Shown here: positions 1 to 64,000 of the stretch, one piece after another
Numbering within the stretch: position 1 is the stretch's first letter
Layout of the letters: each line of letters opens with the position of its first letter
Assembly (NCBI GenBank): GCA_902762505.1
Contig: CACWOQ010000004.1
Location: 2,953 to 66,952, forward strand
Direction of reading: 5' to 3'
Length of the DNA: 64,000 nucleotides
DNA from: an uncultured Ruminococcus sp.
GTDB taxonomy: Bacteria > Bacillota > Clostridia > Oscillospirales > CAG-272
Position numbers and translations under genes: made by a program
The notes under the pieces: generated by a model
Seen by the model: the letters and a program-made list of their open reading frames with translations, nothing else
Databases searched by the model: none
What the model was told of the DNA's origin: nothing

Positions 1-1
1 A

Positions 2-1510
2 ACGGACGATACGCTGACGGAGCCGGTCACGGACACGGAAAGCGAAACGGAACCCGAAACGGAGCCAGAAACGGAGCCTCAGACGGAGACGGTCCCGGAA
101 TTCAACGTGGTGCCGGACGAAGACGCCGTGCTCGAGCTTCCGAGAGTCTTCGGCTCGCACATGGTGCTCCAGCGCGACGCGGAATTCCGTGTATTCGGCA
201 GATCAAACAGAGACGGCGCGGTGGTCCGCGGCACCTTCAAGGATCAGACGGCGTACGCCGTAGTCAGCGACGGCGCCTTCACGCTCGTATTCAAGCCGGA
301 GCCGGCGTGCGCCGAGCCCGACACGCTCACGGTCGAGGACGACCGGGGGAATTCCGTAACGTATGAGGACGTGCTCGTCGGCGACGTCTGGCTGATCGGC
401 GGTCAGTCAAACGCTCAGGTGGAGATTTCATACATAAGGGCGGGGCTTTCCTCCGTGCCGGAATTTGACGAAAACGATCCGGTCAGACTTCTTATGCAGT
501 CGGTGAACTACTACGTTGCTCACAAGGATGAGGCGACGGAGCCGCTGTTCGATTTCGGCGACCCCGCCTGCAAATGGAAACGGCAGGATCAGGCGGCGGC
601 GACGTCGTTTTCCGCGCTCGGTCTGTTCTTCGCACGCAGTCTCAGCGAAAAGCTCGGCGTCCCGGTCGGTGCGATATGCGTAGCCGCAAACGGCGCGCAG
701 ATACAGGAGCTTATGCCCGGCGAGCTTGCGGAGAGCTTCAAGCTCAGAACGTCGTACGGCGCCGGCGTCGCGCATATTTTCAACGGGATGATGAATCCTC
801 TCATAGGCCTTTCGTTCAAGGGGATGGTCTTCTTCCAGGGCGAAAGCGAGGCTCTTTCCGAGTCCGTCGCAAATAAATACTCGAAATACCTCCGCGCGTA
901 CATTGAAGATCTGCGAAAACGCACGGGAATCATGTTTCCCCTGTGCAACATCCAGCTTTCCTCGTACGGCGACCACGATTCAAAGACGTTCAAATTCATA
1001 CATAACGTGCGCAATCAGCAGTTCGACGCGTACCGGCTGATCCCCGACAGCATCCTCGTCACGTCGTACGATCTGCGCTCACCCGACAAATACGGCGATC
1101 AGATGCATTCTCCGAGAAAGCAGGAGCTTGGCGAACGCGTCTGCGACGCCGTGCTCGCCGCGTTTTACGGTGTGGGCGACACGGAGACGGCGCTCTGCCC
1201 CGAGCCTGTTTCAGCAAAGCTCTCGGATGACGGCTCGACGGTAACGGTAAAATTCAAGAACGTCGCCGGCGGTCTGACATCGACGGGCGAAGACGGCTCC
1301 GTAAACGGCTTCAGCATCGGCAGCAAGACAAAAAAAGTCAACGCGGAGGCGAAGATAGTCTCAGCCGACACGGTGACCGTAAAAATACCGGATGGCGTAA
1401 AAGCAACGTTTATAACCTACGGAAATTATCTCGTTATAAAAGACGGGCTCGTGAGTCTTTGCGGCGGCACGGGACTGCCGGCGCTTGCGTTCTGCATATC
1501 CGTCGAATAA
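2..1510 (+). CDS. Carbohydrate esterase, sialate O-acetylesterase-like (SASA/DUF303); 5' end lies outside the window
   Basis: The frame is open from nt 2. Nt 2-106 encode a Thr/Glu/Pro linker (TDDTLTEPVTDTESETEPETEPETEPQTETVPEF), so the GTG at 107 is probably internal. VWLIGGQSNAQ and VFFQGESE resemble the GQSN and QGES signatures of SASA-type esterases. Confidence 0.7.
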   Translation, partial: TDDTLTEPVTDTESETEPETEPETEPQTETVPEFNVVPDEDAVLELPRVFGSHMVLQRDAEFRVFGRSNRDGAVVRGTFKDQTAYAVVSDGAFTLVFKPEPACAEPDTLTVEDDRGNSVTYEDVLVGDVWLIGGQSNAQVEISYIRAGLSSVPEFDENDPVRLLMQSVNYYVAHKDEATEPLFDFGDPACKWKRQDQAAATSFSALGLFFARSLSEKLGVPVGAICVAANGAQIQELMPGELAESFKLRTSYGAGVAHIFNGMMNPLIGLSFKGMVFFQGESEALSESVANKYSKYLRAYIEDLRKRTGIMFPLCNIQLSSYGDHDSKTFKFIHNVRNQQFDAYRLIPDSILVTSYDLRSPDKYGDQMHSPRKQELGERVCDAVLAAFYGVGDTETALCPEPVSAKLSDDGSTVTVKFKNVAGGLTSTGEDGSVNGFSIGSKTKKVNAEAKIVSADTVTVKIPDGVKATFITYGNYLVIKDGLVSLCGGTGLPALAFCISVE

Positions 1511-1565
1511 ACAAGGGGCTATCGCATAGCATTAACAAACCGTGAACAGCCTGTTCAGTATCAAC

Positions 1566-1606
1566 AAAAAATCAGTCTCGTTTTTAATGTGCGAGACTGA
1601 TTTTTT
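1566..1606. terminator. Bidirectional intrinsic terminator between convergent genes
   Basis: 15-bp perfect stem AAAAAATCAGTCTCG / CGAGACTGATTTTTT with an 11-nt loop. A/T runs on both sides. Confidence 0.7.
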
Positions 1607-1652
1607 GTTACATTTGTATAGCAAAAATCATAACTTGCGCCAGCCCTTTTTA

Positions 1653-2576
1653 TTATTGTTTTTTCTTTTTCCGCAGCGTCCTGATGAGCTGTATGGCGCC
1701 GACGGTCAGAGCCGCCGCTGCCGCCGCGCAGCCTGTTATTATAAACACAAGGCTTCTCACCGGGGCGTTTTTTTTGCGTTCGCTGCCCGTCGTTTCATCC
1801 ACGGTCACGACGGTCGTTCCGGTTTCCGCGTCGGTCTTTGTCGTCCGGCTCTCCGTTTCCGTGTCGGTCACCGTATCAGTCGCGGTCTCGGTGTCCGTAA
1901 CGGTCGTCTCAGGCTCCCGCGTCTCCGTTTCGGTCACGGTCACGGGCTCCGTTTCCGTCTCCGTTTCCGTCTCCGTCCGGGTCGTCTCCGGTGCCGTTGT
2001 TTCCGTCTCCTCACGGGTCGTCTCGGTCACGGTTTCCGTCGGTATATCCGTGTCCGTCACGGTCTCCGTATCAGTCACGGTCTCCGTCTCCGTATCCGGC
2101 GGATCCGTATGCATCATTACGGTGAAAGTCGCGGTATAGGGCGACGCTGCCGCCTCTCTGTCGGCGATGCCGTCGGAAAGAGCCGTCTCGGATATGCCTA
2201 CCGTCGTCTGCTCTCCCTCACGCCCTTCAAGCACGGTGAACGAAAGCCGCATGAGCTCCGCTTTGCCGGAATAAAGCTCGTCGGTGCGGAACAGAAGCGT
2301 GACCGTGCCTTCCCCGGCGGAATAGTACACGGTAAGTCCGGCTTCCGTGCCGGGGACCGCCGAGGTAAGCGAAAGCACGTTTTTGTCGTACGTTATCCTC
2401 GCCCTGCCTCCGCGCATTTCCGTCATATGCGCCGTCACGGTCAGCGTGATCACGGTTTCCGTTATTTCAAGCGGTCCTTCTATCGCAAAGGATCCGTCGT
2501 CCAAAAGCTCGGCTTTTACCGGAAGGCACGCGCCGAGCATTACGAATACAAGCAATACGGCAAATAAACGCTTCAC
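1653..2576 (-). CDS. Membrane-anchored cohesin-like domain protein (signal peptide, cohesin-like beta-sandwich, T/E/P linker, C-terminal TM + KKKKQ)
   Basis: N-terminal signal peptide MKRLFAVLLVFVMLGACLPVKA. ITYDKNVLSL...TVTLLF...LMRLSFTVLEG resembles a cohesin. About 100 aa of TETETV repeats, then a hydrophobic helix and a basic tail. GTG start overlaps the upstream stop (GTGA), with GGAGG 7 nt upstream. Confidence 0.6.
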   Translation of the reverse strand: MKRLFAVLLVFVMLGACLPVKAELLDDGSFAIEGPLEITETVITLTVTAHMTEMRGGRARITYDKNVLSLTSAVPGTEAGLTVYYSAGEGTVTLLFRTDELYSGKAELMRLSFTVLEGREGEQTTVGISETALSDGIADREAAASPYTATFTVMMHTDPPDTETETVTDTETVTDTDIPTETVTETTREETETTAPETTRTETETETETEPVTVTETETREPETTVTDTETATDTVTDTETESRTTKTDAETGTTVVTVDETTGSERKKNAPVRSLVFIITGCAAAAAALTVGAIQLIRTLRKKKKQ

Positions 2577-4030
2577 GGCTCCGCCTCCGTTCCGGGCGTC
2601 TCCGGCTCCGTCACGGGTTCCGCCGTATCCGTCTCCTCGCCCGTATCATCCGGCGGGACAGGCACGGTCACCGCGTCGGCGATGATGATGAAATCCGTTA
2701 CGTTGACGGTGCCGTTCTGATCCACGTCCGCCGCGGCGTAAAATACCGGCTTTTCCGGCACGGCGGTTCCGAGCAGATAGCCGACGGCTATATCAAGATC
2801 GTCCCCGTCCATATCGCCGTCACCGTCGAGATCGCCTTTTACGCAGACGGTAACGGAATCGACCGTTCTGCCGTTAACGCTGATCATTGCGGTATGACCC
2901 GAGCCTACGCGGTCCTCCGGGAGGATATCCCCCTCGCCGTCCGATACGACGAGGAAATCGCCCGCTCCGAGGTCTGTGCGCAGATCGGCAAGCGACGTTC
3001 CGGGCTCCGCAATGAGATACTCCTCACCGTCGATCAGCGCGGTGCCCGGCAGAGACAGCGGATAACCGTCGAACACGTAATCGTATTCGCATACGGACGA
3101 ATACGCGACGTACGCCTCCGCTATGTCGTGGGTCTTCATGACCGTCTGCTCCGACACAAGCAGAAACGTCCTTTCCGCGGACGTATGTACGCCGTTTTCA
3201 TCCACCGGTCCGTCATGAAGTATGTCGAGATGATACGTTCTTCCGTCTACCTCGACGAGGTTCCATATATGCGGTATCCCGCCGACCTCGCCGGTTATGA
3301 GAATGTTTTTATATCCGAGTGCGTCAAGCAGAAGCGACGTGAAGCCGGCGTATTCCTCGCAGACGCCGACGCCCTCGTTCACGAGAGCGACGGAGCTGCA
3401 TCTGTGCCGGCAGCTCATATCGTATCTGAATCTGCCGTCGAGCATGAGCTCGTTCATTTTAAGGAATCTTTCGCCGTCCGACAGGGGAAGAAGCTCGGCC
3501 GCTATCCCGGCGATATACGTTTCCACCATCTGTCTGCGGTCCTCCGTCTTCTCTCCGCACGAGACGAATATCTTGACGGTGACGGAATCTGTGCTTCCGT
3601 CAGACGTCTGTACGACCCCGGAGATACGCGCGTTGTACGTGCGCGCAATGCAGCGCAGATATTTCGTCGACGCGGAGTTTTTAACGAAGCCGACTATCCG
3701 CTTGGCGAGCGCTTCAAGATCGTATACCGTAAGGTCCTCGACGTCCGTTATTACGAACGTGCGCATATAGACGTGACAAAGCTCGGCGACGCCTCCGACG
3801 GAGACTTCGCCGTAAAGATAATTGCACTCCAGAGGGTCGAGCAGCTCGTCCGTCGTCGCACCCGCGTAATATTCCTCCAGCTCCGACAGCGTTAACTCGC
3901 GCACGTAAACGGGCTCCTGTGCGGAAAGCTCGTTGTACGCGGGCGAATCGGCGCCGGATACGGGATACGGGAGCAGCAAAACGACGGCGGCAAGCACGGC
4001 GGCAAATATCCTTTTGCTCTTCATACGCAC
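2573..4030 (-). CDS. Secreted transglutaminase-like cysteine peptidase-fold protein with C-terminal dockerin
   Basis: Signal peptide present. Cys-His-Asp core context CEEYAGF...GIPHIWNLVEVDGRTYHLD. Two dockerin Ca-binding loops, DLDGDGDMDGDD and DVDQNGTVNVTD. Confidence 0.7.
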   Translation of the reverse strand: MRMKSKRIFAAVLAAVVLLLPYPVSGADSPAYNELSAQEPVYVRELTLSELEEYYAGATTDELLDPLECNYLYGEVSVGGVAELCHVYMRTFVITDVEDLTVYDLEALAKRIVGFVKNSASTKYLRCIARTYNARISGVVQTSDGSTDSVTVKIFVSCGEKTEDRRQMVETYIAGIAAELLPLSDGERFLKMNELMLDGRFRYDMSCRHRCSSVALVNEGVGVCEEYAGFTSLLLDALGYKNILITGEVGGIPHIWNLVEVDGRTYHLDILHDGPVDENGVHTSAERTFLLVSEQTVMKTHDIAEAYVAYSSVCEYDYVFDGYPLSLPGTALIDGEEYLIAEPGTSLADLRTDLGAGDFLVVSDGEGDILPEDRVGSGHTAMISVNGRTVDSVTVCVKGDLDGDGDMDGDDLDIAVGYLLGTAVPEKPVFYAAADVDQNGTVNVTDFIIIADAVTVPVPPDDTGEETDTAEPVTEPETPGTEAEP

Positions 4031-4272
4031 CTTTTTTTCGTTTTTCTACGACAATTATATAACGGCGCACACCGATAGTCAACACGCCGCTTTTGCACAA
4101 TATGTAAACAAAAATCACTTTTTTAAGCCGCGTTCACGCGGCGCTTCAATATATACAGACGCTTTTTCAGCCGTCTTTGTTTCACGTTTCGACCATTGTT
4201 TACAAAAAATTTAAATATTAAAAATTATAAAGAATTCTTACGTCGTCTTAATAAATCTTAATATTTTCTCTA

Positions 4273-4301
4273 TTGCTTTGCCCGCTGTTATGGTGTAAAA
4301 T
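4273..4301 (+). promoter_or_regulatory. Candidate sigma-A promoter of the V-ATPase operon
   Basis: TTGCTT, 17 nt, TAAAAT, located about 40 nt upstream of the first operon gene. Confidence 0.4.
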
Positions 4302-4339
4302 GAAAAAATCAAGTTTAAATAAAGAAAGGAGCGTTGAAG

Positions 4340-4648
4340 ATGGCGATCATTGACGAGATCAAAGCCGCCGAAAAGAAGGCTCAGCAGATAAAAGACGACG
4401 CACGCGCCGCCGCAAGAGCCGACGCGGAGATGATAGAGGCGGAAGCCAAAAAGAAAGCCGCCGCAATGAAAGACGCGGCTCAGCGCAAAGCGGAGGAAAA
4501 CGCCGCGGAAGCGAGACGCAAAGCCGACGCCCTCACCGCGGAAGCGATGAAGAGATCGGAGGCTGAATGCCGCGCCGTAAAAGAAGCGGGCGAAAAGAAG
4601 CTTGACGAGGCTGCCGAGCTGATCTTCAAGGGAGCGATCGACGTATGA
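4340..4648 (+). CDS. V/A-type ATPase peripheral-stalk subunit (G/H-like small coiled-coil protein)
   Basis: Ala/Lys/Glu-rich coiled-coil protein of about 100 aa. Its stop overlaps the subunit I start (ATGA). AAGGAG lies 8 nt before the ATG at 4340; the listed TTG at 4334 is too close to the RBS. Confidence 0.65.
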   Translation: MAIIDEIKAAEKKAQQIKDDARAAARADAEMIEAEAKKKAAAMKDAAQRKAEENAAEARRKADALTAEAMKRSEAECRAVKEAGEKKLDEAAELIFKGAIDV

Positions 4649-6531
4649 TAGTCGCAATGAAACGCGCGACGGTCGCGTTTTTATCCGACAGGCTCGAGAG
4701 CGTTACGGAGCAGCTGCAGAAATGCGGGCAGTTCATGCCGATAAAATCCGAAGACGGAAAGACCGTTCGCACGGTCACCTCGCCGATACTCAGCGAGGAG
4801 GCGGACACGGCTCTCAAAGCGTATTCCGGTTACAGAAAAAAGCCCGGTATGCTCGATCCTCCGCAGTTTTACACGGAGGAACAGTTCTCAGCCGACGACG
4901 GCGACGAAAAAACGCGCGTGATCAAGGCGGTGGAGCTTTACGAGAAGCTCAACTCCGTTCGCGCTCAGCTGAAGCAGTGCGACGAGGAGGAAGCGGCGCT
5001 TTCGCCGTACGCCGGACTTGAGATCGACGCGGCGGAGCTTCAGGGCACGAAATACACGTCGCTCGTCATAGGTAAGATGCCGTATCCGGCAAAGCCGAAA
5101 ACGCTGCCTCCGCTTGACGCCATATGCGAAAAGTACGGCGTTGAATACGAGACGTTTTACGAAGAAGCCGGTCAGAAATACTTCACGGTGAGCGTCTTTC
5201 GCGACGACGCGGAGCAGTTTCTGAAGGAGCTTAACGAACACGGCTTCGAGCCGCTTTCGCCGCCGTTCAGAACGGGCACCTGCCGTCAGGCGCTCGAAAA
5301 AAACAGGCAGAAAAAAGAACAGCTTTCATTTCTCGAGTCGTCGCTTCAGGCGGAGCTCAGCGAGGAATCCGCGAACGCCGGCGCCGTAGAGCTGTTCTAC
5401 GACAAGGAAAAGGCTCGCGCCGACAGATCGGAGATCCCCGCCGAGGTAACGGATTGCACCACGGTGCTGACAGGCTGGGTCAGATCCGACAAAATGGAGG
5501 AGGTCGAGGCGGCGGTCGCCGCGGCGACGGACGTCTATTCCATACAGTTCGAGGACCCGCGCGAAGGCGACGAGGTGCCTTCGGTGACGAAGGATCCGTA
5601 TCTGATCGACCAGTATTCGACGATCACGAACTCCTATTCCCCTCCCGGCAAAAACGACATAGACCCGAACCCGTTCATGGCGCCGTGGTATTTCATGATA
5701 TTCGGGATGATCATCGGCGACGTCGGGTACGGCGTACTGATAGGGCTCGTCCTGCTTGTTATAAAGCTTGTGAAAAAGCCCACGGGCGACTTTGCCAAGC
5801 TGCTTAACGTCATGATGTATTCGAGCATCCCGGCGGTGTTCTGGGGCGTGATGTACGGCTCGTATTTCGGCGAGACCTGGCATCCCGTGCTCTTCTCACC
5901 GCTTGACAATATCTTAGGCGCGATGATCCTCGTGCTGATCGTCGGAGTGCTCCACATGTTCACCGGCATCACGATAAAAGCCGTGATGAACATCAAAGCG
6001 GGACGGTGGCTCGACGCTCTGACCGACCAGATAGCGTGGATGGCGCTGATAACCGGCTGCGGTCTGCTCGCTCTTTCTCAGACGAGAAAAGCCGGGATCA
6101 TAACCGTTATCGTCTCCGTCGCCGTGATAGTAATTCTCGGCGGTCACGCAAAGCCGACTCTGTTCGGCAAGATAACCGGCGGCGTATCCTCGCTCACCGG
6201 TATAACGAACTACCTGTCCGACATCCTCTCTTATCTGAGGATCTTCGCTCTCGCTCTCGCCTCCGGTCTGATCGGCATGGTAATGAACGTCGTGGCGAAC
6301 ATGGTCGCCTCCGGGATACCCGTTCCGGTTCTGAACCGCGTAGCGACCGTGCCGATATATCTTATCGGTCACGGACTGAACACGGCGCTTTCGATACTCG
6401 GCGCGTACGTGCACACGGGCAGACTGCAGTTCATCGAATTCTTCAGCAAATTCTACGAGGGCAACGGCGTTTACTTCCGTCCTCTCGAAAGAAAAAACAA
6501 ATATACGCAGATAGTGCAAAACAAAAAGTGA
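4645..6531 (+). CDS. ntpI: V/A-type ATPase subunit I (membrane a-subunit)
   Basis: 628 aa. Soluble N-terminal half followed by a multi-TM C-terminal half (LSYLRIFALALASG..., GAYVHTGRLQFIEFFSKFYEG). Operon position between the stalk subunit and the proteolipid. Confidence 0.9.
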   Translation: MIVAMKRATVAFLSDRLESVTEQLQKCGQFMPIKSEDGKTVRTVTSPILSEEADTALKAYSGYRKKPGMLDPPQFYTEEQFSADDGDEKTRVIKAVELYEKLNSVRAQLKQCDEEEAALSPYAGLEIDAAELQGTKYTSLVIGKMPYPAKPKTLPPLDAICEKYGVEYETFYEEAGQKYFTVSVFRDDAEQFLKELNEHGFEPLSPPFRTGTCRQALEKNRQKKEQLSFLESSLQAELSEESANAGAVELFYDKEKARADRSEIPAEVTDCTTVLTGWVRSDKMEEVEAAVAAATDVYSIQFEDPREGDEVPSVTKDPYLIDQYSTITNSYSPPGKNDIDPNPFMAPWYFMIFGMIIGDVGYGVLIGLVLLVIKLVKKPTGDFAKLLNVMMYSSIPAVFWGVMYGSYFGETWHPVLFSPLDNILGAMILVLIVGVLHMFTGITIKAVMNIKAGRWLDALTDQIAWMALITGCGLLALSQTRKAGIITVIVSVAVIVILGGHAKPTLFGKITGGVSSLTGITNYLSDILSYLRIFALALASGLIGMVMNVVANMVASGIPVPVLNRVATVPIYLIGHGLNTALSILGAYVHTGRLQFIEFFSKFYEGNGVYFRPLERKNKYTQIVQNKK

Positions 6532-6551
6532 TCTGAAAGGAAATTACGAAA

Positions 6552-7037
6552 ATGGGAACTATTTATGCAATCATAGGCGCCGCTCTCGCGGCAACTCTCG
6601 CCGGTATCGGTTCTTCGTACGGCGTTCAGGCGGCGGGTAAAGCCGCGGCGGGCGTTACGAGCGAAAAGCCCGAGCTGTTCAGCAAGCTGTTCGTCCTTCA
6701 GGCTCTTCCCGCAACGCAGGGCATGTACGGTCTTGTGGCGGCGATAGTCATCGTCATGAGAGCAGGTCTGTTCGACGGCACCATCACGACCGTTTCCAAG
6801 GAATCCGGTCTCGCGCTCATGTTCGCCGCCATTCCGATAGCAGTCGTCGGTCTTATCTCCGGCATATATCAGGGCAGAACGGCAGCCGCCGCGATACTCA
6901 TGACCTCCAAACAGCCCGACGCACAGACGAAGGGCATGCAGATGACCGCGCTCGTCGAGCTTTACGCCATATTCGCGCTCGTCGCAACGCTGCTCATCGC
7001 CTTCATGCTCCCGATCACGCAGGCTGCCGCCGTTTAA
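6552..7037 (+). CDS. ntpK: V/A-type ATPase proteolipid subunit K (c-ring)
   Basis: 161-aa, Gly/Ala-rich, four-helix hydrophobic protein in the expected operon position. Confidence 0.9.
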   Translation: MGTIYAIIGAALAATLAGIGSSYGVQAAGKAAAGVTSEKPELFSKLFVLQALPATQGMYGLVAAIVIVMRAGLFDGTITTVSKESGLALMFAAIPIAVVGLISGIYQGRTAAAAILMTSKQPDAQTKGMQMTALVELYAIFALVATLLIAFMLPITQAAAV

Positions 7038-7052
7038 AGAAAAGGTGACGGT

Positions 7053-7613
7053 ATGTCCTCACAGGCACTTATAGATAAGATCCTCGTACAGGCTGACGCC
7101 GAAGCCGAGCAGATCACGGATGAAATACTTCGCCGCGCGGGCGAAAACGAAAAGCTCACGCTTGAACGCGCCGCGGCGGAATGCAAAACGACAGAGTCCG
7201 ATTCGGAGCGTGAATGCGCTCAGATACTCCGCATCGCGGAGCTGAACAGCGGACTTCAGAGCAGAAAAGCGCTCCTGCACGCAAGACGCGAGCTGCTTGA
7301 CGAAGCCTTCGGGCGGGCGTACAGGAAGGTCCTGTCGCTGAAAGGCGCCGAGCGCGTCTCGTTCTTATGCGATCTCATAAAAAAGCACGCCCCGGCAAAG
7401 ACCTTCACCGCCTGCGTTTCTCCCGATGACGCCGCGGCTCTCGCCGAAGCCGTTCCCGGGCTTGACGTCAGGGCGAGCGAAGATATCAAATGCGGTGTAT
7501 ACATGATCTCCGACGACGCCGACGTCGACTGCACGGTCGACGCGATATTTGAAGAGCTCCGTGAAAAATACGAGGCTCAGGCTGACGCGATCATGTATTC
7601 CGGCGGAGTCTGA
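7053..7613 (+). CDS. ntpE: V/A-type ATPase subunit E
   Basis: 186 aa with a charged coiled-coil N-terminus and a globular C-terminus. Position after K. Confidence 0.8.
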   Translation: MSSQALIDKILVQADAEAEQITDEILRRAGENEKLTLERAAAECKTTESDSERECAQILRIAELNSGLQSRKALLHARRELLDEAFGRAYRKVLSLKGAERVSFLCDLIKKHAPAKTFTACVSPDDAAALAEAVPGLDVRASEDIKCGVYMISDDADVDCTVDAIFEELREKYEAQADAIMYSGGV

Positions 7614-7614
7614 T

Positions 7615-8520
7615 ATGTTCGATTATTCATACAACGTCGCGTACGCGGCGGCGAAGGAGCCGTCGATCCTGTCGCGCGAGGCGCTGTCCCGGATGGCGGC
7701 GGACGGATCGGACGCGGTGCGTCAGCTGATACAGTACGGTTACGGCGGCGAAGGCGCGACGGTGTCCGAGCTTACGGACCGCGAGCTTTCGGCTCTGCGC
7801 GCGTTCATCATGACCGCGCTGCCGGAGCAGCTTTACAGACTGCTCATCCTGCCGTATGATGCTCACAATCTGAAGGTGCTTCTGAAATGCGCCGTCAGCG
7901 GAGCTGACGCGTCTCCGTATCTGTACGACAACACGGTGTACGACACGGAAATACTTTCGGCGTGCTGCCGCGGCGGCGAGTTCTCGCTCGTCTCCGAGGA
8001 GGCTGCGAAGGAGCTCAATCCCGCGTACGATTCCGGGGTGCTTTCCGCACCGTTCGGCATAAGTACCACGGTCGACCGTGTTATCCGGGCGGAGATCACG
8101 CGCTCTGCAAAGGACGCGCCGGAGCCGGTCTTTAAATTCATCACGGCTGAAACGGACGGCAAGAACCTCATTTCATACTACAGGAGCAGAAACACGGGAC
8201 TTTCACGCGAAACGCTTTCGCAGGTCCTGCTCGCCGGCGGAGAGCTGCCGGAGCAGGCGTACCTTTCCGCTTTTGACGAAAACGCCGCGGATCTGCGCGC
8301 GTATACGTTCGGGCTTTCTCTGCATGACGCGTTCTGCGACGCCGCGGAGGCGTGCCGCACGTCGATCTCATCGGCGGCGGACGTACTCGATTCGTACGCT
8401 CTGTCCAAGCTCGAGCCGTACAGATACGAAACGAACAGCCCCGTTCCGCTTTTCCTCTATTTCAAGAAGAAAACGGCGGAGGCCAGGCACGTGAGAGAAA
8501 CGCTCGGAGGGTCCAGATGA
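7615..8520 (+). CDS. ntpC: V/A-type ATPase subunit C (d-like)
   Basis: In-frame ATG at 7615 (MFDYSYNVAY...) lies 1 nt after the subunit E stop. The listed 7549 start would overlap E by 65 nt. Size and position fit subunit C. Confidence 0.8.
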   Translation: MFDYSYNVAYAAAKEPSILSREALSRMAADGSDAVRQLIQYGYGGEGATVSELTDRELSALRAFIMTALPEQLYRLLILPYDAHNLKVLLKCAVSGADASPYLYDNTVYDTEILSACCRGGEFSLVSEEAAKELNPAYDSGVLSAPFGISTTVDRVIRAEITRSAKDAPEPVFKFITAETDGKNLISYYRSRNTGLSRETLSQVLLAGGELPEQAYLSAFDENAADLRAYTFGLSLHDAFCDAAEACRTSISSAADVLDSYALSKLEPYRYETNSPVPLFLYFKKKTAEARHVRETLGGSR

Positions 8521-8837
8521 ACGAGAAAAAACTTAAAGCCGCCGTTATAGGCGACAGAGCCGTCACGGCGCTTTACGGCGCGGCGGGAGTATCCGTTTTC
8601 GACGTCACGGACTCGGGCGCCGTACCGAAGCTGATATCGAAGCTTTACGGCGAAGGCTACGGTATTATTTTCACCGCCGAGAAGCTTTACAAAAGCTGTG
8701 AAGGCGCGCTGAAAAAGTATCTGACCGACCCTTATCCGATAGTCATACCGGTCCCCGACGAGACGTCGGACGGATCATATTCAAAGGAACGCATAGCCGC
8801 AAACATAAAAAAAGCCATCGGCAGCGACCTTATATAA
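8517..8837 (+). CDS. V/A-type ATPase subunit F
   Basis: ATG at 8517 overlaps the subunit C stop (ATGA). The 106-aa product MNEKKLKAAVIGDRAV...YPIVIPVPD is typical of subunit F. Confidence 0.8.
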   Translation: MNEKKLKAAVIGDRAVTALYGAAGVSVFDVTDSGAVPKLISKLYGEGYGIIFTAEKLYKSCEGALKKYLTDPYPIVIPVPDETSDGSYSKERIAANIKKAIGSDLI

Positions 8838-8858
8838 TAAATACGAAAGGCTTGTACA

Positions 8859-10646
8859 ATGGAAAATACGGAAAAAACAGGCAGAGTCGTCAAGGTATCC
8901 GGTCCGCTTATAACCGCGTCCGGCATGGCTGACGTCCATATGTACGACGTCGTACGCGTCGGTAAAGACAGACTGATCGGCGAGATCATAGAGCTTCGCG
9001 GCGACGTCGCGTCCGTACAGGTGTACGAGGACACCGCCGGCATAGGCGCCGGCGCGCCCGTGTATCTGACGAACATGCCGCTTTCCGCCGAGCTCGGGCC
9101 CGGCATGATAGAATCCATGTTCGACGGTATCGAGCGTCCGCTCGACGTCCTGTACGCACTTTACGGCGACAGGATACGCCGCGGCGCGTCAGTCCCGTCG
9201 CTCAACAGAGATAAAAAATGGCATTTCACGCCCGTCGCGAAGGTGGGAGACAACGTCGTCGGCGGCGATATACTCGGTACGGTTCAGGAGACCGAGGCGG
9301 TGCTCCACAAGATCATGGTCCCGCCGGACGAATCCGGTACAGTCATGAACATCAGAGAAGGCGATTTCACGGTCGACTCCACCGTCGCCGTGATCCTCAA
9401 CGCAAAGGGCGAGGAAAAACAGCTTTCGATGATACAGTACTGGCCGGTCCGCCGCGGAAGGCCCTGCAAGGAGAAGCTTTCTCCGGAAGAGCCGATGGTA
9501 ACGGGTCAGCGCAACGTTGACACGCTCTTCCCGATAGCGCGCGGCGGCGTCGCCGCCATACCCGGACCGTTCGGCTCCGGAAAGACCGTCGTTCAGCATC
9601 AGCTCGCGAAATGGGCTGACGCCGATATAGTCATCTACATAGGCTGCGGCGAGCGCGGCAACGAGATGACCGACGTCATGAACGAATTCCCGGAGATAAT
9701 CGACCCGAAGACGGGTATGTCGCTCATGAAGCGTACAGTTCTTATAGCGAACACCTCGGATATGCCCGTTGCGGCTCGCGAGGCGTCGATATACACGGGT
9801 ATAACGATAGCGGAATACTTCCGCGATATGGGCTACAAGGTGGCGATCATAGCCGACTCCACGTCACGCTGGGCGGAGGCTCTGCGTGAAATGTCCGGGC
9901 GTCTCGAAGAGATGCCTGGCGAGGAGGGATATCCGGCTTATCTGTCGTCGCGCCTCGCGGAATTCTACGAGCGCGCGGGCGAGGTAAAATGCCTCGGCAG
10001 CGAGGACCGCACCGGCGCCGTCACGGCGATCGGAGCCGTCTCGCCTCCCGGCGGTGACACTTCTGAGCCCGTTTCGCAGGCAACGCTGCGTATAGTCAAG
10101 GTATTCTGGGGACTTTCCTCGGAGCTTGCGTACAAGCGTCACTTTCCCGCGATAGACTGGCTGAAGAGCTATTCGCTCTACGAGCCGAAGCTGCAGGATC
10201 ACTATAAAAAGACGATCTCCCCCGAATGGCCGTCGCTTGTCGCAAAGACCAAGGCGATGCTCCAGGAGGAGGCGGATCTGAACGAGATAGTACAGCTCGT
10301 CGGTATAGATTCTCTCAGCGCGGGCGACAGGCTCACTCTCGCCGCCGCGCAGATGATCCGCGAGGACTATCTGCAGCAGGACGCGCTCGATCCCACGGAC
10401 TCCTACACCACGCCGAGAAAGATGTTCCTTATGCTCGGAACGATACACGGCTGGTATGAAGCGGGAAAGAACGCGCTTGAAGTCGGCGTTCCCTTCGAGC
10501 AGATCGAAAAAATGCCGGTGTGCGAAAAGATAGCGAGAATGAAATACACGGACGAGTCCGTGCGCGAGGAAACGTTTGCGCAGATAAGCGCGGATATGGA
10601 CGCGCAGTTCACAAAGCTGATGGAGGAGGCTGTATCCGATGAATAA
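8859..10646 (+). CDS. ntpA: V/A-type ATPase catalytic subunit A
   Basis: Walker [10 protein letters not shown], and [23 protein letters not shown]. 595 aa. Confidence 0.95.
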
Positions 10647-12021
10647 GGAATTCAAGACCATAAAAGAAGTCGTCGGACCTCTTATGCTCATAGAAAAAGC
10701 CGAGGGAGCGACTTACGACGAGCTTGTGCAGATAAAGCAGGCGACGGGCGAGGTCAGATACGGCAAGGTCCTCGAGGTGGACCGCGACAAAGCGCTCGTT
10801 CAGCTCTTCGAGCCGTCGGAGGGACTCAAAATATCCGACGCGCGCGCAAAGCTGCTCGGACACGGAGTTCAGCTCGGCGTTTCCGCCGATATGCTCGGAC
10901 GCGTTTTCGACGGCATGGGCGAGCCGATAGACGGCGGAGACAGGATAATCCCCGAAAAATACATGGATATAAACGGACTGCCGATGAATCCGGCGGCGAG
11001 AGACTTCCCGTCGGAGTTCATACAGACGGGCGTTTCCGCGATAGACGGGCTGAACACCCTCGTCCGCGGTCAGAAGCTCCCCGTTTTCTCCGGCTCCGGT
11101 CTGCCGCACGCGGAGCTTGCCGCTCAGATAGCGAGGCAGGCGAAGGTGCGCGGGACCGACGACAAATTCGCCGTCGTATTCGCCGCGATCGGTATAACGT
11201 TCGAGGAATCCGAATTCTTCATCCGCGATTTCAGAAGGACGGGCGCGATAGACCGTTCCGTCATGTTCATAAACCTCGCGAACGACCCGGCGGTCGAGCG
11301 TATATCAACGCCGCGTATGGCGATAACCTGCGCCGAATATCTTGCATACGAGCTCGGCATGCACGTCCTCGTCATAATGAGCGATATAACCAACTACGCG
11401 GAGGCGCTGCGTGAGATCAGCGCGGCGCGAAAGGAAGTTCCCGGACGCCGCGGCTATCCCGGTTATCTTTACACGGACTTAGCGACAATGTACGAGCGCG
11501 CGGGCAAGCTGAAGGGCAAGCCCGGCTCGATCACGCAGATACCGATACTCACGATGCCCGAGGACGACAAGACTCACCCGATCCCGGACCTTACCGGATA
11601 TATCACCGAGGGTCAGATAATCCTCTCACGTGAGCTTTACAGAAAAGGCGTACAGCCGCCGATAGACGTTCTGCCCTCGCTTTCGCGTCTTAAAAACAAG
11701 GGTATCGGCCCCGGGCGCACGCGTGAGGACCATTCCGGCAACATGAACCAGCTTTTCGCCGCGTACGCGCGCGGCAAGGACGCGCGTGAGCTGTCGACCA
11801 TACTCGGCGAATCGGCGCTTTCCGAGGTAGACCGCATTTACGCGAAGTTCGCCGAGGAATTCGAGCGCAGATACGTATCGCAGGGTTATCAGACGGACAG
11901 ATCGATCGAAGAGACGCTTACGGTCGGCTGGGAGCTGCTGTCAATGCTCCCGAGGACCGAGCTCAAACGCATAAAGGAAGAATATATAGAAAAATATCTT
12001 CCGAAAAAAGAGCAGGAATAA
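10639..12021 (+). CDS. ntpB: V/A-type ATPase subunit B
   Basis: Conserved [25 protein letters not shown] and [31 protein letters not shown]. Overlaps the end of A by 8 nt. Confidence 0.95.
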
Positions 12022-12024
12022 GAG

Positions 12025-12648
12025 ATGGCAAAGCAGATAAATCCGACGAGAATGGAGCTTACGCGCCTCAAAAGACGCCTGAAAACGGCGGCGCGCGGTC
12101 ACAAGCTTCTGAAGGATAAGCAAAACGGGATGACGAAGAAGTTCATGGAGCAGATAAGGTTCAACCGCCGCCTGCGCGAGCAGGTGGAGGCGGAGCTTTC
12201 CGACGCCGCGAGGCAGTTCCGCTCCGCTTCGTCCGTCATGGGCGAAAAGGAGCTCGCCGAGGCTCTGATGCTCCCCGCGGGGGAGATCGGCGTCGTAGGC
12301 GGATCGGATAACGTCATGAGCGTCCGGGTCCCCACGCTCAGCTCCGACGGCTCGCTCGCCGGCACGCTTCCGTACGGCTTTGCCGACACCTCGCCCGAGC
12401 TTGACGCCGCCACGCTTTCGATGGTGAAGCTGTTCCCCACGCTTCTGCGGCTCGCGGAATGCGAGAAAACGTGCGATATGCTCGCCGCCGAGATAGAAAA
12501 GACGCGCCGCCGCGTCAACGCGCTCGAGCACGTCATGATCCCGGAGATGGAGCGTAACATCAAGTTCATCACGATGAAGCTTGAGGACAACGAGCGTCAG
12601 AACATCACCCGCCTAATGAAGGTCAAGGACGTGATCAACGCAAGATAA
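12025..12648 (+). CDS. ntpD: V/A-type ATPase subunit D (central stalk)
   Basis: MAKQINPTRMELTRLKRRLKTAARGHKLLKDK is the characteristic subunit D N-terminus. Last gene of the operon. Confidence 0.9.
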   Translation: MAKQINPTRMELTRLKRRLKTAARGHKLLKDKQNGMTKKFMEQIRFNRRLREQVEAELSDAARQFRSASSVMGEKELAEALMLPAGEIGVVGGSDNVMSVRVPTLSSDGSLAGTLPYGFADTSPELDAATLSMVKLFPTLLRLAECEKTCDMLAAEIEKTRRRVNALEHVMIPEMERNIKFITMKLEDNERQNITRLMKVKDVINAR

Positions 12649-12652
12649 TGCA

Positions 12653-12680
12653 AAAACCGCGCCGGAAGACGCGGTTTTCT
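12653..12680 (+). terminator. Intrinsic terminator of the V-ATPase operon
   Basis: AAAACCGCG, loop CCGGAAGA, CGCGGTTTT, then a T-rich tail, starting 5 nt after the ntpD stop. Confidence 0.75.
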
Positions 12681-12842
12681 TATGGACTGTTTACGTAATT
12701 CAGCCGGGGCGGAAAGGTCCTGATCCATACGATCCGTTCAGCGCATGACGGCTCAGACGGGCTTTTTGTGAATTTTGATATTCTTCGTTACCGGTCGTTA
12801 TATATTCAGCATATATATCGTATTATCGGCGAACGGAAGCGG

Positions 12843-12876
12843 CGGAAAAAGAAACGCCCGCCGTGCGGCGGGCGTT
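12843..12876 (-). terminator. Intrinsic terminator downstream of the GH84 gene
   Basis: Stem AACGCCCGCC / GGCGGGCGTT with a 3-nt loop, followed on the minus strand by TTCTTTTTCC. Confidence 0.7.
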
Positions 12877-12946
12877 CTTCAATACGATGTTACAATACTT
12901 ATTCTGCTGTTGTTTATTTGATATCCAGGTCAGTTACAGGTCTGCG

Positions 12947-15826
12947 TTACTTTTTTACGACCTCGGCGATCCCGAACGGGGCTCCGTTGAACGTGACTGT
13001 GACAGAATCGGAGTTTTTGACGTCTATCACCGTATGAGCGGACAGAGAAACCTCCCTGCCCGAGGCGGCGACGGAGATGCCTTCATACGAGGTCAGATAA
13101 AGCTCAAGCAAGTCGCAGCCGGACGTGTCGAACGTAAGCGTTTTCCCGGCGAGTTCATCCGCGGCGGGCGCGAACACCGTGAAAACGTCGCGGTCCGTGA
13201 GCGGATAAAAGTCTATGCTGCCGTCTCCGTCAAACGAGACGCCGTCCGGCAGAGCGAATTTACGGTCAATTTCAAACTCGGATATTATGACCCAGTTGGT
13301 CTGCGCCGCCGTACAGCGGACGCGGACGTATCTTGCGCGGAACGAAGCGGCGGACTTTGTGACTCTGCCGTTCACGTCGCACAGCTTCGTATATTCCGCT
13401 CCGTCCGCGGAGTATTCGAGCACGCCCGAGTGGATATAGTCGTCCGGATGGCCGTCTTCGCCCGCCGTGAGCCTTACGCCGCTGACGTCGGCGACGGAGC
13501 CGAGATCGACGGTGAACACGCCGTTGACCGTCGGCGCGGCGGACGACCAGAATACCGTCGTCTGATCGCCGTCAAACGCGTTTTCGGGCACGTAATTCTG
13601 ATACACCGGCATATTCGTGTCGACTTTTCTGCCGGAGGACGCGGGGCGCCTCGTCGTATTCGCTTCAAACGAACGGATGATGACCCAGTTCGGAGACGAC
13701 TGATCTCCGCATCTGACTCTCAGAGCCTTTGCCGTTATGCTGAGTTTTTCAAAATACACCTCGCTGCCGAAGCTGCCGGCGGCGAGCTTTTTCCAGTTCT
13801 TCTCATCGGTCGAGTATTCAAGTATTATATCCGACAAAACGTCGCGCCCGTTGTTTCCGGTCGTGATATATACGTTTCTTACGGTGACGGCGGACGGGAA
13901 TCTGATCCCCACGTATCCCTTGCCGCCGTCGGACGCCTGCTGAAGCGAGCCCGCGCTCCAGAAAAACGTAGAGTCATCGCCGTCGGCTATATAATCCGCG
14001 GAATGATCCTCGTAAACGCGGCAGTCGGTGAACGCCGTCGCTTTTTCAAACGTGATCTTTGGCGCGTCGCCGAGCACGGAATTCACGCGCGTTTTAGCCG
14101 CCGCAAGGAACGGGGCGAGAACGTCCGCGCTGACGTTCACCGCGTTATTGCGCGTTCTTTCATAAGCCGAGACGAACCGCACCGCAAGCTCAGGCTTTGC
14201 GTCGGGCTGAGCCGCGTCGAATCCGAGCAGCGCGACAGCCGAATCAACGAAGGCGCGCGCCTTTGACAGCCACGGCTCCGTCTCCGATATAAAGGCTCGG
14301 TCGCCGTTTTTTTCAAGATCGGACAGGTCGAGGCTCATCTTTTCAAGCTGTGACAAAAGCTCTGAATTATCCTTTCCGGGATCGTAATCCCGTACAGCGC
14401 CGGCGATCGAGAGCGACGATCTTTCGCCGTTTATGACAGATGCGCGGCAGAGATCCATGAACGCGTAAAGCCCGTCCGCCTTATCGGGCATCAACCGGGT
14501 CACCGCTTCTTTGACAGATCTATTGGGGTCGTAGGAGGCTGTGTTCCACATCATATCCGCGACCGTCAGAAGCGGCAGCATGGAAGCGTGGCCCTGATTC
14601 ATCGGATTGGAGACGAGTCCGCATATATGCTCCGGCAGATCACCTCCGAGATTCTCGCACGGACCGAGGAAAAGTCTGTCCGTCATAGTATCGTTTACCG
14701 GGTAGTTCCACCAGATAAGGACGTTTCTGCCGAGTTTTTTGTTTATTTTTTCAAGCTGAGAGCCGGTTATCGACGCGGGAACGACGCCCGTTCCGGTCCA
14801 CATGACCTTTATATCCGCGTCAAGCAGCGGAGCGAGCCCGTCCGTGTAGCCGGTGAGCATCGCGTCGCAGAATTCGGGCGAGATCATGATCAGATCGGCG
14901 CAGCCTTCGTGAGTTTTAACGAATTTACTCTGAAAATCGTTGACGAGAGCGGCGTGTCCCTTCGCGTCATGGGACTCTATATCGTCAAGCAGTATCGCAA
15001 AATCGCGCACGCCGAGCTCATACATGGCTTCGCATTTGGAAAACAGCTTTTCAAGGTCGCCGCCGTACCCTTCGCCGAGGTCGATATCGAGCCCGGGAGA
15101 CAGGGCGTATATGAATCTGACGTTGTTGTCCGCGGCTGTTTTACAAAGCTCCTTCATTTTTTCAAGCTCTTCACCCGTATACGCCTCGCGCCACTTTGCG
15201 CGGTGCTTCGGATCGTCCTTCGGGGCGTAAATATACGCGTTGAGCTTGTATCTGCCCATGAACGACAACAGCTCGAGACGGAAGCTGTGCGTCCAAGCCT
15301 CGCCGTAAAAGCCTTCGATTACTCCGCGCAGCGGAACGGACGGCTTGTCCTCAACGTCGGCGGCGGCTATCCTTCCCTGATCGCGGAGCTGAGAAAGCGT
15401 CGATACGGCGTTGTAGACTCCGCGTGATCCTGCGGCTGTCAGCGTGACGCCGTTGCTTCTGACGCTCAGCTTGTATTCCTCCTCCGAAAGCGCGCCGTCG
15501 GTGACAACCGTCACGGGCAGTCCGTTTTCCGCGCAGGAAAATCCGAAATGCGCGAAAACGCCGTTATACGAGCTGTCCGACGGGGTCAGCGCGGAAGCGT
15601 CAGCCGAGTCGATGCCGCGTACCGATACGCGGATGCTCTGCGGCTCGGGATAAACGGAAACGTGAAGCTCGCCGTCAAACCCGGGCGAAGACCCGGTTTC
15701 GGTCGCCGTGTCCGTTCCCGTGATTTCGTCCGTCACGGTATCGGGCGCGTTATCCGGCTTGCACGCGGTCAGAAGCGCCGCCGTCGCGGCTATAAGAGAT
15801 ATTACGGTCAGTATCCTGTGTTTCAA
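12947..15826 (-). CDS. Secreted lipoprotein, GH84 beta-N-acetylglucosaminidase (O-GlcNAcase/NagJ-like) with C-terminal F5/8 type C (discoidin/CBM32-like) domains
   Basis: PLRGVIEGFYGEAWTH...YIYAPKDDPKHR...FIYALSPGLD matches the GH84 catalytic-domain signature. Lipobox LLTAC. Preferred start is the TTG at 15826, preceded by GAGGTG; ATG 15847 and the listed 15916 lack an RBS. Confidence 0.8.
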   Translation of the reverse strand: MKHRILTVISLIAATAALLTACKPDNAPDTVTDEITGTDTATETGSSPGFDGELHVSVYPEPQSIRVSVRGIDSADASALTPSDSSYNGVFAHFGFSCAENGLPVTVVTDGALSEEEYKLSVRSNGVTLTAAGSRGVYNAVSTLSQLRDQGRIAAADVEDKPSVPLRGVIEGFYGEAWTHSFRLELLSFMGRYKLNAYIYAPKDDPKHRAKWREAYTGEELEKMKELCKTAADNNVRFIYALSPGLDIDLGEGYGGDLEKLFSKCEAMYELGVRDFAILLDDIESHDAKGHAALVNDFQSKFVKTHEGCADLIMISPEFCDAMLTGYTDGLAPLLDADIKVMWTGTGVVPASITGSQLEKINKKLGRNVLIWWNYPVNDTMTDRLFLGPCENLGGDLPEHICGLVSNPMNQGHASMLPLLTVADMMWNTASYDPNRSVKEAVTRLMPDKADGLYAFMDLCRASVINGERSSLSIAGAVRDYDPGKDNSELLSQLEKMSLDLSDLEKNGDRAFISETEPWLSKARAFVDSAVALLGFDAAQPDAKPELAVRFVSAYERTRNNAVNVSADVLAPFLAAAKTRVNSVLGDAPKITFEKATAFTDCRVYEDHSADYIADGDDSTFFWSAGSLQQASDGGKGYVGIRFPSAVTVRNVYITTGNNGRDVLSDIILEYSTDEKNWKKLAAGSFGSEVYFEKLSITAKALRVRCGDQSSPNWVIIRSFEANTTRRPASSGRKVDTNMPVYQNYVPENAFDGDQTTVFWSSAAPTVNGVFTVDLGSVADVSGVRLTAGEDGHPDDYIHSGVLEYSADGAEYTKLCDVNGRVTKSAASFRARYVRVRCTAAQTNWVIISEFEIDRKFALPDGVSFDGDGSIDFYPLTDRDVFTVFAPAADELAGKTLTFDTSGCDLLELYLTSYEGISVAASGREVSLSAHTVIDVKNSDSVTVTFNGAPFGIAEVVKK

Positions 15827-15975
15827 ATTAATCACCTCGTATATCATTATACACCAAACGCCGTGATCTGTCAAGCCCGAAAAACCGTTTGATGCGCAGC
15901 GCCTCCAACAAAACACTTGACATCACGGATTTCTTGTGTTATAATCATATCATAAATCTTGAAGAGGTGAAAATC

Positions 15976-16821
15976 ATGGCAAAGCAGACCAGGAATACAG
16001 CGGCGCAGGAAGCCGCCAAAAAGGCGCTTGAAGCCGTACAGGCGAAAAAAGCCGCCGAAAAGAAAAAGATAGAGCATACCTACACTCAGGTCGGTCAGCA
16101 GAGCGCGGACAAGGACGAGCTGCTCGCCGCAACGCGCAAAAACGCCCTGCCCTACCGCATAGGCGCGATCGTTCTCTGGGTCCTCGCGATAGCGTTCGAG
16201 GTTCTGGCGATACTCCTTTTCGTACATAAGATCGAATTATCGTTCACCGTCGAGAATCCCGGCTGGATGATCTCATGGATCGTCTGCCTCGTGCTTGACC
16301 TCGTATGCGTGATCGTCGGTTCACAACTCTGGAAGAAGGGCAACCACCTCGATCCCGCGTCCGCCAAAAACAAGCTCCGTTTCTGGCTTCACAACAACCT
16401 CGGAGTCATCGTATCCGTCTTCGCGTTCGCTCCCTTCATCATAATCGTACTCACGGACAAGAAGGCGAACAAGCAGTCGAAGATAATCGCCGCAGTCGCC
16501 GCCGCAGTCGCGCTTGTCATAGCCGGTCTTACGAGCTACGACTGGAACCCCATTTCCCAGGAGGAAATGCTTGAAAACGCGAATATCGAGACCGTTTACT
16601 GGACCGCGAGCGGCACCGTCTATCACGCGTATGACGACTGCTCTCACCTGAGCAACACAGTCGAGCTGCTCACCGGCACGTCCGCCACCGCAATTGAAAA
16701 CGGCAAGACGAGGCTCTGCAAGACCTGCGAGGCAAGGGCTCTCAAAGAAGCCGAGGCGCTTGAAGGCGACAAAACCGCCGACACGGAAGCCGAAACCGGA
16801 GCCGACACCGAAGCCGAATAA
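15976..16821 (+). CDS. Four-TM membrane protein with a C-terminal Cys/His motif domain and an acidic tail
   Basis: ATG at 15976 is preceded by GAGGTG; the listed 15889 start lacks an RBS. Four hydrophobic helices, then YHAYDDCSHL...(24 aa)...CKTC. Confidence 0.55.
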   Translation: MAKQTRNTAAQEAAKKALEAVQAKKAAEKKKIEHTYTQVGQQSADKDELLAATRKNALPYRIGAIVLWVLAIAFEVLAILLFVHKIELSFTVENPGWMISWIVCLVLDLVCVIVGSQLWKKGNHLDPASAKNKLRFWLHNNLGVIVSVFAFAPFIIIVLTDKKANKQSKIIAAVAAAVALVIAGLTSYDWNPISQEEMLENANIETVYWTASGTVYHAYDDCSHLSNTVELLTGTSATAIENGKTRLCKTCEARALKEAEALEGDKTADTEAETGADTEAE

Positions 16822-16830
16822 GCAGCCCTT

Positions 16831-16866
16831 ACCGTCCGGGACGACCCGGGCGGTTTTCTTTTTTTC
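16831..16866 (+). terminator. Intrinsic terminator
   Basis: ACCGTCCGGG, loop ACGA, CCCGGGCGGT (one G-T pair), then TTTTCTTTTTTT. Confidence 0.75.
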
Positions 16867-17002
16867 CGGTCAAACACGTTTTACACCTCCTTTTCACCTG
16901 ATTTTCGCATGAATCGTATTAAGAATTTTCAAATTCCGGCAAGATTCGGAAATCACGTTACGGTATAATATTATACAGAAATCGAACGGAGGACTTCCGA
17001 CC

Positions 17003-19090
17003 ATGAAAAAATACATCTGCGTCTTCGCCGTCTCGGTGCTGCTTGTTCTGACGTCGTGCACGGCGATCGCTCCGGTCCCGGCGCCATCTCCCGGTACCGT
17101 GCAGACGTCTCCCGAAACGGCGCCCGGGGTCACGTCCGGGACGGTCACAGACCCCACGGACGACGAAAGAGCCGCCACGGGAGAATTCACCGTATCGGCG
17201 CCGGACGGCGTACGTGTTACGTATGAAGGCGGCGTCTGCACCGTCACGGAGCCGGGCGAATACACGCTCAGCGGCAGGCTTGACGGCAGGATAGTCGTCG
17301 ACGCGGGCGACGGCGAGGTAACTCTCATACTGAACGGCTGCTCCGTTTACTGCGCGGACGGCTCCCCGATAAGCTTCATTTCCTGCGGCGGCGCAGCGGT
17401 GAAGGCCGCGGAGGGCTCGTACAACACGGTATCAGATCTGCGTACGGGCGACGCCTCCCTGCTCTCCGGCACGGACGAAAACGACGACGCGGCGATATAC
17501 TCGTCGTGCGATCTGAAAATCAACGGAAAAGGCACTCTGATCGTCACATCCTCCTATGACAACGGGATCAAATCAAAGGACGATCTGAAAATAAAAAACG
17601 TGACTCTGAAGGTCACGTCGCCCGGCTGTGCGCTCAAGGGGAACGACAGCGTATCGGTCGAATCCGGCTCGCTCATACTCGTATCGGAGCAGTCGGACTG
17701 CATAAAGACGAAGAATACCGACGTGTCGGCTAAGGGAAATCAGCGCGGAAACGTTCAGATCAGCGGAGGATGCGTCGATATTTACGCCGCCTGCGACGGG
17801 ATAAGCGCGGCGTATGACGCCCTGATCTCGGGCGACTGCGTGATAAACGTTTACACCGCCTCGTACGCCGGTCAGGACGCGTCGTCTTCCGGGGAGCTTT
17901 ATCTGATCGTACCGCGCACCTCATACTCCGAATCGCTCGATTACTTCGCGTATTTCAGCGGCGATAACGGCGGCGTATGGCGCAGATTCGAATATGAAAC
18001 GATGGTTTACAGCGGCAGAAACGCGTCTTATTACGGGCTTCTCACAAGTATACCGGCAAACAGCACCGGCATCGCGTTCTTCACGGTGAGTAAGGGCGCC
18101 GACCCGTCGACGGTATATACGGACGTCGATACTCACGCGATAAACACGGCGATGAACGGCTACCTCTACGGCAGGGAAACGTCGGGCGAAATAAGCGGCG
18201 AATGGGTGCAGCTCGGCAGCGGCGGCGGCAACTCCGAAAAAACAACGTATTCGTCAAAGGGCGTAAAGGCCGGGAACTCCGTAACGGTCGACGGCGGCAC
18301 GATCGGTATTTACAGCAAGGACGACGGTATCCACGCAAACGCGGACAAGCTCGATTCCGGCGCGTCCGGTAAAGGCGACGTGACCGTGAACGGCGGATCC
18401 GTTACGATAACGGCGGCTGACGACGGCATCCACGCGGATTCGGTATTGACCGTAAACGGCGGATATATAAACGTCGTAAAATCGCACGAAGGGCTTGAAG
18501 GCAACGTGATCCGGATAAACGGCGGCACGGTATACGTTTACGGCGGCGACGACGGTTTAAACGCCTGCAAAGGCGGCTCCTCGCCTCTGATCGACATAAC
18601 GGGCGGATATCTTGAAGTGACCACGCCGTCCGGCGATACCGACGGAATAGACAGCAACGGCAGCATAACCGTGTCCGGCGGACTTGTCATAGTCAAAGGC
18701 GGCGCGTCGAACGGAGGCATGGCGGGCTCGGTCGACGCGGACGGCTCCGTCTCCGTCACCGGCGGAACGGTGATAGCGCTCGGCGGCGTATGCGAGGTAC
18801 CGGGCAGCGGCTCGGTGAACGTTTACGTCTCTCAGTCGACCCGGTTCGAGCCGGGCGAATACGTTCTTGCGGATCAGTCCGGCTCAGTCATCGCGTCGTT
18901 TACGCTCGGATCGTCGTATTCGTCCTGCTGGATCGCGTCCGAAGCGTTCGCGCTGAACGGCTCGTATAAGCTCGAAAAGGACGGCTCCTCCCTGCTTTCA
19001 TGGACGCAGTCGTCACAGCTTATGGGATATTCCGGCGGCGGCTTCGGCGGAGGCGGCTTCGGCGGAGGCGGAAGACCCGGAAAAAGATAA
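17003..19090 (+). CDS. Cthe_2159-family beta-helix carbohydrate-binding lipoprotein (paralog 1)
   Basis: Lipobox VLTSC. Repeated beta-helix rungs with DDGIHAD, SHEGLEG, DDGLNA, DTDGIDSNGS. Gly-rich tail GGGFGGGGFGGGG. Confidence 0.7.
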   Translation: MKKYICVFAVSVLLVLTSCTAIAPVPAPSPGTVQTSPETAPGVTSGTVTDPTDDERAATGEFTVSAPDGVRVTYEGGVCTVTEPGEYTLSGRLDGRIVVDAGDGEVTLILNGCSVYCADGSPISFISCGGAAVKAAEGSYNTVSDLRTGDASLLSGTDENDDAAIYSSCDLKINGKGTLIVTSSYDNGIKSKDDLKIKNVTLKVTSPGCALKGNDSVSVESGSLILVSEQSDCIKTKNTDVSAKGNQRGNVQISGGCVDIYAACDGISAAYDALISGDCVINVYTASYAGQDASSSGELYLIVPRTSYSESLDYFAYFSGDNGGVWRRFEYETMVYSGRNASYYGLLTSIPANSTGIAFFTVSKGADPSTVYTDVDTHAINTAMNGYLYGRETSGEISGEWVQLGSGGGNSEKTTYSSKGVKAGNSVTVDGGTIGIYSKDDGIHANADKLDSGASGKGDVTVNGGSVTITAADDGIHADSVLTVNGGYINVVKSHEGLEGNVIRINGGTVYVYGGDDGLNACKGGSSPLIDITGGYLEVTTPSGDTDGIDSNGSITVSGGLVIVKGGASNGGMAGSVDADGSVSVTGGTVIALGGVCEVPGSGSVNVYVSQSTRFEPGEYVLADQSGSVIASFTLGSSYSSCWIASEAFALNGSYKLEKDGSSLLSWTQSSQLMGYSGGGFGGGGFGGGGRPGKR

Positions 19091-19102
19091 ATACAGCGTC
19101 AA

Positions 19103-19135
19103 AAAAGCCTCGAAGGGTTTTCGAGGCTTTGTTTT
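19103..19135. terminator. Bidirectional terminator
   Basis: AAAGCCTCGAA / TTCGAGGCTTT stem flanked by an A-run and a T-run, between convergent genes. Confidence 0.7.
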
Positions 19136-19881
19136 TACTTTTCAAACGGGCGTTTGATCCCGAGCGCGTGCAGTTTTTCGTTATATTCGCGGATCCGGTC
19201 CGGCAGATAATCGCCGACGCGGTGACCGTCGAAGCCTATCGAGACGAGGGCGCCCGATCTTCTCACGATATCCTGCTTCTCCTCATCCGCAAAGAAATCG
19301 AGCATATAGCCGTGTACGCGGTAGTTGTGTATGCTGTCATAGCTTACGTTCATCTCCCAGAATATATTCTCCTCCGCCATGCGGCAGAAATATTCGTACG
19401 GATCCTCTCCGCGCGACCTTATATGTCTGAAAAGATCCGTGTGAGCAATGCCGACAAGCGGCGTGCCGCACCGCTTCGCGTATGCGAAAATATCACCGCG
19501 CGTCACCGTACAGTCGCTGTCAAGGCATTCGACAAGACAGTAATCGTAATACGAAATGTCCGCGCTGTCCGGCAGCGGGTTTCTCCCGTCGTCCGTTGTG
19601 TTCAGCTCTATGCCGCGTTTTATCTCTATTTTGTCCCTGTATTTTTCGCGGATAAGATTTATGTGGTCGTAATATCTGCGCAGCGTCCGCTCCGCGGTGC
19701 CGCCGAATCTCTGCGCGTCGGGCGCGGTGTAGAAATCGAGCCGGCAATAGCAGACGCCCGTGTTATGGTCGGTTATACCGAGCACGTCTATCCCGCCTTT
19801 TATAGCCGCCTCCGCCACCTGCTCGGGCGTATCGCCTCCGCAGAACGAATAATACGTGTGTGAATGAAGATCCTGTATCAT
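19135..19881 (-). CDS. PHP-domain metal-dependent phosphoesterase
   Basis: N-terminal MIQDLHSHTYYSFCGG...GIDVLGITDHN is the PHP His-x-His/Asp-His motif set. 248 aa. Confidence 0.65.
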   Translation of the reverse strand: MIQDLHSHTYYSFCGGDTPEQVAEAAIKGGIDVLGITDHNTGVCYCRLDFYTAPDAQRFGGTAERTLRRYYDHINLIREKYRDKIEIKRGIELNTTDDGRNPLPDSADISYYDYCLVECLDSDCTVTRGDIFAYAKRCGTPLVGIAHTDLFRHIRSRGEDPYEYFCRMAEENIFWEMNVSYDSIHNYRVHGYMLDFFADEEKQDIVRRSGALVSIGFDGHRVGDYLPDRIREYNEKLHALGIKRPFEK

Positions 19882-20061
19882 AAGGTCACCCCTTCCGATG
19901 CCGCGGCGGCTGCGTCACCTCGGATCCTTGCCGCGTACCGCCGTTTCACGGTTATTCTATCACATCCGTTTATTAGCCGGGTTACGCGTATGTAAACTAT
20001 GTATGAATGTATAGGCGGCGGTTTTTATGATAAAAATGTGCAGAATCGCGCGGATCGTACC

Positions 20062-20090
20062 TTGACACGGTCGGCTTAATATGATATATT
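20062..20090 (+). promoter_or_regulatory. Candidate sigma-A promoter
   Basis: TTGACA, 17 nt, TATATT, about 35 nt upstream of the GH27 start. Confidence 0.5.
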
Positions 20091-20125
20091 CGGATCATAA
20101 CAAACACGATCGGAGGAAAGCCAAT

Positions 20126-21532
20126 ATGTTTACGAAGCTCAGCCCTGTCACACCGGTGTTCGAAGGTCTGCCGAGGATCAACGCGCCGGAGGCTTACGGA
20201 GCGTCGACCGGTAAGCCGCTGATCTTTCGGGTACCTGCTTTCGGTCAAAGGCCTCTTTTGTTTTCCGGCAGACTGCCGAAGGGACTGTCGATCAGCCGCG
20301 ACGGGATCATAACCGGCTCCGTAAAAAGAGCAGGCGAGTATAAAATGAGGATACGCGCCGAAAACGCGCTCGGCTCGGATGAGATGACCGTAAAGCTGAT
20401 CATCGGGCGCGGCGCCCTGCTTCAGACTCCTCTGATTGGGTGGACGAGCTGGAACGCGTTTCTTCACGCATACGATCAGAACACGATAACCGACACCGCT
20501 CATGCTCTTATCGAGACGGGACTATCGGAATTCGGATACAGCTACGTGAACATCGACTCAGACTGGCAGGGCAGCTACGGCGGCAAGTACGACGCGATAC
20601 AGCCGAACGAACGGTTCACCGATATGAAGGCGATGACGGATCACATACATTCGCTCGGTCTCAAATGCGGTATTTACTCAACGCCGATGAAGCTCGCCTT
20701 CGGAATGTGTCAGACGCTTCCCGGCTGTACGCGCGGCGAGACGGACGGCAAATACCTCGCTTACAGGGAGATAGGAAAAGAGAGGATGGAGCAGAACAAC
20801 GTCGACCAATGGGTCGAATGGGGCTTCGACTATCTCAAATACGACTGGTATCCGAACGACACGGAAAACGCCGCCGTAATGGCGAAATGCCTGAGAAAAG
20901 CCCCGCGCGACATAGTATACTGCGTCACGACCACAGCAGTATACGATGAAAGGGACTGGTATAAGAACAACACGCAGATGTTCCGTATAGGCGGAGATTC
21001 AGAGGACAGTTGGGAGGTCGTGAGACGGAACAATTTCGAAATGGACCACTGGCTCGGCGAAGGAAAGATCGGCGGCTGGGCTGATCTCGATATGCTCGAA
21101 ATAGGATATTTCGCCGGGAAGCGCTGCCGTCTTACTGACGACGAGCAGGTCGTTTCATACACGGCAAAGGTCATATTCCCGTCGCCCATCCAGCTTTCCT
21201 GCGATCTGCGGAAGCTCACGGAAACGGAAATGCGCATATTCTGCAATGAAGAAGTCATAGCCGTGAATCAGGACGTACTCGGAGCGCAGGCGTCGCTTTT
21301 ATACGAGGCAAACGACGGCGGCGACAGATTCAAGATATACGAAAAACGCCTTTCCGACGGAGGACGGGCGCTGGCGCTGTTCAATATAGGCGAGAAGGAT
21401 CACACGCATACGCTTGAAGCGGACGGTCAGCTCCGTGACCTGTGGGCGAAGGAGGATATCGCGGTAAAGGACGGAAAATACACCGTCACGATGCCGCCGC
21501 ACACGGCTCTTCTGCTGAAAATAAAAAGCTGA
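20126..21532 (+). CDS. GH27 alpha-galactosidase-like enzyme with an N-terminal Ig-like domain
   Basis: ATG at 20126 with GGAGG 9 nt upstream. PLIGWTSWNAF and YSYVNIDSDWQ are GH27-type motifs. LPKGLSISRDGIITGSV is a putative Ig-domain motif. No signal peptide seen. Confidence 0.75.
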   Translation: MFTKLSPVTPVFEGLPRINAPEAYGASTGKPLIFRVPAFGQRPLLFSGRLPKGLSISRDGIITGSVKRAGEYKMRIRAENALGSDEMTVKLIIGRGALLQTPLIGWTSWNAFLHAYDQNTITDTAHALIETGLSEFGYSYVNIDSDWQGSYGGKYDAIQPNERFTDMKAMTDHIHSLGLKCGIYSTPMKLAFGMCQTLPGCTRGETDGKYLAYREIGKERMEQNNVDQWVEWGFDYLKYDWYPNDTENAAVMAKCLRKAPRDIVYCVTTTAVYDERDWYKNNTQMFRIGGDSEDSWEVVRRNNFEMDHWLGEGKIGGWADLDMLEIGYFAGKRCRLTDDEQVVSYTAKVIFPSPIQLSCDLRKLTETEMRIFCNEEVIAVNQDVLGAQASLLYEANDGGDRFKIYEKRLSDGGRALALFNIGEKDHTHTLEADGQLRDLWAKEDIAVKDGKYTVTMPPHTALLLKIKS

Positions 21533-21573
21533 CGCAAAAGAAGCGGTCTGTGAAACGCGCCTGAAGGGCAGAT

Positions 21574-21627
21574 AAAAAGCACCGGCTGAATGAAGGAAAA
21601 TCATCCTTTGTTCAGCCGGTGCTTTTT
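21574..21627. terminator. Bidirectional terminator hairpin
   Basis: 17-bp perfect stem AAAAAGCACCGGCTGAA / TTCAGCCGGTGCTTTTT with a 20-nt loop. Confidence 0.7.
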
Positions 21628-21685
21628 GCCGCATATCTTTTGCAAACAGTACGTTTGTGCGCCAAACGTCAAAGAAAAGTTAACG

Positions 21686-21837
21686 GTTATGAGTTATGAT
21701 TTGCGGCACAGCCGCAAAGTTATGATATGAGTTTCCGCAATCGTGCCGCAGGCACTCATGATCTGCACAGCGATCATAACGCGCACCGGCACTCATAACG
21801 TTTCGCGTAAGCGAACTCATAACTGCCGGCGTACGCC
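21686..21837. repeat. Intergenic array: GTTATGAGT-type words (about 4 forward, about 4 inverted) interleaved with short GC-rich hairpins
   Basis: Forward words at 21686, 21693, 21719 and 21726. Inverted words (ACTCATAAC / ACTCATGAT / TCATAAC) at 21754, 21774, 21791 and 21815. Hairpins TTTGCGGC-ACA-GCCGCAAA, TGCC-GCA-GGCA, TTCGC-GTAA-GCGAA, GGCG-TA-CGCC. Confidence 0.7.
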
Positions 21838-21851
21838 GCTTATTTTTTATC

Positions 21852-23522
21852 TCATTTCGTTTTCTTCGACGCGGCGACCGCGAGTATCACGAAAAGCACG
21901 ATCAGCGCGATCACGGCGAGCGCCGCGATCAGTATCACCTTTATCACACGCCCAGCGGCGGCGCCTATTGTACCGAGGTCGAGCGTCACGTCCGACGGCT
22001 CATCCGTCTGATTTCCCGGGATTATAACGACAGGCTCCGTGACGTCCGTTTCGGTCTGAGCCGCACCGCTGTCGCCGGGCTCCGTCTCATCCGGCGGAAA
22101 TTCCGCCGTCTCCCTCTCGCCGCATATCAGGCAATAGCGCATACACGTCTTCGGCTCCCACGCCGCGCCTTCGCTTATAACGACCCATTCGCTGAATTCG
22201 TGGACGCATTCCGTTTCCTCACCGGTAAGCGGCGCCGTTACGGGCTCCGTCACGGGCGGGGAGTCTTTATGCTCCGCACGGCAGATGACTGTGCCGATAT
22301 AATCGCCGGAGGGCTTTTTAAGCTCGCCCCCGACGTAGGCGTAGCTCTGCCCCGGCGCAGACGACGTCACCGCAAGCTCATAATCCGGATCGGAATATTC
22401 TGAAAATACGTAATAATTCCCGTTTGCGTGCACCGTTGCGAACAGTGTGACCGTGTCGCCCTTTTTCACGGTCGGCTCCCTGTCAAGCGAAACGCTGTAA
22501 TAACCCGCGTCGGTGACGGTGAGCGTCCCGGCGGCGTCCGGCTTCGCCGTGCCGACGGCCGAGGGATCCTTCAGATTGACGAACAGCTTCGCTTCAAGCA
22601 CGGAACCGGGCTTAGAGGTATAAATCCCCGCGGCGGTGACGGTCAGCTTTTCATTTGCCGTGAATACGTTGACCGCGCCGTACAGCGTTTTATCCGAGGT
22701 GTGGTTCCCGGACAGAAAATCGACCTCCGTATGAGTGAGCACGCGCGCGTCGGAGTCGATCTTAACGCTTGCGGCGTACGCAACTCTGCCGAATTCCGTG
22801 TTATACGAGATATACGCGTAGCCTCCGTCGCCCCAGCCCGTGCCCCAGCTGTTCTTCATTATAAAGGCGCCCGTTCCGGTATCCGTGTATTTCGTATCGT
22901 CCCAGCCGACGAGAAGCAGCTGATGAGACGGCTTCGAATTGTCGAAGCTGAGCGTTCTCGCAACGTGCGTCACGTTGTTGTAGTCGCCTATGAACGCGTC
23001 GCAGCTGACGGCGCCGTATTCCGCGATCCATTCCTTCAGCTTCGCCGTTCTGTCCCTGCGCTGTAATTCCGAAATATCGCGCTCGACAAATCTGTCGATA
23101 TAAGCGAATCTGCCGTACAGAGCCGACACCGGCGCCGAAGACGACGATTCGACCGACGGATACGCGGCGTCGGGCAGCAGACCCTTTCCGGAGACGCCGG
23201 CGAAAAGCGCGTAGTCAAGACTGCCGTAGCATTTGTTCCAGGCGTTTCCGCGGCTGTTTCTGTGTTCGTTGCCGTCAAACTCGGCGCGTGCCATCATGGG
23301 CGCCGAAAAAACGGATGAGCCGGAGGGAGCCTGACCGCTTTTCACGGCGGCGATGCTGAGCATATCCGCTCCGGCGTAAGCCCAGCAGAGCGGATTGTTT
23401 TTCTGGTTGAGCACCGGCGTTTCGGCATCCGTCCTGTATTTATCCGGCAAAGCGGCGGCGGACGCCGCAAAAAGCGACGCCGTAAGGATCAGTATCATAA
23501 AAGCGGATATTGTTTTCTTCAT
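21852..23522 (-). CDS. Papain-family (C1) cysteine peptidase, secreted, with a C-terminal TM anchor
   Basis: Signal peptide. Catalytic Cys context NQKNNPLCWAYAG. MKNSWGTGWGDGGYAYISY. A four-Cys cluster (CVHEF...CMRYCLIC) near the C-terminus, then a TM helix + SKKTK. Confidence 0.8.
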   Translation of the reverse strand: MKKTISAFMILILTASLFAASAAALPDKYRTDAETPVLNQKNNPLCWAYAGADMLSIAAVKSGQAPSGSSVFSAPMMARAEFDGNEHRNSRGNAWNKCYGSLDYALFAGVSGKGLLPDAAYPSVESSSSAPVSALYGRFAYIDRFVERDISELQRRDRTAKLKEWIAEYGAVSCDAFIGDYNNVTHVARTLSFDNSKPSHQLLLVGWDDTKYTDTGTGAFIMKNSWGTGWGDGGYAYISYNTEFGRVAYAASVKIDSDARVLTHTEVDFLSGNHTSDKTLYGAVNVFTANEKLTVTAAGIYTSKPGSVLEAKLFVNLKDPSAVGTAKPDAAGTLTVTDAGYYSVSLDREPTVKKGDTVTLFATVHANGNYYVFSEYSDPDYELAVTSSAPGQSYAYVGGELKKPSGDYIGTVICRAEHKDSPPVTEPVTAPLTGEETECVHEFSEWVVISEGAAWEPKTCMRYCLICGERETAEFPPDETEPGDSGAAQTETDVTEPVVIIPGNQTDEPSDVTLDLGTIGAAAGRVIKVILIAALAVIALIVLFVILAVAASKKTK

Positions 23523-23690
23523 GCGCGCACGTCCTTTCTTTTCTTCATTATATCATACGATCGGCGTCAAGTCAATAAGAAGCCGGTCCGAAACGGAAAA
23601 TTTGTTTTTTTCGGGTTTTAAGTCTTTTTTAAGTTTTCCGCGTATAATCGCAGGTGAAAAGAGAAAAAGACCCCGAAAGGAGAAAAAACA

Positions 23691-25580
23691 ATGAAAAAGA
23701 TTATCTCATTACTCACGCTGACGGCTTTGATCCTTACGCTCGCTTCATGCTCGTTTGCAGACGCTTCGGGCGGCGCGTGGTTTATGACATATACGGAAAA
23801 CGCAGCCGCAGACGACACGGCGCCGGAGGACGGCGAAAGCGAACTGATAACGGACGAAGAAGTCCGGACGGGGACATCCGGCTCCGAAACGGAAGACGCC
23901 GCGGAGTCCGTAACGGATGATACATCTGACGAATATACTGATACGGAAGCGCCGGGGACGGAAGCGCCGCCCGTAACGGAGCCCGAAACTACCGCGGACA
24001 CAACGTCCGGGGAGACGGAGCAGACCGCGGGCGAAACGACGGACGACCCGGACGGCGGCTTCACGGTGACGACGGAGGACGGCGCCGTCACAAAGAGCGG
24101 TTCGGTCTACACGATCACCTCAGCCGGTACCTACGTTTTGAAAGGAATGCTTTCGGAGGGCAGGATAGTGATAGAGGCAGGCGAGGACGACGAAGTGGAG
24201 CTCGATCTGAGCGGCGTCGATCTGACCTGCTCGACCGGCAGCCCGATACACGCCGTGACCGCGGGCAAGCTCAAAATCAAAGCCGTAGACGGAACGGTAA
24301 ACACAGTCACCGACGAAAGACCGCTTAAAACCGACGACACGGATACTTCCGGTCAGGCGGCGATATACGCGGAATGCGATATGAATCTTATCGGGAAAGG
24401 CTCGCTCACGGTAACGGCGTCATACAACAACGGCGTGCAGAGCAAGGACGATCTGAAAATCAAAAACCTCACTCTCACCGTCACCGCCCCGAACAACGCG
24501 ATAAAGGGCAACGACAGCGTGACCGTCGAGTCCGGTACCGTGACGGCTATATCAACGTCAGGCGACGGAATAAAGACGGACAATTCCGACATCTCCTCCA
24601 AGGGCAATCAGCGCGGCAATATAACCGTGTCGGGCGGTACCCTGAACGTTTACGCGGCGTGCGACGGTATCGACGCGGCGTACAACGTTGAGATCTCCGG
24701 CGATCCCGTCATAAACGTACTGACGCATTCGTATTCGGAATATACCGCGTCCTCAGCCAAAAAAACGCAGAATTCAAGCGGAGTCACAAAGAGCGCGGAA
24801 AGCTCCAAGGGCATAAAAGCCGACAACGAAATAAACGTGTCCGGCGGCACGGTCACGATAAAATGTATGGACGACGGACTGCACGCGAACGCGGACGTCG
24901 CGCTCGCCGACGGATCGAAGGGAAGCGGAAATATAACCGTATCAGGCGGTGGCGTGACGGTCACGGCGGCGGACGACGGCATTCACGCCGACGGCAGCCT
25001 TCAGATCGACGGCGGATATATAGACGTGGCGAACAGTCACGAGGGGCTTGAAGGACATCTCATCACGGTAAACGACGGCGAGATACACGTTTACGCGACG
25101 GACGACGGAGTGAACGCAACGTCGTCGGGCGGAAGAAGCTCCGACGGACTCATAACCGTCAACGGAGGGACGATGTTCGTGGAGGTCGCCGGGCGCGACG
25201 TCGACGGCGTGGACAGCAACGGAAGCTATAAGCAGACCGGCGGATTCGTTGTCGTAAGCAACCCGAACGCGGATTCAAGCGGCAACACGTCCGCGGTGGA
25301 CGCCGACGGCACGGTCACCGTGACCGGCGGCACGATAATCGCGCTCGGAACGGTGCCCGGCGGCGCGGGCGGCGGGCGCGGAGGACGCTTCGGCATGGGC
25401 GGCATGGGCGGCGGAAGCACGCTCCCGACCGGCAGCGTGACTTATTCGGGCACCCTCACAGCCGGAGAGCACACGTTCACGTACAACGGCGTATCGACGT
25501 CCTTCACGCTCAAAGCGCGCGTGTCAAACGGCTGGATCTGGTCGTCAGGCATAACCTCGTCAAACTACACGCTCAAATAA
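23691..25580 (+). CDS. Cthe_2159-family beta-helix carbohydrate-binding lipoprotein (paralog 2)
   Basis: Lipobox TLASC. Long collinear similarity to 17003..19090, e.g. SKDDLKIKN(L/V)TL.VT.P..A(I/L)KGNDSV(T/S)VESG and KGNQRGN(I/V). Same DDGIHAD / SHEGLEG rungs. Confidence 0.7.
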   Translation: MKKIISLLTLTALILTLASCSFADASGGAWFMTYTENAAADDTAPEDGESELITDEEVRTGTSGSETEDAAESVTDDTSDEYTDTEAPGTEAPPVTEPETTADTTSGETEQTAGETTDDPDGGFTVTTEDGAVTKSGSVYTITSAGTYVLKGMLSEGRIVIEAGEDDEVELDLSGVDLTCSTGSPIHAVTAGKLKIKAVDGTVNTVTDERPLKTDDTDTSGQAAIYAECDMNLIGKGSLTVTASYNNGVQSKDDLKIKNLTLTVTAPNNAIKGNDSVTVESGTVTAISTSGDGIKTDNSDISSKGNQRGNITVSGGTLNVYAACDGIDAAYNVEISGDPVINVLTHSYSEYTASSAKKTQNSSGVTKSAESSKGIKADNEINVSGGTVTIKCMDDGLHANADVALADGSKGSGNITVSGGGVTVTAADDGIHADGSLQIDGGYIDVANSHEGLEGHLITVNDGEIHVYATDDGVNATSSGGRSSDGLITVNGGTMFVEVAGRDVDGVDSNGSYKQTGGFVVVSNPNADSSGNTSAVDADGTVTVTGGTIIALGTVPGGAGGGRGGRFGMGGMGGGSTLPTGSVTYSGTLTAGEHTFTYNGVSTSFTLKARVSNGWIWSSGITSSNYTLK

Positions 25581-25582
25581 AA

Positions 25583-25616
25583 AACGGTCATCCGGGAGAG
25601 ATCCCGGATGACCGTT
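25583..25616 (+). terminator. Terminator-like hairpin
   Basis: 15-bp perfect stem AACGGTCATCCGGGA / TCCCGGATGACCGTT with loop GAGA. No clear T-run. Confidence 0.45.
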
Positions 25617-25661
25617 GACTTATCACGGCTTTTGTGTTATAATGGCTTCACGGAGGGATCT

Positions 25662-25973
25662 ATGAAAAGGTTTTTATGTATCGTTCTTATAATCTGCACC
25701 GTGTTCGCGTGCACGGTGTCGTCAGCGGAGACGGAGCCCGCGTCAGTCACGGCGGACGAAACTACGGAGGAGATTACGGAAACGGCTCCCGAGACCGAGA
25801 CCGACGGCTCTTATGAAACGGCGCGCCGTATGCTTCGCGCGGATCTTTACGTTTTCGCCGCCGCCGTCGTCCTGTTCGCCGTCTGCACGGTGATCCATTT
25901 CGTTCTGCGATCGAAAAAGAAAAAGGCTGACGGCGCAGAGGCACGGCAAAAGAATATTTCAAAAACCCCTTGA
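25662..25973 (+). CDS. Small signal-peptide protein with an acidic T/E-rich segment and a C-terminal TM helix
   Basis: ATG at 25662 preceded by GGAGGG. MKRFLCIVLIICTVFACTVSSAE signal, a later hydrophobic helix, then KKKK. Confidence 0.5.
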   Translation: MKRFLCIVLIICTVFACTVSSAETEPASVTADETTEEITETAPETETDGSYETARRMLRADLYVFAAAVVLFAVCTVIHFVLRSKKKKADGAEARQKNISKTP

Positions 25974-25998
25974 CAAATCGATTCTTTTGTGGTACAAT
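25970..25998 (+). promoter_or_regulatory. Near-consensus sigma-A promoter for tRNA-Lys
   Basis: TTGACA, 17 nt, TACAAT, with TGn immediately upstream of the -10. About 24 nt before the mature tRNA 5' end. Confidence 0.7.
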
Positions 25999-26021
25999 AC
26001 ATAGGCTTTGATAAGAAGCAC

Positions 26022-26097
26022 GACTCATTAGCTCAGACGGTAGAGCACTTGACTTTTAATCAAGGTGTCCGGAGTTCGAATCTCCGATGGGTCACCA
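26022..26097 (+). tRNA. tRNA-Lys (anticodon UUU), CCA encoded
   Basis: Cloverleaf by hand. Acceptor GACTCAT/ATGGGTC (one G-T pair), D-stem GCTC/GAGC, anticodon stem CTTGA/TCAAG with loop CTTTTAA, T-arm CGGAG-TTCGAAT-CTCCG, discriminator A + CCA. Confidence 0.9.
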
Positions 26098-26103
26098 GAA
26101 AAA

Positions 26104-26126
26104 AGCACGCGGAAGCGTGCTTTTTT
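26104..26126 (+). terminator. Intrinsic terminator after tRNA-Lys
   Basis: AGCACGC-GGAA-GCGTGCT followed by TTTTT. Confidence 0.8.
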
Positions 26127-26129
26127 CAG

Positions 26130-26160
26130 TTCAACAGATCCGCGGCGCGGATCTGTTGAA
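26130..26160. terminator. Second perfect 15-bp inverted repeat (terminator-like hairpin)
   Basis: TTCAACAGATCCGCG-G-CGCGGATCTGTTGAA, starting 4 nt after the first terminator. Confidence 0.5.
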
Positions 26161-26270
26161 TTTCACATTCGGCGCAAGCCGGATATTTCATGGCGGCGAA
26201 GCCGTTATTTCACATTTTGCCGTCAGGCAAAATATTTCACTTTTTTGCCGTCAGGCAGATTATTTCACTT
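26160..26270 (+). repeat. Direct array of five (T)ATTTCA(C/T) words alternating with four GC-rich mini-hairpins
   Basis: Words at 26160, 26184, 26206, 26233 and 26261. Hairpins CGGC-GCAA-GCCG, CGGC-GAA-GCCG, TTGCC-GTCA-GGCAA, TGCC-GTCA-GGCA. The last word contains the stop codon of the convergent AraC gene. Confidence 0.75.
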
Positions 26271-27083
26271 TTCCTTCCGCGATCTTTCCAGCTCCTCGAG
26301 CACCGCCCTGCGGTACTCTCCCGGCGTGATCCCGTTCTGGGACGAGAAAACGCGGTTGAACGTCCGGATGGACTGGAATCCCGCCTCCATCGCCGCCTCG
26401 GTGATGCTTCTCTTCCCGTCCAGCAGCACGCGTTTCGCCTCCATTATCCGCAGCGCCGCGACGTATTTCGTCAGCGTCGTGCCGAGATACCGTCTGAATA
26501 CCCTCTGTATGTACGACGGGCTGATATACAGATCCGCCGCCATCTGCTCCGCCGTTATCTTTTTGGTGAAATTCTCGTTGCAGTACATCAGTATCCTTTC
26601 AACGTTGTCGCCCGAGGCGTCGCGCAGCTTTTTCAGATCGAGCATCGGCAGAAGCCCGGCGATCAGAAGCTCGGCGTACGCGCATTGCAGCTGTTCCTTG
26701 AAGGGAGGCTCCTCCGTAAGCAGACCGGTAAGCTTTTCAAAAACCGAGACGAGCTCGTCCGGCGTATGTTTTACAAGAGGCGACCCGGGCAGATACGACG
26801 TGAAAATATCGCCGAACAGCGAAAGCACGCCCCAGCCGACCGTCGTATAACAGCACAGTATACCGCCGCCGCAGACGTCGAAGCTGTGGACCATATTCGG
26901 GAAAATGACAGCTGTCTGTCCCGGCGTCAGCGTGTACACGGAGCTTCCCAGCCGCAGCTCTGCCGAGCCTTCGAGCATGGTCACTATTTCAAGACATCTG
27001 TGAACGTGCGCGTAATCGGTCAGCTCCCCGCGCTTCGTGGCGAAAACGGGCACGGTCCAGTTTTCATATTTGATACCGGGCAT
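26265..27083 (-). CDS. AraC-family transcriptional regulator (cupin-type sensor + AraC HTH)
   Basis: C-terminal ISPSYIQRVFRRYLGTTLTKYV...ITEAAMEAGFQSIRTFNRVFSSQNGITPGEYR is a canonical AraC dual HTH. The N-terminus looks cupin-like. Confidence 0.85.
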   Translation of the reverse strand: MPGIKYENWTVPVFATKRGELTDYAHVHRCLEIVTMLEGSAELRLGSSVYTLTPGQTAVIFPNMVHSFDVCGGGILCCYTTVGWGVLSLFGDIFTSYLPGSPLVKHTPDELVSVFEKLTGLLTEEPPFKEQLQCAYAELLIAGLLPMLDLKKLRDASGDNVERILMYCNENFTKKITAEQMAADLYISPSYIQRVFRRYLGTTLTKYVAALRIMEAKRVLLDGKRSITEAAMEAGFQSIRTFNRVFSSQNGITPGEYRRAVLEELERSRKEK

Positions 27084-27314
27084 CCGACTCCCCTCCTCTT
27101 TTATTCGCTTTTATTATATCACGGTTTTGTCCGAATTCAACGTTTTTTTCAAAACCCGGCTTTTTTTGTCTATACATAATACCGATTTTGTCTTGATATT
27201 TTCCTTTTCCGGGAGTATTTTTTTATCAGGGGCGCAAGGAACGGGAGCCGCCGGCGTCGCCGTGCGGATCCGACGCGCGCCTTAATCCGTAATGATCAAA
27301 AGGAGACGAACAAA

Positions 27315-27890
27315 ATGAAAAAACTCACTGTCATCCTGCTCGCCGTCGTTTTCACGGCAACAATTTTCGCTGTCAGCGCAAACGCCGCCGCCACCGTAAA
27401 GCAGTGCAACTACGACGCCGGTACGACTACCGGTGAAGACTACTATTTCAGAGGCTGGGTCATCGTCGAGGGCGATACGGTCGTTGACCTCGGCTACCGT
27501 ATCGACGACGAGGCTCCCGTTTTCAGCGTCGCCGACAACAGACCCGACGTATCCGATTACTTCAAGATCGATCCGTCCGTCGTAGGCGGCTTCGATTTCC
27601 ATCTCAAGCCCGGCGACCTTGCCGAGGGCGAGCACATAATCCACGTAGTCGTAAAGACCGCGGACGGCTCCGTTCTTGACATCAACAACGCGACCGACGA
27701 CGGATATACCCTCATCGGCACGAAGAAGGCCGAGCCCGCCGACGAGCCGACCGAGCCCGCCGTGAACACGGAGCCCGAGCAGCCCGGGCAGCCCGAGAAC
27801 CCGAAGACGTCCGACGCGTCCGTTGCGGCGATAGCCGCCGTCTGCTGCATCGCGCTTGCGGGAGCTTTCGTACTGAAAAAATCGAAGTGA
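27315..27890 (+). CDS. Secreted surface protein with a C-terminal NPKTSD sorting-signal-like tail
   Basis: AAAGGAG RBS and a signal peptide ending ANA. C-terminus PENPKTSDASVAAIAAVCCIALAGAFVLKKSK. Confidence 0.6.
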   Translation: MKKLTVILLAVVFTATIFAVSANAAATVKQCNYDAGTTTGEDYYFRGWVIVEGDTVVDLGYRIDDEAPVFSVADNRPDVSDYFKIDPSVVGGFDFHLKPGDLAEGEHIIHVVVKTADGSVLDINNATDDGYTLIGTKKAEPADEPTEPAVNTEPEQPGQPENPKTSDASVAAIAAVCCIALAGAFVLKKSK

Positions 27891-27913
27891 TCGGATCACG
27901 ATCACGCAAATAC

Positions 27914-27942
27914 GGGCGGATAACGGTATCCGCCCTTTATTT
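27914..27942 (+). terminator. Intrinsic terminator
   Basis: GGGCGGATA-ACGG-TATCCGCCC then TTTATTT. Confidence 0.75.
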
Positions 27943-28023
27943 AAACCGACGTGTGAATTTTGTTTATAATATGCTCACAAAAATATGGTATGATCCGGTT
28001 AGTACGATATACGGAGGCTTAAA

Positions 28024-29913
28024 ATGAGACGGGTTTTAAGATCGGCTCTGCCGGCGCTTCTCTGCGCCGTGCTTATGACTTTGTCCGTTTCGTGTTCCGT
28101 GCAAACGGATCATCCCGCAAAGACCGAAGCCGCGGACAGCGGTCACGGCGGCACGGATACGGAAAAGGAGACTGATAAAGTGACGGAAACGGTAACGGAA
28201 ATATTCCCGCCCGACATAACCGAGAAGACGGATTACACGACGGACACGTGGGTCGCGGTCGACATAGATTTCGAAACAGACAAAGCGTACGGGGATAAAG
28301 AACAGCTTTACGTCTTCACGGACGTCATTTTCACACACCGCGAAAGCGGAAAAAAGCTCGTGATACCCGCGTTCTGGCGCGGCGGCGCAACCTTCACCGT
28401 GCGCTTCGCGCCGACGGAATACGGCGTATGGGACTACGTGACCTCGTGCGGCACGGACGCGTCGCTTGACGGAAAGACGGGGACCGTCGCCGCAAACGCT
28501 TACAAAGGTCCGCTCGAGATCTACAGACGCGGATTCGTAAAGACGAACGGTTCGAAGCATTTCGTATACGACGACGGCACGCCGTTCTTCTATCTCGGCG
28601 ACACGCACTGGAGCATGCTTACCGAGGAGTACGACAGCGCGGGGCTCGGCGCCGCGAGGACGGGTGCGAAATCGCATTTCAGATACATAGTTGACAAGCG
28701 CGTCGAGCAGGGCTTCACCGTCTACGAATCCGAGCCGATAGGAACGAAGGCGGATCTTACGGACGGTTCTCTCTCCTCCGCCGACGCGGCGGCGTTCAAC
28801 GACAACGACCGCTATTACCGCTACATAGCCGAAAAGGGGCTCGTACACGCGAACGCCGAATTCTTCTTCGCCGGCTCCATGAACGAAAGAGTCATGAACG
28901 ACGAAAAATACCTTGAGGCGATCTGCCGTTACTGGGTCGCGCGCTATTCAGCATATCCCGTTATGTGGACGCTCGGGCAGGAGATAGACAACGACTTTTA
29001 CCGCGAGCGCGGAGATCAGACGATTTACGATTATTCAAACAATCCGTGGGTGAAGATCGCGGAATATCTGCATAAATACGACGCGTACGGACATCCCCTG
29101 TCCGGGCATCAGGAAAACGCGATATATACGACGGCGTCCGGCAGCGGCACGACCGTACGCGACGCCGACAACGGCGGCAGATCCGCGTTTTACGCGGACG
29201 ACGTCAGCGCCGCGACCGGTCACAACTGGTGGGCGGTGCAGTGGCAGCCCGAGCTTGCCTCGCAGATAAACGACGCGGTGCCGAAGGATTATTACGCAAG
29301 CGGCAAGGTCGCGATCAACTACGAAAGCCGTTACTGCAACCTCTGGACGAAGGATTACGGAGCGCGTGCTCAGTCGTGGATCGCCATGCTCTCAGGCTTT
29401 GCCGGCGTGGGCTACGGAGCCGCCGACATATGGCTTTACAACAGCACCTACAACATGGACGAGCCGTCAAACGACGGACTTGAGACCGTCACCGTGGCGG
29501 ACAAGGCCATGGTATGGGGCAGATCCGTTGAGCTTGAATCAGCGTATCAGCAGGGTTATATGAGAAAATTCTTCGAGGGATTCGACTGGTGGGAGCTGAC
29601 GCCGGATTTCAACGACGGCAGCAGATTCGACGGGAAGGTCTCCTCGAGAAAAAGATCTTATTACGTCTGCGCGTCGATAGGAAACGATCTTTACGCCGTA
29701 TATCTTTACAGCAAAAACAAGGCGTCCGGAACCGTCTGCGGTATGGACGGCGACGCCGTATACGAGGCGAAGTGGTTCGATCCGCGCACGGGAGAATACG
29801 CCGTAATAGGCGACATAAAAGCCGACAAAACGGATAAGAACGGCGCGCCCGCGTGGTCGGCGCCGGACAGACCGGAAGAACTTGATTACGTACTTTTATT
29901 AAAGAAAAAGTGA
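28024..29913 (+). CDS. Secreted lipoprotein, DUF5060 beta-sandwich + DUF4038 (GH140-like/GH5-like TIM barrel) putative glycoside hydrolase
   Basis: Lipobox LSVSC. KLVIPAFWRGGATFTVRFAPTEYGVWDY resembles DUF5060, and KHFVYDDGTPFFYLGDTHWSML resembles DUF4038. Family call is from motif memory only. Confidence 0.5.
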   Translation: MRRVLRSALPALLCAVLMTLSVSCSVQTDHPAKTEAADSGHGGTDTEKETDKVTETVTEIFPPDITEKTDYTTDTWVAVDIDFETDKAYGDKEQLYVFTDVIFTHRESGKKLVIPAFWRGGATFTVRFAPTEYGVWDYVTSCGTDASLDGKTGTVAANAYKGPLEIYRRGFVKTNGSKHFVYDDGTPFFYLGDTHWSMLTEEYDSAGLGAARTGAKSHFRYIVDKRVEQGFTVYESEPIGTKADLTDGSLSSADAAAFNDNDRYYRYIAEKGLVHANAEFFFAGSMNERVMNDEKYLEAICRYWVARYSAYPVMWTLGQEIDNDFYRERGDQTIYDYSNNPWVKIAEYLHKYDAYGHPLSGHQENAIYTTASGSGTTVRDADNGGRSAFYADDVSAATGHNWWAVQWQPELASQINDAVPKDYYASGKVAINYESRYCNLWTKDYGARAQSWIAMLSGFAGVGYGAADIWLYNSTYNMDEPSNDGLETVTVADKAMVWGRSVELESAYQQGYMRKFFEGFDWWELTPDFNDGSRFDGKVSSRKRSYYVCASIGNDLYAVYLYSKNKASGTVCGMDGDAVYEAKWFDPRTGEYAVIGDIKADKTDKNGAPAWSAPDRPEELDYVLLLKKK

Positions 29914-29923
29914 GGATCAGAAA

Positions 29924-31381
29924 ATGAAAAAAACCGTCTGCGCGGTTCTCGCCGCGCTTACCGTCATCTTCACGCTTGCCGCAGCCGGCTGCGCCGGAAG
30001 ACCGGAAGCGGCAACGAGCGAGCCGGAGGTCACCGATACCGTAACGGAAGAGGAGACCACGGCGGAGGACACTGCCGCCCTGCCCGAGAAAAATTACGGC
30101 GGCGAGGAATTCCGCATACTCAGTCAGAACGACGGCAACCGTCATTACGACGTGTTCGCCGAGGAAGCGGAAAACAACGACAGCGTCCGCGACGCCGTAT
30201 ATCAGAGAAACAAAGTGGTCGAGGATAAATTCGGCGTGAAGATCGTCGTTGTATCCGATATCTTTTCCAACGTTAACGCGGCGATCGACAGAATGGTCAA
30301 ATCCGGCTCCGACGATTACGACCTCTGCTTCGTGCATATGGTGACCGGCGCCGCGCTCGCGCTCGATCACGACTTCGTGCCGTTTGAGAATCTGACGTAC
30401 GTCGACCTGTCGAAGCCCTGGTGGGACAAGTCGCTTAAGGAGGGCTTTTCCATCGGAAACAACCTTTTCTTGGCGAACGGCGACATAAGCCCGTCGAGCT
30501 TCAGCACGACCTCGTGCCTGTATTTCAACAAGAAAATATTCGACAGAAACGACCTTGAATATCCGTATGAGCTCGTCAAATCCGGCAAATGGACGCTTGA
30601 CAGGTTCATAGAATACACAAAGGAGTTCACGCGCGACGCGGACGGCGACGGCAAAATCGACCCGCACGGCACCGCTGACACGTTCGGTCTTACGTCCTGG
30701 GCGTACGACGTTCCGTACAGCCTCTATTACGGCGCGGGCGGCGGCCTCGTTTCCAAGGATGAAAACGACATGCCGTACTACGATCCGCAGATCGAGCGCG
30801 ACGAGCAGATCTACGGCAAGATATACGAAGCCGTGATCACAAACAACGCCTATTTCGAAACTGCGGACTACAACAACGTCGGTCAGCTTTTCATAAACGG
30901 TCAGGCGATGTTCTATGACGCGAGCCTGCTGCTCGCCGACAGGCTGAGAGACATGAGCGACGAATTCGGAATAATCCCCTTACCGAAATTCGACGAGTCT
31001 CAGAAGGAATACCGTTCCTTCGTGAACGGCGCGTCGAGCATGGTATGCGTGCCCGCCTCGTGTCAGGATCTTGAAAGAGCGTCTGTCATTACGGAAGCGC
31101 TCGCCTCCGAGGCCTACGCCACGGTAACGCCCGTGCTCTATGAAACGTACCTGAAACGCAAGGTCAGCCGCGACGCCGACTCCGCGGAAATGATCGATTA
31201 CATAGTCAGAAACCGTGTGTTCGATATGGGATACGTGAATCTGTTCGACGGGATCGGATCCTACGTCAGAGAGCTTCTCGTATCAAAAGCGACAAGCGTC
31301 GCGTCAACGTTCAAATCACGCGACAAATCGTCGAAAAACATCATCAAAAAGATGATAGAAGCGTACAACGGCAAAAAATGA
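29924..31381 (+). CDS. ABC-transporter extracellular solute-binding lipoprotein (family 1, sugar type)
   Basis: Lipobox LAAAGC, about 485 aa. PWWDKSLKEGFSIGNNLFLANGD and GKWTLDRFIEY...DGDGKID...FGL are typical of large Firmicutes sugar-binding SBPs. Confidence 0.7.
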   Translation: MKKTVCAVLAALTVIFTLAAAGCAGRPEAATSEPEVTDTVTEEETTAEDTAALPEKNYGGEEFRILSQNDGNRHYDVFAEEAENNDSVRDAVYQRNKVVEDKFGVKIVVVSDIFSNVNAAIDRMVKSGSDDYDLCFVHMVTGAALALDHDFVPFENLTYVDLSKPWWDKSLKEGFSIGNNLFLANGDISPSSFSTTSCLYFNKKIFDRNDLEYPYELVKSGKWTLDRFIEYTKEFTRDADGDGKIDPHGTADTFGLTSWAYDVPYSLYYGAGGGLVSKDENDMPYYDPQIERDEQIYGKIYEAVITNNAYFETADYNNVGQLFINGQAMFYDASLLLADRLRDMSDEFGIIPLPKFDESQKEYRSFVNGASSMVCVPASCQDLERASVITEALASEAYATVTPVLYETYLKRKVSRDADSAEMIDYIVRNRVFDMGYVNLFDGIGSYVRELLVSKATSVASTFKSRDKSSKNIIKKMIEAYNGKK

Positions 31382-31387
31382 ACGAAG

Positions 31388-31416
31388 CGCTCCGTGCAAA
31401 CGGAGCGTTTTTATTT
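31388..31416 (+). terminator. Intrinsic terminator
   Basis: CGCTCCGT-GCAA-ACGGAGCG followed by TTTTTATTT. Confidence 0.75.
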
Positions 31417-31456
31417 ATCAGCGCGCGATATTAAACTCCCGTACAACAAAAAGGTG

Positions 31457-31485
31457 TTGACTTTTACGCAAAGTGGTGATAAAAT
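31457..31485 (+). promoter_or_regulatory. Candidate sigma-A promoter (extended -10)
   Basis: TTGACT, 17 nt, TAAAAT, with TGA immediately upstream of the -10. Confidence 0.55.
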
Positions 31486-31530
31486 TACGTAAAAAAGCAG
31501 TAACACCGTTTTGCTATCAGGAGGAAGACA

Positions 31531-32793
31531 TTGAAAAACATAATTCCGAAAGCCGCGGCGCTGATACTCGCCGCGCTGATAACGCTCACGTCATGCACCA
31601 CGGGCGGACCGGGCGACGTTACGACCGTGCCGGAACCCGTGACCGAGCCGGAAACGACGGCGGAGCAGACGGAAGAACAAACAGAGACCGAGGAGGAAAC
31701 AACAGTGGAAGAGACACCCGAAGTACCCGGCAGGGTCGAGCTTTATCAGCTCGCGCCCGAAAGCACGAGCCTTATGATGAGCTACGTCATAGTCACGCCG
31801 AACAAAAAGATCATCGTTATAGACGGAGGCATAGACGGTACCGGACTTGACGGAAAAACTTATATACCGGCGGCTGTAAGAGGCATACTCGGGCTTGCCG
31901 AGGGCGAATACTTTGAGATCGAAGCGTGGTTTTTGTCTCACGAACACAGAGACCATTTCAACGAGTTATCAAAGCTTCTCAAGGCTTATAAAGCCGAAGA
32001 CAACTACAAGATTAACAACTTCTATTTCGACTTTCCCGAGATCGGGACCGAATGGGACAGCAAGGCGGGCGCAAACGACTACGATCTGCCGAGGCTCGAC
32101 ACGCTGAAGAACGGGTTTGACAACTACTATTCGGTAAACGCATTCAACGGGATCACGGGGGCGGATATTCCCGCCGACAAATTCACAAAGCCCGAGGGCG
32201 CACAGCATTATTACTACGACCTTATAAACGGCGCCGTGATCAATGAAGAGGCGATAGAAAAAGGACTTACGATAGAAGTTGACGGCGTTTCGTTCCGCAT
32301 CCTTCTCACCTGGTGCAAGGATTCGAGATACGTAAACAGCACGTCGGTCATCATGCGTATGGAATACGACGGACACACCGTCCTCTTCCTCGGCGACTGC
32401 GCGTCAGACGAAAGCGACAGGCTTCTTGCGAAATACGCGCCCGAGGAAATGAGATCCGATTACGTTCAGATGGGTCATCACGGACAGGGCGGTCCCGACA
32501 AAAAGTTCTACGACGCCATAAACACGACCGATTCGATCCGCCTCTGGCCGACGCCGAGCTGGGTATGGAGCAACGCTCAGACTTACAGGATAGGCGACAC
32601 GAGATCGTGGGTCGGGCTTCCGTTCGAGGCGGCTGATTTCAAGGCGCAGGGACTCCTTGAGACCGGCATGGATTTCGTCGCGGGCCTTTACGCGAAATAC
32701 CCCCGCGGCAGGGTCGACAAGGTAAAGAACTGGACCGAAGAGGTCCTCTCCGGAATGCGCGTCGCGGTATTTGAAGAAAACGCCGCGAAATGA
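31531..32793 (+). CDS. MBL-fold metallo-hydrolase lipoprotein (ComEC-type beta-lactamase-like domain)
   Basis: TTG start with GGAGGA upstream. Lipobox LTSC. HxHxDH motif LSHEHRDHF, and later MGHHGQGG. Confidence 0.7.
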   Translation: MKNIIPKAAALILAALITLTSCTTGGPGDVTTVPEPVTEPETTAEQTEEQTETEEETTVEETPEVPGRVELYQLAPESTSLMMSYVIVTPNKKIIVIDGGIDGTGLDGKTYIPAAVRGILGLAEGEYFEIEAWFLSHEHRDHFNELSKLLKAYKAEDNYKINNFYFDFPEIGTEWDSKAGANDYDLPRLDTLKNGFDNYYSVNAFNGITGADIPADKFTKPEGAQHYYYDLINGAVINEEAIEKGLTIEVDGVSFRILLTWCKDSRYVNSTSVIMRMEYDGHTVLFLGDCASDESDRLLAKYAPEEMRSDYVQMGHHGQGGPDKKFYDAINTTDSIRLWPTPSWVWSNAQTYRIGDTRSWVGLPFEAADFKAQGLLETGMDFVAGLYAKYPRGRVDKVKNWTEEVLSGMRVAVFEENAAK

Positions 32794-32834
32794 CCGGGCA
32801 AAAGTGTAATTTAATAGAAAAAGAGGATAAAACC

Positions 32835-34238
32835 ATGAGCGAAAAAGAAAAATCCGCGGGCGAGCTGCTCAAAGAAAAGCTTGTCTACAAAAAGAAAAAC
32901 GTATTTGAAAAATGCCCCGAACAGACCGAGGCGGCGCTCGCCTACTGCGAGGATTACAAAAAATTCCTTGACAACGGCAAGACCGAGCGCGACGCCACCG
33001 CGTATTCGATCGGGCTTGCAAAGGCTCACGGCTTCCGTGAATACAAGCTCGGGATGAAGGTGAAAGCGGGAGACAAATTCTATTACGACAACCGCGGCAA
33101 GAGCCTTTACCTCTTCATCATCGGCTCCGAGGATATCGAAAACGGCATCGCGATCACGGCGGCGCACATCGACTCTCCGAGACTCGACATCAAAGCCAAC
33201 CCCGTATACGAGGCGGGCGGAATGGCGTTCATCAAGACGCATTACTACGGCGGTATCAAGAAATACCAGTGGACGGCGATACCGCTCGCAATACACGGCA
33301 TGGTAACTCTTTCCGACGGAAGCACGGTCGAAGTGAACATAGGCGAGGACGACAACGATCCGCTGTTCTACGTAAACGACATACTTCCCCATCTTGCGAA
33401 GGATCAGTATCAGAAGCACGTCGGCGACGCGATAGAGGGCGAACAGCTCAATCTGCTCTCCGGCAGCATACCGTTCGACAACGAGACGTCGGAGGCGATA
33501 AAACTCAACCTTCTGAAGCTCCTGAACGACAAATACGGAATGACAGAGTACGACTTCCAGGCGGCGGAGCTCTCCGCGGTACCTGCGTACAAGGCGCGCG
33601 ATATCGGTCTTGACAGGTCGCTTATCGCCGCGTACGGTCACGACGACAAGGTCTGCGCATATCCCGAGATCACGGCGATACTGAGCCTCGAGCATCCGAA
33701 GAAGACCGTAATGAGCATCCTCGCCGACAAGGAGGAGACGGGCTCAAACGGCAACACCGGCATGAAGACGAGCGCGTTCTGCGACATCATAGCCGATATC
33801 TCCGCATCGCTCGGGAAGAACGAGCGTATCGTCAGATCCAATTCAGTATGCCTGTCCGCGGACGTCGCGGCGGCGTACGATCCCAACTTCGCGGGAGCCT
33901 ACGAGATAAACAACTCCGCGCTGATCAACTCCGGTATAGCGCTCTGCAAATACACGGGCGCGCGCGGAAAGTCCGATACGAACGACGCCTCGGGCGAATA
34001 CGTCGGGAAGATCAGGAAGATATTCGACGACAACAACGTCGTATGGCAGTCCTGCGAGCTCGGCAAGGTCGATCAGGGCGGCGGCGGAACGGTCGCGAAG
34101 TATATTTCGGAAAAGAACATCGACACGGTCGACGTCGGCGTTCCCGTGATCTCCATGCACGCACCGTACGAGGTCGTATCAAAGTTCGACGTTTACAATA
34201 TGCACAAAGCTGTCGTCGCGTTCTACACGGCTGAATGA
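32835..34238 (+). CDS. M18-family aminopeptidase (aminopeptidase 1 / aspartyl aminopeptidase-like)
   Basis: ATG at 32835 preceded by AGAGGA. AAHIDSPRLDIK, THYYGGIKKYQW, YGHDDKVC, LADKEETGSNG and ISMHAPYE match the M18 metal-binding blocks. Confidence 0.8.
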   Translation: MSEKEKSAGELLKEKLVYKKKNVFEKCPEQTEAALAYCEDYKKFLDNGKTERDATAYSIGLAKAHGFREYKLGMKVKAGDKFYYDNRGKSLYLFIIGSEDIENGIAITAAHIDSPRLDIKANPVYEAGGMAFIKTHYYGGIKKYQWTAIPLAIHGMVTLSDGSTVEVNIGEDDNDPLFYVNDILPHLAKDQYQKHVGDAIEGEQLNLLSGSIPFDNETSEAIKLNLLKLLNDKYGMTEYDFQAAELSAVPAYKARDIGLDRSLIAAYGHDDKVCAYPEITAILSLEHPKKTVMSILADKEETGSNGNTGMKTSAFCDIIADISASLGKNERIVRSNSVCLSADVAAAYDPNFAGAYEINNSALINSGIALCKYTGARGKSDTNDASGEYVGKIRKIFDDNNVVWQSCELGKVDQGGGGTVAKYISEKNIDTVDVGVPVISMHAPYEVVSKFDVYNMHKAVVAFYTAE

Positions 34239-34243
34239 ATATG

Positions 34244-34281
34244 AAAACCGGGGCGGATCCGTCGATACCGCCCCGGTTTTT
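34244..34281 (+). terminator. Intrinsic terminator
   Basis: 13-bp stem AAAACCGGGGCGG / CCGCCCCGGTTTT with an 11-nt loop and a T tail. Confidence 0.8.
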
Positions 34282-34400
34282 CCGTCATCCGCCCTCCGAA
34301 ATTCGAATTTACAAAATGTTTACAAGAATTTCTGACACTTTTTCGTAAAAAACGTATATATATATGAAGAGCAAGCGCTTTTGATAAAAGAGGTATATTT

Positions 34401-34658
34401 ATGAAAAAAATCAGCAAAGCTACCGCTCTGAAGAAAACCGTCTCGCTGCTGCTTTCCTTTGTGATGATCCTCGTTATCATCCCCATCACCGCGGTGCACG
34501 CGGACGACGGTCCCGGGCTTGCGGTCACCGTTCTGGATGAAGATCAGCTTCACGATATAGCCGCAGAGAGCGCGGGAAAGCTGCCGGACGAGCTTTTGCA
34601 GCGCCTGTCCCTGCGCGATGCCGATATCCCGGAATCAATGAGTTCCACGGATATATGA
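34401..34658 (+). CDS. Signal-peptide fragment (85 aa), probably the N-terminus of the downstream gene cut off by an in-frame TGA
   Basis: MKKISKATALKKTVSLLLSFVMILVIIPITAVHA signal peptide. Same reading frame as 34737..36905, with no further stop between 34659 and 34736. Confidence 0.5.
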   Translation: MKKISKATALKKTVSLLLSFVMILVIIPITAVHADDGPGLAVTVLDEDQLHDIAAESAGKLPDELLQRLSLRDADIPESMSSTDI

Positions 34659-34736
34659 AACACGGAAGCGGTCGCCCGGCTCAAAGCCCGTGAAGACGGT
34701 CTTTCGTCGCTTGTATATGTAAACCGTGACGGAAAG

Positions 34737-36905
34737 GTGACGGAATACTTCTTTTCCGAGAACGTGAAGTACGAAAAAGAGGGAAACATATACGATAAAT
34801 CTAACCGCCTTACCGCGTCTGAAAAAACGGGCGGATATACAAACGAAGAGAATGACATAAACGTAACGCTGCCTTTTGAGCTGTCAAAAAGCAGCGGCAT
34901 AGAATTATCCTATAAGGATCACTTGATCGGATTCACACCTGTAAATAAAGACGACGGTAAAACGGCTGCAAAGCAGAGCACGGATGATACCGTAATATAT
35001 AAAAACGCTTTCGGCGAGGGTATATCGCTTGAATATACGGCGCAGTTCTCCGGCGTCAAGGAGAACGTGATAATAGCGCGTGATACGGGAGTATATGAAT
35101 ATGCGTTCGTGCTGAAAACACACGGCTTGTATCTCACAGCGGAAAACGGCGTTGTTCTTTTGCTTGATGAAAAGGGAGAAGAGATCGCGCAGATCGGCGG
35201 CGTGCTGATATATGACGAAAAAGGAAAGCCGGGCGAAGGCTCATTCAATGTAACGGAGCTTGTACCGGGTGAGGAATACGTATACACCGTTTCCGTGTCT
35301 GAGGCTTTTATGAAAAGCGATGATACGGCTTTTCCCGTTACCGTTGATCCGACAATTACATTTAATTCGTCATATCTGTATTATGATTCATCGCTGCAAG
35401 CGTTTTCGGGAGATTATACCCTGGACGCTGCGTGCCAATCTGTAAGCTTAGGACGCACCGGGACGTCAACTTATAAAAGAATGCTTATAAAATTCCCGAG
35501 TTTAACAACGGCGCTGAAAAAAATATCGTTCGATAATATCACAAGTATTAATCTGACGTTATACAGATCGAGTCCGTATGATTTTCAAACGATCAATTGT
35601 TACAGGATGACGAATTCCTGGTCAAGTACATCCGGATCAACAACTTCATCGGTATGGAACGGTTATGATCCCTCAAGCGTTGTAACGGGAAGCTTCTATA
35701 GTAATTGTAATTCCTGCTCGGTGAATATTAAAAGCATATGTGAGAAATGGATCGTAAATAATTACAGTGATTACGGTATAATGATCAAATTGCAGGATGA
35801 ATCGTTAAGCGGTCTGTCTTTGTATACAAAAGAAAATGCGAGCAGAAAACCCGTAGTCAGCATTTCATATACCATGCCTTCAAACATAGAAGACGTCGGA
35901 TTAAAAGAAAAACATCTATACAAGATCAAAAACACTTCTTCATTCAGTTATATCGGCTGTAACAGATCAAATTCAGGTACATATTCCGTATCTTTAAGCA
36001 CAACCGAACCGAGCGCATCATCGACCCTCGAAAACAGTGTGTATTTCGCTTTGTACAAAGACGGGAACAGTGGCTATTTCAAACTGACCCCGACAAATGC
36101 CAACTATAGGGGCAGCAAGGAATTATGGAATACCACTGAGATAAATTACTTGTATTATGACGGCAGCTCTGTAGGTATTTCAAGCAGTTATAACAACAGC
36201 AATAAATCAAGCTGGTACGTTGTAATGCATAACGACGGCAAATACTTTATATTGAACAGATACTATCCGAACATTGCCTTGAACTGGTTCTTAGGTAATC
36301 CTTCAGTTTCAACGGGCGAAGTTTCATTTAGCAGCTTGTCTCATAAATGGGAGTTCATCCCTGTCGGGCTTGATGTGCCGTTAATTCAACAAGAGCCAAA
36401 TTACTGCGGTCCTTGTTCAGTATTACAGGCAATAACATATAACGGAACTGAGAATCAAATTTGTAACAACCCGAACAATTACCAGAATCAATTGGCAATA
36501 AATATGAATACTGACTCAAGCGGGACAATCGTTGGCAAGGTTAAAGATGAGTTAAACAAGACGATTTATAACTTTCCTTCAACATTCAATAGTTACAGAG
36601 ACAACGTTATTAACAATACAAATAAGCTTAAAGAATATTGCCAGCATAGTTTAAACTTGCTATGTCCGGTTATCATTCAGGTTAAGCCATCAATTCTAGA
36701 TTATTATTCAAGTAATTATTCAAGCGATGGACACTATATTTGCTTGATTGGTATTGACGGAAATAACGCGATAGTAAGAGATTGTAATAATTCCGACTCG
36801 TATTTTGGTGAATTTGTTGTTCCTTTAAGTTCAGTATATGATGCCTCAACAAATTACTTTCCCCCCGATCATCCAACATATTCAAACTATATTATCTGCG
36901 CGTAA
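34737..36905 (+). CDS. Large multidomain protein: DNRLRE-like domain, beta-trefoil-like region and C-terminal papain-fold (C39-like) cysteine peptidase; lacks its own signal peptide
   Basis: The reading frame stays open upstream back to the TGA at 34656. The C-terminus has QQEPNYCGPCSVLQAI (Cys) and DGHYICLIGIDG (His), typical of the Peptidase_C39-like fold. WYVV and KWEFIP are QxW-like. Domain names are from motif memory. Confidence 0.5.
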   Translation: MTEYFFSENVKYEKEGNIYDKSNRLTASEKTGGYTNEENDINVTLPFELSKSSGIELSYKDHLIGFTPVNKDDGKTAAKQSTDDTVIYKNAFGEGISLEYTAQFSGVKENVIIARDTGVYEYAFVLKTHGLYLTAENGVVLLLDEKGEEIAQIGGVLIYDEKGKPGEGSFNVTELVPGEEYVYTVSVSEAFMKSDDTAFPVTVDPTITFNSSYLYYDSSLQAFSGDYTLDAACQSVSLGRTGTSTYKRMLIKFPSLTTALKKISFDNITSINLTLYRSSPYDFQTINCYRMTNSWSSTSGSTTSSVWNGYDPSSVVTGSFYSNCNSCSVNIKSICEKWIVNNYSDYGIMIKLQDESLSGLSLYTKENASRKPVVSISYTMPSNIEDVGLKEKHLYKIKNTSSFSYIGCNRSNSGTYSVSLSTTEPSASSTLENSVYFALYKDGNSGYFKLTPTNANYRGSKELWNTTEINYLYYDGSSVGISSSYNNSNKSSWYVVMHNDGKYFILNRYYPNIALNWFLGNPSVSTGEVSFSSLSHKWEFIPVGLDVPLIQQEPNYCGPCSVLQAITYNGTENQICNNPNNYQNQLAINMNTDSSGTIVGKVKDELNKTIYNFPSTFNSYRDNVINNTNKLKEYCQHSLNLLCPVIIQVKPSILDYYSSNYSSDGHYICLIGIDGNNAIVRDCNNSDSYFGEFVVPLSSVYDASTNYFPPDHPTYSNYIICA

Positions 36906-36930
36906 AAATCATCATAATGGAGGATGCAAA

Positions 36931-37605
36931 ATGAATTATGTAAAAAAAGCAGTAATATGCTTAGTTTCCATTACAATAGTATTGTCTGTCGCGTGTTGTG
37001 CATACGAAACGACGAATAAATATGACGGCAGCATAAAATGTGCGTTTCAACTATATCTGGTGATGTATCAGGATTGTGCAAATAAGCCATATGTTGAAAA
37101 TACTGACATAAGTATTGACGCTGATACGGAAGACTACGGAAAATGTAAAGCGTGGGAATTCACAGAGGATCTGTCAACTCCCGAAAAATTCAATGATTAT
37201 ACGTCGTCATTCTTTGACGATAACGTTTCCGCAAAGGCTTTTCATGAAACGATGTATCTTAAACTGATTGACGGAAAAATCGTATTGCTTGAGTTAGGAC
37301 CGCAATATATACCGTTTCAATATGACGAATCTGCGAAAACTTACATCATTGCAGAAACAGATAATACAATAACTTTGAAACGTGCAATCCTGCATATTAA
37401 CGGAAATGGCGACAGATCTCAAATTGATTACACCTTTATAATAAATAAAACAAATCAAAAAATCTGCGGAGGCACATTTGTTGAAAAAATGCTTGAAATC
37501 GATGCCGACACCCCTCAAACCTCCGACGCGCCAGTGATCGCTGTATGTGCTCTGACGCTTTCCGCCGCGGCGGCAGCGGTGCTGATAAAGAAGAAAAAAG
37601 TCTGA
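36931..37605 (+). CDS. Small surface (lipo)protein with a C-terminal TPQTSD sorting-signal-like tail
   Basis: ATG at 36931 with GGAGGA upstream. Signal/lipobox LSVACC. C-terminus DTPQTSDAPVIAVCALTLSAAAAAVLIKKKKV. Confidence 0.6.
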   Translation: MNYVKKAVICLVSITIVLSVACCAYETTNKYDGSIKCAFQLYLVMYQDCANKPYVENTDISIDADTEDYGKCKAWEFTEDLSTPEKFNDYTSSFFDDNVSAKAFHETMYLKLIDGKIVLLELGPQYIPFQYDESAKTYIIAETDNTITLKRAILHINGNGDRSQIDYTFIINKTNQKICGGTFVEKMLEIDADTPQTSDAPVIAVCALTLSAAAAAVLIKKKKV

Positions 37606-37752
37606 CCCGTGCCGTTCATCATATACGACAAGAACGCGGCGCACGTGATAGAGCCGGCGGACGATTACGGTCTGTCGAACGTAGCCGCCACCGTCACCGA
37701 GCTTCTCGGTCTTACGCCGGATCCCGTATGGCAAAGAAGTATGCTGAAATAA
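37606..37752 (+). pseudogene. 48-codon C-terminal relic of an alkaline-phosphatase-superfamily (metalloenzyme/phosphodiesterase-like) gene
   Basis: Directly in frame after the TGA of the preceding gene: PVPFIIYDKNAAHVIEPADDYGLSNVAATVTELLGLTPDPVWQRSMLK*. GC-rich like the host, and followed by its own terminator. No start codon and no N-terminal part. Confidence 0.5.
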
Positions 37753-37755
37753 GTC

Positions 37756-37780
37756 AACGGGGAACTCTGTTCCCCGTTTT
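37756..37780 (+). terminator. Intrinsic terminator (belongs to the relic gene)
   Basis: AACGGGGAAC-TCT-GTTCCCCGTT then TT. Confidence 0.65.
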
Positions 37781-37900
37781 CCGTCAAAAAAGCGAATTTA
37801 CATAAAATTAACAAGAAAAAACGACACTTTTCGGGTGTTTTTTACGTTTATATAAGTGAGCGAAAAAACCAAAATTATAATGCAGCAAGGAGAATGCAAA

Positions 37901-38713
37901 ATGAAAACCAAAAGAATTGTCTCGCTGGTCCTTTCAGTCATAACGCTTTTTTTGACATTACCGTCCTTTTCCGTTGCAACCGATGGATTGACCATATCTG
38001 AAGCGGCGAGGCTTGTTCGCGGATTTGAAGAAGCATATCTTATGACTGTCGAGTCAAACAAGGCGCCTCTTTTCTGGCAAAAGGATAAAAACATAAGTTT
38101 AAGCTACGAATACCGATTATCGAATGACAATCCGCAGTATGAGGCAGACAACGTTGAAAGCGGCGCCAAGTTATATATGTGCATAATGGAAACGTATGAC
38201 GAACTCCTGCAAAAACTGAAGCTTACGTTTACCGACGAGATGTCGAAAAAGATACTGAACGACAGTCGGTTCATCTATATCGACGGTAAAGCATATTATC
38301 CGAGAATCTTTTTCGACCCCGGTAATTTTTACGTTATTTCCGACGATGAGAATACCGAGGTTCCACTTGAAGAGCGTATTACGATTGTTGATAACGGAGA
38401 CGGTAGGTATACCGTTCATTACAACTATTGGGCGCCTGTCGAGGATGATAATGAAAACCATAATTCTGACAAATGGCTGTTATCCGATGCAAGAGACGGT
38501 CAAATAGACATCGTAAAAACAGACGACGGATTCAGAGTGTATAAGTATGACGGACTGTTATTCAAATCCGATCCTTTAGCGGACAGAGGCTTACGTAAAA
38601 CGCGTTTATTGAGCGAATCCCCTCAAACCTCTGACGCGCCGGTGATCGCGGTATGCGCGCTGGCGCTTTCCGCCGCAGCGGCGGCAGTCGTTCTTCGGAA
38701 AAAGCGCGGCTGA
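37901..38713 (+). CDS. Small secreted surface protein with a C-terminal SPQTSD sorting-signal-like tail
   Basis: ATG at 37901 with AAGGAGAA upstream. Signal peptide ...LPSFSVA. C-terminus ESPQTSDAPVIAVCALALSAAAAAVVLRKKRG. Confidence 0.6.
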   Translation: MKTKRIVSLVLSVITLFLTLPSFSVATDGLTISEAARLVRGFEEAYLMTVESNKAPLFWQKDKNISLSYEYRLSNDNPQYEADNVESGAKLYMCIMETYDELLQKLKLTFTDEMSKKILNDSRFIYIDGKAYYPRIFFDPGNFYVISDDENTEVPLEERITIVDNGDGRYTVHYNYWAPVEDDNENHNSDKWLLSDARDGQIDIVKTDDGFRVYKYDGLLFKSDPLADRGLRKTRLLSESPQTSDAPVIAVCALALSAAAAAVVLRKKRG

Positions 38714-38726
38714 GACAAAATAACGG

Positions 38727-38759
38727 CAGACCGGGGTCATCCCGGTCTGTTTTGTGTTT
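38727..38759. terminator. Terminator between convergent genes
   Basis: CAGACCGGG-GTCAT-CCCGGTCTG then TTTTGTGTTT. Confidence 0.7.
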
Positions 38760-38765
38760 ACAGCT

Positions 38766-39620
38766 TTACCCGACGGTGCCCTGAAGCGTTATGACCGCCG
38801 TTCCCGGGACGACCGACGCCGAACCGTCCGGATTCTTCGTGAACTGAGCCGCGGGAACGGTTATAACGCCATCGCCCGTCTCGAACACTCCCGTCTGCGC
38901 GGAATAAGTGTACTGTCCGCCCTCTGTCCACGGAGCGCCGTTGTACGTCACGGAAAGGTCCGTCAGCACGGGCTGAACCGTATCGGTTATCACGGCGTTT
39001 TCACCGGCTCCGGCTTCCGCGTTGCCGTAGTTTTCGATCGTCAGCGTGTACGTGATGCTCTCGCCGGGCGATACCGTCAGCGGATCGAGCGTCTTCGACA
39101 CGGTGAGCACCGGTCCCTCCGTCACCGGGAGCGTATGCTCCGCCGTCACCGGCTGCGTAAGCTGCGCGCCGGTCAGGGATACTGTATTGACTATCGCGCC
39201 CGACGCCTGCAAAGGAGCGAAGCCGTTGACGAGCGCCGTGTATATGACCGTCGCTCCGCCGTTTCCGGGAACGTCTATCCCGGTGACCGTCAAAGGCGAC
39301 GTCTCCGTCACCGTGACGTCCGTCTGACGGACGCCGTTTTCGAGCACGAGCAGCGATCCCTCCTCGTATCCGAGAGGATAAAGAAGACCGCCCGGGCCTT
39401 CGTACGCGCCGAGATCGTCTTCAAGCGTCAGATCCGCAAGCGGCGCCGAGCACGTGTTTTGAAGCGTAACGATATACGTTATCCTGTCGCCCGAAGCGTA
39501 GGACTGCTGAAGCGACGTCTTTGCCGCGCTCAGACTTTCGACGATCTGTCCGGTCGTCGTATTTGAAAGCACCTGCGTGCCTCCGTACGTCAGAACAGCC
39601 TGGTTTGTGAATGTTGCCAT
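38766..39620 (-). CDS. DUF11 (conserved repeat domain) protein, two repeats, no signal peptide
   Basis: Preferred start is ATG 39620 (MATFTNQAVLTYGG...). LTVSKTLDPLTVSPGESITYTLTIENYGNAEAG is a typical DUF11 repeat core. The longer listed start adds a hydrophobic, unlikely extension. Confidence 0.6.
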   Translation of the reverse strand: MATFTNQAVLTYGGTQVLSNTTTGQIVESLSAAKTSLQQSYASGDRITYIVTLQNTCSAPLADLTLEDDLGAYEGPGGLLYPLGYEEGSLLVLENGVRQTDVTVTETSPLTVTGIDVPGNGGATVIYTALVNGFAPLQASGAIVNTVSLTGAQLTQPVTAEHTLPVTEGPVLTVSKTLDPLTVSPGESITYTLTIENYGNAEAGAGENAVITDTVQPVLTDLSVTYNGAPWTEGGQYTYSAQTGVFETGDGVITVPAAQFTKNPDGSASVVPGTAVITLQGTVG

Positions 39621-39786
39621 AAGTAAAATATTCCTTTCCGCGGTGCGTTTTCCCGCACCGTTACCATTATATGATGCAAAATTCAGCATTGATACAACTG
39701 TTTTTGCATCAATACTCTTGCTTTTTTCAAAAAAACGCGGTATAATCAATAATAGTATACAACTTTGTAAAGGAAGGAACACATAC

Positions 39787-42156
39787 ATGGCAGAAAACAA
39801 CAGACCCAACGGCAGGCAGAGAAACGTGACCGGTCAGGGTACCGGCGGTTACCGCCGCGGCGAAGGGCTCGGCACCGGACCCGTAGGCAATCAGAACGGT
39901 TATTCCGGCAGGACCGGTACCGGCGGAGGCGGCGGAGGTCAGACCACGCGCGCGTCCGGCGGTATGGGAAAAATAATCGGTATCATAATAGCCGTCGTTG
40001 CGGTGCTTGCGGGCGGAGGCGGACTTTCCCTTTCCGGAGTTTTGAATAACTTCCTCGGCGGCGGCACGCAGACGACGACGGACACCTCGGCTCTGACAAG
40101 CCTTCTGTCCGGCTTCACCTCGTCCAACGTATCGACCGGCTGGACAGACAGCGGCTCGAACAACACCGTAAAACCCGTAAACACGAGCGTTGCGAAGGGC
40201 GCGCGTGAAAAATACACGACTGTCATCGGCGGCGGCAAGGACGTCGTCACGCTCATGGTGTATATGTGCGGTACGGATCTCGAATCCAAGTACGCGATGG
40301 CGAGCAAGGATATGCAGGAAATGGCTGCCGCCTCGCTGTCGGACAAAGTCAATATTATCATCTACACGGGCGGCTGCTCGCAGTGGCAGACGAAAGGGAT
40401 AAGCAACACCGTCAGTCAGATCTATAAAATAGAGAACGGCGGACTCAGGCAGCTCGTCGCGGACGACGGCAAAAAAGCGATGACGGATCCCGCCACGCTC
40501 ACCTCGTTCATAAAATACTGCAGCGAAAACTATCCCGCCAACAGATATGATCTCATCATGTGGGACCACGGCGGCGGAACGACCGGCGGCTTCGGCTACG
40601 ATCAGCTCTTCTCAAACAAAGGCGCGATGGGCATAGCCTCCATCAACACGGCGCTCAAAAACGCGGGCGTGAAATTCGACTTCGTCGGCTTTGACGCGTG
40701 TCTGATGGCAACGGCGGAAAACGCTCTCATGCTGACCTCCCACGCGGACTATCTCATAGCGAGCGAGGAGACGGAGCCGGGCGTCGGCTGGTATTACACC
40801 AGATGGCTCACCGAGCTTTCCAAAAACACCTCTCTTCCCACTACGACCGTCGGTCAGATGATCGTAGACGATTTCGTCGACACCTGCAACAAGCAGTGCA
40901 AGGGTCAGAAAACGACGCTTTCCCTGATCGACTTAGCCGAGCTTCAGGAAACCGTCCCCGAAAGCCTCAATGAATTTGCAAAATCGACGACAGCCCTCAT
41001 AAAGGCTGACGATTATCAGGTCGTTTCGGACGCGAGATCGAACACGCGTGAATTCGCGACGTCGTCAAAGCGCGACCTCGTAGACCTCGTGCATCTTGCG
41101 CAGAATATGAACACGAAGGAAGGCAAAGCCCTTGCCGACGTGATCCTTTCCGCGGTAAAATACAACCGTACCTCATCCGAGATGACGAACTCCTACGGTA
41201 TGTCGATCTACTTCCCGTACAACAGCACGAACAAGGTTGACACCGCCGTATCTCAGTACAACGCGATAGGCATGGACGGCGATTACGCCGAGTGCATCAG
41301 ACAGTTTGCGGCGGTGGAATCCGCGGGTCAGCAGGTTTCCGCGGCGAACGGCGGCTCCTCCTCCCCGATCTCCTCCCTGCTCGGCAACTTCGTATCGTCC
41401 GGCACGCAGTCGACCGATATGATCTCCTCCCTGCTCGGAAGCTTTCTCGGCGGCTCCTCCGCCCGTGATTCCGAGTACCTGCAGGTTCTCGACAGCGGCG
41501 CGGCGGCTTCCTACATCGCCGGACATCAGTTCGACACGTCCAATCTCCGCTGGAAGATCTCCGGCAGCAAAAAGGTCATGGCGCTCGATATCGAGCAGTG
41601 GAAGCTCGTCAACGACCTTGAGCTCAACGTATTCATCGACGACGGCGAGGGCTTCATCGACCTCGGTCTTGATCCCGTGTTCGAATTTGACGAGGACGGA
41701 TCACTCATAGGCGAATATGAAGGCACGTGGATGGCGATAAATAATCAGATCGTCGCATCGTATCACGTCGACACGACTTATATAAACAACGGCAATTACA
41801 GATACACGTACAGGATCCCCGTAATGCTCAACGGTCAGCGCGCGGATCTTATCGCCGTGTTCGATAACGAGACTCCGGACGGCTACGTTGCCGGCGCGAG
41901 GATCGACTACAGAAACGGCGAGACGGAAGCCGAAGCGAAGCTTACTCAGCTTCAGGACGGCGACGTTATAGACTTTCTGTGCGATTATTACAAATACGAC
42001 GGAACGTACAGCGACAGCTATATGTTCGGCGAACGGCTCACCGTTAACGGCGCGCTTTCCGTAAGCGACGTATATCTGCCCGCGGGCACAAAGACGAGCG
42101 CGGTATACCGCTTCACCGACATCTACGGTCAGACTTACTGGACGCCCGAAATGTGA
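39787..42156 (+). CDS. Clostripain-family (C11) cysteine peptidase, type II membrane topology with a Gly/Arg-rich cytoplasmic N-terminus
   Basis: ATG at 39787 (AAGGAAGG upstream). One TM helix, IIGIIIAVVAVLAGGG. MVYMCGTDLES...IIYTGG...LIMWDHGGG...FVGFDACLMAT...LIASEETEPGVGWYY are C11 His/Cys blocks. Confidence 0.8.
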   Translation: MAENNRPNGRQRNVTGQGTGGYRRGEGLGTGPVGNQNGYSGRTGTGGGGGGQTTRASGGMGKIIGIIIAVVAVLAGGGGLSLSGVLNNFLGGGTQTTTDTSALTSLLSGFTSSNVSTGWTDSGSNNTVKPVNTSVAKGAREKYTTVIGGGKDVVTLMVYMCGTDLESKYAMASKDMQEMAAASLSDKVNIIIYTGGCSQWQTKGISNTVSQIYKIENGGLRQLVADDGKKAMTDPATLTSFIKYCSENYPANRYDLIMWDHGGGTTGGFGYDQLFSNKGAMGIASINTALKNAGVKFDFVGFDACLMATAENALMLTSHADYLIASEETEPGVGWYYTRWLTELSKNTSLPTTTVGQMIVDDFVDTCNKQCKGQKTTLSLIDLAELQETVPESLNEFAKSTTALIKADDYQVVSDARSNTREFATSSKRDLVDLVHLAQNMNTKEGKALADVILSAVKYNRTSSEMTNSYGMSIYFPYNSTNKVDTAVSQYNAIGMDGDYAECIRQFAAVESAGQQVSAANGGSSSPISSLLGNFVSSGTQSTDMISSLLGSFLGGSSARDSEYLQVLDSGAAASYIAGHQFDTSNLRWKISGSKKVMALDIEQWKLVNDLELNVFIDDGEGFIDLGLDPVFEFDEDGSLIGEYEGTWMAINNQIVASYHVDTTYINNGNYRYTYRIPVMLNGQRADLIAVFDNETPDGYVAGARIDYRNGETEAEAKLTQLQDGDVIDFLCDYYKYDGTYSDSYMFGERLTVNGALSVSDVYLPAGTKTSAVYRFTDIYGQTYWTPEM

Positions 42157-42169
42157 CCGTCAAACGCGG

Positions 42170-42207
42170 CAAGGTTCCCGGAAAACTACCGGGAACCTTG
42201 TTTTTTT
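42170..42207 (+). terminator. Intrinsic terminator
   Basis: 12-bp stem CAAGGTTCCCGG / CCGGGAACCTTG, then TTTTTTT. Confidence 0.8.
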
Positions 42208-42617
42208 CATCTGTAACCGTCTTCAAAAGCCGGGTACGTCGATTTGTCCCGCCTGATGCTTCCGAGAAAGGCTCCGAGCGTCGCCGCGCCCGCCGCCGCG
42301 GGGAGCAGTCCCCAGCTTATCTTTCCGGGGACGATCAGCGCCACGGCGATCACGACCGAGATAAACATCGCACCGCCCGCCAGACCCGACAGAAACGGAG
42401 CTTCGTCCGTGCATTTTCCGCCGATGAAGCCGCCCGTCATACAGCAGAAAAGCAGTATGAACAGTCCTATACCGGAATGCGCCGCCGGATCTCTTGTTTT
42501 GAGTAAGAGCGCCGAGCAGACGAGCAAAAGCAGCGCCGCCGAAGCGACCGCCGAAGCGCCGCCGAGCGCGGCGGACGGCAGCGCCGACAGCTTTCTGTTA
42601 CCGTTTTCGATTCGCAT
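42207..42617 (-). CDS. Small four-TM membrane protein (resembles the TIGR04086 family often found next to yajC)
   Basis: 136 aa with four Gly/Ala-rich hydrophobic helices. Immediately downstream of yajC on the same strand. Family assignment is tentative. Confidence 0.45.
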   Translation of the reverse strand: MRIENGNRKLSALPSAALGGASAVASAALLLLVCSALLLKTRDPAAHSGIGLFILLFCCMTGGFIGGKCTDEAPFLSGLAGGAMFISVVIAVALIVPGKISWGLLPAAAGAATLGAFLGSIRRDKSTYPAFEDGYR

Positions 42618-42678
42618 GAAAAAAGACCTCCCATCCGTTGATTTCCGTCAACAGGATATGAGGTCCGTTTCATTTTTA

Positions 42679-43026
42679 TTACTTCTTTGTTTCTTCCGTC
42701 TGAGTCTCGCCGAGTTTTTTGTCGACGCGCGCGATGGAGGATTTGAGTATGCGGAGCTTCGTGCAGTCGCCGGACGTGCCGATGACCACGGTCTCGTCGG
42801 ATATGCTGAGTATCCTGCCGACGATGCCGCCCGCCGTCGTTATCTCGTCGCCTACTCCGAGTCCGCTTCTCATCTGAGCCTCTTCCTTCTCACGCTTCCT
42901 CTGCGGACGGATCATAAGGAAGTACATCGCCGCGAGCAGCGCAACTATCAAAAGTCCCGAGGTGAGGAACTGGGTCCAGTTGGCGCCGGTACCGGCGGCT
43001 GCGGTAAGTGAAACAAAATTTATCAT
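42679..43026 (-). CDS. yajC: Preprotein translocase subunit YajC
   Basis: ATG at 43026 with AAAGGAGAA upstream. A single TM helix followed by MIRPQRKREKE...GDEITTAGGIVGRI..., the characteristic YajC core. Confidence 0.85.
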   Translation of the reverse strand: MINFVSLTAAAGTGANWTQFLTSGLLIVALLAAMYFLMIRPQRKREKEEAQMRSGLGVGDEITTAGGIVGRILSISDETVVIGTSGDCTKLRILKSSIARVDKKLGETQTEETKK

Positions 43027-43186
43027 TTGGGTTCTCCTTTTACGTTCTGTACGTATGATTATACGACGCCGCGCAGCGCATTGCAATACGTTTATGTAAA
43101 TTTTTATCTTACCGATTTACGAATTGTGTTGACATAAGGATTATTTTGTGCTATCATAACAAGCAGACAGTAAAGGAGGGATCCAT

Positions 43187-44521
43187 ATGAAAAAACTTAT
43201 ACAGGCAGCGGCGCTTCTCATCTGCGCGCTGCTTCTCTGCCCGCACGTGTCGGCGGAAGGCGGCGCCGTCATGCTCGGCGACAGGGGCGACCTCATAACG
43301 GCGCGCGAAAGTCTCGACGGGCTGGGGCTGAACAAAGCCCATTCCGGCGAGGAAATAACGGTTTGGGAGCTTTCGTTCGACAAGGGCCTGGGCTTTCATT
43401 GCCTGCCTGACAAAGACGCTTATCTTGAATTCGACATTTCGTCGCTTAACAAAAAATATTTTTCCGCCACGGTCGGCGTTCTGCAGAAAGCGTCGTATTA
43501 TATCGAACTCGGCGATATCGCGTTCAGCGTCTACGGTGACGGAGAGCTCCTCACAAAGACCGACGTCATATCGTGGAACATGAAGCCGGCTTATATCTGC
43601 GTCAACGTCGAGGGCGTCAAAACTCTCCGCCTCGTCGAAAGCAACGGCGGCAACTACGCCTGCGACGCCGGAGTCTGGGGCGACGCAATGCTGACGGACG
43701 AGAAACCGGAGGCTCCCGAATGGACGAAGCCGAAGGGCGGCTTCGACCGGGACAAAACAGATCTGCCGCAGCCGGCGGAGGCGGTTTCGGGCGATATCGC
43801 CTACGTGAGCGACCTTTATTTTCTCGACAGCAAAACGTATTCCGGCAACGTGGTGGGGCGCGACTGCAACACCGCGAACGAGATAATTTTCTCAACGGAC
43901 GGTAAATTTTTCAGCAAGGGCGTGGGCTTCCACGCCTCCTCGGGTGAATACACCTCGTTCTGCGACGTGAACATAGAGGGGCTGGGCTTCACGAAATTCG
44001 CCGCGTACGTCGGCGTCTGCGAGACGCTTTCGCCGCACGACATCTCCATGGCTGCGGTCAGATTCGCGCTTTTCGGCGACGGTGTCAAGCTCTGGGAAAG
44101 CGGAGTGCAGAAATACGGTCAGCCGATGAGTCCGATGACGGCTGACATAACCGGCGTAAGGGTCCTGCGTCTCGCCGTCTGCGGCGCGCCTTCGATCAGC
44201 GGCGCGTGGGCTACGTGGGGCGGCGCGGTGATGAGCAAGAGCGGACAGATACCCGACGACAAAATATACAGCGAACAGAACATAGAAGATATTTTCGACA
44301 CCTCGGTCCCCGACAGTCAGACGGAGCCTCAGACGTCCGCGGTAGAAGACACGGAGCCTGAAAGCGAACCGCAGACCGTGACGGACGCGCCCGAGACTGC
44401 GCCTGTCACGGAAAAACGCGGAGGCTCGACAAAGCTGCCCGTGATCGTCGCCGTTTGCGCGGTTGTCTGTGCGGCTGTCGTATGCGCCGCGGTTTTCGCG
44501 GTCAGAAAGAAAAGAAAGTGA
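43187..44521 (+). CDS. Secreted protein with tandem NPCBM/NEW2-like carbohydrate-binding modules and a C-terminal TM anchor
   Basis: Signal peptide. Two repeats of the pattern ...KG(L/V)GFH...(F/A)(S/A)A(T/Y)VGV...(I/V)(A/R)F(S/A)(V/L)(Y/F)GDG..L, with YVSDLYFLD before the second. Tail LPVIVAVCAVVCAAVVCAAVFAVRKKRK. Confidence 0.65.
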   Translation: MKKLIQAAALLICALLLCPHVSAEGGAVMLGDRGDLITARESLDGLGLNKAHSGEEITVWELSFDKGLGFHCLPDKDAYLEFDISSLNKKYFSATVGVLQKASYYIELGDIAFSVYGDGELLTKTDVISWNMKPAYICVNVEGVKTLRLVESNGGNYACDAGVWGDAMLTDEKPEAPEWTKPKGGFDRDKTDLPQPAEAVSGDIAYVSDLYFLDSKTYSGNVVGRDCNTANEIIFSTDGKFFSKGVGFHASSGEYTSFCDVNIEGLGFTKFAAYVGVCETLSPHDISMAAVRFALFGDGVKLWESGVQKYGQPMSPMTADITGVRVLRLAVCGAPSISGAWATWGGAVMSKSGQIPDDKIYSEQNIEDIFDTSVPDSQTEPQTSAVEDTEPESEPQTVTDAPETAPVTEKRGGSTKLPVIVAVCAVVCAAVVCAAVFAVRKKRK

Positions 44522-44533
44522 GGAGAAGCCGTC

Positions 44534-46642
44534 ATGAAAATACGCACTTTAATATGCATGCTGCTTTGTCTGCTTTTTATAGCCGGCTGTAACGGCACGG
44601 ATCCGGCAACAGACGCCGTCACCGACGGCACGGACACCGTTACCGCGGCGCCTTCGACCAACACGGATACCGTCCCTTCGACCGAACCTGAGTCAGAGCC
44701 CGCCGAAAACCCGGCGGAATACGACGAGCTGCTGTCCTCACCTGCTGATTTTCCGATCCGCTTCTCATACGACGGAAAAGAATACTCCGGCTTCGGCGGC
44801 TTTACCGTCGAATCTGACGAGGTGACGCCGGTCGACCGCGGGACCTCCACGGTCACCGTTTACCGCAGCCCCGAGATACCGGCTAAATTCACGCTCAAAA
44901 CAAACGTATACCCAAACGAGAGCGCTTACGAGTACGTCGTATACGTTGAAAACGACGGAGATACCGACACGGGCGTTTTCTCCGATCTGCGCTTCGAGAT
45001 AACGTTCGACGGCGACAACGCGCGCGTTTACGGCATAAGAGGCGACGCCGGCGGGAACAACTACAAACAGTACACCTACGATATAGCAAAGCACGGAAAA
45101 TTCTCCGACAAATCGACCTCGGGCCGTCCCACGCACGGAGTTTTCCCGTATTACAAGCTCCGCCACGGTGACGGCGGCACGTTCATAGCGATAGGCTGGC
45201 CCGGAAGATGGCACGCCGATTTCGTATACGACAAGGAAAGCAGATCGACTACACTTACTGCCGGTCAGAACACGCTGAACACGAAGCTTCTGCCCGGTGA
45301 GACGATCCGCACGCCGCTTATGGGCTTCGTCGAATACAAGGGCGGAGACGACGACGAGCATACGAACATCTGGCGCAGATACTACATAAACGACGTCATG
45401 AGAAAGATCGACGGCGGACTTACCCCGATATATACGGGTATTTCGAGCATGTCTGCGGGGATGACGACGTCAAAATTCCTTCTCTTGTGCCGCGCGTTCA
45501 ACGCTCACGGTCTGCATCCCGATCTGCTCTGGATGGACGCCGGCTGGTACACCGGCGCCTCGGGCGAGCCGGTCGGCTGGCCCTCGACCGGAACTCTCAA
45601 CGTCGACACCTCACGCTTCCCCGACAGATTCGCGGATATCGGCGCGTACGGCAAGGAGCACAACGTCAGAACGCTTTTGTGGTTCGAGCCCGAGTGCATG
45701 AGGCTTGACAAGACGGCGTTTCTGAAAAGCGCGCCCGGCTTTGAAGGCGACTGGCTTCTGAATATCAACGGCGGTGCAGGTCTCGGCGGACTTCTGTTCG
45801 ACCTCGGAGAGCCCGGGTGCCGCGAATGGATATTCGAAAGGATCTGCAAGGTCATCGACGACGGCGGCATCACCGGTTACCGTCAGGACTTCAACAGCGA
45901 TCCCGCCTCCGCCTGGGACAGCAAGTACAAGAAACAGAAGGACCGCGCGGGCATTGCCGAGAATCAGTACGTGCAGGGTTATCTCAGGCTCTGGGACGAT
46001 ATAATCGCACGTTATCCCGGTATTTATATGGATTCCTGCGCGTCGGGCGGCGGCAGGAACGACCTCGAGTCGATGAAGCGCGCCGTGCCGCTCCACTATA
46101 CGGACTGGTTCGACGGCAACCACGAGGATTACGATATGAAATCCCGCATGACGCAGGCTCTGTTCGCGTGGTTCCCGTATTTCAAAAACGAGATATACCG
46201 CGTGGATTCGTCGTATAAAACGCGTATGAATTACGCTCCGCTTTCCCTGCTCAATCTGCCGAGCGTTCTCGACAAGGACGCGAACTGGGAGCTTATCACG
46301 GAGGCGTATTCAGAGCACGACAAGGTGGCGCCGTACTTCTACGCGGACTACTACCAGCTCGTCAAATGGTCTGAGAAAGCGAACAGATGGAACGGCTGGG
46401 AATTTTACGATCCGTCGACCGGCTCGGGCGTCGCCTCCCTGTTCTGTCACGAGACGACAAAAACGCTGACGACGACAGTACAGCTCAAAGGCGTCGACCC
46501 GGACAAAACGTATCGCGTATACGACGCGGACGGTCTGATAGATATTACGGCAAAGGGCTCCTCGCTTCTTACCGACGGAATCACCGTAACGGTGCCGGAG
46601 CAGCCCTACGGCGTTCTGATCTATATAACGCCGGCAAACTGA
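44534..46642 (+). CDS. GH36-like alpha-galactosidase-family lipoprotein
   Basis: Lipobox LFIAGC. LLWMDAGWY, GYRQDFN and MDSCASGGGRNDLE resemble the GH36 catalytic blocks (KWDMN / CSSGGGR). Confidence 0.6.
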   Translation: MKIRTLICMLLCLLFIAGCNGTDPATDAVTDGTDTVTAAPSTNTDTVPSTEPESEPAENPAEYDELLSSPADFPIRFSYDGKEYSGFGGFTVESDEVTPVDRGTSTVTVYRSPEIPAKFTLKTNVYPNESAYEYVVYVENDGDTDTGVFSDLRFEITFDGDNARVYGIRGDAGGNNYKQYTYDIAKHGKFSDKSTSGRPTHGVFPYYKLRHGDGGTFIAIGWPGRWHADFVYDKESRSTTLTAGQNTLNTKLLPGETIRTPLMGFVEYKGGDDDEHTNIWRRYYINDVMRKIDGGLTPIYTGISSMSAGMTTSKFLLLCRAFNAHGLHPDLLWMDAGWYTGASGEPVGWPSTGTLNVDTSRFPDRFADIGAYGKEHNVRTLLWFEPECMRLDKTAFLKSAPGFEGDWLLNINGGAGLGGLLFDLGEPGCREWIFERICKVIDDGGITGYRQDFNSDPASAWDSKYKKQKDRAGIAENQYVQGYLRLWDDIIARYPGIYMDSCASGGGRNDLESMKRAVPLHYTDWFDGNHEDYDMKSRMTQALFAWFPYFKNEIYRVDSSYKTRMNYAPLSLLNLPSVLDKDANWELITEAYSEHDKVAPYFYADYYQLVKWSEKANRWNGWEFYDPSTGSGVASLFCHETTKTLTTTVQLKGVDPDKTYRVYDADGLIDITAKGSSLLTDGITVTVPEQPYGVLIYITPAN

Positions 46643-46655
46643 TGCCGATCATCCT

Positions 46656-46683
46656 GCTCCCCCTTCTGGGGGAGCTTTTGTTT
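46656..46683 (+). terminator. Intrinsic terminator
   Basis: GCTCCCCC-TTCT-GGGGGAGC then TTTTGTTT. Confidence 0.8.
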
Positions 46684-46727
46684 ACCGTTTTTTCGTCATT
46701 CTTTATGTTTTATACTTAATATTGTTC

Positions 46728-46756
46728 TTGACATAAGCGTCGTAATTTGTTATAAT
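46728..46756 (+). promoter_or_regulatory. Consensus sigma-A promoter
   Basis: TTGACA, 17 nt, TATAAT, 33 nt upstream of the CotH-family gene start. Confidence 0.7.
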
Positions 46757-46788
46757 AAGTCGAATAATACGGAAAAGACGGTAAAATC

Positions 46789-49191
46789 ATGAAAATCGAA
46801 AGAATCATATCCGCGCTGCTCGCGGTCCTGACGCTTGTATCCGCGCTCGCCTCCTGCGACGCGGAGCCGGCTTCCGCATCGACCGGCACGGAGCCTGTGA
46901 CGGTGACGGAAACCGAAACGCAGACCGAAGAGCCGACCGGAACCGACGCCGAAACGGAGACGGAGCCCGTGACGGAGGAGCCTCTTCCCGAGCTTGTCAA
47001 AATGATATCGGTAAGCGAGCTCTGCGCCGACAACCGCCGTTTCACGTACGGATGCACCGACGACTGGGCTGAGCTTTATAACGACGAGGACGAGGACGTC
47101 ACTCTCGATTCGTTTTTCCTCTTCCGCGACGGCGACCGCGACGAACGAGTGGAGCTTGACGGGATAACCGTCCCGGCAAAGGGCTATACCGTTGTAAGAT
47201 TTGACGAGCAAAGTCCATTCCGGCTGCCGAAGGAAGGCGGCACGCTCTGCCTCGGATACAAAAAAGACACCGTTTCATTTCTTGAATACGACGAAACGAT
47301 AGGCTCGGGCTCCTTCACGCAGTCCGGCGCCTGCGCCGATCCGACGCCCGGTTACCCGAACACCTTATCGGGGCTTGAGCAGTACAAAGCCTCCGTCACG
47401 CTTCCGTCGCTGTATATTTCCGAGGTCATGTCCTCGAACAAAAAATACGCGCCGCAGGACGGCAAATACTACGACTGGATAGAGCTTTACAACGCAAGCG
47501 ACGCGCCGGTCACGCTTTCGGACTATTATCTGACTGACAAATATTCCGAGCTGAAAAGGTACAGGCTCCCCGCCGTATCGCTTCAGCCCGGCGCATATTA
47601 CGTGGTCTACTGCTCCGGCGTCGACCGCGAGGGTCACGCCCCGTTCAAGATCAGCTCCGACGGCGAGGATATCTACCTGTCAGACGCCCGCGGAGTGACG
47701 GATCTTCTGCAGGTCCCCGCGGATCTGAAGCAGAACGAAAGCTGCGGAAGGACAGACGGGCGGCTTCGCTACTATACGACCCCCACACCGTCCAAAAAGA
47801 ACGGCGAAGGATATGAAAGCGCGCTCCCCGCGCCGACGGCGAGCCTTCCGTCCGGCAATTACGACGGCGCCGTCGTCGTTTCGCTTCAGGGCAGGGGAAA
47901 AATATACTACACGCTCGACGGCACGGAGCCGAACGAGAGATCCGAGCTTTACGAGCGCCCGATCGGCGTTGACCGCGTCGCGTCCATCCGCGCCGTCTGC
48001 ATCGACGGCGGACGCGTAAGCGCTCTGTCGTCGTTTTTCTACACCGTGGGGATAAATCACGCTTATCCCGTGCTCGAGGTGGCGATCAAAGAAGAATATC
48101 TTACCGGTGAAAAAGGCGTGCTCGTCAACATAAATAAGGAATACGAGCACGAGGCGTATATAACCTTATCCGACAACGGCGCGGTGCTTTTCTCCGCTCC
48201 GTGCGGTCTGAAGCTTCACGGCAACGACAGCAAAAAGGGCGACAAACAGAATTTTCAACTCCGTTTCAGATCGCAGTACGGTCTCGGAACGCTCGATTAT
48301 CCGCTTTTCGACGACCGTGATTACACGAAATTCAACTCGCTTATACTTCACGGCGGCGGAGAAGACTATAAATTCGCCGGCTTCCGTGAGGAGCTGTGCA
48401 CACGTTTAGTCGACGGCGTGACCTCGCTTTACGTTCAGGCGTGCCGTCCGTGCGTGCTTTATTTCAACGGAGAATACCGCGGCATCTACTGGATACGCGA
48501 AAGGATAGACGCGCAGTACTGCGCCAACCGTCTCGGCGTTTCAAAGGATTCGATCAACCTGCTGCACACATACGGTACCGTATCCGACGGCGACAACTCG
48601 GGTTATCTCGCGCTTGTGAAATTCTGCGAGAAAAACGATCTGAAAAAAGAAGAAAACTACAAATACGTAATGGACAGGATCGACGCGCAGAGCCTGATGG
48701 ACTGGTATATCTGCCGCGCGTATCTCGCGGACATGGATCTTGCGAACATCAAGTATTTTCAGTCCACCGAGGACGACGGGAAATGGCACTGGTGCTTCTT
48801 CGATCTTGACTGGTCGTTCTACCACAACAACACGAAATCCATCGCCAAAGTCATGCCGAACAACGGCCATCACACCATGATCCGCGCCCTTCTGAAAAAT
48901 CCCGAATTTGAAGATCTGTTCATCCGCCGCTGCGTCGAGCTGCTCGACACGGTGCTGACCGAGGAGCGCGTTCTGAAGGAGCTTGATTTCGCGATAGCCG
49001 AGGTCGCGCCCGAATACGAGGCGAATAAGAAGAAATACCGCCTGTACGATTCAACCAGGCAGAAGCACGTTGACATGATCCGCGATTTCGTAAAGGACGG
49101 CGTAAGGCTGGAGGAAATGAAAATAAGCATACAGTCCTTCTTCTCCTTATCAGACGACCGCATGGCGGAATATTTCGGTCAAAACGGTTGA
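46789..49191 (+). CDS. CotH-family (atypical kinase fold) lipoprotein with two N-terminal lamin-tail (LTD) domains
   Basis: Lipobox LASC. LTD motifs ELCADNRRF...DWAELYN and ISEVMSSNKKY...DWIELYNASDAPVTLSDYYLTD. CotH region KLHGNDSKKGDKQNFQLRF...LILHGGGED...VLYFNGEYRGIYWIRERID. Confidence 0.7.
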   Translation: MKIERIISALLAVLTLVSALASCDAEPASASTGTEPVTVTETETQTEEPTGTDAETETEPVTEEPLPELVKMISVSELCADNRRFTYGCTDDWAELYNDEDEDVTLDSFFLFRDGDRDERVELDGITVPAKGYTVVRFDEQSPFRLPKEGGTLCLGYKKDTVSFLEYDETIGSGSFTQSGACADPTPGYPNTLSGLEQYKASVTLPSLYISEVMSSNKKYAPQDGKYYDWIELYNASDAPVTLSDYYLTDKYSELKRYRLPAVSLQPGAYYVVYCSGVDREGHAPFKISSDGEDIYLSDARGVTDLLQVPADLKQNESCGRTDGRLRYYTTPTPSKKNGEGYESALPAPTASLPSGNYDGAVVVSLQGRGKIYYTLDGTEPNERSELYERPIGVDRVASIRAVCIDGGRVSALSSFFYTVGINHAYPVLEVAIKEEYLTGEKGVLVNINKEYEHEAYITLSDNGAVLFSAPCGLKLHGNDSKKGDKQNFQLRFRSQYGLGTLDYPLFDDRDYTKFNSLILHGGGEDYKFAGFREELCTRLVDGVTSLYVQACRPCVLYFNGEYRGIYWIRERIDAQYCANRLGVSKDSINLLHTYGTVSDGDNSGYLALVKFCEKNDLKKEENYKYVMDRIDAQSLMDWYICRAYLADMDLANIKYFQSTEDDGKWHWCFFDLDWSFYHNNTKSIAKVMPNNGHHTMIRALLKNPEFEDLFIRRCVELLDTVLTEERVLKELDFAIAEVAPEYEANKKKYRLYDSTRQKHVDMIRDFVKDGVRLEEMKISIQSFFSLSDDRMAEYFGQNG

Positions 49192-49370
49192 ACCAAAGCC
49201 GGACGGCAAAAACCGGACGGCTTTTGTATTCCGCGCGGCTGTTTCCCGTTAATATAAATTTAACATTTTCCGTTTGCATTAAGCCGCAATACTATGCTCG
49301 GAGCATATTGATTTTTAGATTTGTTTGTGATAATATATAAATATAATCGACAAAGGCGGAAAGAAGACCC

Positions 49371-49790
49371 ATGAAGAATACAAGTGAAATGCTGAGAGAC
49401 CTCAAGGGCTGTGAGATGTTTGAGAAATACTACGCCAGCAACAGACGGGATTTCAACAGAACCGATCTTTCGTCGTATCTGAACGATATCATCGCGCGCA
49501 AAGGACTTCGCAAAAGCGACGTCATACGCCGTTCGGAGCTCAGCGAGGTATACGGATATCAGATATTCGGAGGCTTGCGCCGCCCCGAGCGCGACAAGCT
49601 GCTCAGTCTTCTCATCGGTATGGAGCTCAAATTCGACGAGATCCAGCTGCTTTTCAAATCGTGCGGTTACGCTCCGCTTTACGCGAAGGACCCGCGTGAC
49701 GCGGCGATAATATTCGCCGTACTGAACAGGCTTTCCGTTGCGGAAACGAACGAGCTGCTTGAAAAATACGGATTTGCGTCAATAGGATGA
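49371..49790 (+). CDS. XRE-like HTH protein (paralog A), first gene of the HTH / zinc-ribbon / kinase operon
   Basis: GLRKSDVIRRSELSEVYGYQIFGGLRRPERDKLLSLLIGMEL is HTH_3-like. Clear paralog of 57111..57539 (shared Y.YQIF...(R/K)RP.RDK, GY(A/P)PLYAKD.RD). Confidence 0.65.
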   Translation: MKNTSEMLRDLKGCEMFEKYYASNRRDFNRTDLSSYLNDIIARKGLRKSDVIRRSELSEVYGYQIFGGLRRPERDKLLSLLIGMELKFDEIQLLFKSCGYAPLYAKDPRDAAIIFAVLNRLSVAETNELLEKYGFASIG

Positions 49791-50956
49791 AAAAATGTAA
49801 ATACTGCGGACGTGCAATAAGAGACGAGGCGAGATTCTGTCTTTACTGCATGAATTCGCTTGAAGAAAAAAAGGTAATAGAAATAAAAAACAGACGCCCC
49901 GTCAAAGCGATCATCGCCGCCGGGGCTTCCGTCGTTGTGACGGCGGGTGCCGTTGCCGTCGCGCTTTCCGCGGGCGGCGCGGTAAACGGCGCGGCGCATA
50001 TCAGGGAAGCGTCTTACGCGCCGCTGACCGACACCGCCGCCGTGACCCTTGCGCAATCCGGTCCGGAGGACGAAACGGAGCTTGTGATATTATCGCTTTT
50101 CGCCTCAGCCGATCAAAACGGCGATGAGACCGGCGCGCCGGAAGCGACCGCACCCGAAACGACGGAGTCCGAGACAACGGCGTCGGAAACGACAGTACCC
50201 GAAACGTCCGCACCTGAAACCGCCGCGCCGGAAACCACAACGTCAGAAACGACGGCGCCCGAAACGACGGGACCCGAAACATCCGCGCAGGAAACCGCCG
50301 CACCGGAAACCACAACGTCAGAAACGACGGTGCCCGAAACGTCCGCACCTGAAACCGCCGCACCGGAAGCAACGACGCCTGTGTCCGGGCAGTATTCCAT
50401 CCTGCCGGTCGGGCAGATCGGATATCTCACGCCCGGCGTCACCCTGTCGGATAAGCCGTTCGTTTCGTACGGCGACTGGACCGGTTACCGCGCCGAGCAT
50501 ACCGTAAAAGGTGAGGTCGTGCAGTACGGCGATCCGCTCATATACGTTTACGGAGACGGTGAAAAAGCGGTGTTCGAGGCGTCGCCCGAATCGCTTACCG
50601 GATCCCCCTCCGACGCTGACGCGGCGGACCTCGCTTATTCCATGCTGTGCCGCGTTACCGGGGCTTTGCCCGGCTCGCTGTGCGACGCGGAGGGCAACGA
50701 CGTAAACGCTCTTATGCGCAGCGTAACGAATTACGGCGGGGAAGGATACGACGGCATCCTTACGTCTCTTTGTCTGCCGGACGAACACAGGCGTGTATTA
50801 TATACGTACGGGATGATACCCGAATTCAGCCGCAGTGAATTCACGATCGGCGGCGAGCGGAGCATGCGCGTCACGTTTGAGGTACGCCGGTGGTCCGGTA
50901 TGACGTCGGGGATCTGCGTCGTTGACTGCGTGACGCTCATTGAATACGCCGACTGA
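49787..50956 (+). CDS. Zinc-ribbon / single-TM / T-E-P linker / extracellular-domain protein (module A)
   Basis: Start overlaps the HTH stop (ATGA). [23 protein letters not shown] is a CxxC...CxxC zinc ribbon. TM helix [28 protein letters not shown]-type repeats, then a C-terminal domain of about 190 aa and unknown fold. Confidence 0.65.
50183..50377 (+). repeat. In-frame tandem repeat (60/75/60 nt units) encoding SETT(V/A)[15 protein letters not shown]
   Basis: Units at 50183-50242, 50243-50317 (with a 15-nt insertion) and 50318-50377, read directly from the sequence. Confidence 0.8.
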
Positions 50957-50957
50957 A

Positions 50958-51662
50958 ATGAACAGACAGCAGTTTGAAACAGATATAAAAAAGATCTACT
51001 CGACGGTAGCGGTGATAACGGACAAACCCGGAAAAAAGGTGATCCGCTGCCGCCACACAGAGCTATTGCGCGACGTTGTGGTAAAGATCACGGAGAACGA
51101 TCTGCCCGCGTGCCGTTTTCTCTGCGGGATACGCCACGCGAATCTCCCGGAGATATACGACGTGTACGATCTTGACGACGGGTTTGCCGTCGTCGAGGAA
51201 TTCATAGCCGGAATGGATCTGCGCGGATCGCTCGGAGCCGGACTGTACGACTACTCCGGCGCGCGCAGCGTGATCCGCCAGGTCTGCCGCGCGCTCGCCG
51301 TTCTCCACGAAAACGGCTTCGTTCACAGGGACGTGAAGCCGGAAAACGTGATGATCGCGGACGACGGGACGGTCAAGCTTATAGACTTCGACGCCTGCCG
51401 CGCCTATTCAAGCGTAAAAAGCGCCGACACGCAGATCCTCGGTACGATCGGCTACGCCCCGCCCGAGCAGTTCGGCGTGGCGCAGAGCGACAGCCGTAGC
51501 GATATATACGCCGTAGGCGTTCTGCTGAACGTTATGCTTACGGGCGTCCATCCGTCGGAGAGAATAGCGCGCGGACGCGCCGGCAGGATAATCAGAAAAT
51601 GCACGCGGATCAACCCGGACGAGCGTTTCCGTGACGTGGAAAAGCTTATATCCGCGTTATAA
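50958..51662 (+). CDS. Stand-alone short Hanks-type Ser/Thr kinase domain protein (module A)
   Basis: [30 protein letters not shown]. No TM helix and no sensor domain. The ATG at 50958 lies 1 nt after the upstream stop (TGAaATG), mirroring module B. The listed TTG at 50940 is the alternative start. Confidence 0.7.
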
Positions 51663-51701
51663 AGAGCCGTTTTCAGGGATAGGCTATATAAAGAAGAAAC
51701 A

Positions 51702-51757
51702 AACCCACTCTGTCATCTTTCAATTATAGAAAGTGTCATAGTGGGTTATTTTCTTTC
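51702..51757 (+). terminator. Terminator-like compound hairpin after kinase A
   Basis: Outer stem AACCCACT/AGTGGGTT, inner stem CTTTC/GAAAG, followed by ATTTTCTTTC. Confidence 0.5.
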
Positions 51758-51801
51758 AGCTCGTCTTAACCCTTCCGATATAGGAAAGGTTTTTATTATT
51801 C

Positions 51802-52013
51802 AGCTAAATTGCTCGCTTACGCTCGCAGCTAAATTGAAGTCTTACGACTTCAGCTAAATTGAAAACCACAGGTTTTCAGCTAAATTAAATTCGCCTTTAA
51901 GCTCGCGTCAGCGAATTTAGCTTGCGACAGCAAATTTAGCTATGCGGAGCATAATTCAGCTCGCCGCTCGCGGCGAATTTAGCTGCGGTGTACTTCCTTA
52001 TGAAGTACACCGC
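51802..52013. repeat. Convergent 4+4 array of the 9-mer AGCTAAATT alternating with distinct short hairpins
   Basis: Plus-strand copies at 51802, 51827, 51852 and 51878. Inverted copies (AATTTAGCT; one is AATTCAGCT) at 51914, 51933, 51953 and 51976. Spacers are GAAGTC-TTAC-GACTTC, GAAAACC-ACA-GGTTTTC, TGC-GACA-GCA, ATGC-GGA-GCAT, CGCCG-CTCG-CGGCG, plus a terminal 12-bp stem at 51985-52013. Confidence 0.85.
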
Positions 52014-52198
52014 TACCGCGGCTTTTTCTTTGCGTCCGGCTTTTCCACGCTGACATTCGTGCCGGACATTTCGCGGTATGATTCCGCTTCACCGTCCGTC
52101 AGCGGCACGCTCGCTGTGAGTCCCGTGCACTCGTTCGCCATGACGGCGCCGGCAAACAGCTCGTCCTTTGTGAGAGGCACTTTTTTCTTTTTCTTCAT
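52013..52198 (-). CDS. Small hypothetical protein (61 aa, Lys-rich at both ends)
   Basis: GGAGG lies 8 nt upstream of the ATG at 52198. MKKKKKVPLTKDELFAGAVMANECTGLTASVPLTDGEAESYREMSGTNVSVEKPDAKKKPR. The stop abuts the 12-bp hairpin of the array. I recognise no family. Confidence 0.4.
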   Translation of the reverse strand: MKKKKKVPLTKDELFAGAVMANECTGLTASVPLTDGEAESYREMSGTNVSVEKPDAKKKPR

Positions 52199-52256
52199 TT
52201 TCATCACCTCCGCCGCATTATTGCCGTCATGTTTTAAAAAAATTCAATGATTGATA

Positions 52257-52285
52257 TTGCAAATATGCACAATAGACTGTATAAT
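52257..52285 (+). promoter_or_regulatory. Candidate sigma-A promoter of the aminotransferase gene
   Basis: TTGCAA, 17 nt, TATAAT. Confidence 0.55.
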
Positions 52286-52361
52286 ATAATGAAAACGTAC
52301 GTTTTTTTGCAGGGCGGTTTGAGTTTTACTGCAAAAATACGGTCCTTAAAAGGTGGCTTAT

Positions 52362-53645
52362 ATGAAAAAATACACGGAAATGGATCGCGCGGAGCTTTTA
52401 TCCGAGCGCCAAAGGATACAGAACGAATACGACGATATCAAGGCGCAGGGCTATAAGCTCGATATGTCGCGCGGAAAGCCGAGCAGCGAGCAGCTGCGGC
52501 TCACGGAATCCATGCTCGGGATCCTCAATAAAGGATGCGACTGCAAAACGGACGAGGGCATAGACTGCCGCAACTACGGTCAGCTTTTCGGCTTGCCGGA
52601 GGCGAGACAGCTTTTCTCCTCCCTGCTTGACATCCCTGCCGACAACATAATCCTCGGCGGCAACTCGTCGCTCAATATGATGTACGATACCGTTGTCCGC
52701 GCGATGCTATACGGAGTGCCCGGCGGCGACCGTCCCTGGTGCAAGCTCGACCGCGTTAAATTCCTCTGCCCCTCCCCCGGTTACGACAGGCATTTCAGCA
52801 TCTGTGAATCGCTCGGGATAGAGATGATACCGGTAGACATGACGCCGACCGGTCCCGATATGGACGCGGTCGAATCTCTCGTCGCCTCGGACGAGAGCAT
52901 AAAAGGCATCTGGTGCGTGCCGAAATACTCCAACCCTCAGGGCATAACGTATTCCGACGAGACGGTGAGACGCTTTGCTCGCCTTGAATGCAAGGCGAAG
53001 GATTTCAGGATATTCTGGGACAACGCGTACGCCGTGCACGATCTTGACGAGGAAGGTGACAGTCTTCTGAACATCTTCCGGCTCATGCAGGGGACGGACA
53101 AGGAGGATATGCTTTATTTCTTCTTCTCAACGTCGAAGATAAGCTTCCCCGGCTCGGGCGTCGCAATGCTCGCTCTGAGCGACGGGAACCTCGCCGCAGC
53201 GAAAAAGATCATCGAGGTCCAGACGATAGGACCGGATAAAATAAACCAGCTGAGGCACGTAAAATACTTCACGAATGCCGAAGGCATAGTAGACCACATG
53301 AGACTTCACGGAATGGTGCTGAAGCCCAGATTCGACGTGGTGCTGGGTACGCTGCGCAAGGAGCTTGCGCCCGCGGGCATCGCCTCCTGGACCGAGCCGA
53401 AGGGCGGCTACTTCATCAGCCTCGACGTGGCGGACGGTACCGCCGCGGAAACGTACAGACTTGCGGCGGAAGCCGGCGTGAAAATAACGAAAGCCGGCGC
53501 CACCTTCCCGTACGGCAAGGATCCGAGGGACAGAAATCTGAGACTTGCGCCGTCGTATCCGCCTCTGCGCGAGCTGATCGAGGCGATACACGTCATCTGT
53601 GTCTGCGCAAAGCTCGCATATCTTGACAAAGCGCTTAACGTTTGA
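52362..53645 (+). CDS. PLP-dependent aminotransferase, class I/II fold (aspartate/aromatic aminotransferase-like)
   Basis: ATG at 52362 with AAAGGTGG upstream. LDMSRGKPSSEQL, CPSPGYDRHF, CVPKYSNPQG, FWDNAYAVH and FSTSKISFPGSG (Lys for PLP) are characteristic of this aminotransferase subgroup. Confidence 0.75.
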   Translation: MKKYTEMDRAELLSERQRIQNEYDDIKAQGYKLDMSRGKPSSEQLRLTESMLGILNKGCDCKTDEGIDCRNYGQLFGLPEARQLFSSLLDIPADNIILGGNSSLNMMYDTVVRAMLYGVPGGDRPWCKLDRVKFLCPSPGYDRHFSICESLGIEMIPVDMTPTGPDMDAVESLVASDESIKGIWCVPKYSNPQGITYSDETVRRFARLECKAKDFRIFWDNAYAVHDLDEEGDSLLNIFRLMQGTDKEDMLYFFFSTSKISFPGSGVAMLALSDGNLAAAKKIIEVQTIGPDKINQLRHVKYFTNAEGIVDHMRLHGMVLKPRFDVVLGTLRKELAPAGIASWTEPKGGYFISLDVADGTAAETYRLAAEAGVKITKAGATFPYGKDPRDRNLRLAPSYPPLRELIEAIHVICVCAKLAYLDKALNV

Positions 53646-53778
53646 CAACAAAAACATAAAAACCGGCGACAGCCGCGATCCGATACGATCCGCTGTTCAC
53701 CGGTTTTTTTCTTTGTATAGTCGACGTGCAAAAGCTCGTGTTCGATGGTTCGGATCTTTTGAGAACAGCAGATCCTTA

Positions 53779-54522
53779 TCATTTGCCGGGAAGGATCCTG
53801 ATCCCGGCGCCGAGCGCCGAGGCGAGCGCTTCGGCTGATCTGTACCGCAGATCCGGATTGATCTGCGTGCATTTGAGTATGATCCTGCCGGCGCGGCCCT
53901 TAGCGATCCGCTCCGTCGGGTGGGATCCCGTGAGCAGGACGTTGTAAAGAACGCCGAGCGCGTAGATATCGACTCTGCAGTCGCTCTGGCTTATTCCGAA
54001 CTGCTCGGGCGAGGCGTACCCCGGAGTTCCGAGCACTCTCGTGTCGCCGGTCTTGCTGTCGTCGTACAGGCGCGCCGCGTCGAAATCTATGAGCACGACT
54101 CTTTCGCCCGATATCATTACGTTTTCCGGCTTTATATCTCTGTGGACGAAGCCGTTTGAATGAAGCAGCGAAAGGATGCCGCAAAGACTGATAACGATAT
54201 CCGCGGCTTGCTTTTTCGACAGCTCCTCCGTCATGATCAGATCGGACAGAAGCCTTCCTTTTATGAATTCTTCTATGAGGACCGCTCCGTCCGGGCATTC
54301 GTATACCTCGTAAACGCGCGGAAGTCCGTCGCATTCCACCCCGCGCAGAAAGCCGTATACGGGCAGATATTCCGGCAGGCTTTTTATAAGGAAATCGCGT
54401 CCCGTGCCCGCGTGAACGGCTTTGAATATCATTTTGCCGTCTGACGCGGACATCTCGCCGCCGGTTTTGAAAAGCCCGCCCAGCCCGTCAAGCACTTCCT
54501 GTCTTGTTTTTTTCGTTCTCAT
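53779..54522 (-). CDS. Stand-alone short Hanks-type Ser/Thr kinase domain protein (module B)
   Basis: HRDIKPENVMI, DFDAARLY, GTPGYASPEQF. 247 aa with no TM helix. The ATG lies 1 nt after the upstream stop (TGAtATG). Confidence 0.7.
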   Translation of the reverse strand: MRTKKTRQEVLDGLGGLFKTGGEMSASDGKMIFKAVHAGTGRDFLIKSLPEYLPVYGFLRGVECDGLPRVYEVYECPDGAVLIEEFIKGRLLSDLIMTEELSKKQAADIVISLCGILSLLHSNGFVHRDIKPENVMISGERVVLIDFDAARLYDDSKTGDTRVLGTPGYASPEQFGISQSDCRVDIYALGVLYNVLLTGSHPTERIAKGRAGRIILKCTQINPDLRYRSAEALASALGAGIRILPGK

Positions 54523-54523
54523 A

Positions 54524-55798
54524 TCAGTTTACGTATTCCGCGTATGTGAATGTACCGCTCTCGAAAAACCACGGTATAGATTGTATTATCCTGTCGTCGG
54601 TTGGCAATCCGATAACGTTTTTATATTCCACCGTGACTCTGACGGTATGCTCGGCGCCCTTTAAGAGAAATTCACGGTATTCGTATTCTATCGAACCGAC
54701 GTTTCCGAGTCCGCCATACTCCCTGAAAACGTCGTATAACGGATAATCCGGATTATCCTCGTCAATACGTCCGTCAAATCCGTATTCGATCCCGATACCG
54801 CGCCAGCCATCCGGTCTCTTGTGTTCTTCCGCTTCCGATACGGCGAGACGGAGATCCGGATCGTCGGCACCGACGTTCAGAGAATAGCCTAACAACGACA
54901 ATCCGTCAAATTCGTGATCGGAATATGCGGCGACGGCGCCGCCGCCGTTTCTGAAGTAAACGAGCCTCCTGTGCTCAAGATCTTCAATTTGCTTTGATAC
55001 ACCGTAATCCGGATCCATCGTCCCGTATAAAAAAGTCGTCCAATCGTTATAACAATAGGCTTCGAGCCACAGGTATTCCGATACATACGGATCGTCCGGA
55101 GGTCCTCCGGCAAATTCGTCTTTGTCAACGATCCTGACCGGACCTCGGGTCTTTACCTCTACGTCGGGTATTCCGGTTTCCGGAACTGTTGTTTCGGGAG
55201 CCGTTGTTTCCGGCGGCGTTTCGGGGGTTGCCGTTTCGGCGGTCGTCGTTTCCGGGGGCGTTGTTTCGGGAGTCGTCGTTTCCGGCGGAGTTGTTTCCGG
55301 CGGAGTTGTCACCGGTGTCTGCGTTTCCTTTATCTCCGTCACGGGCGCTATGGTCACGGGCGCCGCTGTTTCGGGTTCCGCCGTTTCACCGTCTGTTTCG
55401 GGAGGCGCCGTTTCAGTCTCCGAAGCCGCTGTCACAGGCTCCGGCTCCGTGCCGGGTGAGGTTTGACCGTCTGCCGTCTCTGTATTATCCGGGTCGGTTC
55501 CGGTTATCGCCGGCGCAGCGGCGGTCACTTCCGTGCCGTCCGACGATCCGCCGTTCACGCCGGATTCGGCGTTGGTATACACACCGGGTCTGAAGCTGCC
55601 GAACGCACGGTGCACGGAAGTCACGGCGAGTACCGAGAAAACGGTAACGGCGGCGATAACGGCGAACAGCACCGGATACAGCCTTGATTTTCTGTCCGTG
55701 TCGATCACGACGCGTGCGGCTGAGGAGGTGCGCTCCGCGCAGAAAACGCAGAACGACGATCCGTTGTCGATCTGCCTGCCGCAGTTCGGGCATTTCAT
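54524..55798 (-). CDS. Zinc-ribbon / single-TM / T-E-P linker / extracellular-domain protein (module B)
   Basis: Preferred start is ATG 55798 (MKCPNCGRQIDNGSSFCVFC), 11 nt after AAAGGAGG. TM helix YPVLFAVIAAVTVFSVLAVTSV. PETT repeats. The C-terminal domain of about 210 aa is unrelated to that of module A. Confidence 0.65.
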   Translation of the reverse strand: MKCPNCGRQIDNGSSFCVFCAERTSSAARVVIDTDRKSRLYPVLFAVIAAVTVFSVLAVTSVHRAFGSFRPGVYTNAESGVNGGSSDGTEVTAAAPAITGTDPDNTETADGQTSPGTEPEPVTAASETETAPPETDGETAEPETAAPVTIAPVTEIKETQTPVTTPPETTPPETTTPETTPPETTTAETATPETPPETTAPETTVPETGIPDVEVKTRGPVRIVDKDEFAGGPPDDPYVSEYLWLEAYCYNDWTTFLYGTMDPDYGVSKQIEDLEHRRLVYFRNGGGAVAAYSDHEFDGLSLLGYSLNVGADDPDLRLAVSEAEEHKRPDGWRGIGIEYGFDGRIDEDNPDYPLYDVFREYGGLGNVGSIEYEYREFLLKGAEHTVRVTVEYKNVIGLPTDDRIIQSIPWFFESGTFTYAEYVN

Positions 55799-55922
55799 AT
55801 CCGCGCTCACCTCCTTTTAACGTATTTTACCACCGATGCGCGCAAAAATCAATATTTGCGGGAAAATTGAAAAGCCGTTTTTTAAAATTTATGATTTTTT
55901 GTTTTTTTCGGCGTAAAATATC

Positions 55923-55951
55923 TTGACAAACGTCTGAAAACTGTATATAAT
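55923..55951 (+). promoter_or_regulatory. Consensus sigma-A promoter
   Basis: TTGACA, 17 nt, TATAAT, about 40 nt upstream of 55994. Confidence 0.7.
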
Positions 55952-55993
55952 TAACAATAACGCAAGGCGTAATTTATATTAAAGGAGAATAAC

Positions 55994-56920
55994 ATGAAAA
56001 AAGTACTTTCAATAGTCCTTTGCACGCTTCTCTGCGCGGCTCTCGCTCTGACTTCGTTCGCAGCCAGCCACGCCGAATCCGCTAAAGCCGGCGAAGAGCT
56101 CTTCGCGGATGACTTTTCCGGTGACTCCCTCGACGCTGAAAAGTGGGATGCATGGGCCGGCTACGCAGTAACCGACGGCAAGCTCCATCTCGGCCACGGT
56201 GCAAGCTGGATCGATTCCTCGCCCGGCGCCAACACCAAGGTCACGTTCAAAAACTATATCGCAGAATTCGACTTCGCGGGCGACGGCAGAGACTGCTACT
56301 ACGGCTTCGGTCTCCGCACTCTCACCAGCCATACCGCCGCTTCTTTGTTCAACGGCGGCAGATTCGGTGTTCCGTCCGCGGCTGAAACGTCCACCGGTAT
56401 CGCGATAGACATCTTCGGCGCCGGCAACTCCACCCTCAACGGCGCAGCTCTCGGTATCACGTTCTGCAACGGCGGTGAAAACGGCTCCGCTCCGGCCCTC
56501 TCGATCCCGTACGCAAACGGCTTCGACGGCAAGGCCGAGACCCACTTCAAGGTAGTTGACTCCGGCGAAAAGATCACGATCTACGCCGCGAACAACGAGA
56601 TCGCGACCATCGAGCTTTCCGGTCTGTCCGACGGCAGCTACACCAAAGCCGCCGTATTCGGACCCGACGGTGCTTCCCTCGGTTCCTTCGACGTAACCGT
56701 CGCTGAAGAAGGCGCTCTCGCTTTCTATCAGAGAAACGACCACATCACCGTTGACAACCTGAAGGTCAACGCCATCGCGGAAGAAGCCGGCGAACAGCCC
56801 GGCGGCGATACTCCCGCGGATCCCGTAAATCCGGGTACTGCCGACGCTTCCGTCATAGCTGTCGCGGCTGTCGCCTGCGTAGCTCTTGCCGGTGTCGTTG
56901 TTGCGAAAAAGGTAAGATAA
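55994..56920 (+). CDS. Secreted DUF1080/LamG-like (concanavalin-type lectin fold) protein with a C-terminal NPGTAD sorting-signal-like tail
   Basis: AAAGGAGAA RBS and a signal peptide ...TSFAAS. FADDFSGDSLDAEKWDAWAGYAVTDGKLHL is a DUF1080-like opening. C-terminus VNPGTADASVIAVAAVACVALAGVVVAKKVR. Confidence 0.6.
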   Translation: MKKVLSIVLCTLLCAALALTSFAASHAESAKAGEELFADDFSGDSLDAEKWDAWAGYAVTDGKLHLGHGASWIDSSPGANTKVTFKNYIAEFDFAGDGRDCYYGFGLRTLTSHTAASLFNGGRFGVPSAAETSTGIAIDIFGAGNSTLNGAALGITFCNGGENGSAPALSIPYANGFDGKAETHFKVVDSGEKITIYAANNEIATIELSGLSDGSYTKAAVFGPDGASLGSFDVTVAEEGALAFYQRNDHITVDNLKVNAIAEEAGEQPGGDTPADPVNPGTADASVIAVAAVACVALAGVVVAKKVR

Positions 56921-56933
56921 CCTGAAACAGATC

Positions 56934-56964
56934 AAGGCGGATGACTTCTCATCCGCCTTTTTCC
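56934..56964 (+). terminator. Intrinsic terminator
   Basis: AAGGCGGATGA-CTTC-TCATCCGCCTT then TTTTCC. Confidence 0.8.
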
Positions 56965-57110
56965 TTTGATCCGCTTGCCGATTTTTTCCGCTTTTTTCAA
57001 AAAAATACGAAAAAAACCGCGATAATTATGCTCGCAGGTTAACACAAACGCCGAAAAATATGTATAATAGGAGGCAGAGCACAGACGTGAGTGAAAGGAA
57101 ATTCCGGGCT

Positions 57111-57539
57111 ATGGATAAAACAACGAAAGAGCTGCTTGAAACGATGAAAACAAGCAAGAACTACTACGAATATCTTGTCGAGAATGAAACCTCTCTTTAT
57201 TCCGGCAAAATGAAGCCCGGACGCGCTCTGAAATCGCTCATAGCCGAATCCGGTATGAAAAAAGCGGACATAATCGCAAAATCCACAATAGAACAGCACT
57301 ACGCCTATCAGATCTTCGAGGACAAAAAAAGACCCTCGCGCGACAAGATGATAATGCTCTGTTTCGGGCTTCAGTTATCTCTTGACGATGCGAACGATCT
57401 TTTCAAGGTCACCGGATATCCTCCGCTTTACGCGAAGGATATGCGCGACAACATAATCATATACTGTCTTGAAAAAAAGCAGAGAGTGATAGACGTGAAC
57501 CTGCTTCTTGCCGAACGCGGGTTCCAGACGCTCGATTAA
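57111..57539 (+). CDS. XRE-like HTH protein (paralog B)
   Basis: ATG at 57111 (GAAAGGAA upstream). GMKKADIIAKSTIEQHYAYQIFEDKKRPSRDKMIMLCFGLQL...GYPPLYAKDMRD is collinear with 49371..49790. Confidence 0.65.
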   Translation: MDKTTKELLETMKTSKNYYEYLVENETSLYSGKMKPGRALKSLIAESGMKKADIIAKSTIEQHYAYQIFEDKKRPSRDKMIMLCFGLQLSLDDANDLFKVTGYPPLYAKDMRDNIIIYCLEKKQRVIDVNLLLAERGFQTLD

Positions 57540-58828
57540 AGCCGTCTTGACATCTCCTCCGCGATCTTTCCCGTGTTTACGTACACGATGACCGCAAGCG
57601 CGACGCAAGCCGCGATCCCGGCGAATCTCACGACGCCCGCGTAAAGCATTCCGAAGCCGGAGGCGGCGGATACGGCGCAGGCGGCGATTCCGGCGATTCC
57701 GATCAGCTTGCATCTGTTATACAAACCTCTCAGATAGCCCTCCTCGTCAAACGTGGGGGCTTTTGTATATTTGACGACGGCTTCGCAGAGATATCCGTAA
57801 AGCAGATAGAACAGGTACGCGAACAAAACGAAGCAAAGGGCGCGAAGCGAAGCGACCGTCAAAAACGGCGCGGACGGTGAAAACGATCCGTTGTAGTGTT
57901 TTTGCGCCGTCACAAGCTCAAGCGAAAACGAGCCGGCGCAGAGCGCCGCAGTCACAGCCGAGACGACGGCGGCTTTTTTTGTTTTCGCAACGGCTCTCAA
58001 TCTGTAAAACGCGGCGAGCATCAGCGCTGCCGCGATGAAATCCGGTATCACGTCGACTCCGCGGATGAAAACGCCGGATAACGCGGCGCAGGCTGCCGTC
58101 AGAAGCGACGCCGACGCCTTTACCGACATAAAAGCCTGTTTCTCTTCATCCGAGCCGATCTCCGCGTCGTATCGCGCGGCGATCGCCGCGACAGACACTT
58201 TATCGGAGCGGAGCCTGCCGAAATACCTCACGGCGAGGATGAAGAATACGACGCCGATCATAAGCGATATCACAAAGCAGGCGACGGTTATCACGGATCT
58301 GCTGTCGTAGAGCGTGGCCCTCTGCAGATCGTCCACCGTGACGGATTCCTTATACGCGTTGTTCGTCAGCACCGTCAGCTCCGGCGCTGCGGCGAGCACG
58401 GCGCGTCCGATCACGAACACGCGCGAGGTGAGAAGCAGATCGTCGTGATATTTGTCGGGCACGTCGCAGCCGGCGCGTGTGCTGAGATAATAGCTCCCCT
58501 CGCGCAGCTCGGAAAAAGCCGGAAGAAGGAACACCGTCTCCGCTATCGCGAACGCGAACACGACGAGCATTTCCGTCATCTCGTCGCGCAGGCCCGCGAC
58601 GGCGGGCGTGAGTATCAGCCTTGCGAGGCTGAGATATAAAAGATACCTGAAATTGCGCGCGGCGGAATGCAAATCGCCGTTCAGCTGAGACGTCTTATAT
58701 AATCCGGCGGCGATCAGCGCGTACCCGATAACGTCCGGCATGAAATCGTACAGACCGAACGCGGGGACGAACAGAAACGCGATGCCGGCTATGATCAAAC
58801 CGTAACCCATAAGCAACGCTCCTTTCAC
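57536..58828 (-). CDS. Polytopic membrane protein of unknown function (about 10 predicted TM helices)
   Basis: 430 aa, hydrophobic throughout, no recognisable motif. Its stop overlaps the stop of the convergent HTH gene by 4 nt. Confidence 0.5.
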   Translation of the reverse strand: MKGALLMGYGLIIAGIAFLFVPAFGLYDFMPDVIGYALIAAGLYKTSQLNGDLHSAARNFRYLLYLSLARLILTPAVAGLRDEMTEMLVVFAFAIAETVFLLPAFSELREGSYYLSTRAGCDVPDKYHDDLLLTSRVFVIGRAVLAAAPELTVLTNNAYKESVTVDDLQRATLYDSRSVITVACFVISLMIGVVFFILAVRYFGRLRSDKVSVAAIAARYDAEIGSDEEKQAFMSVKASASLLTAACAALSGVFIRGVDVIPDFIAAALMLAAFYRLRAVAKTKKAAVVSAVTAALCAGSFSLELVTAQKHYNGSFSPSAPFLTVASLRALCFVLFAYLFYLLYGYLCEAVVKYTKAPTFDEEGYLRGLYNRCKLIGIAGIAACAVSAASGFGMLYAGVVRFAGIAACVALAVIVYVNTGKIAEEMSRRL

Positions 58829-58869
58829 GTATATTATACCGCCATTTTATGAACGTTTCAAGCCGCTTT

Positions 58870-60258
58870 TCATTCCTTTACGAGTCTCAACGCCCATTTG
58901 CAGCGGCGGAGCAGGATGAATCCGAGCACGGCTTTGAATATTTCAAGTCCCTGCCCTATCGCGAACAGAGGGCGGATGTCGATCGACGTCGCGCGCGACA
59001 GGACGAGCATTGCGGGAACGATGACGACCCACATGAACACGCTGTCGAAAAGCACCGTTATAAGCACCTTTCCGCCGGAGCGCAGCGTGAAATACGCGCC
59101 GTTCGCGTACGCGTCGAACGGCATGACGATCGAGAACACGATTATCATATACGCTGCAAGCGAAGCGACCGTCTGCGACGTTTTATAGAACATCGGGAAC
59201 ACGAAGGACGAGGCGGCGAGCATGAGCGAGACGACGACGGTGCAGCCGACCGTAAATATGAGCAGCTTTTTGTCCGTTCTCTTTGCTTCCTCGATCTGTC
59301 CCGCGCCGAGCAGATTGCCGATTATGACGGCGATAGCCGAGCCGAGCGACAGATATATGACGTTGAAGAGATTCGTCACCGTGGTCGATATGCTCATGGC
59401 GGTGACGGCGTCGAGCCCGCAGGTCGAGTAGCACTGGCTCCGCACGGTGATAGATAACGCCCAGAAGCCCTCGTTCAGCATGAGCGGAAGCCCCATGACC
59501 GCGATGTTTTTCACAAGTGAAAGCGGCACGCGCGGCGAGCGGAAGGCTCCTTTGATGAACGGGCATTTTTTGCGGTTCGCCCCGGTCCAGATCACGAGGA
59601 TCAGAAATTCGATGTATCTCGATATCACGGTCGCGATCGCGGCTCCGGCGACGCCGAGCTCGGGCGCGCCGAAATGACCGAAAATAAGGACGTAGTTGAG
59701 CACGAGGTTGACGACGACCGCGGCGGAGCTCGCCGCCATGGGCGGGACCGTCTTGCCCGTCTCACGCAAAGTCGACGCGTACGCCTGCGAAAGCGAATAC
59801 GGAATTATGCCGAAAAGCATGACGCGGAGGTACTGCTGCGCGAGGCTGCGCGTCAGCTCAAGGTCGATATCCGAGCCCGTTTCCGTAAGGAACGTACCGA
59901 TGAAAAAGCCGCCCGAAAAGATGAAAAGCAGAAGCCCGGCGACGCCGGAGACGGCGCAAATTATGACTTTCGCGCGGAACGTCGCACGGACGTTCAATAC
60001 GTCGCCCTTGCCGTGGTACTGCGCCGTGAAGATCCCGGCGGCGGAGACCGCGCCGAACGTGACGAGGTAGAACACGAACATGAACTGGTTGACGATGGCG
60101 ACGCCGGACGTCGCCTCGCTTGAAACGTTGCCGACCATCACGTTGTCGAGCACGCCGACGACGTTCGTCACGCCGTTCTGTATCACCATCGGCAAAGCTA
60201 TGGCGAATACGTTTCTGAAAAACCGCCTGTCGGCGAAATAATCTCTTATCTTTCCCAT
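58870..60258 (-). CDS. MATE-family efflux transporter
   Basis: 462 aa, 12-TM pattern. N-terminal FFRNVFAIALPMVIQNGVTNVVGVLDNVMVG is the typical MatE opening. Internal duplication. Confidence 0.85.
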   Translation of the reverse strand: MGKIRDYFADRRFFRNVFAIALPMVIQNGVTNVVGVLDNVMVGNVSSEATSGVAIVNQFMFVFYLVTFGAVSAAGIFTAQYHGKGDVLNVRATFRAKVIICAVSGVAGLLLFIFSGGFFIGTFLTETGSDIDLELTRSLAQQYLRVMLFGIIPYSLSQAYASTLRETGKTVPPMAASSAAVVVNLVLNYVLIFGHFGAPELGVAGAAIATVISRYIEFLILVIWTGANRKKCPFIKGAFRSPRVPLSLVKNIAVMGLPLMLNEGFWALSITVRSQCYSTCGLDAVTAMSISTTVTNLFNVIYLSLGSAIAVIIGNLLGAGQIEEAKRTDKKLLIFTVGCTVVVSLMLAASSFVFPMFYKTSQTVASLAAYMIIVFSIVMPFDAYANGAYFTLRSGGKVLITVLFDSVFMWVVIVPAMLVLSRATSIDIRPLFAIGQGLEIFKAVLGFILLRRCKWALRLVKE

Positions 60259-60383
60259 AAAAACCTCACAATACGGCGATTATAGCACATAAATCACGCA
60301 TTGTCAATACGTGCGCCGTCATATAAAATCCCCGCGGACCGCGCCGCGGGGGTTTTTATGTTGATTTTTATTCCGGATCAGTC

Positions 60384-61394
60384 TCATTCGACGTATTCGG
60401 CGACCTTCACGGCGTACCGTTTCTCCGTTTTTCCGGCTGCACCGTCTTCACCGACTTTCTTTTCTTTTATTACGACCTCGACCCACAGTCCGTCTTCCGC
60501 GGGTATGGCGGTACAGGAAACCTTTTTCCTCAAAACTCCCGGAATATTTTCATCCGAGGTGCTGCATATCCTGTTCCTGTCAAGCTTTATACCGCTGAAA
60601 GGCTCAAGCGCCTTGTCATACAGCTCGCCGCAGAATTCGAGGACCGTTCCGTCGTTTCTTATGACGGCTTTTACGTCATCTCCGCGTCTTATACCGTCAG
60701 TCTCCCTGTAAAAGGTGAACGTGTATTCGGCTCTGAAATCCCTGTCTTCTTTCGTGTAATTCTTGAAATCCGCGGTCTTATCTTCATCGGTGTATACGTG
60801 GATGAGAGACGGTTCGGTCACGTGCGTGTCAACGTCATATTTCCATTCCCTCGCGTCGACCCCGGTGTATTCAAGGATAACGGCTCTCGCGTAATCCGCG
60901 TAATCCTTCTCCGTTGAATCTTCATTGATGGGACCCGTGAACGTAAGCGCGTCGGGCGTCTCGTCCGGACTGTACGTGTATCTTACGATCCCTCCGGTCA
61001 CCTCGTCAAACCATAACGCCGCAAACGCACCCTCAGTCCCGTTCCAGTACATATCGGCGCCGTGACCCCGTTTGAATGTATTTTGCGTCCATTCATAACG
61101 AAGGCAATATTCTTTTCCGAACACCGTTTCGGTTTTATCCGGAACTTCTTTCTTTTTGTAAGTTTCGGCTTTATGCAGATCATTCATGATCTGCATGACT
61201 TCCGCGGAAGATGAATCTGCTGTTTGAAGATCAGAAAGACGGTATTCCGACAATTCCGCGGTTTTTCTTGTTTCGGTTTCCTGTTCATTCTCATAAGAAG
61301 AACCCGCCGGTCCGCCTTTGATTTGACAGGAACAAAGAGCGCCGATAAGCGCTGCGGTTACGAGTAATACAATAATGAACAAGCGATTTTTCAT
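60384..61394 (-). CDS. Hypothetical lipoprotein
   Basis: Lipobox LIGALCSC. No recognisable domain. Terminator hairpin CCCCGCGG...CCGCGGGG just downstream, at about 60330-60356. Confidence 0.5.
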   Translation of the reverse strand: MKNRLFIIVLLVTAALIGALCSCQIKGGPAGSSYENEQETETRKTAELSEYRLSDLQTADSSSAEVMQIMNDLHKAETYKKKEVPDKTETVFGKEYCLRYEWTQNTFKRGHGADMYWNGTEGAFAALWFDEVTGGIVRYTYSPDETPDALTFTGPINEDSTEKDYADYARAVILEYTGVDAREWKYDVDTHVTEPSLIHVYTDEDKTADFKNYTKEDRDFRAEYTFTFYRETDGIRRGDDVKAVIRNDGTVLEFCGELYDKALEPFSGIKLDRNRICSTSDENIPGVLRKKVSCTAIPAEDGLWVEVVIKEKKVGEDGAAGKTEKRYAVKVAEYVE

Positions 61395-61482
61395 AATAGC
61401 CTCCTTAATTGAACTTGATAAGGAAAAACCGCGCCGGAGGTCACACCGGCGCGGTATTTTTACCGTAATTATTTCGTTCCTT

Positions 61483-62601
61483 TCAATCAGCCGTGACAGA
61501 CCGATCCGCCGCTTTATAATACGCCACGGCGAGGTCGACGACGAGCCCGTACGAGCGCGTGCCCTCCGGCTGTCCGTGCGCCTGAAGATATCCGTTGTTC
61601 ACTTTTTCCGATACCTCTGCGACCTTGTTTTCGCGGTAACGCTCGAAGAATTCGTTATACGCGATCATTTCGTTTTTATAAAGCGCCGGCACGCGCTGTG
61701 CGTAAAGCGATCTGTAAAGCTCCCTGTCGGCGCTGTAAAGCGACGTTGCCACGTATTCGTATACGCTTGCGTAACCGGAATATCTTATATACGGGTCGTC
61801 GCTTTCGAGGCAGACGAGGAACGCGACGAAGTTCGCCTCGTCCTCCCGGGCGATCCCGCGCTGATGCGCCATTTCGTGCGCGGCTGTATACGGTATCGTA
61901 TAATCCGGGAAATTCACGTTTATGTTCGCCTCACCGGTAAAAAACGTATATACTCCGGAAATATGCGTGTACGTCCACGGCTCGGACAGCGCGACGGGCT
62001 TCGGGTTTGATCTGAATTTCGATATGAAGCCGTATTTTTCGCACGCCGTCTCATACGCCGCATTGAGCTTTTTGTTCATTTCACCGAGGCTGTACGGCAT
62101 CACCGAGCCTTCTCCGTATACGAATCCGACCCCGTCGATATTGTCCCTCACGCCGTCTATCAGCGCGTACGCCGTATCGTACAGCTCCTCCGCCGAGACC
62201 TCCCGGCGCTGAAGTCCGAGCCGCTGATCGAGCGGCGTCGTATAATACCCCGCCGAAAAATTCACGAGCAGGACCGCGTAGACTATCGCCGCCGCGCCGA
62301 GCAGATTCAGCGAATAGCGAAAAGTCCCCGCCCACGAGTCCGACGCGCTCTTTCCGGCGAAATAGATGAACAGCGCTACGGTGAGAGGCGCGGTGAGTAT
62401 GATCGACTCCGCGATCGAAAACGGGAATATATTCGTTATATACGCGAGCGCCGCCCGCGGCACGGACGCGACCTTTGTTTGCCAGAAATCCGCGAACGCG
62501 GCGCTTTGAGACGCGGCGATCCTTATCGCAAGCCCCGCCGCGAGTATCGCCGCCGATATCAGGAAAAACGGCGATATTATCTTTTTTATCTTACTTTTCA
62601 T
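61483..62601 (-). CDS. DUF3810-family membrane protein (putative zinc metallopeptidase, HExxH)
   Basis: ATG at 62601 overlaps the upstream stop (ATGA). N-terminal TM helices. AAHEMAHQRGIAREDEANF is the DUF3810 HExxH block. Confidence 0.65.
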   Translation of the reverse strand: MKSKIKKIISPFFLISAAILAAGLAIRIAASQSAAFADFWQTKVASVPRAALAYITNIFPFSIAESIILTAPLTVALFIYFAGKSASDSWAGTFRYSLNLLGAAAIVYAVLLVNFSAGYYTTPLDQRLGLQRREVSAEELYDTAYALIDGVRDNIDGVGFVYGEGSVMPYSLGEMNKKLNAAYETACEKYGFISKFRSNPKPVALSEPWTYTHISGVYTFFTGEANINVNFPDYTIPYTAAHEMAHQRGIAREDEANFVAFLVCLESDDPYIRYSGYASVYEYVATSLYSADRELYRSLYAQRVPALYKNEMIAYNEFFERYRENKVAEVSEKVNNGYLQAHGQPEGTRSYGLVVDLAVAYYKAADRSVTAD

Positions 62602-63488
62602 ATTCCGAATAACGTTGTGAAGCACTCCGGCACCGGCGCGCAAAGCTCGAGCTTTTCGCCGGTCGTCGGGTGGTTGAGCGTCAGTCTGTTCGCGTGCAGC
62701 GCGAGCCTGCCGAGTCCGGCGTCCTCTCCGTCGCCGTAAAGTCCGTCTCCGGCTATCGGCGCGCCGAGATAAGCCATGTGGACGCGGAGCTGATGCGTCC
62801 TCCCCGTCCGCGGGATCAGCTTCATAAGCGAATACGTCTGCCCTTTATATACAGTCTCGGCGACTCTCTCGTACTCGGTAACGCATTCTCTGCCCTCGCC
62901 GCTGTCGCAGACGGAGCGGATTATTATGCTCTCCGCCTCGCGTCTGATGTTTTTTTCAAGCACGCCGGACTTCTGCTCCGTCAGTCCGTGGCAGACGGCG
63001 TAATACACTTTTTCCGGATGACAGCGGAAAAACTGATCGGACAGATTATAAGCCGCCATCCGCGTCCGCGCGACGACCACGACTCCCGACGTGGGATTGT
63101 CGAGCCGGTTCACGGCGCGGAAAACGAAATTTCCGCCGCGGTACCTGTAGGCGAGCGCGTTCGCCAGCGTGTCGTAATGGTGGTTGTGCGACGTATGCGT
63201 CGGCATTCCGGACGGTTTGTTCACCGCGACAAGCTCACCGTCCTCGTAAATGATCCCGACCGGGATATCCACGGGCTCGACGTCCGTGCTCTCGGTCTCC
63301 TCAAACCGGAGGCGCAGAACGTCGCCCGCGCGGCAGATATAACGCACGGTCTTTTGCTCGCCGTTTACGGTGATACCGTTTTCCGTGCGTTTCAGCTCCG
63401 TCAAAATACCGCCCGACATGGCGGGGATGCCGCGCAGAAAATCGCGCAGCAGCCTCCCCTCGTATTCGGGCGGGATAATGAATTCCAT
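62598..63488 (-). CDS. RluA-family pseudouridine synthase (RluD-like, with an N-terminal S4-like domain)
   Basis: Preferred start is ATG 63488 ([11 protein letters not shown]...), overlapping the ilvE stop (TGATG). AVNKPSGMPTH and NRLDNPTSGVVVVART match the RluA catalytic-Asp motif context. Confidence 0.8.
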   Translation of the reverse strand: MEFIIPPEYEGRLLRDFLRGIPAMSGGILTELKRTENGITVNGEQKTVRYICRAGDVLRLRFEETESTDVEPVDIPVGIIYEDGELVAVNKPSGMPTHTSHNHHYDTLANALAYRYRGGNFVFRAVNRLDNPTSGVVVVARTRMAAYNLSDQFFRCHPEKVYYAVCHGLTEQKSGVLEKNIRREAESIIIRSVCDSGEGRECVTEYERVAETVYKGQTYSLMKLIPRTGRTHQLRVHMAYLGAPIAGDGLYGDGEDAGLGRLALHANRLTLNHPTTGEKLELCAPVPECFTTLFGI

Positions 63489-64000
63489 CAGCCTATGACT
63501 CTCGTCCAGCCGAACTCGTCGGGCAGATTGCCCCACTGTATGCCGGTCAGGGTATCGTAAAGCATCTGAGATACGGGTCCGATCGCACCGCCGTTTATCA
63601 CGGCTTTCTTATGCTCGTCGTCAAGCGAGCCTATCGGCGATATGACGGCGGCGGTACCGGTGCCGAACGCCTCCTTCAGCTCCCCTTTGTCGTACGCCTC
63701 GTAAAGCTCGTCTACGGAGATCCTGCGCTCGGATACCTTGTATCCCTTATGTCTGAGAAGCTCGATGCACGACGCGCGCGTCACGCCCGGGAGTATGCTT
63801 CCGTCCGCAAGCGACGGAGTGACGACCTCGTCGCCTATGACGAAGAACACGTTCATGGCGCCGACCTCGTCGATGTATTTTCTGTAAATGCCGTCAAGCC
63901 AGAGGACCTGAGAATAACCGAGCTTCGCCGCCTTTTCCTGTCCCTTCAGCGATGACGCGTAGTTTCCGCCGACCTTGGCGAAGCCCGTGCCGCCCTTTAC
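63488..64000 (-). CDS. ilvE: Branched-chain amino acid aminotransferase (class IV), C-terminal part; 5' end outside the window
   Basis: The frame is open to the window edge: [37 protein letters not shown]...EVGAMNVFF...GSILPGVTR...[13 protein letters not shown]. Typical BCAT blocks. Confidence 0.85.

Follow-up and report, generated by a model that had tools for sequence, protein, structure and literature searches.

Secreted proteins of an uncultured Ruminococcus sp. share a C-terminal xPxT[A/S]D tail that is probably a sorting signal for a class B sortase

A close described counterpart of the tails analyzed here is the signal D-NPKTG-D-E of IsdC, which is recognized by SrtB of Bacillus anthracis. 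This enzyme loses most of its activity without the Asp at P5 or the Asp at P2' of DNPKTGDE (PMC11987632). It is a specialized sortase whose one or two substrates act in haem uptake and are encoded by adjacent genes; IsdC carries Gly at P1', and the second putative substrate, BasL/IsdX2, carries the motif NSKTA with Ala at that position (PMC3208642). In Clostridioides difficile, SrtB is a single housekeeping class B sortase that serves several unlinked surface proteins. The motifs of its substrates, SPKTGD, PPKTGD, and SPQTGD, all have Asp at P2', and it has been demonstrated that they are cut between T and G (PMC4155245). In vivo, SrtB leaves two proteins of this species unprocessed despite their good SPxTG motifs (PMC5569036), and a motif alone is therefore no proof of anchoring. 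Residues other than Gly at P1' occur in Staphylococcus aureus NPQTN, Listeria monocytogenes NAKTN and NPKSS, and the class D signal LPNTA of B. anthracis (PMC3208642; PMC4155245), which indicates that sortases, class B enzymes in particular, tolerate or prefer other residues after the scissile Thr or Ser. In Lactiplantibacillus plantarum, the motif has shifted species-wide to LPQTxE, with a free P1' and an acidic P2' (PMC3619620). Finally, a curated 30-position C-terminal model, NF033846 (Rumino_NPXTG, “NPXTG-anchored protein”), describes a tripartite signal of Ruminococcus-like Clostridia that consists of an N-P-x-T core followed by Gly at P1', a conserved helix, and a basic tail.

We analyzed a stretch of 64,000 nucleotides, hereafter called the window (positions 2953–66952 of contig C4), from the draft genome of an uncultured Ruminococcus sp. 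(2.64 Mb, 53% GC, 102 contigs, 89.7% complete). A first-pass annotation had proposed that four signal-peptide proteins in the window, otherwise unrelated, end in one and the same tripartite tail with the layout of a sortase signal. Translation of positions 27792–27887, 37507–37602, 38615–38710, and 56825–56917 reproduces the four quoted tails, each of which forms the C-terminus of its open reading frame (ORF). All four proteins begin with a signal-peptide-like N-terminus, as judged by a simple heuristic that calls an MKK-type n-region followed by a hydrophobic core.

Gene 1 (27315–27890, plus strand) encodes a 191-amino acid secreted protein that begins with the signal peptide MKKLTVILLAVVFTATIFAVSANA and has a body without a Pfam or NCBIfam family; its homologues in public databases are named “hypothetical protein [Clostridia bacterium]”. 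Its core motif, N-P-K-T-S-D (P4 to P2'; 27798–27815, plus strand), would be cut between T and S and precedes a hydrophobic helix, ASVAAIAAVCCIALAGAFVL, that ends in the basic tail KKSK (27816–27887, plus strand). Gene 2 (36931–37605, plus strand) encodes a 224-amino acid secreted protein with a low-GC body and a weak IseA-like match. Its tail (37510–37602, plus strand) consists of T-P-Q-T-S-D, the helix APVIAVCALTLSAAAAAVLI, and KKKKV, and belongs to a minor “PQTSD” subclass. Gene 3 (37901–38713, plus strand) encodes a secreted protein of approximately 270 amino acids with a weak match to the IseA-like endopeptidase inhibitors (PF16800; 21 bits, under the cut-off) and the tail S-P-Q-T-S-D, APVIAVCALALSAAAAAVVL, and RKKRG (38618–38710, plus strand). 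Longer ORFs could begin at 36838 for gene 2 and 37856 for gene 3, but the likely starts are the ATG codons at 36931 and 37901, each of which has a Shine-Dalgarno sequence upstream (GGAGG and AGGAG, respectively). Gene 4 (55994–56920, plus strand) encodes a 308-amino acid secreted protein without a family match, which begins with the signal peptide MKKVLSIVLCTLLCAALALTSFA. Its tail, N-P-G-T-A-D followed by the helix ASVIAVAAVACVALAGVVVA and KKVR (56828–56917, plus strand), conforms to the main-class consensus described below. In profile searches against Pfam and NCBIfam, none of the four proteins matched a family over its cut-off.

The proposal that the bodies of these proteins are unrelated needs one correction. 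No two of the four match each other by BLASTP (E ≤ 1e-5), but a domain of the 191-amino acid protein recurs, at 27–45% identity, in several tail-bearing proteins encoded elsewhere in the genome. Among the carriers that have a domain in common, identity ranges over 25–45%.

In a six-frame scan of the genome, the combination of xPxT[A/S]D, a helix of approximately 20 residues, and a KK tail closes 22 ORFs, and one additional ORF has a terminal PPKTGE. Most of the carriers that are complete at their 5' ends open with an MKK-type signal peptide and hydrophobic core. The pattern P.T[AS]D occurs 61 times in six-frame ORFs of at least 100 amino acids, and 21 of these occurrences lie 27–36 residues before the stop codon, compared with 1.8 expected (Poisson P = 6e-16). 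The Pro of the motif sits 29–34 residues before the stop in 21 cases. The same ORFs contain no NP.TG near any C-terminus. The motif is thus strongly enriched at C-termini in this genome, and the same is true of the genus.

The tails fall into a main class, a minor class, and singletons. The main class comprises approximately 15 genes, including genes 1 and 4 of the window, and reads [D/E/S/T]-NPxT[A/S]D-[A/V]-S-V-I-A-I-A-A-V-A-C-[I/V]-A-L-A-G-V-V-V-A-K-K-V-[K/R]. The minor class, [S/T/N]PQTSD-APVIAVCALALSAAAAAVVL-RKKRG, comprises genes 2 and 3 and a remnant on contig C56. SPETSD, NPVTADG, PPQTAD, and IPKTAD each occur as singleton tail motifs.

The 12 species of the genus yielded 80 motif-type tails, of which we tabulated the 75 that fit P.[TS][ASGN][DE]; the remaining five (EPSPTSD and similar) differ in spacing. 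The residue at P5 is frequently Asp or Glu. P4 is Asn in 71 of 75 tails, P3 is Pro in all 75 by construction, and P1 is Thr in 68 and Ser in seven. P1' is Ala in 52 tails, Ser in 17, and Gly in six. P2' is Asp in 74 of 75, and P3' is Ala in 64 and Val in seven. Within the helix, Leu is present in 73 tails, Gly in 70, and Cys in 50 (each of 75). The window tails of genes 1–4 have N, T, S, and N at P4 and S, S, S, and A at P1'. The first-pass annotation had already read, from the four window tails, a replacement of the canonical Gly by Ser or Ala and a conserved D-A-x-V after it.

This profile places the tails close to the known class B signals. With the IsdC signal of B. anthracis, they share the N-P-x-T core, an acidic P5, and Asp at P2', and they deviate from the extended SrtB motif at P1' alone. 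Likewise, the SPQTSD and TPQTSD tails of the window match the (S/P)PxTG signals of C. difficile except at P1'; the C. difficile signals keep Gly at that position and have an unconserved helix. LPQTxE of L. plantarum, the parallel drawn in the first-pass annotation, resembles the tails in its free P1' and acidic P2' but belongs to a class A sortase, has an L-P-Q-T core, and places Glu rather than Asp at P2'. The other known non-Gly signals come from Bacilli rather than rumen Clostridia and have neither the T-[A/S]-D-A-[S/A]-V consensus nor the ALAG helix. Our literature search found no paper that places NPxT[A/S]D or PQTSD motifs of this kind in a sortase context, and a search on class B sortases in Ruminococcus returned nothing relevant.

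The tripartite layout, N-P-x-T core, conserved helix, and basic tail agree with the Rumino_NPXTG model, which has Gly where these tails have Ala or Ser. Among the matches listed, genus tails score 11–16 bits against this model (cut-off 23.5), with a best E value of 5.8e-4 among 14, and hence would not be named by it. Main-class tails score 14.7 bits against srtB_target (TIGR03063; cut-off 18.15) and reach a best E value of 0.12 against LPXTG (TIGR01167; cut-off 15.9). The window and main-class tails thus remain under every curated sorting-signal cut-off (NF033846, TIGR03063, and TIGR01167). Matches to other curated C-terminal domains (GVDTG_CTERM, PGAP-CTERM, Loki-CTERM, GPS-CTERM, and Firmicu-CTERM) were sub-threshold noise only.

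The domains of several carriers point in the same direction as their motifs. According to Pfam, the PPQTAD protein contains three Cna_B domains and an FctA (Spy0128-like) domain, the IPKTAD protein contains three Cna_B domains, and the NPVTAD protein contains a CBM6/35 domain. A further protein (G000:C3:3367–5373), which ends in an NPKTSD tail, combines a signal peptide with a ScaE-like cohesin domain (PF00963). Cna_B/FctA proteins and cohesin anchoring scaffoldins such as Ruminococcus flavefaciens ScaE are established sortase substrates (PMC4081043; PMC11557425). Compared by domain layout alone, a cohesin protein with such a tail fits the role of ScaE, which attaches the cellulosome onto the cell wall by means of sortase (PMC4081043; PMC11557425). 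Both Cna_B tails pass the cut-off of the TIGR01167 LPXTG_anchor model despite Ala at P1'; the PPKTGE tail passes it as well. The presence of T-A/S-D tails on Cna_B, FctA, and cohesin proteins supports the earlier reading of the tails as sorting signals of the SrtB or clostridial type.

The window lacks a sortase gene, as the first-pass annotation had stated; the only Pfam sortase match of the genome lies on another contig (C24, L001:1477–2466, minus strand). The predicted enzyme is 329 amino acids long, has an N-terminal membrane helix and a soluble catalytic domain at about residues 135–329, and is assigned to class B. It scores 150.2–151.4 bits against the class B model TIGR03064, slightly under the cut-off of 153.75; in eight of the other 11 species in the genus, its orthologues exceed that cut-off with 156–180 bits. 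Its 15 best matches in the PDB are all class B or SrtB-family enzymes, the top one being B. anthracis SrtB (2oqw/1rz2; E ~1e-32), which is thus the nearest solved structure. Alignment with relatives and with B. anthracis SrtB revealed an intact active site that consists of the His of YGHNM, the Cys of TLSTC, and the Arg of MRWA. Among named relatives, those nearest to the enzyme are from rumen metagenome-assembled genomes: buffalo, yak, and an “uncultured Ruminococcus sp.” Its gene neighbors a GT2-like glycosyltransferase gene and a SpoVG-like gene, and no substrate gene adjoins it. The arrangement recalls the single housekeeping sortase of C. difficile. It differs from that of B. anthracis SrtB in that the sortase is the sole one in the genome, is unlinked to its putative substrates, and would serve approximately 23 proteins, nearly all of which have Ala or Ser at P1'. 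Two of the outcomes that the first-pass annotation had named as refuting, a genome without a sortase and a motif not enriched at C-termini, thus did not occur. Because the assembly is 89.7% complete, it may lack a further sortase or some other enzyme.

A profile built from 14 tails matched all 12 genomes of the genus, with 7–18 copies in each; a first sample of 13 other genera from the family gave no match. When the search was widened to 201 genomes of the family, homologous tails came to light in 12 further genera, and the tails gathered in all number roughly 110. These read NPETGD, NPNTGD, NPATSD, NPATAD, APQTSD, NPGTGD, NPDTSD, NPDTND, APSTAD, APDTGD, GPSTGD, and APQTFD. P1' is accordingly G, S, A, N, or F, and P2' is D in every tail read; most of the tails continue with the ..ALAGVVV.KK.R helix. 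Homologous tails that bear Gly exceed the LPXTG cut-off, and with Rumino_NPXTG scores of 25.1 and 23.3 bits they reach the cut-off of that model (23.5) or come within 0.2 bits of it. This result is further support for likening the tails to SrtB and clostridial signals.

The residue at P1' is also mixed within single genomes in which one sortase was detected. In one such genome, G135, which is 98% complete and has one SrtB match, NPNTGD occurs alongside NPATSD. Two others with one Pfam sortase match each carry TPETGD together with NPGTAD (G004) and NPDTSD together with NPETGD (G188). We had considered G135 as a sortase-less counter-example, given a near-negative Pfam-only scan (17 bits), and dismissed it when a TIGR03064 scan identified an SrtB of 165 bits. 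Because P1' varies within single genomes, the sortase is more readily viewed as tolerant of small P1' residues than as having undergone a switch in specificity. In an alignment of the genus and sister enzymes, no residue change obviously accounts for the P1' preference. The residues that follow the catalytic Cys are specific to the genus (CTVR, versus CTN, CNY, or CSY in sister enzymes). A specificity-determining change was rejected as a candidate explanation, as no residue could be tied to P1', and none is needed given that single-detected-sortase genomes carry mixed G/A/S substrates.

SrtB is encoded in all 34 tail-bearing genomes tested, including all 12 of the genus, and the tails are absent from all five SrtB-negative family genomes of the first sample. 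This co-occurrence discriminates weakly and is supportive rather than decisive, because SrtB is frequent in the order (encoded by 35 of 41 genomes) and related genomes do not count as independent cases.

We consider it probable, at roughly 0.7, that the tails are wall-sorting signals for the single class B sortase of this genome. Judging from the sequences, the carriers would be exported by Sec via their signal peptides and then retained in the membrane by the C-terminal helix and Lys-rich tail. The sortase would cut after the Thr of [D/E/S/T]-N-P-x-T | [A/S]-D-A and transfer the protein to peptidoglycan. P1' appears to be loosely specified in the family (G, S, A, N, and even F) and may have drifted almost wholly to Ala or Ser in the genus, with the Asp at P2' the probable conserved determinant, as has been found experimentally for B. 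anthracis SrtB. Read in this way, the tails belong to the known sortase B system, in a form specific to this lineage, and do not constitute a new sorting pathway. The present analysis contributes the family-wide interchange of G, S, A, N, and F at P1' next to an invariant Asp, the mixture of P1' residues in genomes with a single detected sortase, the complete co-occurrence with SrtB, and the synonymous-site test described below.

An alternative that we regard as unlikely holds that the tails are plain, uncleaved membrane anchors, in which NPxT[A/S]D is a conserved juxtamembrane linker inherited together with a shuffled tail module. Tail-anchoring is indeed common in this genome, in which approximately 68 other proteins end in a motif-less helix followed by KKKK. 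The failure of main-class tails to reach any curated sortase-signal cut-off agrees with this alternative, as does the presence in C. difficile of unprocessed proteins with good motifs (PMC5569036). Three window proteins that had been singled out for comparison (1653–2576, minus strand; 21852–23522, minus strand; and 43187–44521) do have a transmembrane helix and a K-rich tail and lack the motif. However, the helices of motif-bearing tails are 41–51% identical, compared with 16% among the other C-terminal anchors of the genome. Motif and conserved helix hence travel together, and the motif is no by-product of tail-anchoring, as the first-pass annotation had argued. Tails with NTG-LIIGII and KKKK were considered as alternative sortase substrates and rejected; they lack the Pro-x-Thr core and the Asp, receive no support from any model, and were kept as plain anchors.

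Synonymous sites provided a further test. Nine dispersed main-class paralogs have an amino-acid identity of 0.72 over the 29-residue tail, whereas their four-fold-site identity is 0.37 compared with 0.29 expected from composition. Since these paralogs are near synonymous saturation yet 72% identical in protein, the tail peptide, helix included, is under purifying selection. The adjacent PQTSD tails of genes 2 and 3 share 24 of 32 residues (72 of 96 nucleotides identical) and differ synonymously at 11 of the 24 conserved codons. A mere linker would not be expected to hold N-P-x-T-x-D invariant at such divergence, nor to lie at a fixed distance from the stop codon. Other observations that weigh against uncleaved anchors are the occurrence of the same tail on proteins of types that serve elsewhere as sortase substrates (Cna_B/FctA and cohesin); the Gly-bearing homologous tails that reach or nearly reach sortase-signal cut-offs; and the restriction of the tails, among the genomes tested, to those that encode SrtB.

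For a sortase signal, this degree of helix conservation is unusual, and the helix could have a reader other than, or besides, the sortase. It is tempting to speculate that a P1'-independent class B sortase reads the P2' Asp together with the ...AAVAC[I/V]ALAG... helix inside the membrane, and that the released C-peptide, which is strongly conserved, might serve a separate function such as feedback on anchoring; we hold this elaboration to be rather doubtful. If true, the two-part recognition would be closer to that of exosortase and rhombosortase domains than to classic LPXTG signals. The more radical possibility that the sortase is uninvolved, and that an unrecognized intramembrane protease or exosortase-like enzyme reads the helix (..AAVAC[I/V]ALAG..) and the Asp, strikes us as improbable. 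In its favor, conservation of the helix lies far above that of typical LPXTG signals and resembles that of PEP-CTERM and GlyGly-CTERM type domains, and the genome is incomplete. On the other hand, searches of the 89.7%-complete genome for exosortases (PF09721, E ≤ 1) and rhomboids (PF01694, E ≤ 0.01) gave no match and no candidate enzyme was found, the motif fits the extended SrtB recognition sequence, and Gly interchanges at P1' in homologous tails at or near sortase-signal cut-offs.

Least credible of all is that the tails look alike because recent duplication or gene conversion copied the gene ends, with the peptide itself unselected: recent duplication or local conversion fits the tails of a five-gene tandem array on contig C46 (four-fold-site identity 0.75), where it may contribute, but it is rejected for the dispersed copies on the four-fold-site and PQTSD codon data given above, and the tail is conserved over 12 species and 12 other genera.

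The reading of the tails as SrtB signals bears on both the enzyme and the organisms. Natural variation at P1' (G, A, S, N, and F) with Asp constant at P2' supports recent biochemical evidence that SrtB reads beyond the pentapeptide. The enzymes of this family may offer candidate SrtB sortases that accept non-Gly nucleophiles in sortase-mediated ligation. Because the curated LPXTG, NPXTG, and srtB_target models miss these tails, the presumptive wall-anchored surface proteome of an uncultured genus of rumen Clostridia is invisible to them, and the carriers go by the name “hypothetical protein” in public records; among the proteins hidden in this way are pilin-like adhesins, CBM proteins, and a ScaE-like cohesin protein that would anchor cellulosome-type complexes. 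An HMM for xPxT[G/A/S/N]D followed by the ALAG helix would close this annotation gap.

The sortase locus of the source genome (L001, the only Pfam sortase match in that assembly; contig C24:3811-7302) encodes a class B enzyme in which the catalytic domain is preceded by an extension of about 135 residues, consisting of a cytoplasmic head, a TM helix, and a linker. After the catalytic Cys, the alignment shows CTVR as common to the sortases of the genus and CTN, CNY, or CSY in those of sister genera. The sortase gene lies between a GT2-type glycosyltransferase gene on one side and a SpoVG-like gene on the other.

Five tandem genes on a single strand of contig C46 (10550-15527) each end in an identical NPGTADASVIAIAAVACIALAGVVVAKKV[K/R] tail. 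Agreement at four-fold-degenerate synonymous sites is 0.75 among tails within this array versus 0.37 among dispersed copies. Because the tails of the array share synonymous sites whereas dispersed copies do not, this pattern suggests local gene conversion or recent duplication. Equivalent arrays are present in four other genomes (G004, G007, G009, and G011). Two species of the genus, G005 and G010, contain another degenerate form of the core (NPxSGD, NPPSSD, and EPSPTSD; loci L012, L013, L073-L076, and L099-L102) that differs by Ser at P1, the residue before the inferred cut, or by shifted Pro spacing; the D-A-A and the ALAG helix are retained.

The two window proteins of the minor PQTSD subclass (36931-37605 and 37901-38713), whose genes are preceded by a large peptidase gene, weakly match the IseA family of DL-endopeptidase inhibitors, scoring 21 bits against PF16800 (cut-off 29.9) and 15.6 bits against NF058588. 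The GC content of these genes is 36-42% in the bodies and 58-67% in the tails, and that of the genome is 53%. A 67-residue ORF on contig C56 (17937-18140), with the C-terminus ...RGLCKTRLTGSPPQTSDSPVLAVCAPALSSALAAVVLKKKRV, is homologous to the end of the second of these genes and is probably a decayed or truncated paralog.

About nine large secreted proteins carry another conserved C-terminal tail, K/G-x-[N/D/K]-T-G-[L/I/V/A]-I-[I/V]-G-I-I-A...KKKK, from which the Pro-x-Thr-x-Asp core is absent. Carriers are encoded in the source genome on contigs C71 (6514-9764), C78 (422-1906), C12 (32775-35663), and C5 (30987-32861) and elsewhere in the genus at loci L011, L034, and L041. All scores of these tails against NCBIfam models, GVDTG_CTERM included, fall under cut-off. 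Such tails could be ordinary anchors whose helix start is conserved, or else a further unmodelled signal.

Two Cna_B-repeat proteins (C60:2-1270 and C65:11464-12288), one with an FctA isopeptide domain, look like adhesin or pilin subunits, although the source genome yielded no class C (pilus) sortase; their ORFs run up against an upstream stop or the edge of a contig. A 657-residue protein on contig C3 (3367-5373) combines a signal peptide and an N-terminal cohesin domain (PF00963) with an NPKTSD tail, making it a candidate ScaE-like wall anchor for cellulosome-type complexes.

What the first reader, a model, noticed from the sequence alone, without database searches (positions are those of the whole stretch)
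34700..38620. Low-GC island whose boundary falls inside a gene
Composition drops sharply inside the large gene, from roughly 35.3 kb, and stays low through the two small downstream genes. My hand counts of single 60-nt lines give 25/60 G+C at 36481-36540 and 17/60 at 36661-36720, against 33/60 at 33001-33060 in the flanking M18 gene. Two short host-like GC-rich patches interrupt the island, at 37505-37780 and from about 38610 onward. The 5' third of the large gene has intermediate composition, which suggests a chimeric gene whose 3' two-thirds (beta-trefoil-like and C39-like peptidase parts) were acquired by recombination. No integrase, transposase or flanking direct repeats were found.
Basis: seen in the sequence. 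Interest (0 to 1): 0.6.

Follow-up and report, generated by a model that had tools for sequence, protein, structure and literature searches.

The report
AT-rich swappable toxin–inhibitor cassette locus
The low-GC stretch is real and is the exchangeable payload of a secreted peptidase "toxin" gene (knocked out here by a stop codon) and two surface-anchored inhibitor-like genes, in an uncultured rumen bacterium; this is a new variant of a known kind of bacterial warfare locus, not a classical genomic island.

Summary
Window 35300-38300 has 39% G+C against 53.4% genome-wide, which puts it in the lowest 0.5% of 3-kb windows. GC3 is 0.27-0.46 against a genome median of 0.68. The deficit lies mostly in codon choice, not in amino-acid content.

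The large gene is a recombination mosaic, but the provable breakpoint is at 36386, right after a conserved VGLDVPLI motif. Two near-identical alleles from other samples carry unrelated C39-like peptidase domains from that point on. The GC step near 35.3 kb is a family trait, seen in all six homologues compared.

The "GC-rich patches" are two things:
- two copies of a conserved NPxT[S/A]D sorting-signal module;
- a 48-codon relic of gpmI with its terminator.

A congener (G006) has an empty M18-DUF11 site. The closest relative (G009) has only one small gene there.

The locus looks like a Sec-secreted polymorphic toxin. It has a WapA-type head, a middle region that may be a lectin, and a C39-like warhead, followed by IseA-family candidate inhibitors. 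Function is inferred, not shown. An in-frame TGA (CGA in an intact allele) recurs in at least 8 independent assemblies, so the toxin gene is probably dead.

The parts
32790..34238 (+). M18 aminopeptidase gene. Left flank, with host-like composition (G+C 0.546, GC3 0.745).
   Evidence: PF02127 E=6.7e-83 and NF002600 at 609.6 bits. Present in all 12 genomes of the genus.
34270..34400 (+). Terminator-promoter 'handle A' upstream of the large gene. Shared by several paralogous loci.
   Evidence: 90.5% identical to the G009 M18 locus, 91.6% to the G009 gpmI locus and 91.7% to the unrelated locus L041. It forms direct repeat D2 with 37781-37831.
34401..34658 (+). 5' part of the large gene: signal peptide plus linker, 85 codons, ending in an in-frame TGA at 34656-34658. 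GC3 is host-like (0.67).
   Evidence: Translation. The intact allele in L025 has CGA (Arg) at this codon, a single C-to-T change. The TGA is present in 8 independent metagenome assemblies that are 99.7-100% identical.
34659..35351 (+). Conserved N-terminal domain of the large protein. Intermediate composition (G+C 0.47, GC3 0.52). It ends at the motif PVTVDP.
   Evidence: This is the best-conserved part of alignment A1. Together with the next part it matches the N-terminal regions of DNRLRE / DUF6531 (WapA-Rhs type) proteins on Firmicutes plasmids.
35352..35880 (+). DNRLRE (CBM96-like) domain. It contains two hypervariable or gene-converted patches, at about 35318-35540 and 35615-35840.
   Evidence: NF033679 at 42.9 bits, above the cut-off of 34. 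Identity to L025 drops to 81-83% in the two patches, between blocks of 97-100%.
35880..36362 (+). Middle domain. It may be beta-trefoil or lectin-like, but this is unconfirmed.
   Evidence: No Pfam match. BLASTP gives only motif-level resemblance to the RicinB region of P0011. More distant hits of the same search (P0011-P0018) carry RicinB domains, and in P0015 the RicinB domain follows CBM96, the same relative position.
36363..36386 (+). Junction motif VGLDVPLI. It is the recombination breakpoint for swapping the C-terminal domain.
   Evidence: VGLDVPL is invariant in all 7 aligned domain variants (A2) and in the 6 full-length homologues (A1). DNA similarity to L025 ends at 36385 and to L042 at 36386.
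36387..36905 (+). C39-like papain-fold peptidase domain. It has the lowest GC of the gene (0.35). Conserved Gln 36390-92, Cys 36405-07, His 36732-34 and Asp 36780-82.
   Evidence: PF13529 at 40.8 bits, above the cut-off of 24. Q, C, H and D are invariant in A1 and A2. Weak profile and fold matches to papain-fold and C39 structures.
36931..37605 (+). Small gene 1, 224 aa. It has a lipobox-type signal peptide, an AT-rich IseA-like body, and an NPxTSD-type sorting tail. It starts 25 bp after the large gene.
   Evidence: ORF and ribosome-binding site read in the sequence. PF16800 E=0.027, below threshold. The family profile A3 matches IseA/YoeB structures. Homologues of 37-84% identity exist.
37506..37580 (+). 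Sorting-signal module, copy 1. GC-rich.
   Evidence: Direct repeat D1, 85% identical to 38614-38688. About 20 proteins of this genome end in the same type of tail. Weak match to NF033846 Rumino_NPXTG.
37606..37752 (+). A 48-codon 3' relic of gpmI (cofactor-independent phosphoglycerate mutase). It sits in frame directly behind the stop codon of small gene 1.
   Evidence: 80% amino-acid identity to the end of the full-length gene in L025. The relic plus its terminator (37606-37790) is 97.8% identical in DNA to the gpmI 3' end of G006. The full-length gene is present in 10 of 11 congeners.
37756..37778 (+). Intrinsic terminator inherited with the gpmI relic. It probably ends the transcript of the large gene and small gene 1.
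   Evidence: Terminator scan.
37781..37831 (+). Promoter 'handle B' upstream of small gene 2.
   Evidence: Direct repeat D2 with 34292-34342. Over the first 59 nt of 37781-37905 it is 88-90% identical to the region downstream of gpmI in G004 and G006. It lies within the 87 bp (37744-37830) deleted in strain variant L018.
37901..38713 (+). Small gene 2, 270 aa. It has a signal peptide, an AT-rich IseA-like body and an NPxTSD-type sorting tail. It is homologous to the gene that follows the intact toxin allele in L025.
   Evidence: PF16800 E=3.5e-4, below threshold. It aligns with the 277-aa gene of L025.
38614..38688 (+). Sorting-signal module, copy 2. Start of the right-hand GC-rich flank.
   Evidence: Direct repeat D1. 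Similarity to the G009 M18 locus resumes at 38620.
38725..38751 (.). Bidirectional terminator between small gene 2 and the convergent DUF11 gene.
   Evidence: Terminator scan, found on both strands.
38766..39809 (-). DUF11-repeat protein gene. Right flank, host-like composition. The coordinates are those of the open reading frame.
   Evidence: PF01345 and TIGR01451. In G006 it lies about 0.5 kb from M18.

Best explanation
The low-GC stretch is the exchangeable payload of a polymorphic-toxin-like locus in an uncultured rumen Clostridia bacterium (order Oscillospirales by the names of its relatives).

The locus is built from GC-normal, conserved 'handles':
- a terminator-promoter-signal-peptide module;
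- the VGLDVPLI junction;
- a sortase-type NPxT[S/A]D tail module.

Between the handles lie AT-rich, fast-turning-over modules:
- the lectin-like middle of the large protein;
- its C39-like papain-fold peptidase 'warhead';
- the bodies of IseA-family surface proteins.

Homologous recombination at the handles, between paralogous loci (downstream of M18, downstream of gpmI and elsewhere) and between related species, swaps the modules. This produces compositional boundaries that fall inside genes.

Inferred function:
1. The large protein is exported by Sec.
2. It binds target-cell surface glycans through its DNRLRE (CBM96-like) and possibly lectin-like domains.
3. It cuts peptide bonds in the cell envelope of competitors.
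4. The wall-anchored IseA-like proteins encoded just downstream block the peptidase on the producer's own surface.

In this strain a CGA-to-TGA nonsense mutation separates the signal peptide from the rest of the protein. The toxin is therefore most likely inactive, while the inhibitor genes remain intact.

Shown: the composition, the mosaic structure, the breakpoints, the empty site and the domain assignments. Inferred: toxicity, the target, and inhibition by the small proteins.
For: Composition is real and lies at the codon level.

Module swapping:
- L025 is 94.3% identical and L042 is 99% identical up to 36385/36386. Beyond that point they carry unrelated C39-like domains of 36-41% amino-acid identity.
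- Against L025, similarity resumes only in the tail module.

Variable locus:
- G006 has an empty site.
- G009 has a single small IseA-like gene between the same handles.
- Other congeners have different genes after M18.

Trace of a second locus:
- The gpmI relic with its terminator is 97.8% identical to G006 gpmI but only 82% to G009, although G009 is the closest genome at M18.
- In L025 the intact gene sits directly behind a full gpmI.

Architecture typical of polymorphic toxins:
- The N-domain plus DNRLRE head is shared with WapA/Rhs-type toxins.
- A Tox-PL-C39 toxin domain and RicinB adhesion domains are described for such systems (PMC3482391).
- The catalytic Q/C/H/D residues are conserved.
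- Distant relatives and in-genome paralogues carry other C-terminal enzymes: a lipase-like domain (P0014), Amidase_2 (P0017), and HExxH and CHAT-like domains with weak support.

A small IseA-like gene starts 10-33 bp after the large gene in all 4 loci where the downstream DNA is visible, and its body differs each time.

IseA affinity of the small proteins:
- 8 of 14 family members hit PF16800, and one passes the curated cut-off.
- The family profile hits IseA/YoeB structures at E=4.5e-8 and 3e-4.
- Precedent: IseA inhibits NlpC/P60 papain-fold endopeptidases, and the IseA-fold protein Tai3 is the immunity protein of the peptidoglycan-cleaving effector Tae3 (PMC12700454).

The genome has one sortase and about 20 proteins with this type of tail.

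Other low-GC islets of the genome also hold conflict genes: three paralogues of this family, an Rhs C-terminal end, type I restriction-modification specificity subunits, and unannotated proteins that look like defence genes.
Against: - No activity, target or inhibition has been tested.
- The window's own small proteins score below the PF16800 cut-off (14.8 and 21 bits against 29.9).
- hhalign against a single IseA sequence gave only 6% probability.
- A Foldseek search with a fairly confident model of small gene 1 (pLDDT 77) did not find IseA.
- The C39 model is of modest quality (pLDDT 63) and its fold matches are weak, with TM about 0.45.
- Small IseA-like genes often occur without any large gene. 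They may simply be a family of surface proteins.
- No orphan C-terminal toxin cassettes were seen.
- Only four toxin/small-gene pairs could be examined, which is too few for a co-variation test.
- Why the payload stays AT-rich is not explained by recombination alone.
Confidence: 0.6

Rival explanations
1. This is a classical horizontally acquired island. One recent transfer from a low-GC donor lineage brought 35.3-38.6 kb and fused it in place to a resident gene at about 35.3 kb.
For: The composition deviates strongly and at the codon level. The interval is missing from G006.
Against: - The same GC gradient along the gene is present in all six homologues compared, from several organisms with about 54% GC flanks.
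- No breakpoint lies at 35.3 kb in the comparison with L042, which is 99-100% identical across that position.
- The proven breakpoint is at 36386.
- No low-GC donor turned up in 5.8 billion proteins, plasmids or phages. The only close relatives are rumen metagenome sequences with the same locus structure.
- There is no integrase, tRNA gene or att-like repeat.
Confidence: 0.08
2. This is not a conflict system. The large protein is a secreted, glycan-targeted protease used for nutrient acquisition or for remodelling the cell's own surface. The IseA-like anchored proteins regulate the cell's own autolysins. The AT-richness reflects AT-biased mutation with weak selection on rarely expressed accessory genes.
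For: - IseA itself is a housekeeping regulator of autolysins (PMC12700454).
- The small genes are common without a large gene, and they sit at conserved positions behind gpmI or M18 in most congeners.
- Carbohydrate-binding modules are typical of digestive enzymes in rumen bacteria (PMC9971899, listed).
- The nonsense allele appears fixed in this near-clonal population (99.7-100% identical assemblies), so the gene is dispensable.
Against: - C-terminal domain swapping at a fixed junction among 94-99% identical alleles is unusual for metabolic enzymes.
- A differing gene follows tightly in 4 of 4 loci, which also fits a paired inhibitor better.
- The head is shared with WapA-type toxins.
- Paralogues and relatives carry lipase, amidase and metalloprotease warheads.
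- Small-gene bodies are only 20-35% identical between congeners whose M18 is 82-96% identical in protein.
Confidence: 0.25
3. Assembly artefact. The contig is a chimera of two organisms or two loci (the M18 locus and the gpmI locus), and the TGA is a sequencing error.
For: The genome is a 102-contig metagenome-type assembly of about 90% completeness that lacks a full gpmI. Contigs of relatives often break right after M18 or gpmI.
Against: The same arrangement, including the TGA, the gpmI relic and both flanks, was assembled independently in 8 samples by different assemblers at 99.7-100% identity.
Confidence: 0.02

Closest known systems
Polymorphic toxin systems with Tox-PL-C39 papain-like toxin domains (Zhang, Aravind et al. 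2012, PMC3482391)
   Same: - A conserved N-terminal trafficking and adhesion region.
- A variable C-terminal enzymatic domain, swapped at a conserved junction.
- A small gene immediately downstream that changes with the toxin domain.
- Sec-dependent export and lectin-type adhesion domains, both of which that survey lists for such toxins.
- A C39-like Cys/His/Asp peptidase as the warhead.
   Different: - No Rhs/YD repeats, filamentous stalk or dedicated secretion system.
- The candidate immunity proteins are sortase-anchored IseA-family proteins, not the Imm-SuFu type listed with Tox-PL-C39.
- No orphan toxin cassettes were seen.
- Toxicity is untested.
WapA-type Sec-dependent Rhs toxins of Firmicutes (B. 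subtilis WapA; S. suis WapA-CT1, PMC12704120)
   Same: A signal peptide, an unnamed N-terminal domain and a DNRLRE surface domain at the head. tblastn hits to plasmid-borne DNRLRE/DUF6531 proteins cover residues 1-385.
   Different: The Rhs cage, LysM repeats and the PreT-CT toxin are absent. A roughly 160-aa domain that may be lectin-like and a C39-like peptidase follow the head directly. The protein is about 830 aa, against about 2300-3200 aa.
IseA (YoeB) of Bacillus subtilis and the IseA-fold immunity protein Tai3 (partner of the T6SS peptidoglycan endopeptidase Tae3)
   Same: These are secreted proteins of about 160-180 aa that block papain-fold or other cell-wall endopeptidases. The small genes here match the IseA family profile (PF16800; PDB 8wt4, 2rsx, 8i2e) and sit next to a papain-fold peptidase gene, as Tai3 sits next to Tae3.
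   Different: - Here they carry a C-terminal NPxT[S/A]D sorting signal and would be wall-anchored.
- They form a multi-locus, hypervariable, AT-rich family with conserved promoter and tail modules.
- The similarity is marginal for the two proteins in the window.
- The partner enzyme is C39-like, not NlpC/P60 or Tae3.
Bacteroides fragilis T6SS effector BtaeB, C-terminal domain with immunity protein BtaiB (PDB 9jdd, 9jg8; chains named 'Peptidase C39-like domain-containing protein')
   Same: It is a precedent for a C39-like domain used as an antibacterial effector paired with an immunity protein. It gives a weak profile match (E=0.05-0.14) and a weak Foldseek match to the domain here.
   Different: It is delivered by a type VI system in a Gram-negative bacterium. 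Sequence similarity is marginal, and the immunity protein is unrelated as far as could be seen.

Membership tests
Polymorphic toxin system | Alleles share a conserved N-terminal region but carry unrelated C-terminal domains joined at a conserved junction. | tested here: met
   L025 (94.3% identical) and L042 (99% identical) diverge completely from 36386 on. VGLDVPL is invariant in all 7 aligned domain variants.
Polymorphic toxin system | A cognate immunity gene lies immediately downstream and changes with the toxin domain. | tested here: inconclusive
   A small IseA-like gene starts 10-33 bp downstream in 4 of 4 loci, and its body differs each time. Four pairs are too few, and protection is untested.
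Polymorphic toxin system | The C-terminal domain is toxic to competing cells. | not testable with these tools
   Only the conserved catalytic Q/C/H/D residues could be shown.
Peptidase_C39_2 (PF13529) / papain-fold cysteine peptidase | Profile match above the curated cut-off, with the catalytic Cys and His (plus Gln and Asp) present. | tested here: met
   40.8 bits against a cut-off of 24. Q, C, H and D are invariant.
Peptidase_C39_2 (PF13529) / papain-fold cysteine peptidase | Papain-like three-dimensional fold. | tested here: inconclusive
   The AlphaFold2 model has pLDDT 62.9. The best full-length Foldseek matches are papain-fold proteins (Alr0975, PeiR, 3erv, 9l5u) at TM 0.44-0.48 and E of 1e-3 to 1e-2.
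IseA/YoeB DL-endopeptidase inhibitor family (PF16800) | Profile match above the curated cut-off of 29.9 bits. | tested here: not met
   Small gene 1 scores 14.8 bits and small gene 2 scores 21.0 bits. The gene at the same locus in G009 scores 30.1 bits, and 8 of 14 family members hit at E<=0.1.
IseA/YoeB DL-endopeptidase inhibitor family (PF16800) | Homology to, or fold similarity with, solved IseA structures. | tested here: inconclusive
   The family profile against PDB gives 8wt4 at E=4.5e-8 (that alignment includes the signal peptide) and 2rsx and 8i2e at E=3e-4. hhalign against one IseA sequence gives 6% probability. Foldseek does not return IseA.
WapA / Rhs toxins | DNRLRE-type N-terminal surface domain. 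| tested here: met
   NF033679 at 42.9 bits against a cut-off of 34. tblastn matches to DNRLRE/DUF6531 proteins.
WapA / Rhs toxins | An Rhs/YD-repeat shell enclosing the toxin. | tested here: not met
   No Rhs or YD match in Pfam or NCBIfam. The protein is only about 834 codons long.
Classical genomic island or integrative element | An integrase or transposase, insertion next to a tRNA gene, and att-type flanking repeats. | tested here: not met
   Every ORF in 34.2-38.8 kb is accounted for and none is a recombinase. No tRNA gene lies in 28-46 kb. The repeats present are gene modules, not att sites.
Sortase-anchored surface proteins (NPXTG type, NF033846) | A tripartite C-terminal signal (motif, hydrophobic stretch, basic tail) recognised by the family model, and a sortase in the genome. 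| tested here: inconclusive
   The tripartite layout is present, but the motif is NPxT[S/A]D rather than NPXTG. The model scores 17.4-18.4 bits against a cut-off of 23.5. There is one sortase gene, at C24:5311-5802. About 20 proteins carry the tail.

The most novel reading that the evidence does not exclude
Rumen Oscillospirales carry a multi-locus cassette system. A conserved promoter/signal-peptide module and a conserved NPxT[S/A]D anchor module act as recombination handles. Between them, AT-rich IseA-fold inhibitor bodies are shuffled within and between species, and sometimes whole Rhs-less WapA-type peptidase toxins are shuffled too. This would give each strain a wall-anchored 'immunity repertoire' against secreted cell-wall peptidases. 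It would be the first link between sortase-anchored IseA-family proteins and Sec-secreted C39-like toxins.
Probability: 0.35. Interest if true: 0.6.

Novelty: new variant of a known kind. Interest (0 to 1): 0.42.

Why it matters
It shows that a compositional boundary inside a gene need not mark a one-off foreign insertion. Here it marks the edge between conserved recombination handles and fast-exchanged payload modules of a conflict locus. That distinction is useful for reading other "low-GC islands" in metagenome-assembled genomes.

If the functional inference holds, it would add three things:
- a compact, Rhs-less, Sec-dependent class of Gram-positive antibacterial peptidases;
- a wall-anchored IseA-fold immunity family in the rumen microbiome;
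- a set of natural peptidase/inhibitor pairs for studying how the IseA scaffold evolves new specificities.

It is not a finding that overturns anything. Polymorphic toxins, C39-like toxin domains and IseA-fold immunity proteins are each already known.

Tried and rejected
- **Donor search.** Word-indexed searches of 5.8 billion proteins, with the whole protein and with the C39 part alone, gave only rumen metagenome relatives and no low-GC donor. Plasmid and phage collections gave only distant matches to the N-terminal head.
- **Related loci.** The search for related loci with alignment A1 found nothing in the species-representative genomes and one locus in the JGI metagenomes.
- **Structures by sequence.** A PDB sequence search with the whole large protein found nothing.
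- **Beta-trefoil label.** Pfam scans of 35880-36365 and BLASTP against a RicinB-bearing relative gave no significant match.
- **IseA fold.** Foldseek with the small gene 1 model returned no IseA; the top hit was RsiV at E=0.12 over only 44 columns. hhalign against one IseA sequence was weak.
- **Defence systems.** PADLOC gave no match.
- **Insertion target.** No tRNA gene was found.
- **TGA as recoding.** I considered selenocysteine, Trp or a different genetic code. I rejected this because the intact allele has CGA (Arg), the genome's other genes read normally with table 11, and there is only one such codon. Read-through was not tested.
- **Re-initiation at GTG 34737.** I consider this unlikely, because no properly spaced ribosome-binding site precedes it (read in the sequence).
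- **Reads.** Read-level polymorphism at the TGA and expression could therefore not be examined.

Full report
**1. Observation**

The composition profile shows G+C of 0.55-0.60 in the M18 aminopeptidase gene. It falls stepwise to 0.43-0.49 at 34.75-35.35 kb and to 0.32-0.41 at 35.35-37.45 kb. A peak of 0.54 follows at 37450-37749, then 0.39-0.45 up to 38.6 kb, and above 0.6 from 38.65 kb.

The window lies on contig C4 of a 2.64-Mb assembly of 102 contigs with 53.4% G+C. Only 0.49% of all 3-kb windows in that assembly are as AT-rich as 35300-38300, which has G+C 0.394.

Third-position G+C is 0.27-0.46 in the island bodies, against a median of 0.68 for 1480 long ORFs. If the island's proteins were encoded with the host's codon usage, their DNA would have 48-51% G+C. 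The observed values are 35-42%. The anomaly is therefore mainly synonymous. The left edge is graded: it begins at about 34.7 kb and steepens at about 35.3 kb.

**2. Anatomy**

*The large gene*
- It really starts at 34401, with a signal peptide.
- It is interrupted by one in-frame TGA at 34656-34658 and then continues in frame to 36905.
- An intact 828-aa allele (P0002) has Arg (CGA) at that codon.
- Eight independent metagenome assemblies, 99.7-100% identical to the window, all carry the TGA. It is therefore a genuine nonsense mutation that appears fixed in a near-clonal population, not a sequencing error.

*Domains of the large protein*
- A conserved N-domain.
- A DNRLRE (CBM96-like) domain: NF033679 at 42.9 bits.
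- A middle domain of about 160 aa whose beta-trefoil nature I could not confirm.
- A Peptidase_C39_2 domain: PF13529 at 40.8 bits, with invariant Gln, Cys, His and Asp.

*The two small genes*
- Small gene 1 is 36931-37605. Small gene 2 is 37901-38713.
- Each has its own ribosome-binding site and a signal peptide. In small gene 1 the signal peptide is of lipobox type.
- Each has an AT-rich body and a GC-rich tail of the pattern xPQTSD, then a hydrophobic stretch, then a basic end.

- 37506-37580 and 38614-38688 are an 85%-identical direct repeat that encodes the tail.
- 37606-37752 is a 48-codon relic of gpmI (cofactor-independent phosphoglycerate mutase), followed by its terminator at 37756-37778.
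- A second direct repeat, 34292-34342 with 37781-37831, is the terminator-promoter region upstream of both the large gene and small gene 2.

**3. Relatives and synteny**

Record titles of the nearest genomes place the organism among uncultured rumen Clostridia. They read 'uncultured Ruminococcus sp. RUG...' and 'Clostridia bacterium RGIG...' from cattle, yak, buffalo and goat rumen.

The region downstream of M18 varies within the genus:
- In G006, the M18 stop codon and the DUF11 gene are about 0.5 kb apart, with nothing resembling the island between them. This is an empty site.
- In G009, the closest genome (M18 96% identical in protein), similarity to the window runs up to 34413 and resumes at 38620. 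In between lies one 236-aa gene with the same tail. This gene passes the Pfam cut-off for the IseA DL-endopeptidase inhibitor family, at 30.1 bits.
- Other congeners have unrelated genes after M18.

All congeners with a detectable gpmI have it full-length. In five of the nine whose downstream DNA I fetched (G004, G006, G007, G009 and the locus L025), a small tail-bearing gene or the large gene follows it. The assembly studied here has only the relic.

Contigs of several relatives end just after M18 or gpmI. That is what strain-variable regions do to metagenome assemblies.

**4. Recombination**

- Locus L025 reads gpmI, terminator, promoter, intact large gene, 277-aa gene. It is 94.3% identical to window 34270-36385. 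It then shows no similarity until the tail module at 38621-38713.
- Locus L042 is 99% identical over 34719-36386. It then continues with a third C39-like variant.
- Both breakpoints fall at the last codon of the invariant VGLDVPLI motif, 36363-36386. The C39-like variants are only 21-41% identical to one another.
- Inside the DNRLRE domain, two patches (about 35318-35540 and 35615-35840) drop to 81-83% identity against L025, between blocks of 97-100%. These are gene-conversion tracts or hypervariable loops.
- The gpmI relic plus terminator is 97.8% identical to G006 and 93% to G004, but only 82% to G009. At M18, however, G009 is the nearest genome: 88.7% DNA identity, against 85.0% for G006. 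So the relic's affinity conflicts with that of the flanks. Because this genome's own gpmI is not assembled, I cannot say whether the relic was imported or copied from within the genome.
- Handle A (34270-34400) is 90-92% identical to promoters at three different loci. The tail module is 93% identical to one at an unrelated locus, L041. This points to concerted evolution of the handles.

**5. Why the boundary is inside the gene**

In all six full-length homologues, G+C and GC3 fall in the same order: signal peptide, then N-domain, then middle, then C39. The C39-like domain is always lowest, at GC 0.34-0.37 and GC3 0.27-0.34.

Where flanks are visible, they have host-like G+C of 0.54-0.56 in L026 and 0.48-0.52 in L040.

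Three paralogues in this genome are likewise sharp AT-rich islets among GC-normal genes. They are C41:1366-4104, C6:53637-56408, and C19:21602-24889 with a 26%-GC lipoprotein gene behind it.

The gradient is therefore a trait of the family. The more often a module is exchanged, the more AT-rich it is. It is not a scar made in this genome. I found no low-GC donor.

Why the payload stays AT-rich is not settled. One possibility is AT-biased mutation with weak codon selection and little homogenisation with the core genome. This rests on general knowledge, not on a test done here.

**6. Function (inferred)**

- The head (N-domain plus DNRLRE) matches the N-terminal regions of DNRLRE/DUF6531 proteins. 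That is the WapA/Rhs type of Sec-dependent polymorphic toxin, in which this part is thought to bind the cell wall (PMC12704120).
- C39-like papain-fold toxin domains (Tox-PL-C39) and RicinB adhesion domains are catalogued in polymorphic toxins (PMC3482391).
- Weak profile and fold matches of the domain include C39 peptidases, a pseudomurein endoisopeptidase, a papain-like toxin/immunity pair and a Bacteroides T6SS C39-like effector.
- More distant proteins found with the same query carry lipase-like or Amidase_2 domains. The paralogues in this genome have HExxH and CHAT-like C-terminal ends, but with weak support.
- A small IseA-like gene follows the large gene by 10-33 bp in all four loci where this can be seen, and its body differs each time.
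- The IseA assignment rests on three results: 8 of 14 members hit PF16800; a family profile matches the IseA/YoeB structures; and the motif layout is shared. It is weakened by a poor hhalign score and by the absence of any Foldseek hit.
- IseA blocks NlpC/P60 papain-fold endopeptidases by occupying their catalytic groove. The IseA-fold protein Tai3 is the immunity protein of the peptidoglycan endopeptidase effector Tae3 (PMC12700454).
- A sortase gene and about 20 proteins with this tail exist in the genome.

The most likely mechanism is therefore a secreted, glycan-guided cell-envelope peptidase with wall-anchored cognate inhibitors. In this strain the nonsense codon detaches the signal peptide, and no good ribosome-binding site precedes the next start codon. 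The toxin is probably dead, while the inhibitor genes persist.

**7. Rivals**

- A one-off island from a low-GC donor is contradicted by points 4 and 5.
- A non-conflict role remains possible, as a digestive or self-remodelling protease with autolysin regulators. The small genes are widespread on their own.
- Misassembly is excluded by eight independent assemblies.

**8. Verdict**

This is a new variant of a known kind (polymorphic toxin/immunity locus), with modest general interest and a useful lesson about intragenic compositional boundaries.

Earlier notes from this scan on the same window had flagged the TGA, the tail module, the relic and the effector/inhibitor idea. I reached the first three independently before reading those notes, and I tested them here.

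Noticed in passing
whole assembly G000; window 37606-37752: The assembly contains no full-length gpmI (cofactor-independent phosphoglycerate mutase), only the 48-codon relic. Ten of 11 congeners have the full gene. It may lie in the roughly 10% of the genome that is unassembled, perhaps because its variable downstream region breaks contigs.
   Followed up: partly
G000 C19:21602-24889 and C19:24954-25589; C41:1366-4104; C6:53637-56408: Three paralogues of the large protein share the same head but have different C-terminal ends: HExxH metallopeptidase-like, CHAT/caspase-like (weak support), and one unassigned. Each is a sharp low-GC islet (G+C 0.35-0.40). The C19 copy is followed by a 211-aa lipoprotein gene with only 26% G+C.
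   Followed up: partly
L018 (ERZ1039645), equivalent to window 37744-37830: One otherwise near-identical strain has an 87-bp deletion. It removes the end of the gpmI relic, the terminator, and part of the promoter handle upstream of small gene 2.
   Followed up: no
L042, equivalent to window about 35.2 kb: A 99%-identical allele with a third C39 variant has a 1-bp frameshift near the codons for IYDEKGKPGEG. This is either a second independent inactivation of the gene or an assembly error in an A-rich run.
   Followed up: no
L026 4221-5963; L123 1887-3630; also L027-L030: In a related lineage, the large gene is preceded by an ECF sigma factor, a DUF4367 anti-sigma-like protein and a conserved 146-aa secreted protein. 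None of these is present in the window. In L026 the cassette lies upstream of an M18 aminopeptidase gene, not downstream.
   Followed up: no
phage record MT835475.1, 21906-22703 (hit H9): A human faecal phage contig encodes a 34%-identical match (E=1e-22) to residues 4-264 of the large protein, the N-domain.
   Followed up: no
window 35318-35540 and 35615-35840: Two patches inside the DNRLRE domain are only 81-83% identical to L025, while the surrounding DNA is 97-100% identical. They are candidate diversifying binding loops or short gene-conversion tracts.
   Followed up: partly
G000 C7:51131-52303; C9:4797-6008; C7:65315-66493; C33:21757-23535; C7:71987-75424: The other lowest-GC genes of the genome are an Rhs-type C-terminal end, two type I restriction specificity subunits, and large unannotated proteins that look like defence genes. 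AT-richness appears to mark the conflict and accessory gene pool of this organism.
   Followed up: no

What the first reader, a model, noticed from the sequence alone, without database searches (positions are those of the whole stretch)
49371..51662. Module A: overlapping HTH / zinc-ribbon-TM-ectodomain / stand-alone kinase operon, a candidate split receptor kinase
Three tightly coupled genes. The XRE-like HTH stop overlaps the zinc-ribbon gene start (ATGA). The zinc-ribbon gene stop is followed after 1 nt by the kinase ATG. The middle protein has a cytoplasmic CxxC...CxxC ribbon, one TM helix, a repetitive PETT linker and an extracellular domain of about 190 aa. The kinase is a bare catalytic domain of about 235 aa with no TM helix, PASTA or other sensor domain. 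Classical bacterial Hanks kinases of the PknB/PrkC type carry the kinase, TM helix and ectodomain on one chain. Here the receptor half and the kinase half appear to be separate polypeptides, perhaps docking through the zinc ribbon, with a co-transcribed DNA-binding protein as a plausible substrate or output. I do not know of a described system with this architecture.
Basis: partly seen in the sequence, partly recalled or inferred. Interest (0 to 1): 0.7.

Follow-up and report, generated by a model that had tools for sequence, protein, structure and literature searches.

The report
Split receptor kinase with dedicated regulator
This is a conserved, apparently undescribed three-gene signalling unit of gut Clostridia: a membrane sensor protein, a separate stripped-down Ser/Thr kinase and a DNA-binding regulator with its own conserved operator seem to share the work that related bacteria give to a single-chain receptor kinase plus the same regulator.

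Summary
HTH (49371-49790), zinc-ribbon/TM/ectodomain protein (49787-50956) and a 234-aa Hanks-type kinase (50958-51662) are tightly coupled. The adjacency is not chance and the kinase is not a fragment. The kinase family has a fixed length of about 233 aa. At least 16 of 20 kinase clusters (70% identity) have an adjacent ZnR-TM gene, in two gene orders, and sampling from the ectodomain side recovers the same trio. More distant members of the same kinase clade, in Lachnospiraceae, Peptostreptococcaceae, Selenomonadaceae and Gracilibacter, are single-chain kinase-TM-ectodomain receptors next to the same HTH family. This fits a gene fission in the Oscillospiraceae/Acutalibacteraceae/Ruminococcus group.

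New here is a conserved operator, TATGC-N5-GCATA. It occurs in 74 of 103 family loci and 0 of 67 control loci. It abuts the -35 of the HTH promoter and is present at 49293-49307. The window also holds a second complete cassette: Kin_B, ZnR_B and HTH_C, with a variant operator.

The kinase is atypical. Its C-lobe catalytic residues are 100% conserved, but it has no Gly-rich loop, a 6-residue alphaC and no alphaG, and the beta3 Lys column is mostly Arg.

Ribbon-kinase docking and phosphotransfer to the HTH remain untested. I found no prior description. Verdict: a real new variant of a known kind; interest 0.66.

The parts
49293..49307 (.). Operator A: 15-bp palindrome TATGCTCGGAGCATA (perfect 7+1+7 dyad). 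Predicted binding site of HTH_A.
   Evidence: It is the only perfect TATGC-N5-GCATA in the window. The same motif is present exactly in 74 of 103 family loci and 0 of 67 control loci. It occurs in 22 of 39 dereplicated HTH upstream regions against 0.01 expected from shuffles.
49308..49336 (+). Putative promoter of cassette A: -35-like TTGATT (49308-49313), 17-nt spacer, extended -10 TGaTAATAT (49328-49336). This places the operator centre near -43.
   Evidence: Read directly from the sequence. It falls below the consensus threshold of the promoter scan. The same geometry (operator, then TTG..., 17-18 nt, TAnAAT) follows 16 of 22 exact operators in dereplicated loci. The promoter assignment is inferred, not mapped.
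49371..49790 (+). HTH_A: 139-aa XRE-like regulator with two extra N-terminal and two extra C-terminal helices. Invariant recognition-helix motif Y-x-YQI; nearly invariant Thr4.
   Evidence: ORF and ATGA overlap. Family alignment A3. AF2 pLDDT 94.1. Foldseek aligns a 68-aa core to DdrO, C.Esp1396I and ClgR. No Pfam or NCBIfam model matches.
49787..50956 (+). ZnR_A: 389-aa type-II membrane protein. Cytoplasmic zinc ribbon (residues 1-37; Cys4, 7, 18, 21), TM helix (residues 38-56, nt 49898-49954), repetitive P/E/T linker (nt 50134-50379) and 191-aa ectodomain (nt 50381-50953).
   Evidence: The ectodomain family is tiny: 5 representative clusters among 1.84 billion proteins, all with the same ribbon-TM head.
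50958..51662 (+). Kin_A: 234-aa compact Hanks-type Ser/Thr kinase with no TM helix or sensor domain. It has [13 protein letters not shown]...GT.GY.PPE and Arg223. It lacks a Gly-rich loop, has a 6-residue alphaC and has no alphaG.
   Evidence: Pfam Pkinase 111.7 bits. Alignment A1. Residue statistics for 179 members. AF2 pLDDT 92.8, pTM 0.89. The best structural and sequence match is PknB.
53779..54522 (-). Kin_B: paralogous 247-aa compact kinase of the second cassette (48% identical to Kin_A).
   Evidence: An ortholog (66% identity) sits in the same context in L081.
54524..55810 (-). ZnR_B: paralogous zinc-ribbon/TM/linker/ectodomain protein (428 aa from the GTG; the probable start is Met5 at 55798). 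Its stop lies 1 nt before the Kin_B start.
   Evidence: (DUF7575 29.2 bits, above cut-off). The ectodomain clusters with that of L081.
57027..57041 (.). Operator B: variant site TATGCTCGCAGGTTA upstream of HTH_C.
   Evidence: The same half-sites with a different spacer (TATGCTGACAGGTTA) lie at the same position in the ortholog L081. The promoter geometry here is ambiguous.
57087..57539 (+). HTH_C: regulator of cassette B (36% identical to HTH_A). The mechanical ORF start at 57060 overlaps a TATAAT box. The true start is probably GTG 57087 or ATG 57111.
   Evidence: In L081 the 70%-identical ortholog is directly divergent from ZnR_B>Kin_B.

Best explanation
Module A is a three-component transmembrane signalling cassette.

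- ZnR_A is the sensor half. Its variable ectodomain faces outward and a 37-residue zinc ribbon is its only cytoplasmic part.
- Kin_A is the detached catalytic half: a minimal Hanks-type kinase that is soluble on its own.
- HTH_A is the dedicated output: an XRE-type regulator that binds the palindrome TATGC-N5-GCATA, centred near -43 of the cassette's own promoter.

Proposed sequence of events: a ligand or surface event at the ectodomain changes the state or oligomerisation of the ribbon head. The head recruits and/or activates the kinase at the membrane. The kinase autophosphorylates on its invariant activation-loop Thr (T158) and modifies HTH_A; the nearly invariant Thr4 is the only conserved candidate site. 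The occupancy or activity of HTH_A at the operator then changes, most likely activating the operon (positive autoregulation) and unknown targets elsewhere in the genome.

Shown here: the genes, their coupling, the conserved synteny, the single-chain relatives, the folds, the residue conservation and the operator.

Inferred: ribbon-kinase docking, kinase activity, phosphorylation of the HTH, and the sign of regulation.

Evolutionary reading: an ancestral pair of HTH plus single-chain receptor kinase underwent fission in the Oscillospiraceae/Acutalibacteraceae/Ruminococcus lineage. Ectodomains were then swapped freely on a conserved cytoplasmic core.
For: - Tight coupling: ATGA overlap and a 1-nt gap.
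- Fixed-length kinase family: top 120 hits are 226-255 aa.
- Trio conserved in two gene orders. After correcting start miscalls, at least 16 of 20 kinase clusters at 70% identity have an adjacent ZnR-TM gene. The same trio appears when starting from ectodomain homologs.
- ZnR-TM ORFs are about 24 times rarer away from these kinases.
- Single-chain relatives (kinase-TM-ectodomain, some with LRR) have the same HTH partner, often with a 4-nt overlap.
- In an NJ tree the HTH-linked kinases form one clade, with fused forms basal and split forms derived.
- Ectodomains fall into at least 8 unrelated clusters (LRR_5, NosD-like, DUF6273, unknown). Ribbon head, kinase and HTH co-diverge, with Spearman 0.75 and 0.79.
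- HRD, Lys, Asn, DFG-Asp, T158, T163, APE and Arg223 are 100% conserved in 179 kinases.
- The kinase and HTH models are confident and match PknB and XRE/C-protein folds respectively.
- Operator: 75 exact sites in 758 kb of family loci against 0 in 594 kb of controls. It lies a median 80 nt upstream of the HTH start and abuts a -35-like TTG. Symmetric variants (TAAGC-N5-GCTTA) occur in L091 and L094.
Against: - No test of a physical ribbon-kinase contact was possible. The co-divergence statistics are confounded by shared phylogeny.
- The N-lobe lacks a Gly-rich loop and a conserved alphaC Glu. The beta3 Lys column is Arg in 74%, Lys in 16% (Kin_A has Lys43) and His in 9%. Lys-to-Arg is the classic kinase-dead substitution, so activity may be low, partner-dependent or absent.
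- The HTH has no invariant Ser/Thr. Thr4 sits at a helix N-cap and could be purely structural.
- There is no phosphatase gene in the cassette.
- Some loci lack the ZnR gene: L113 has HTH>kinase only, and L094 has a lone kinase.
- I found no Rosetta-stone fusion of the window's own ectodomain to a kinase, and no sequence similarity between fused and split ectodomains.
- LRR_5 and beta-helix ectodomains are also typical of adhesins.
- The tree has no bootstrap support.
- The promoter and TSS are inferred only.
Confidence: 0.6

Rival explanations
1. Same cassette, but the kinase acts as a pseudokinase or scaffold. It signals by regulated binding rather than by phosphorylation, for example by sequestering or releasing HTH_A at the membrane through the ZnR protein, in the manner of a partner switch or an anti-sigma factor.
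For: - The N-lobe ATP-positioning elements are degenerate: no Gly-rich loop, a 6-residue alphaC, and beta3 Arg in 74% of members.
- No Ser/Thr is invariant in the HTH.
- There is no phosphatase in the cassette.
- From my own knowledge: mammalian KSR also carries Arg at the beta3 position and acts largely as a scaffold.
- C. difficile CD2148 shows that Hanks-like kinases of doubtful activity exist in Clostridia (PMC9674922).
Against: - The catalytic Asp, the catalytic-loop Lys and Asn, the Mg-binding Asp and two activation-loop Thr are each conserved in 179 of 179 members. That is hard to explain without phosphotransfer.
- Pseudokinases such as CD2148 have lost exactly these residues.
- Kin_A itself keeps Lys43.
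Confidence: 0.2
2. The ZnR-TM protein is not the sensor. It is a membrane anchor, a substrate or an output of the kinase (inside-out control of a surface adhesin or enzyme), and the kinase senses something cytoplasmic.
For: - The ectodomains include BspA-type LRR and beta-helix modules that are common in surface adhesins.
- The window's ectodomains have no recognisable ligand-binding fold.
- A few loci work without a ZnR gene (L113).
Against: - In the related single-chain forms the kinase is covalently tethered to a TM helix and ectodomain. That is the classical receptor topology.
- The ribbon head occupies the same membrane-proximal position and is conserved across unrelated ectodomains.
- Rapid ectodomain swapping on a constant cytoplasmic core is the signature of sensor families.
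Confidence: 0.12
3. The cassette is a conflict system: a HipBA-like toxin-antitoxin pair or an abortive-infection anti-phage kinase, with the HTH as an autorepressing antitoxin.
For: - An XRE-type HTH gene sits immediately upstream of, and overlaps, a kinase operon that has a palindromic operator. This resembles hipBA and the split hipBST system (PMC6581861).
- The kinase domain hits PD-T4-6, mad6 and Stk2 models in PADLOC.
Against: - The PADLOC hits are generic kinase-domain matches, with E-values like those for Pfam Pkinase and PknB.
- The kinase is Hanks-type, not HipA-fold.
- A membrane partner, or a fused form, with a large variable ectodomain does not fit cytoplasmic toxins.
- The neighbours are housekeeping genes: an aspartate aminotransferase here, and the aminotransferase followed by infC, rpmI and rplT in L166. 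This is not a defence island.
- The operator abuts the -35 rather than overlapping the core promoter.
Confidence: 0.05
4. Chance adjacency, or debris of a fragmented full-length PknB-like gene.
For: None remained after testing. The only hint is that the kinase is shorter than a canonical domain.
Against: - Conserved length, conserved synteny in two gene orders, two intact paralogous cassettes in the window, and invariant catalytic residues.
Confidence: 0.01

Closest known systems
PASTA-type Hanks receptor kinases (M. tuberculosis PknB; PrkC, StkP, Stk1)
   Same: - Best sequence and structure match for the kinase: PknB E = 2e-32; Foldseek TM-score 0.79.
- Catalytic loop, DFG-Asp, GT/APE and subdomain XI Arg.
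- N-in kinase and C-out ectodomain logic, seen literally in the fused relatives.
   Different: - Here the kinase and the TM-ectodomain are separate polypeptides.
- No PASTA repeats. The NCBIfam PknB_PASTA_kin score is 128 against a cut-off of 450.
- About 30 residues of the alphaG region are deleted. There is no Gly-rich loop, a vestigial alphaC, and the beta3 Lys column is mostly Arg.
- A dedicated adjacent regulator replaces the pleiotropic targets of PASTA kinases.
Uncharacterised single-chain relatives: HTH + kinase-TM-ectodomain. Examples are the 550-aa Pkinase+LRR_4 proteins next to P0206, P0214 and P0215 (Gracilibacter sp. BRH_c7a), plus Otoolea muris, Faecalimicrobium dakarense and Selenomonadaceae loci.
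   Same: - Same kinase clade and signature (PPEQFG..Q[ST]D.R.D.YA.GV).
- Same HTH family, often with a 4-nt overlap.
- Same TATGC-N5-GCATA palindrome in the locus.
   Different: - Receptor and kinase are on one chain, and there is no zinc ribbon.
- The beta3 Lys is retained in the examples inspected.
- In the LRR lineage the palindrome lies after the kinase gene, upstream of downstream genes.
BY-kinases of Firmicutes (TkmA/PtkA, CapA/CapB, CpsC/CpsD)
   Same: This is a precedent for the same split. The membrane activator and cytosolic kinase form one chain in Proteobacteria but are two adjacent genes in Firmicutes (PMC5035731).
   Different: - Unrelated fold (P-loop tyrosine kinases).
- The activator contacts the kinase through a C-terminal tail, not a zinc ribbon.
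- Tied to polysaccharide export, with no dedicated HTH or operator.
Cognate Hanks kinase / transcription factor gene pairs (PknH-EmbR, AfsK-AfsR); from my own knowledge
   Same: A Ser/Thr kinase encoded next to, or dedicated to, one DNA-binding regulator.
   Different: - Those regulators are FHA/OmpR-type or SARP proteins, not XRE.
- The kinases are single-chain.
- No shared family-wide operator is known.
HipBA / HipBST
   Same: An XRE HTH gene upstream of a kinase gene with palindromic operators. In HipBST the kinase function is split over two polypeptides (PMC6581861).
   Different: - HipA-fold toxin, cytoplasmic, targeting aminoacyl-tRNA synthetases.
- No membrane or ectodomain component.
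Controller (C) proteins of restriction-modification systems (C.Esp1396I, C.AhdI) and DdrO/ClgR
   Same: - Top structural matches for the HTH core.
- From my own knowledge: C-proteins autoregulate from dyad operators placed next to the -35. That resembles the geometry seen here.
   Different: - The HTH here has four extra helices.
- It belongs to no Pfam or NCBIfam family.
- It is linked to a kinase, not to an R-M system.
Cytokine receptor/JAK and plant RLP/RLCK pairs (analogy only; from my own knowledge)
   Same: A receptor chain without its own kinase works with a non-covalently associated soluble kinase.
   Different: Eukaryotic, with unrelated docking domains. No homology is implied.

Membership tests
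Hanks-type (eukaryotic-like) Ser/Thr protein kinase, Pfam PF00069 | Pkinase profile above the gathering score | tested here: met
   111.7 bits against a cut-off of 31.7 for Kin_A, and 97.5 bits for Kin_B. The match starts only at profile position about 50.
Hanks-type (eukaryotic-like) Ser/Thr protein kinase, Pfam PF00069 | Catalytic loop HRDxKxxN and Mg-binding DFG Asp | tested here: met
   HRDVKPEN and D143-F-D are present. R124, D125, K127, N130 and D143 are conserved in 179 of 179 members; the His in 175 of 179; the DFG Gly is replaced by D or N.
Hanks-type (eukaryotic-like) Ser/Thr protein kinase, Pfam PF00069 | Gly-rich loop GxGxxG (subdomain I) | tested here: not met
   The motif is absent. 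The corresponding hairpin reads ITDKPGKKV in Kin_A and is variable across the family.
Hanks-type (eukaryotic-like) Ser/Thr protein kinase, Pfam PF00069 | beta3 Lys / alphaC Glu salt bridge (subdomains II and III) | tested here: inconclusive
   Kin_A has Lys43 in the modelled beta3 strand, but the family column is R 74%, K 16%, H 9%. The alphaC is 6 residues long with no conserved Glu.
Hanks-type (eukaryotic-like) Ser/Thr protein kinase, Pfam PF00069 | Bilobal protein-kinase fold | tested here: met
   AF2 pLDDT 92.8. Foldseek top hits are PknB, PAK, PhK and MST3, with TM-scores of 0.77-0.84 normalised to the query. The alphaG is missing.
Hanks-type (eukaryotic-like) Ser/Thr protein kinase, Pfam PF00069 | Phosphotransfer activity | not testable with these tools
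   Needs a biochemical assay.
PASTA receptor kinases (NCBIfam NF033483, PknB/PrkC/Stk1) | Full-length equivalog score; TM helix and PASTA repeats on the kinase chain | tested here: not met
   128 bits against a cut-off of 450. No TM segment and no PASTA repeats in Kin_A or Kin_B.
XRE/Cro-C1 helix-turn-helix regulators | Sequence-profile membership (HTH_3, HTH_31, HTH_26) | tested here: not met
   No Pfam or NCBIfam hit for HTH_A. HTH_C scores 15.2 bits on HTH_26 against a cut-off of 22. Only 2 of 99 homologs carry a precomputed PF13560.
XRE/Cro-C1 helix-turn-helix regulators | Five-helix XRE fold | tested here: met
   A 68-residue core aligns to DdrO, C.Esp1396I, ClgR and C.AhdI at rmsd 1.7-2.5 A, with TM-score about 0.7 relative to the target.
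XRE/Cro-C1 helix-turn-helix regulators | Dyad-symmetric operator near its own promoter | tested here: met
   TATGC-N5-GCATA at 49293-49307. It is family-wide and absent from the controls. Actual binding was not tested.
Zinc ribbon (Zn_Ribbon_1 / DZR / DUF7575) | CxxC-Xn-CxxC knuckles and profile score | tested here: inconclusive
   Both proteins have the four Cys. ZnR_A is below the cut-off (21.4 against 25); ZnR_B passes DUF7575 (29.2 against 28.5). Zinc binding is not testable here.
HipBA/HipBST toxin-antitoxin | HipA-fold kinase toxin | tested here: not met
   The kinase is Pkinase/PknB-like. No HipA family appears among the Pfam or NCBIfam hits.
Anti-phage kinase systems (Stk2, PD-T4-6, MADS mad6) | A specific match beyond the generic kinase domain, and a defence-island context | tested here: not met
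   PADLOC hits cover only the kinase core, at E-values comparable to PknB. NCBIfam MAD6 scores 80 bits against a cut-off of 460. The neighbours are housekeeping genes.
C. difficile CD2148-type membrane kinase | Loss of the catalytic D/N and of the GT/SPE motifs; monocistronic | tested here: not met
   According to PMC9674922, CD2148 lacks these residues. They are invariant here, and the gene here lies in an operon.
BY-kinase split systems (TkmA/PtkA) | P-loop (Walker A/B) tyrosine kinase | tested here: not met
   The kinase has a Hanks fold. The resemblance is architectural only.

The most novel reading that the evidence does not exclude
The zinc-ribbon head is not just a tether. It completes the crippled N-lobe of the kinase in trans, supplying or ordering what the missing Gly-rich loop and alphaC would provide. 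The ectodomain would then control assembly of an active kinase, as in a bacterial cyclin/CDK-like or cytokine-receptor/JAK-like mechanism. The result would be a dedicated, operator-defined Ser/Thr-kinase pathway that works like a two-component system and is expanded into paralogous sensors in abundant gut Clostridia.
Probability: 0.15. Interest if true: 0.85.

Novelty: new variant of a known kind. Interest (0 to 1): 0.66.

Why it matters
Bacterial Hanks-type kinases are usually described as few per genome, single-chain and pleiotropic rather than exclusive (abstract of PMC4601284). This cassette differs on each point:

- It has a dedicated regulator from a family with no Pfam or NCBIfam model.
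- It has a defined 15-bp operator.
- The receptor half is a separate, swappable gene.
- It occurs as multiple paralogs, with two in this 64-kb window.

This gives a clean experimental handle on Ser/Thr-kinase signalling in Oscillospiraceae, Acutalibacteraceae and Ruminococcus, groups that are common in gut samples but hard to study. A reporter on the operator would read out the pathway. The ectodomains (LRR, beta-helix, unknown folds) point to unidentified environmental or host signals. The minimal kinase, about 233 aa with Arg at the beta3 position but perfect catalytic-loop conservation, is also a natural test case for what a protein kinase needs in order to work.

Tried and rejected
1. The genome-contig scan with the full kinase alignment chose the generic motifs HRD[IV]KPEN and GYA[SP]PEQ. 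It returned mostly ordinary Actinomycetota, Acidobacteriota and similar kinases. Only about 14 loci were useful; the other 67 served as negative controls.
2. C. difficile CD2148 as a possible described relative: rejected. It lacks the catalytic D/N and the GT/SPE motifs, and it is monocistronic.
3. Anti-phage defence: PADLOC gave only generic kinase-domain hits.
4. Rosetta-stone test. An exhaustive search with the ZnR_A ectodomain found only 5 clusters, all ZnR-TM proteins and none fused to a kinase. BLASTP of fused-kinase ectodomains against ZnR-partner ectodomains found nothing.
5. Ribbon-kinase complex prediction was not attempted.
6. A covariation (DCA/MI) test of head against kinase was judged meaningless with about 27 independent pairs split into two clades.
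7. Rfam scan of 49000-57600: only a sub-threshold Gut-1 hit.
8. The promoter/terminator scan did not list the promoter I propose, which matches 8 of 12 positions, and found no intrinsic terminator after the kinase.
9. Six literature searches found no description of the trio. The library holds only open-access PMC papers and bioRxiv, so absence is not proof.
10. Public sources give these exact proteins no names.


Full report
**1. Observation**

The three ORFs are as described.
- HTH_A is 49371-49790 (139 aa). Its stop overlaps the ZnR_A start (ATGA at 49787-49790).
- ZnR_A is 49787-50956 (389 aa). After its TGA comes a single base and then the kinase ATG at 50958.
- Kin_A runs to 51662 (234 aa). 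The TTG start at 50940 in the ORF list is mechanical.

ZnR_A has these features:
- Cys4/7 and Cys18/21;
- a basic stretch, then one hydrophobic segment at residues 38-56;
- a P/E/T-rich linker encoded by a tandem DNA array at 50134-50379;
- a 191-aa C-terminal domain.

The positive charges before the helix and the cytoplasmic requirement of a zinc ribbon imply an N-in/C-out topology (inference). Pfam gives Pkinase for Kin_A (111.7 bits), weak zinc-ribbon hits for ZnR_A and nothing for HTH_A. NCBIfam ranks PknB_PASTA_kin first for the kinase, but far below its cut-off.

**2. A second cassette in the window**

tblastn of the three proteins against the window finds paralogs:
- Kin_B, 53779-54522(-), 48% identical to Kin_A;
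- ZnR_B, 54524-55810(-), similar only in the ribbon and linker;
- HTH_C, about 57087-57539(+), 36% identical to HTH_A.

In the orthologous locus L081, the HTH_C ortholog (70% identity) is directly divergent from ZnR_B>Kin_B. HTH_C is therefore the regulator of cassette B, and the 308-aa gene at 55994-56920 is an insertion.

**3. The kinase is not a fragment**

A search of 5.8 billion proteins gave 1888 hits at E <= 1e-10. All of the best 120 are 226-255 aa long.

In 179 non-identical members:
- R124, D125, K127, N130, the DFG Asp (D143), D157-T158, T163, P169-E170, D182 and R223 are each conserved in 179 of 179; His123 in 175 of 179.
- There is no GxGxxG.
- The DFG Gly is D or N.
- The beta3 Lys column is R in 132, K in 29 and H in 16. 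Kin_A has Lys43.

The AlphaFold model is confident (pLDDT 92.8, pTM 0.89). It shows an N-terminal helix, three strands, an alphaC of only 6 residues (50-55) and no alphaG. Profile search against the PDB aligns residues 56-199 and 210-232 to PknB, which implies a deletion of about 30 residues at the alphaG region. Foldseek returns PknB and generic eukaryotic kinases. This is a minimal Hanks-type kinase with an intact catalytic C-lobe and a non-canonical N-lobe.

**4. Conservation of the trio**

Named genomes:
- Acutalibacteraceae, Ruminococcus and Oscillospiraceae MAGs (L001-L004, L012) carry the trio.

Metagenome scan:
- A scan with a family-specific C-terminal motif (NVM[LM]TGxHP) gave 498 confirmed hits, of which 80 loci were fetched.
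- A scripted census found two recurrent arrangements: HTH>ZnR>kinase on one strand, as in cassette A; and HTH divergent from kinase>ZnR.
- After dereplication at 70% kinase identity there are 20 clusters. Fourteen have an adjacent ZnR-TM gene as called. L002 and L122 were start-codon artefacts, so at least 16 have one.
- L113 (HTH>kinase only) is a genuine exception. L094 is a lone kinase with an HTH>ZnR pair 2.7 kb away.

Background rate:
- 72 ZnR-TM ORFs lie within 2.5 kb of family kinases, against 3 in the other 234 kb of the same loci and 1 in 594 kb of generic-kinase loci. The window's only two are the two beside the kinases.

Independent sampling from the ectodomain side:
- An exhaustive HMMER search with the ZnR_A ectodomain found five representative clusters among 1.84 billion proteins. 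All have the same ribbon-TM-acidic-linker head.
- Wherever context exists, a gene of about 140 aa precedes them and a Pkinase gene of about 235 aa follows or overlaps.

**5. Single-chain relatives**

The same HTH family sits next to longer kinases of the same clade in several lineages:
- Otoolea muris (Lachnospiraceae): 420 aa, 2 TM helices.
- Faecalimicrobium dakarense (Peptostreptococcaceae): 357 aa, 3 TM helices.
- Selenomonadaceae: 458 and 359 aa, kinase-TM-ectodomain.
- Oscillospiraceae/Ruminococcaceae MAGs: 409 and 545 aa.

The most distant HTH homologs (P0206, P0214, and P0215 from Gracilibacter) overlap by 4 nt a 550-aa protein made of kinase (1-270), TM helix (278-296) and LRR ectodomain.

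An NJ tree (232 columns, no bootstrap) places all HTH-linked kinases in one clade apart from generic Hanks kinases. The fused forms are basal. The split forms make a derived clade whose two gene orders are sister groups. This is the pattern expected if a single-chain receptor kinase was split, with a zinc ribbon taking the membrane-proximal place of the kinase domain.

**6. Domain-wise evolution**

Among 27 loci dereplicated at 90% kinase identity:
- Median pairwise identity is 47% for the kinase, 43% for the ribbon head, 37% for the HTH and 31% for the ectodomain.
- The ectodomains fall into at least 8 unrelated BLAST clusters.
- Spearman correlation of pairwise identities is 0.75 for kinase against head, 0.79 for kinase against HTH and 0.54 for kinase against ectodomain.

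Pfam finds BspA-type LRR_5, a weak NosD-like beta-helix and DUF6273 in some ectodomains, and nothing in the two window copies. The correlations are confounded by common descent and do not prove contact. They do show a conserved cytoplasmic core with exchangeable outer domains.

**7. The regulator and its operator**

The HTH family of about 140 aa is essentially unannotated. Its alignment has invariant I52, Y61, Y63, Q64, I65 and L103, and a nearly invariant Thr4. The model (pLDDT 94.1) has nine helices. The central 68 residues superpose on DdrO, C.Esp1396I, ClgR and C.AhdI.

A search for inverted repeats upstream of the HTH genes revealed a shared palindrome, TATGC-N5-GCATA, often a perfect 7+1+7 dyad.
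- In the window there is one perfect copy, at 49293-49307. Sites with one mismatch are at chance level.
- Across fetched loci there are 75 exact sites in 74 of 103 family-type loci (758 kb), and none in 67 generic-kinase loci (594 kb). With equal base frequencies, about 0.7 and 0.6 sites would be expected.
- In 39 dereplicated upstream regions, 22 have the exact site against 0.01 in shuffles. The site lies a median 80 nt from the HTH start, and 16 of the 22 are followed at once by TTG.
- The common layout is operator, then a TTGTTT/TTGAAA/TTGATT hexamer, 17-18 nt, then TAnAAT, reading toward the HTH gene in both gene orders.
- In the window this reads TTGATT (49308-49313), 17 nt, TGaTAATAT (49328-49336). 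That puts the operator centre near -43. From general knowledge this position is typical of activators such as lambda cI at OR2 and of C-protein autoregulation. The sign of regulation is inferred only.
- L091 and L094 carry the symmetric variant TAAGC-N5-GCTTA. Cassette B and its ortholog L081 share TATGC-N5-GGTTA.
- In the fused LRR lineage, and in L007 and L008, the palindrome lies just after the kinase gene, upstream of the next genes. Those genes may be the regulated targets there.

**8. Mechanism**

The best-supported reading is a three-component Ser/Thr-kinase pathway with three parts:
- a sensor (ZnR-TM-ectodomain);
- a detachable minimal kinase;
- a dedicated XRE regulator that acts at a conserved operator on the cassette's own promoter.

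Translational coupling (the ATGA overlap, and the 1-nt gap with no strong Shine-Dalgarno sequence before the kinase ATG) suggests balanced synthesis (inference). Docking through the ribbon, activation, and phosphorylation of the HTH (candidate Thr4) are inferences.

The main rival keeps the architecture but makes the kinase a scaffold, because of the degenerate N-lobe. The perfect conservation of every C-lobe catalytic residue argues against that. Toxin-antitoxin and anti-phage readings are unlikely for three reasons:
- the kinase is Hanks-type;
- it is linked or fused to large ectodomains;
- its neighbours are housekeeping genes.

**9. Comparison and novelty**

The kinase is a divergent member of the Hanks superfamily. 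It fails the PASTA-kinase equivalog test, and it fails two of the classical subdomain criteria. The closest architectural precedent for the split is the BY-kinase situation: one chain in Proteobacteria, and a TM activator plus cytosolic kinase in Firmicutes (PMC5035731). That system has an unrelated fold. C. difficile CD2148 is not a member (PMC9674922). Six searches of the held literature found no description of the trio, of the HTH family or of the operator. I rate it a new variant of a known kind.

Noticed in passing
window 55994-56920 (+): A 308-aa protein with a signal-peptide-like N-terminus, a C-terminal hydrophobic anchor and no Pfam hit. It lies between ZnR_B and HTH_C. It is absent from the orthologous locus L081, so it looks like an insertion into the divergent control region of cassette B.
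   Followed up: partly
window 57536-58828 (-): A 430-aa multi-pass membrane protein with no Pfam hit. It is convergent with HTH_C and overlaps its stop by 4 nt. The pairing is conserved in L081 (60% identity), so the gene may be functionally tied to cassette B.
   Followed up: partly
window 57060-57111: The mechanically called start of HTH_C (ATG 57060) overlaps a TATAAT box. A conserved GGAGG follows, then GTG 57087 and ATG 57111. The real start, and hence the promoter geometry of cassette B, is unresolved.
   Followed up: partly
L161 7127-7141; L163 7126-7140; L164/L165 about 7143-7164; L007 6138-6152; L008 5927-5941: In the single-chain relatives the TATGC-N5-GCATA palindrome sits just downstream of the kinase gene. 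In L161 and L163 it lies about 60 nt upstream of unannotated genes of 128-129, 94 and more than 400 aa. These are candidate regulated targets of the ancestral system.
   Followed up: no
L091 and L094, upstream of their HTH genes: A symmetric operator variant, TAAGC-N5-GCTTA, has the same change in both half-sites. This fits a dyad site co-evolving with its regulator.
   Followed up: no
window 46789-49191 (+): The gene immediately upstream is an 800-aa secreted or lipoprotein-like protein with CotH kinase, Lamin-tail and CHB_HEX_C domains. It is a second, unrelated atypical kinase fold next to the cassette. A hairpin plus T-run at about 49196-49231 separates it from cassette A.
   Followed up: no
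window 51909-51985 (-): A sub-threshold Rfam hit to Gut-1 RNA (29 bits against a gathering score of 50, E = 0.019). It lies in the 690-nt gap between Kin_A and the aspartate aminotransferase gene (52353-53645). A 64-aa ORF on the minus strand (52013-52207) is also in this gap.
   Followed up: no
P0232 (member of the Kin_A 90% cluster): A 597-aa protein in which about 405 residues of an unrelated secreted protein are joined to Kin_A residues 44-234. It is on a single 6.5-kb ENA contig and is probably a chimeric assembly.
   Followed up: partly
ZnR_A 50381-50953 against ZnR_B 54527-55174: The two window ectodomains show no direct similarity. P0222, a relative of the A ectodomain, matches the B ectodomain over 70 aa (RPDGWRG motif, pairwise E = 3e-5). 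They may be very distant homologs.
   Followed up: partly
L166 and L167: Related genomes also place a B-like ZnR+kinase pair directly upstream of an A-like HTH>ZnR>kinase cassette. In L166 the same aspartate aminotransferase follows, and then infC, rpmI and rplT. The paralogous cassettes tend to stay clustered.
   Followed up: partly
window about 34000-38000: GC content drops to 0.39-0.45, against about 0.55-0.58 elsewhere. This could be a foreign island.
   Followed up: no
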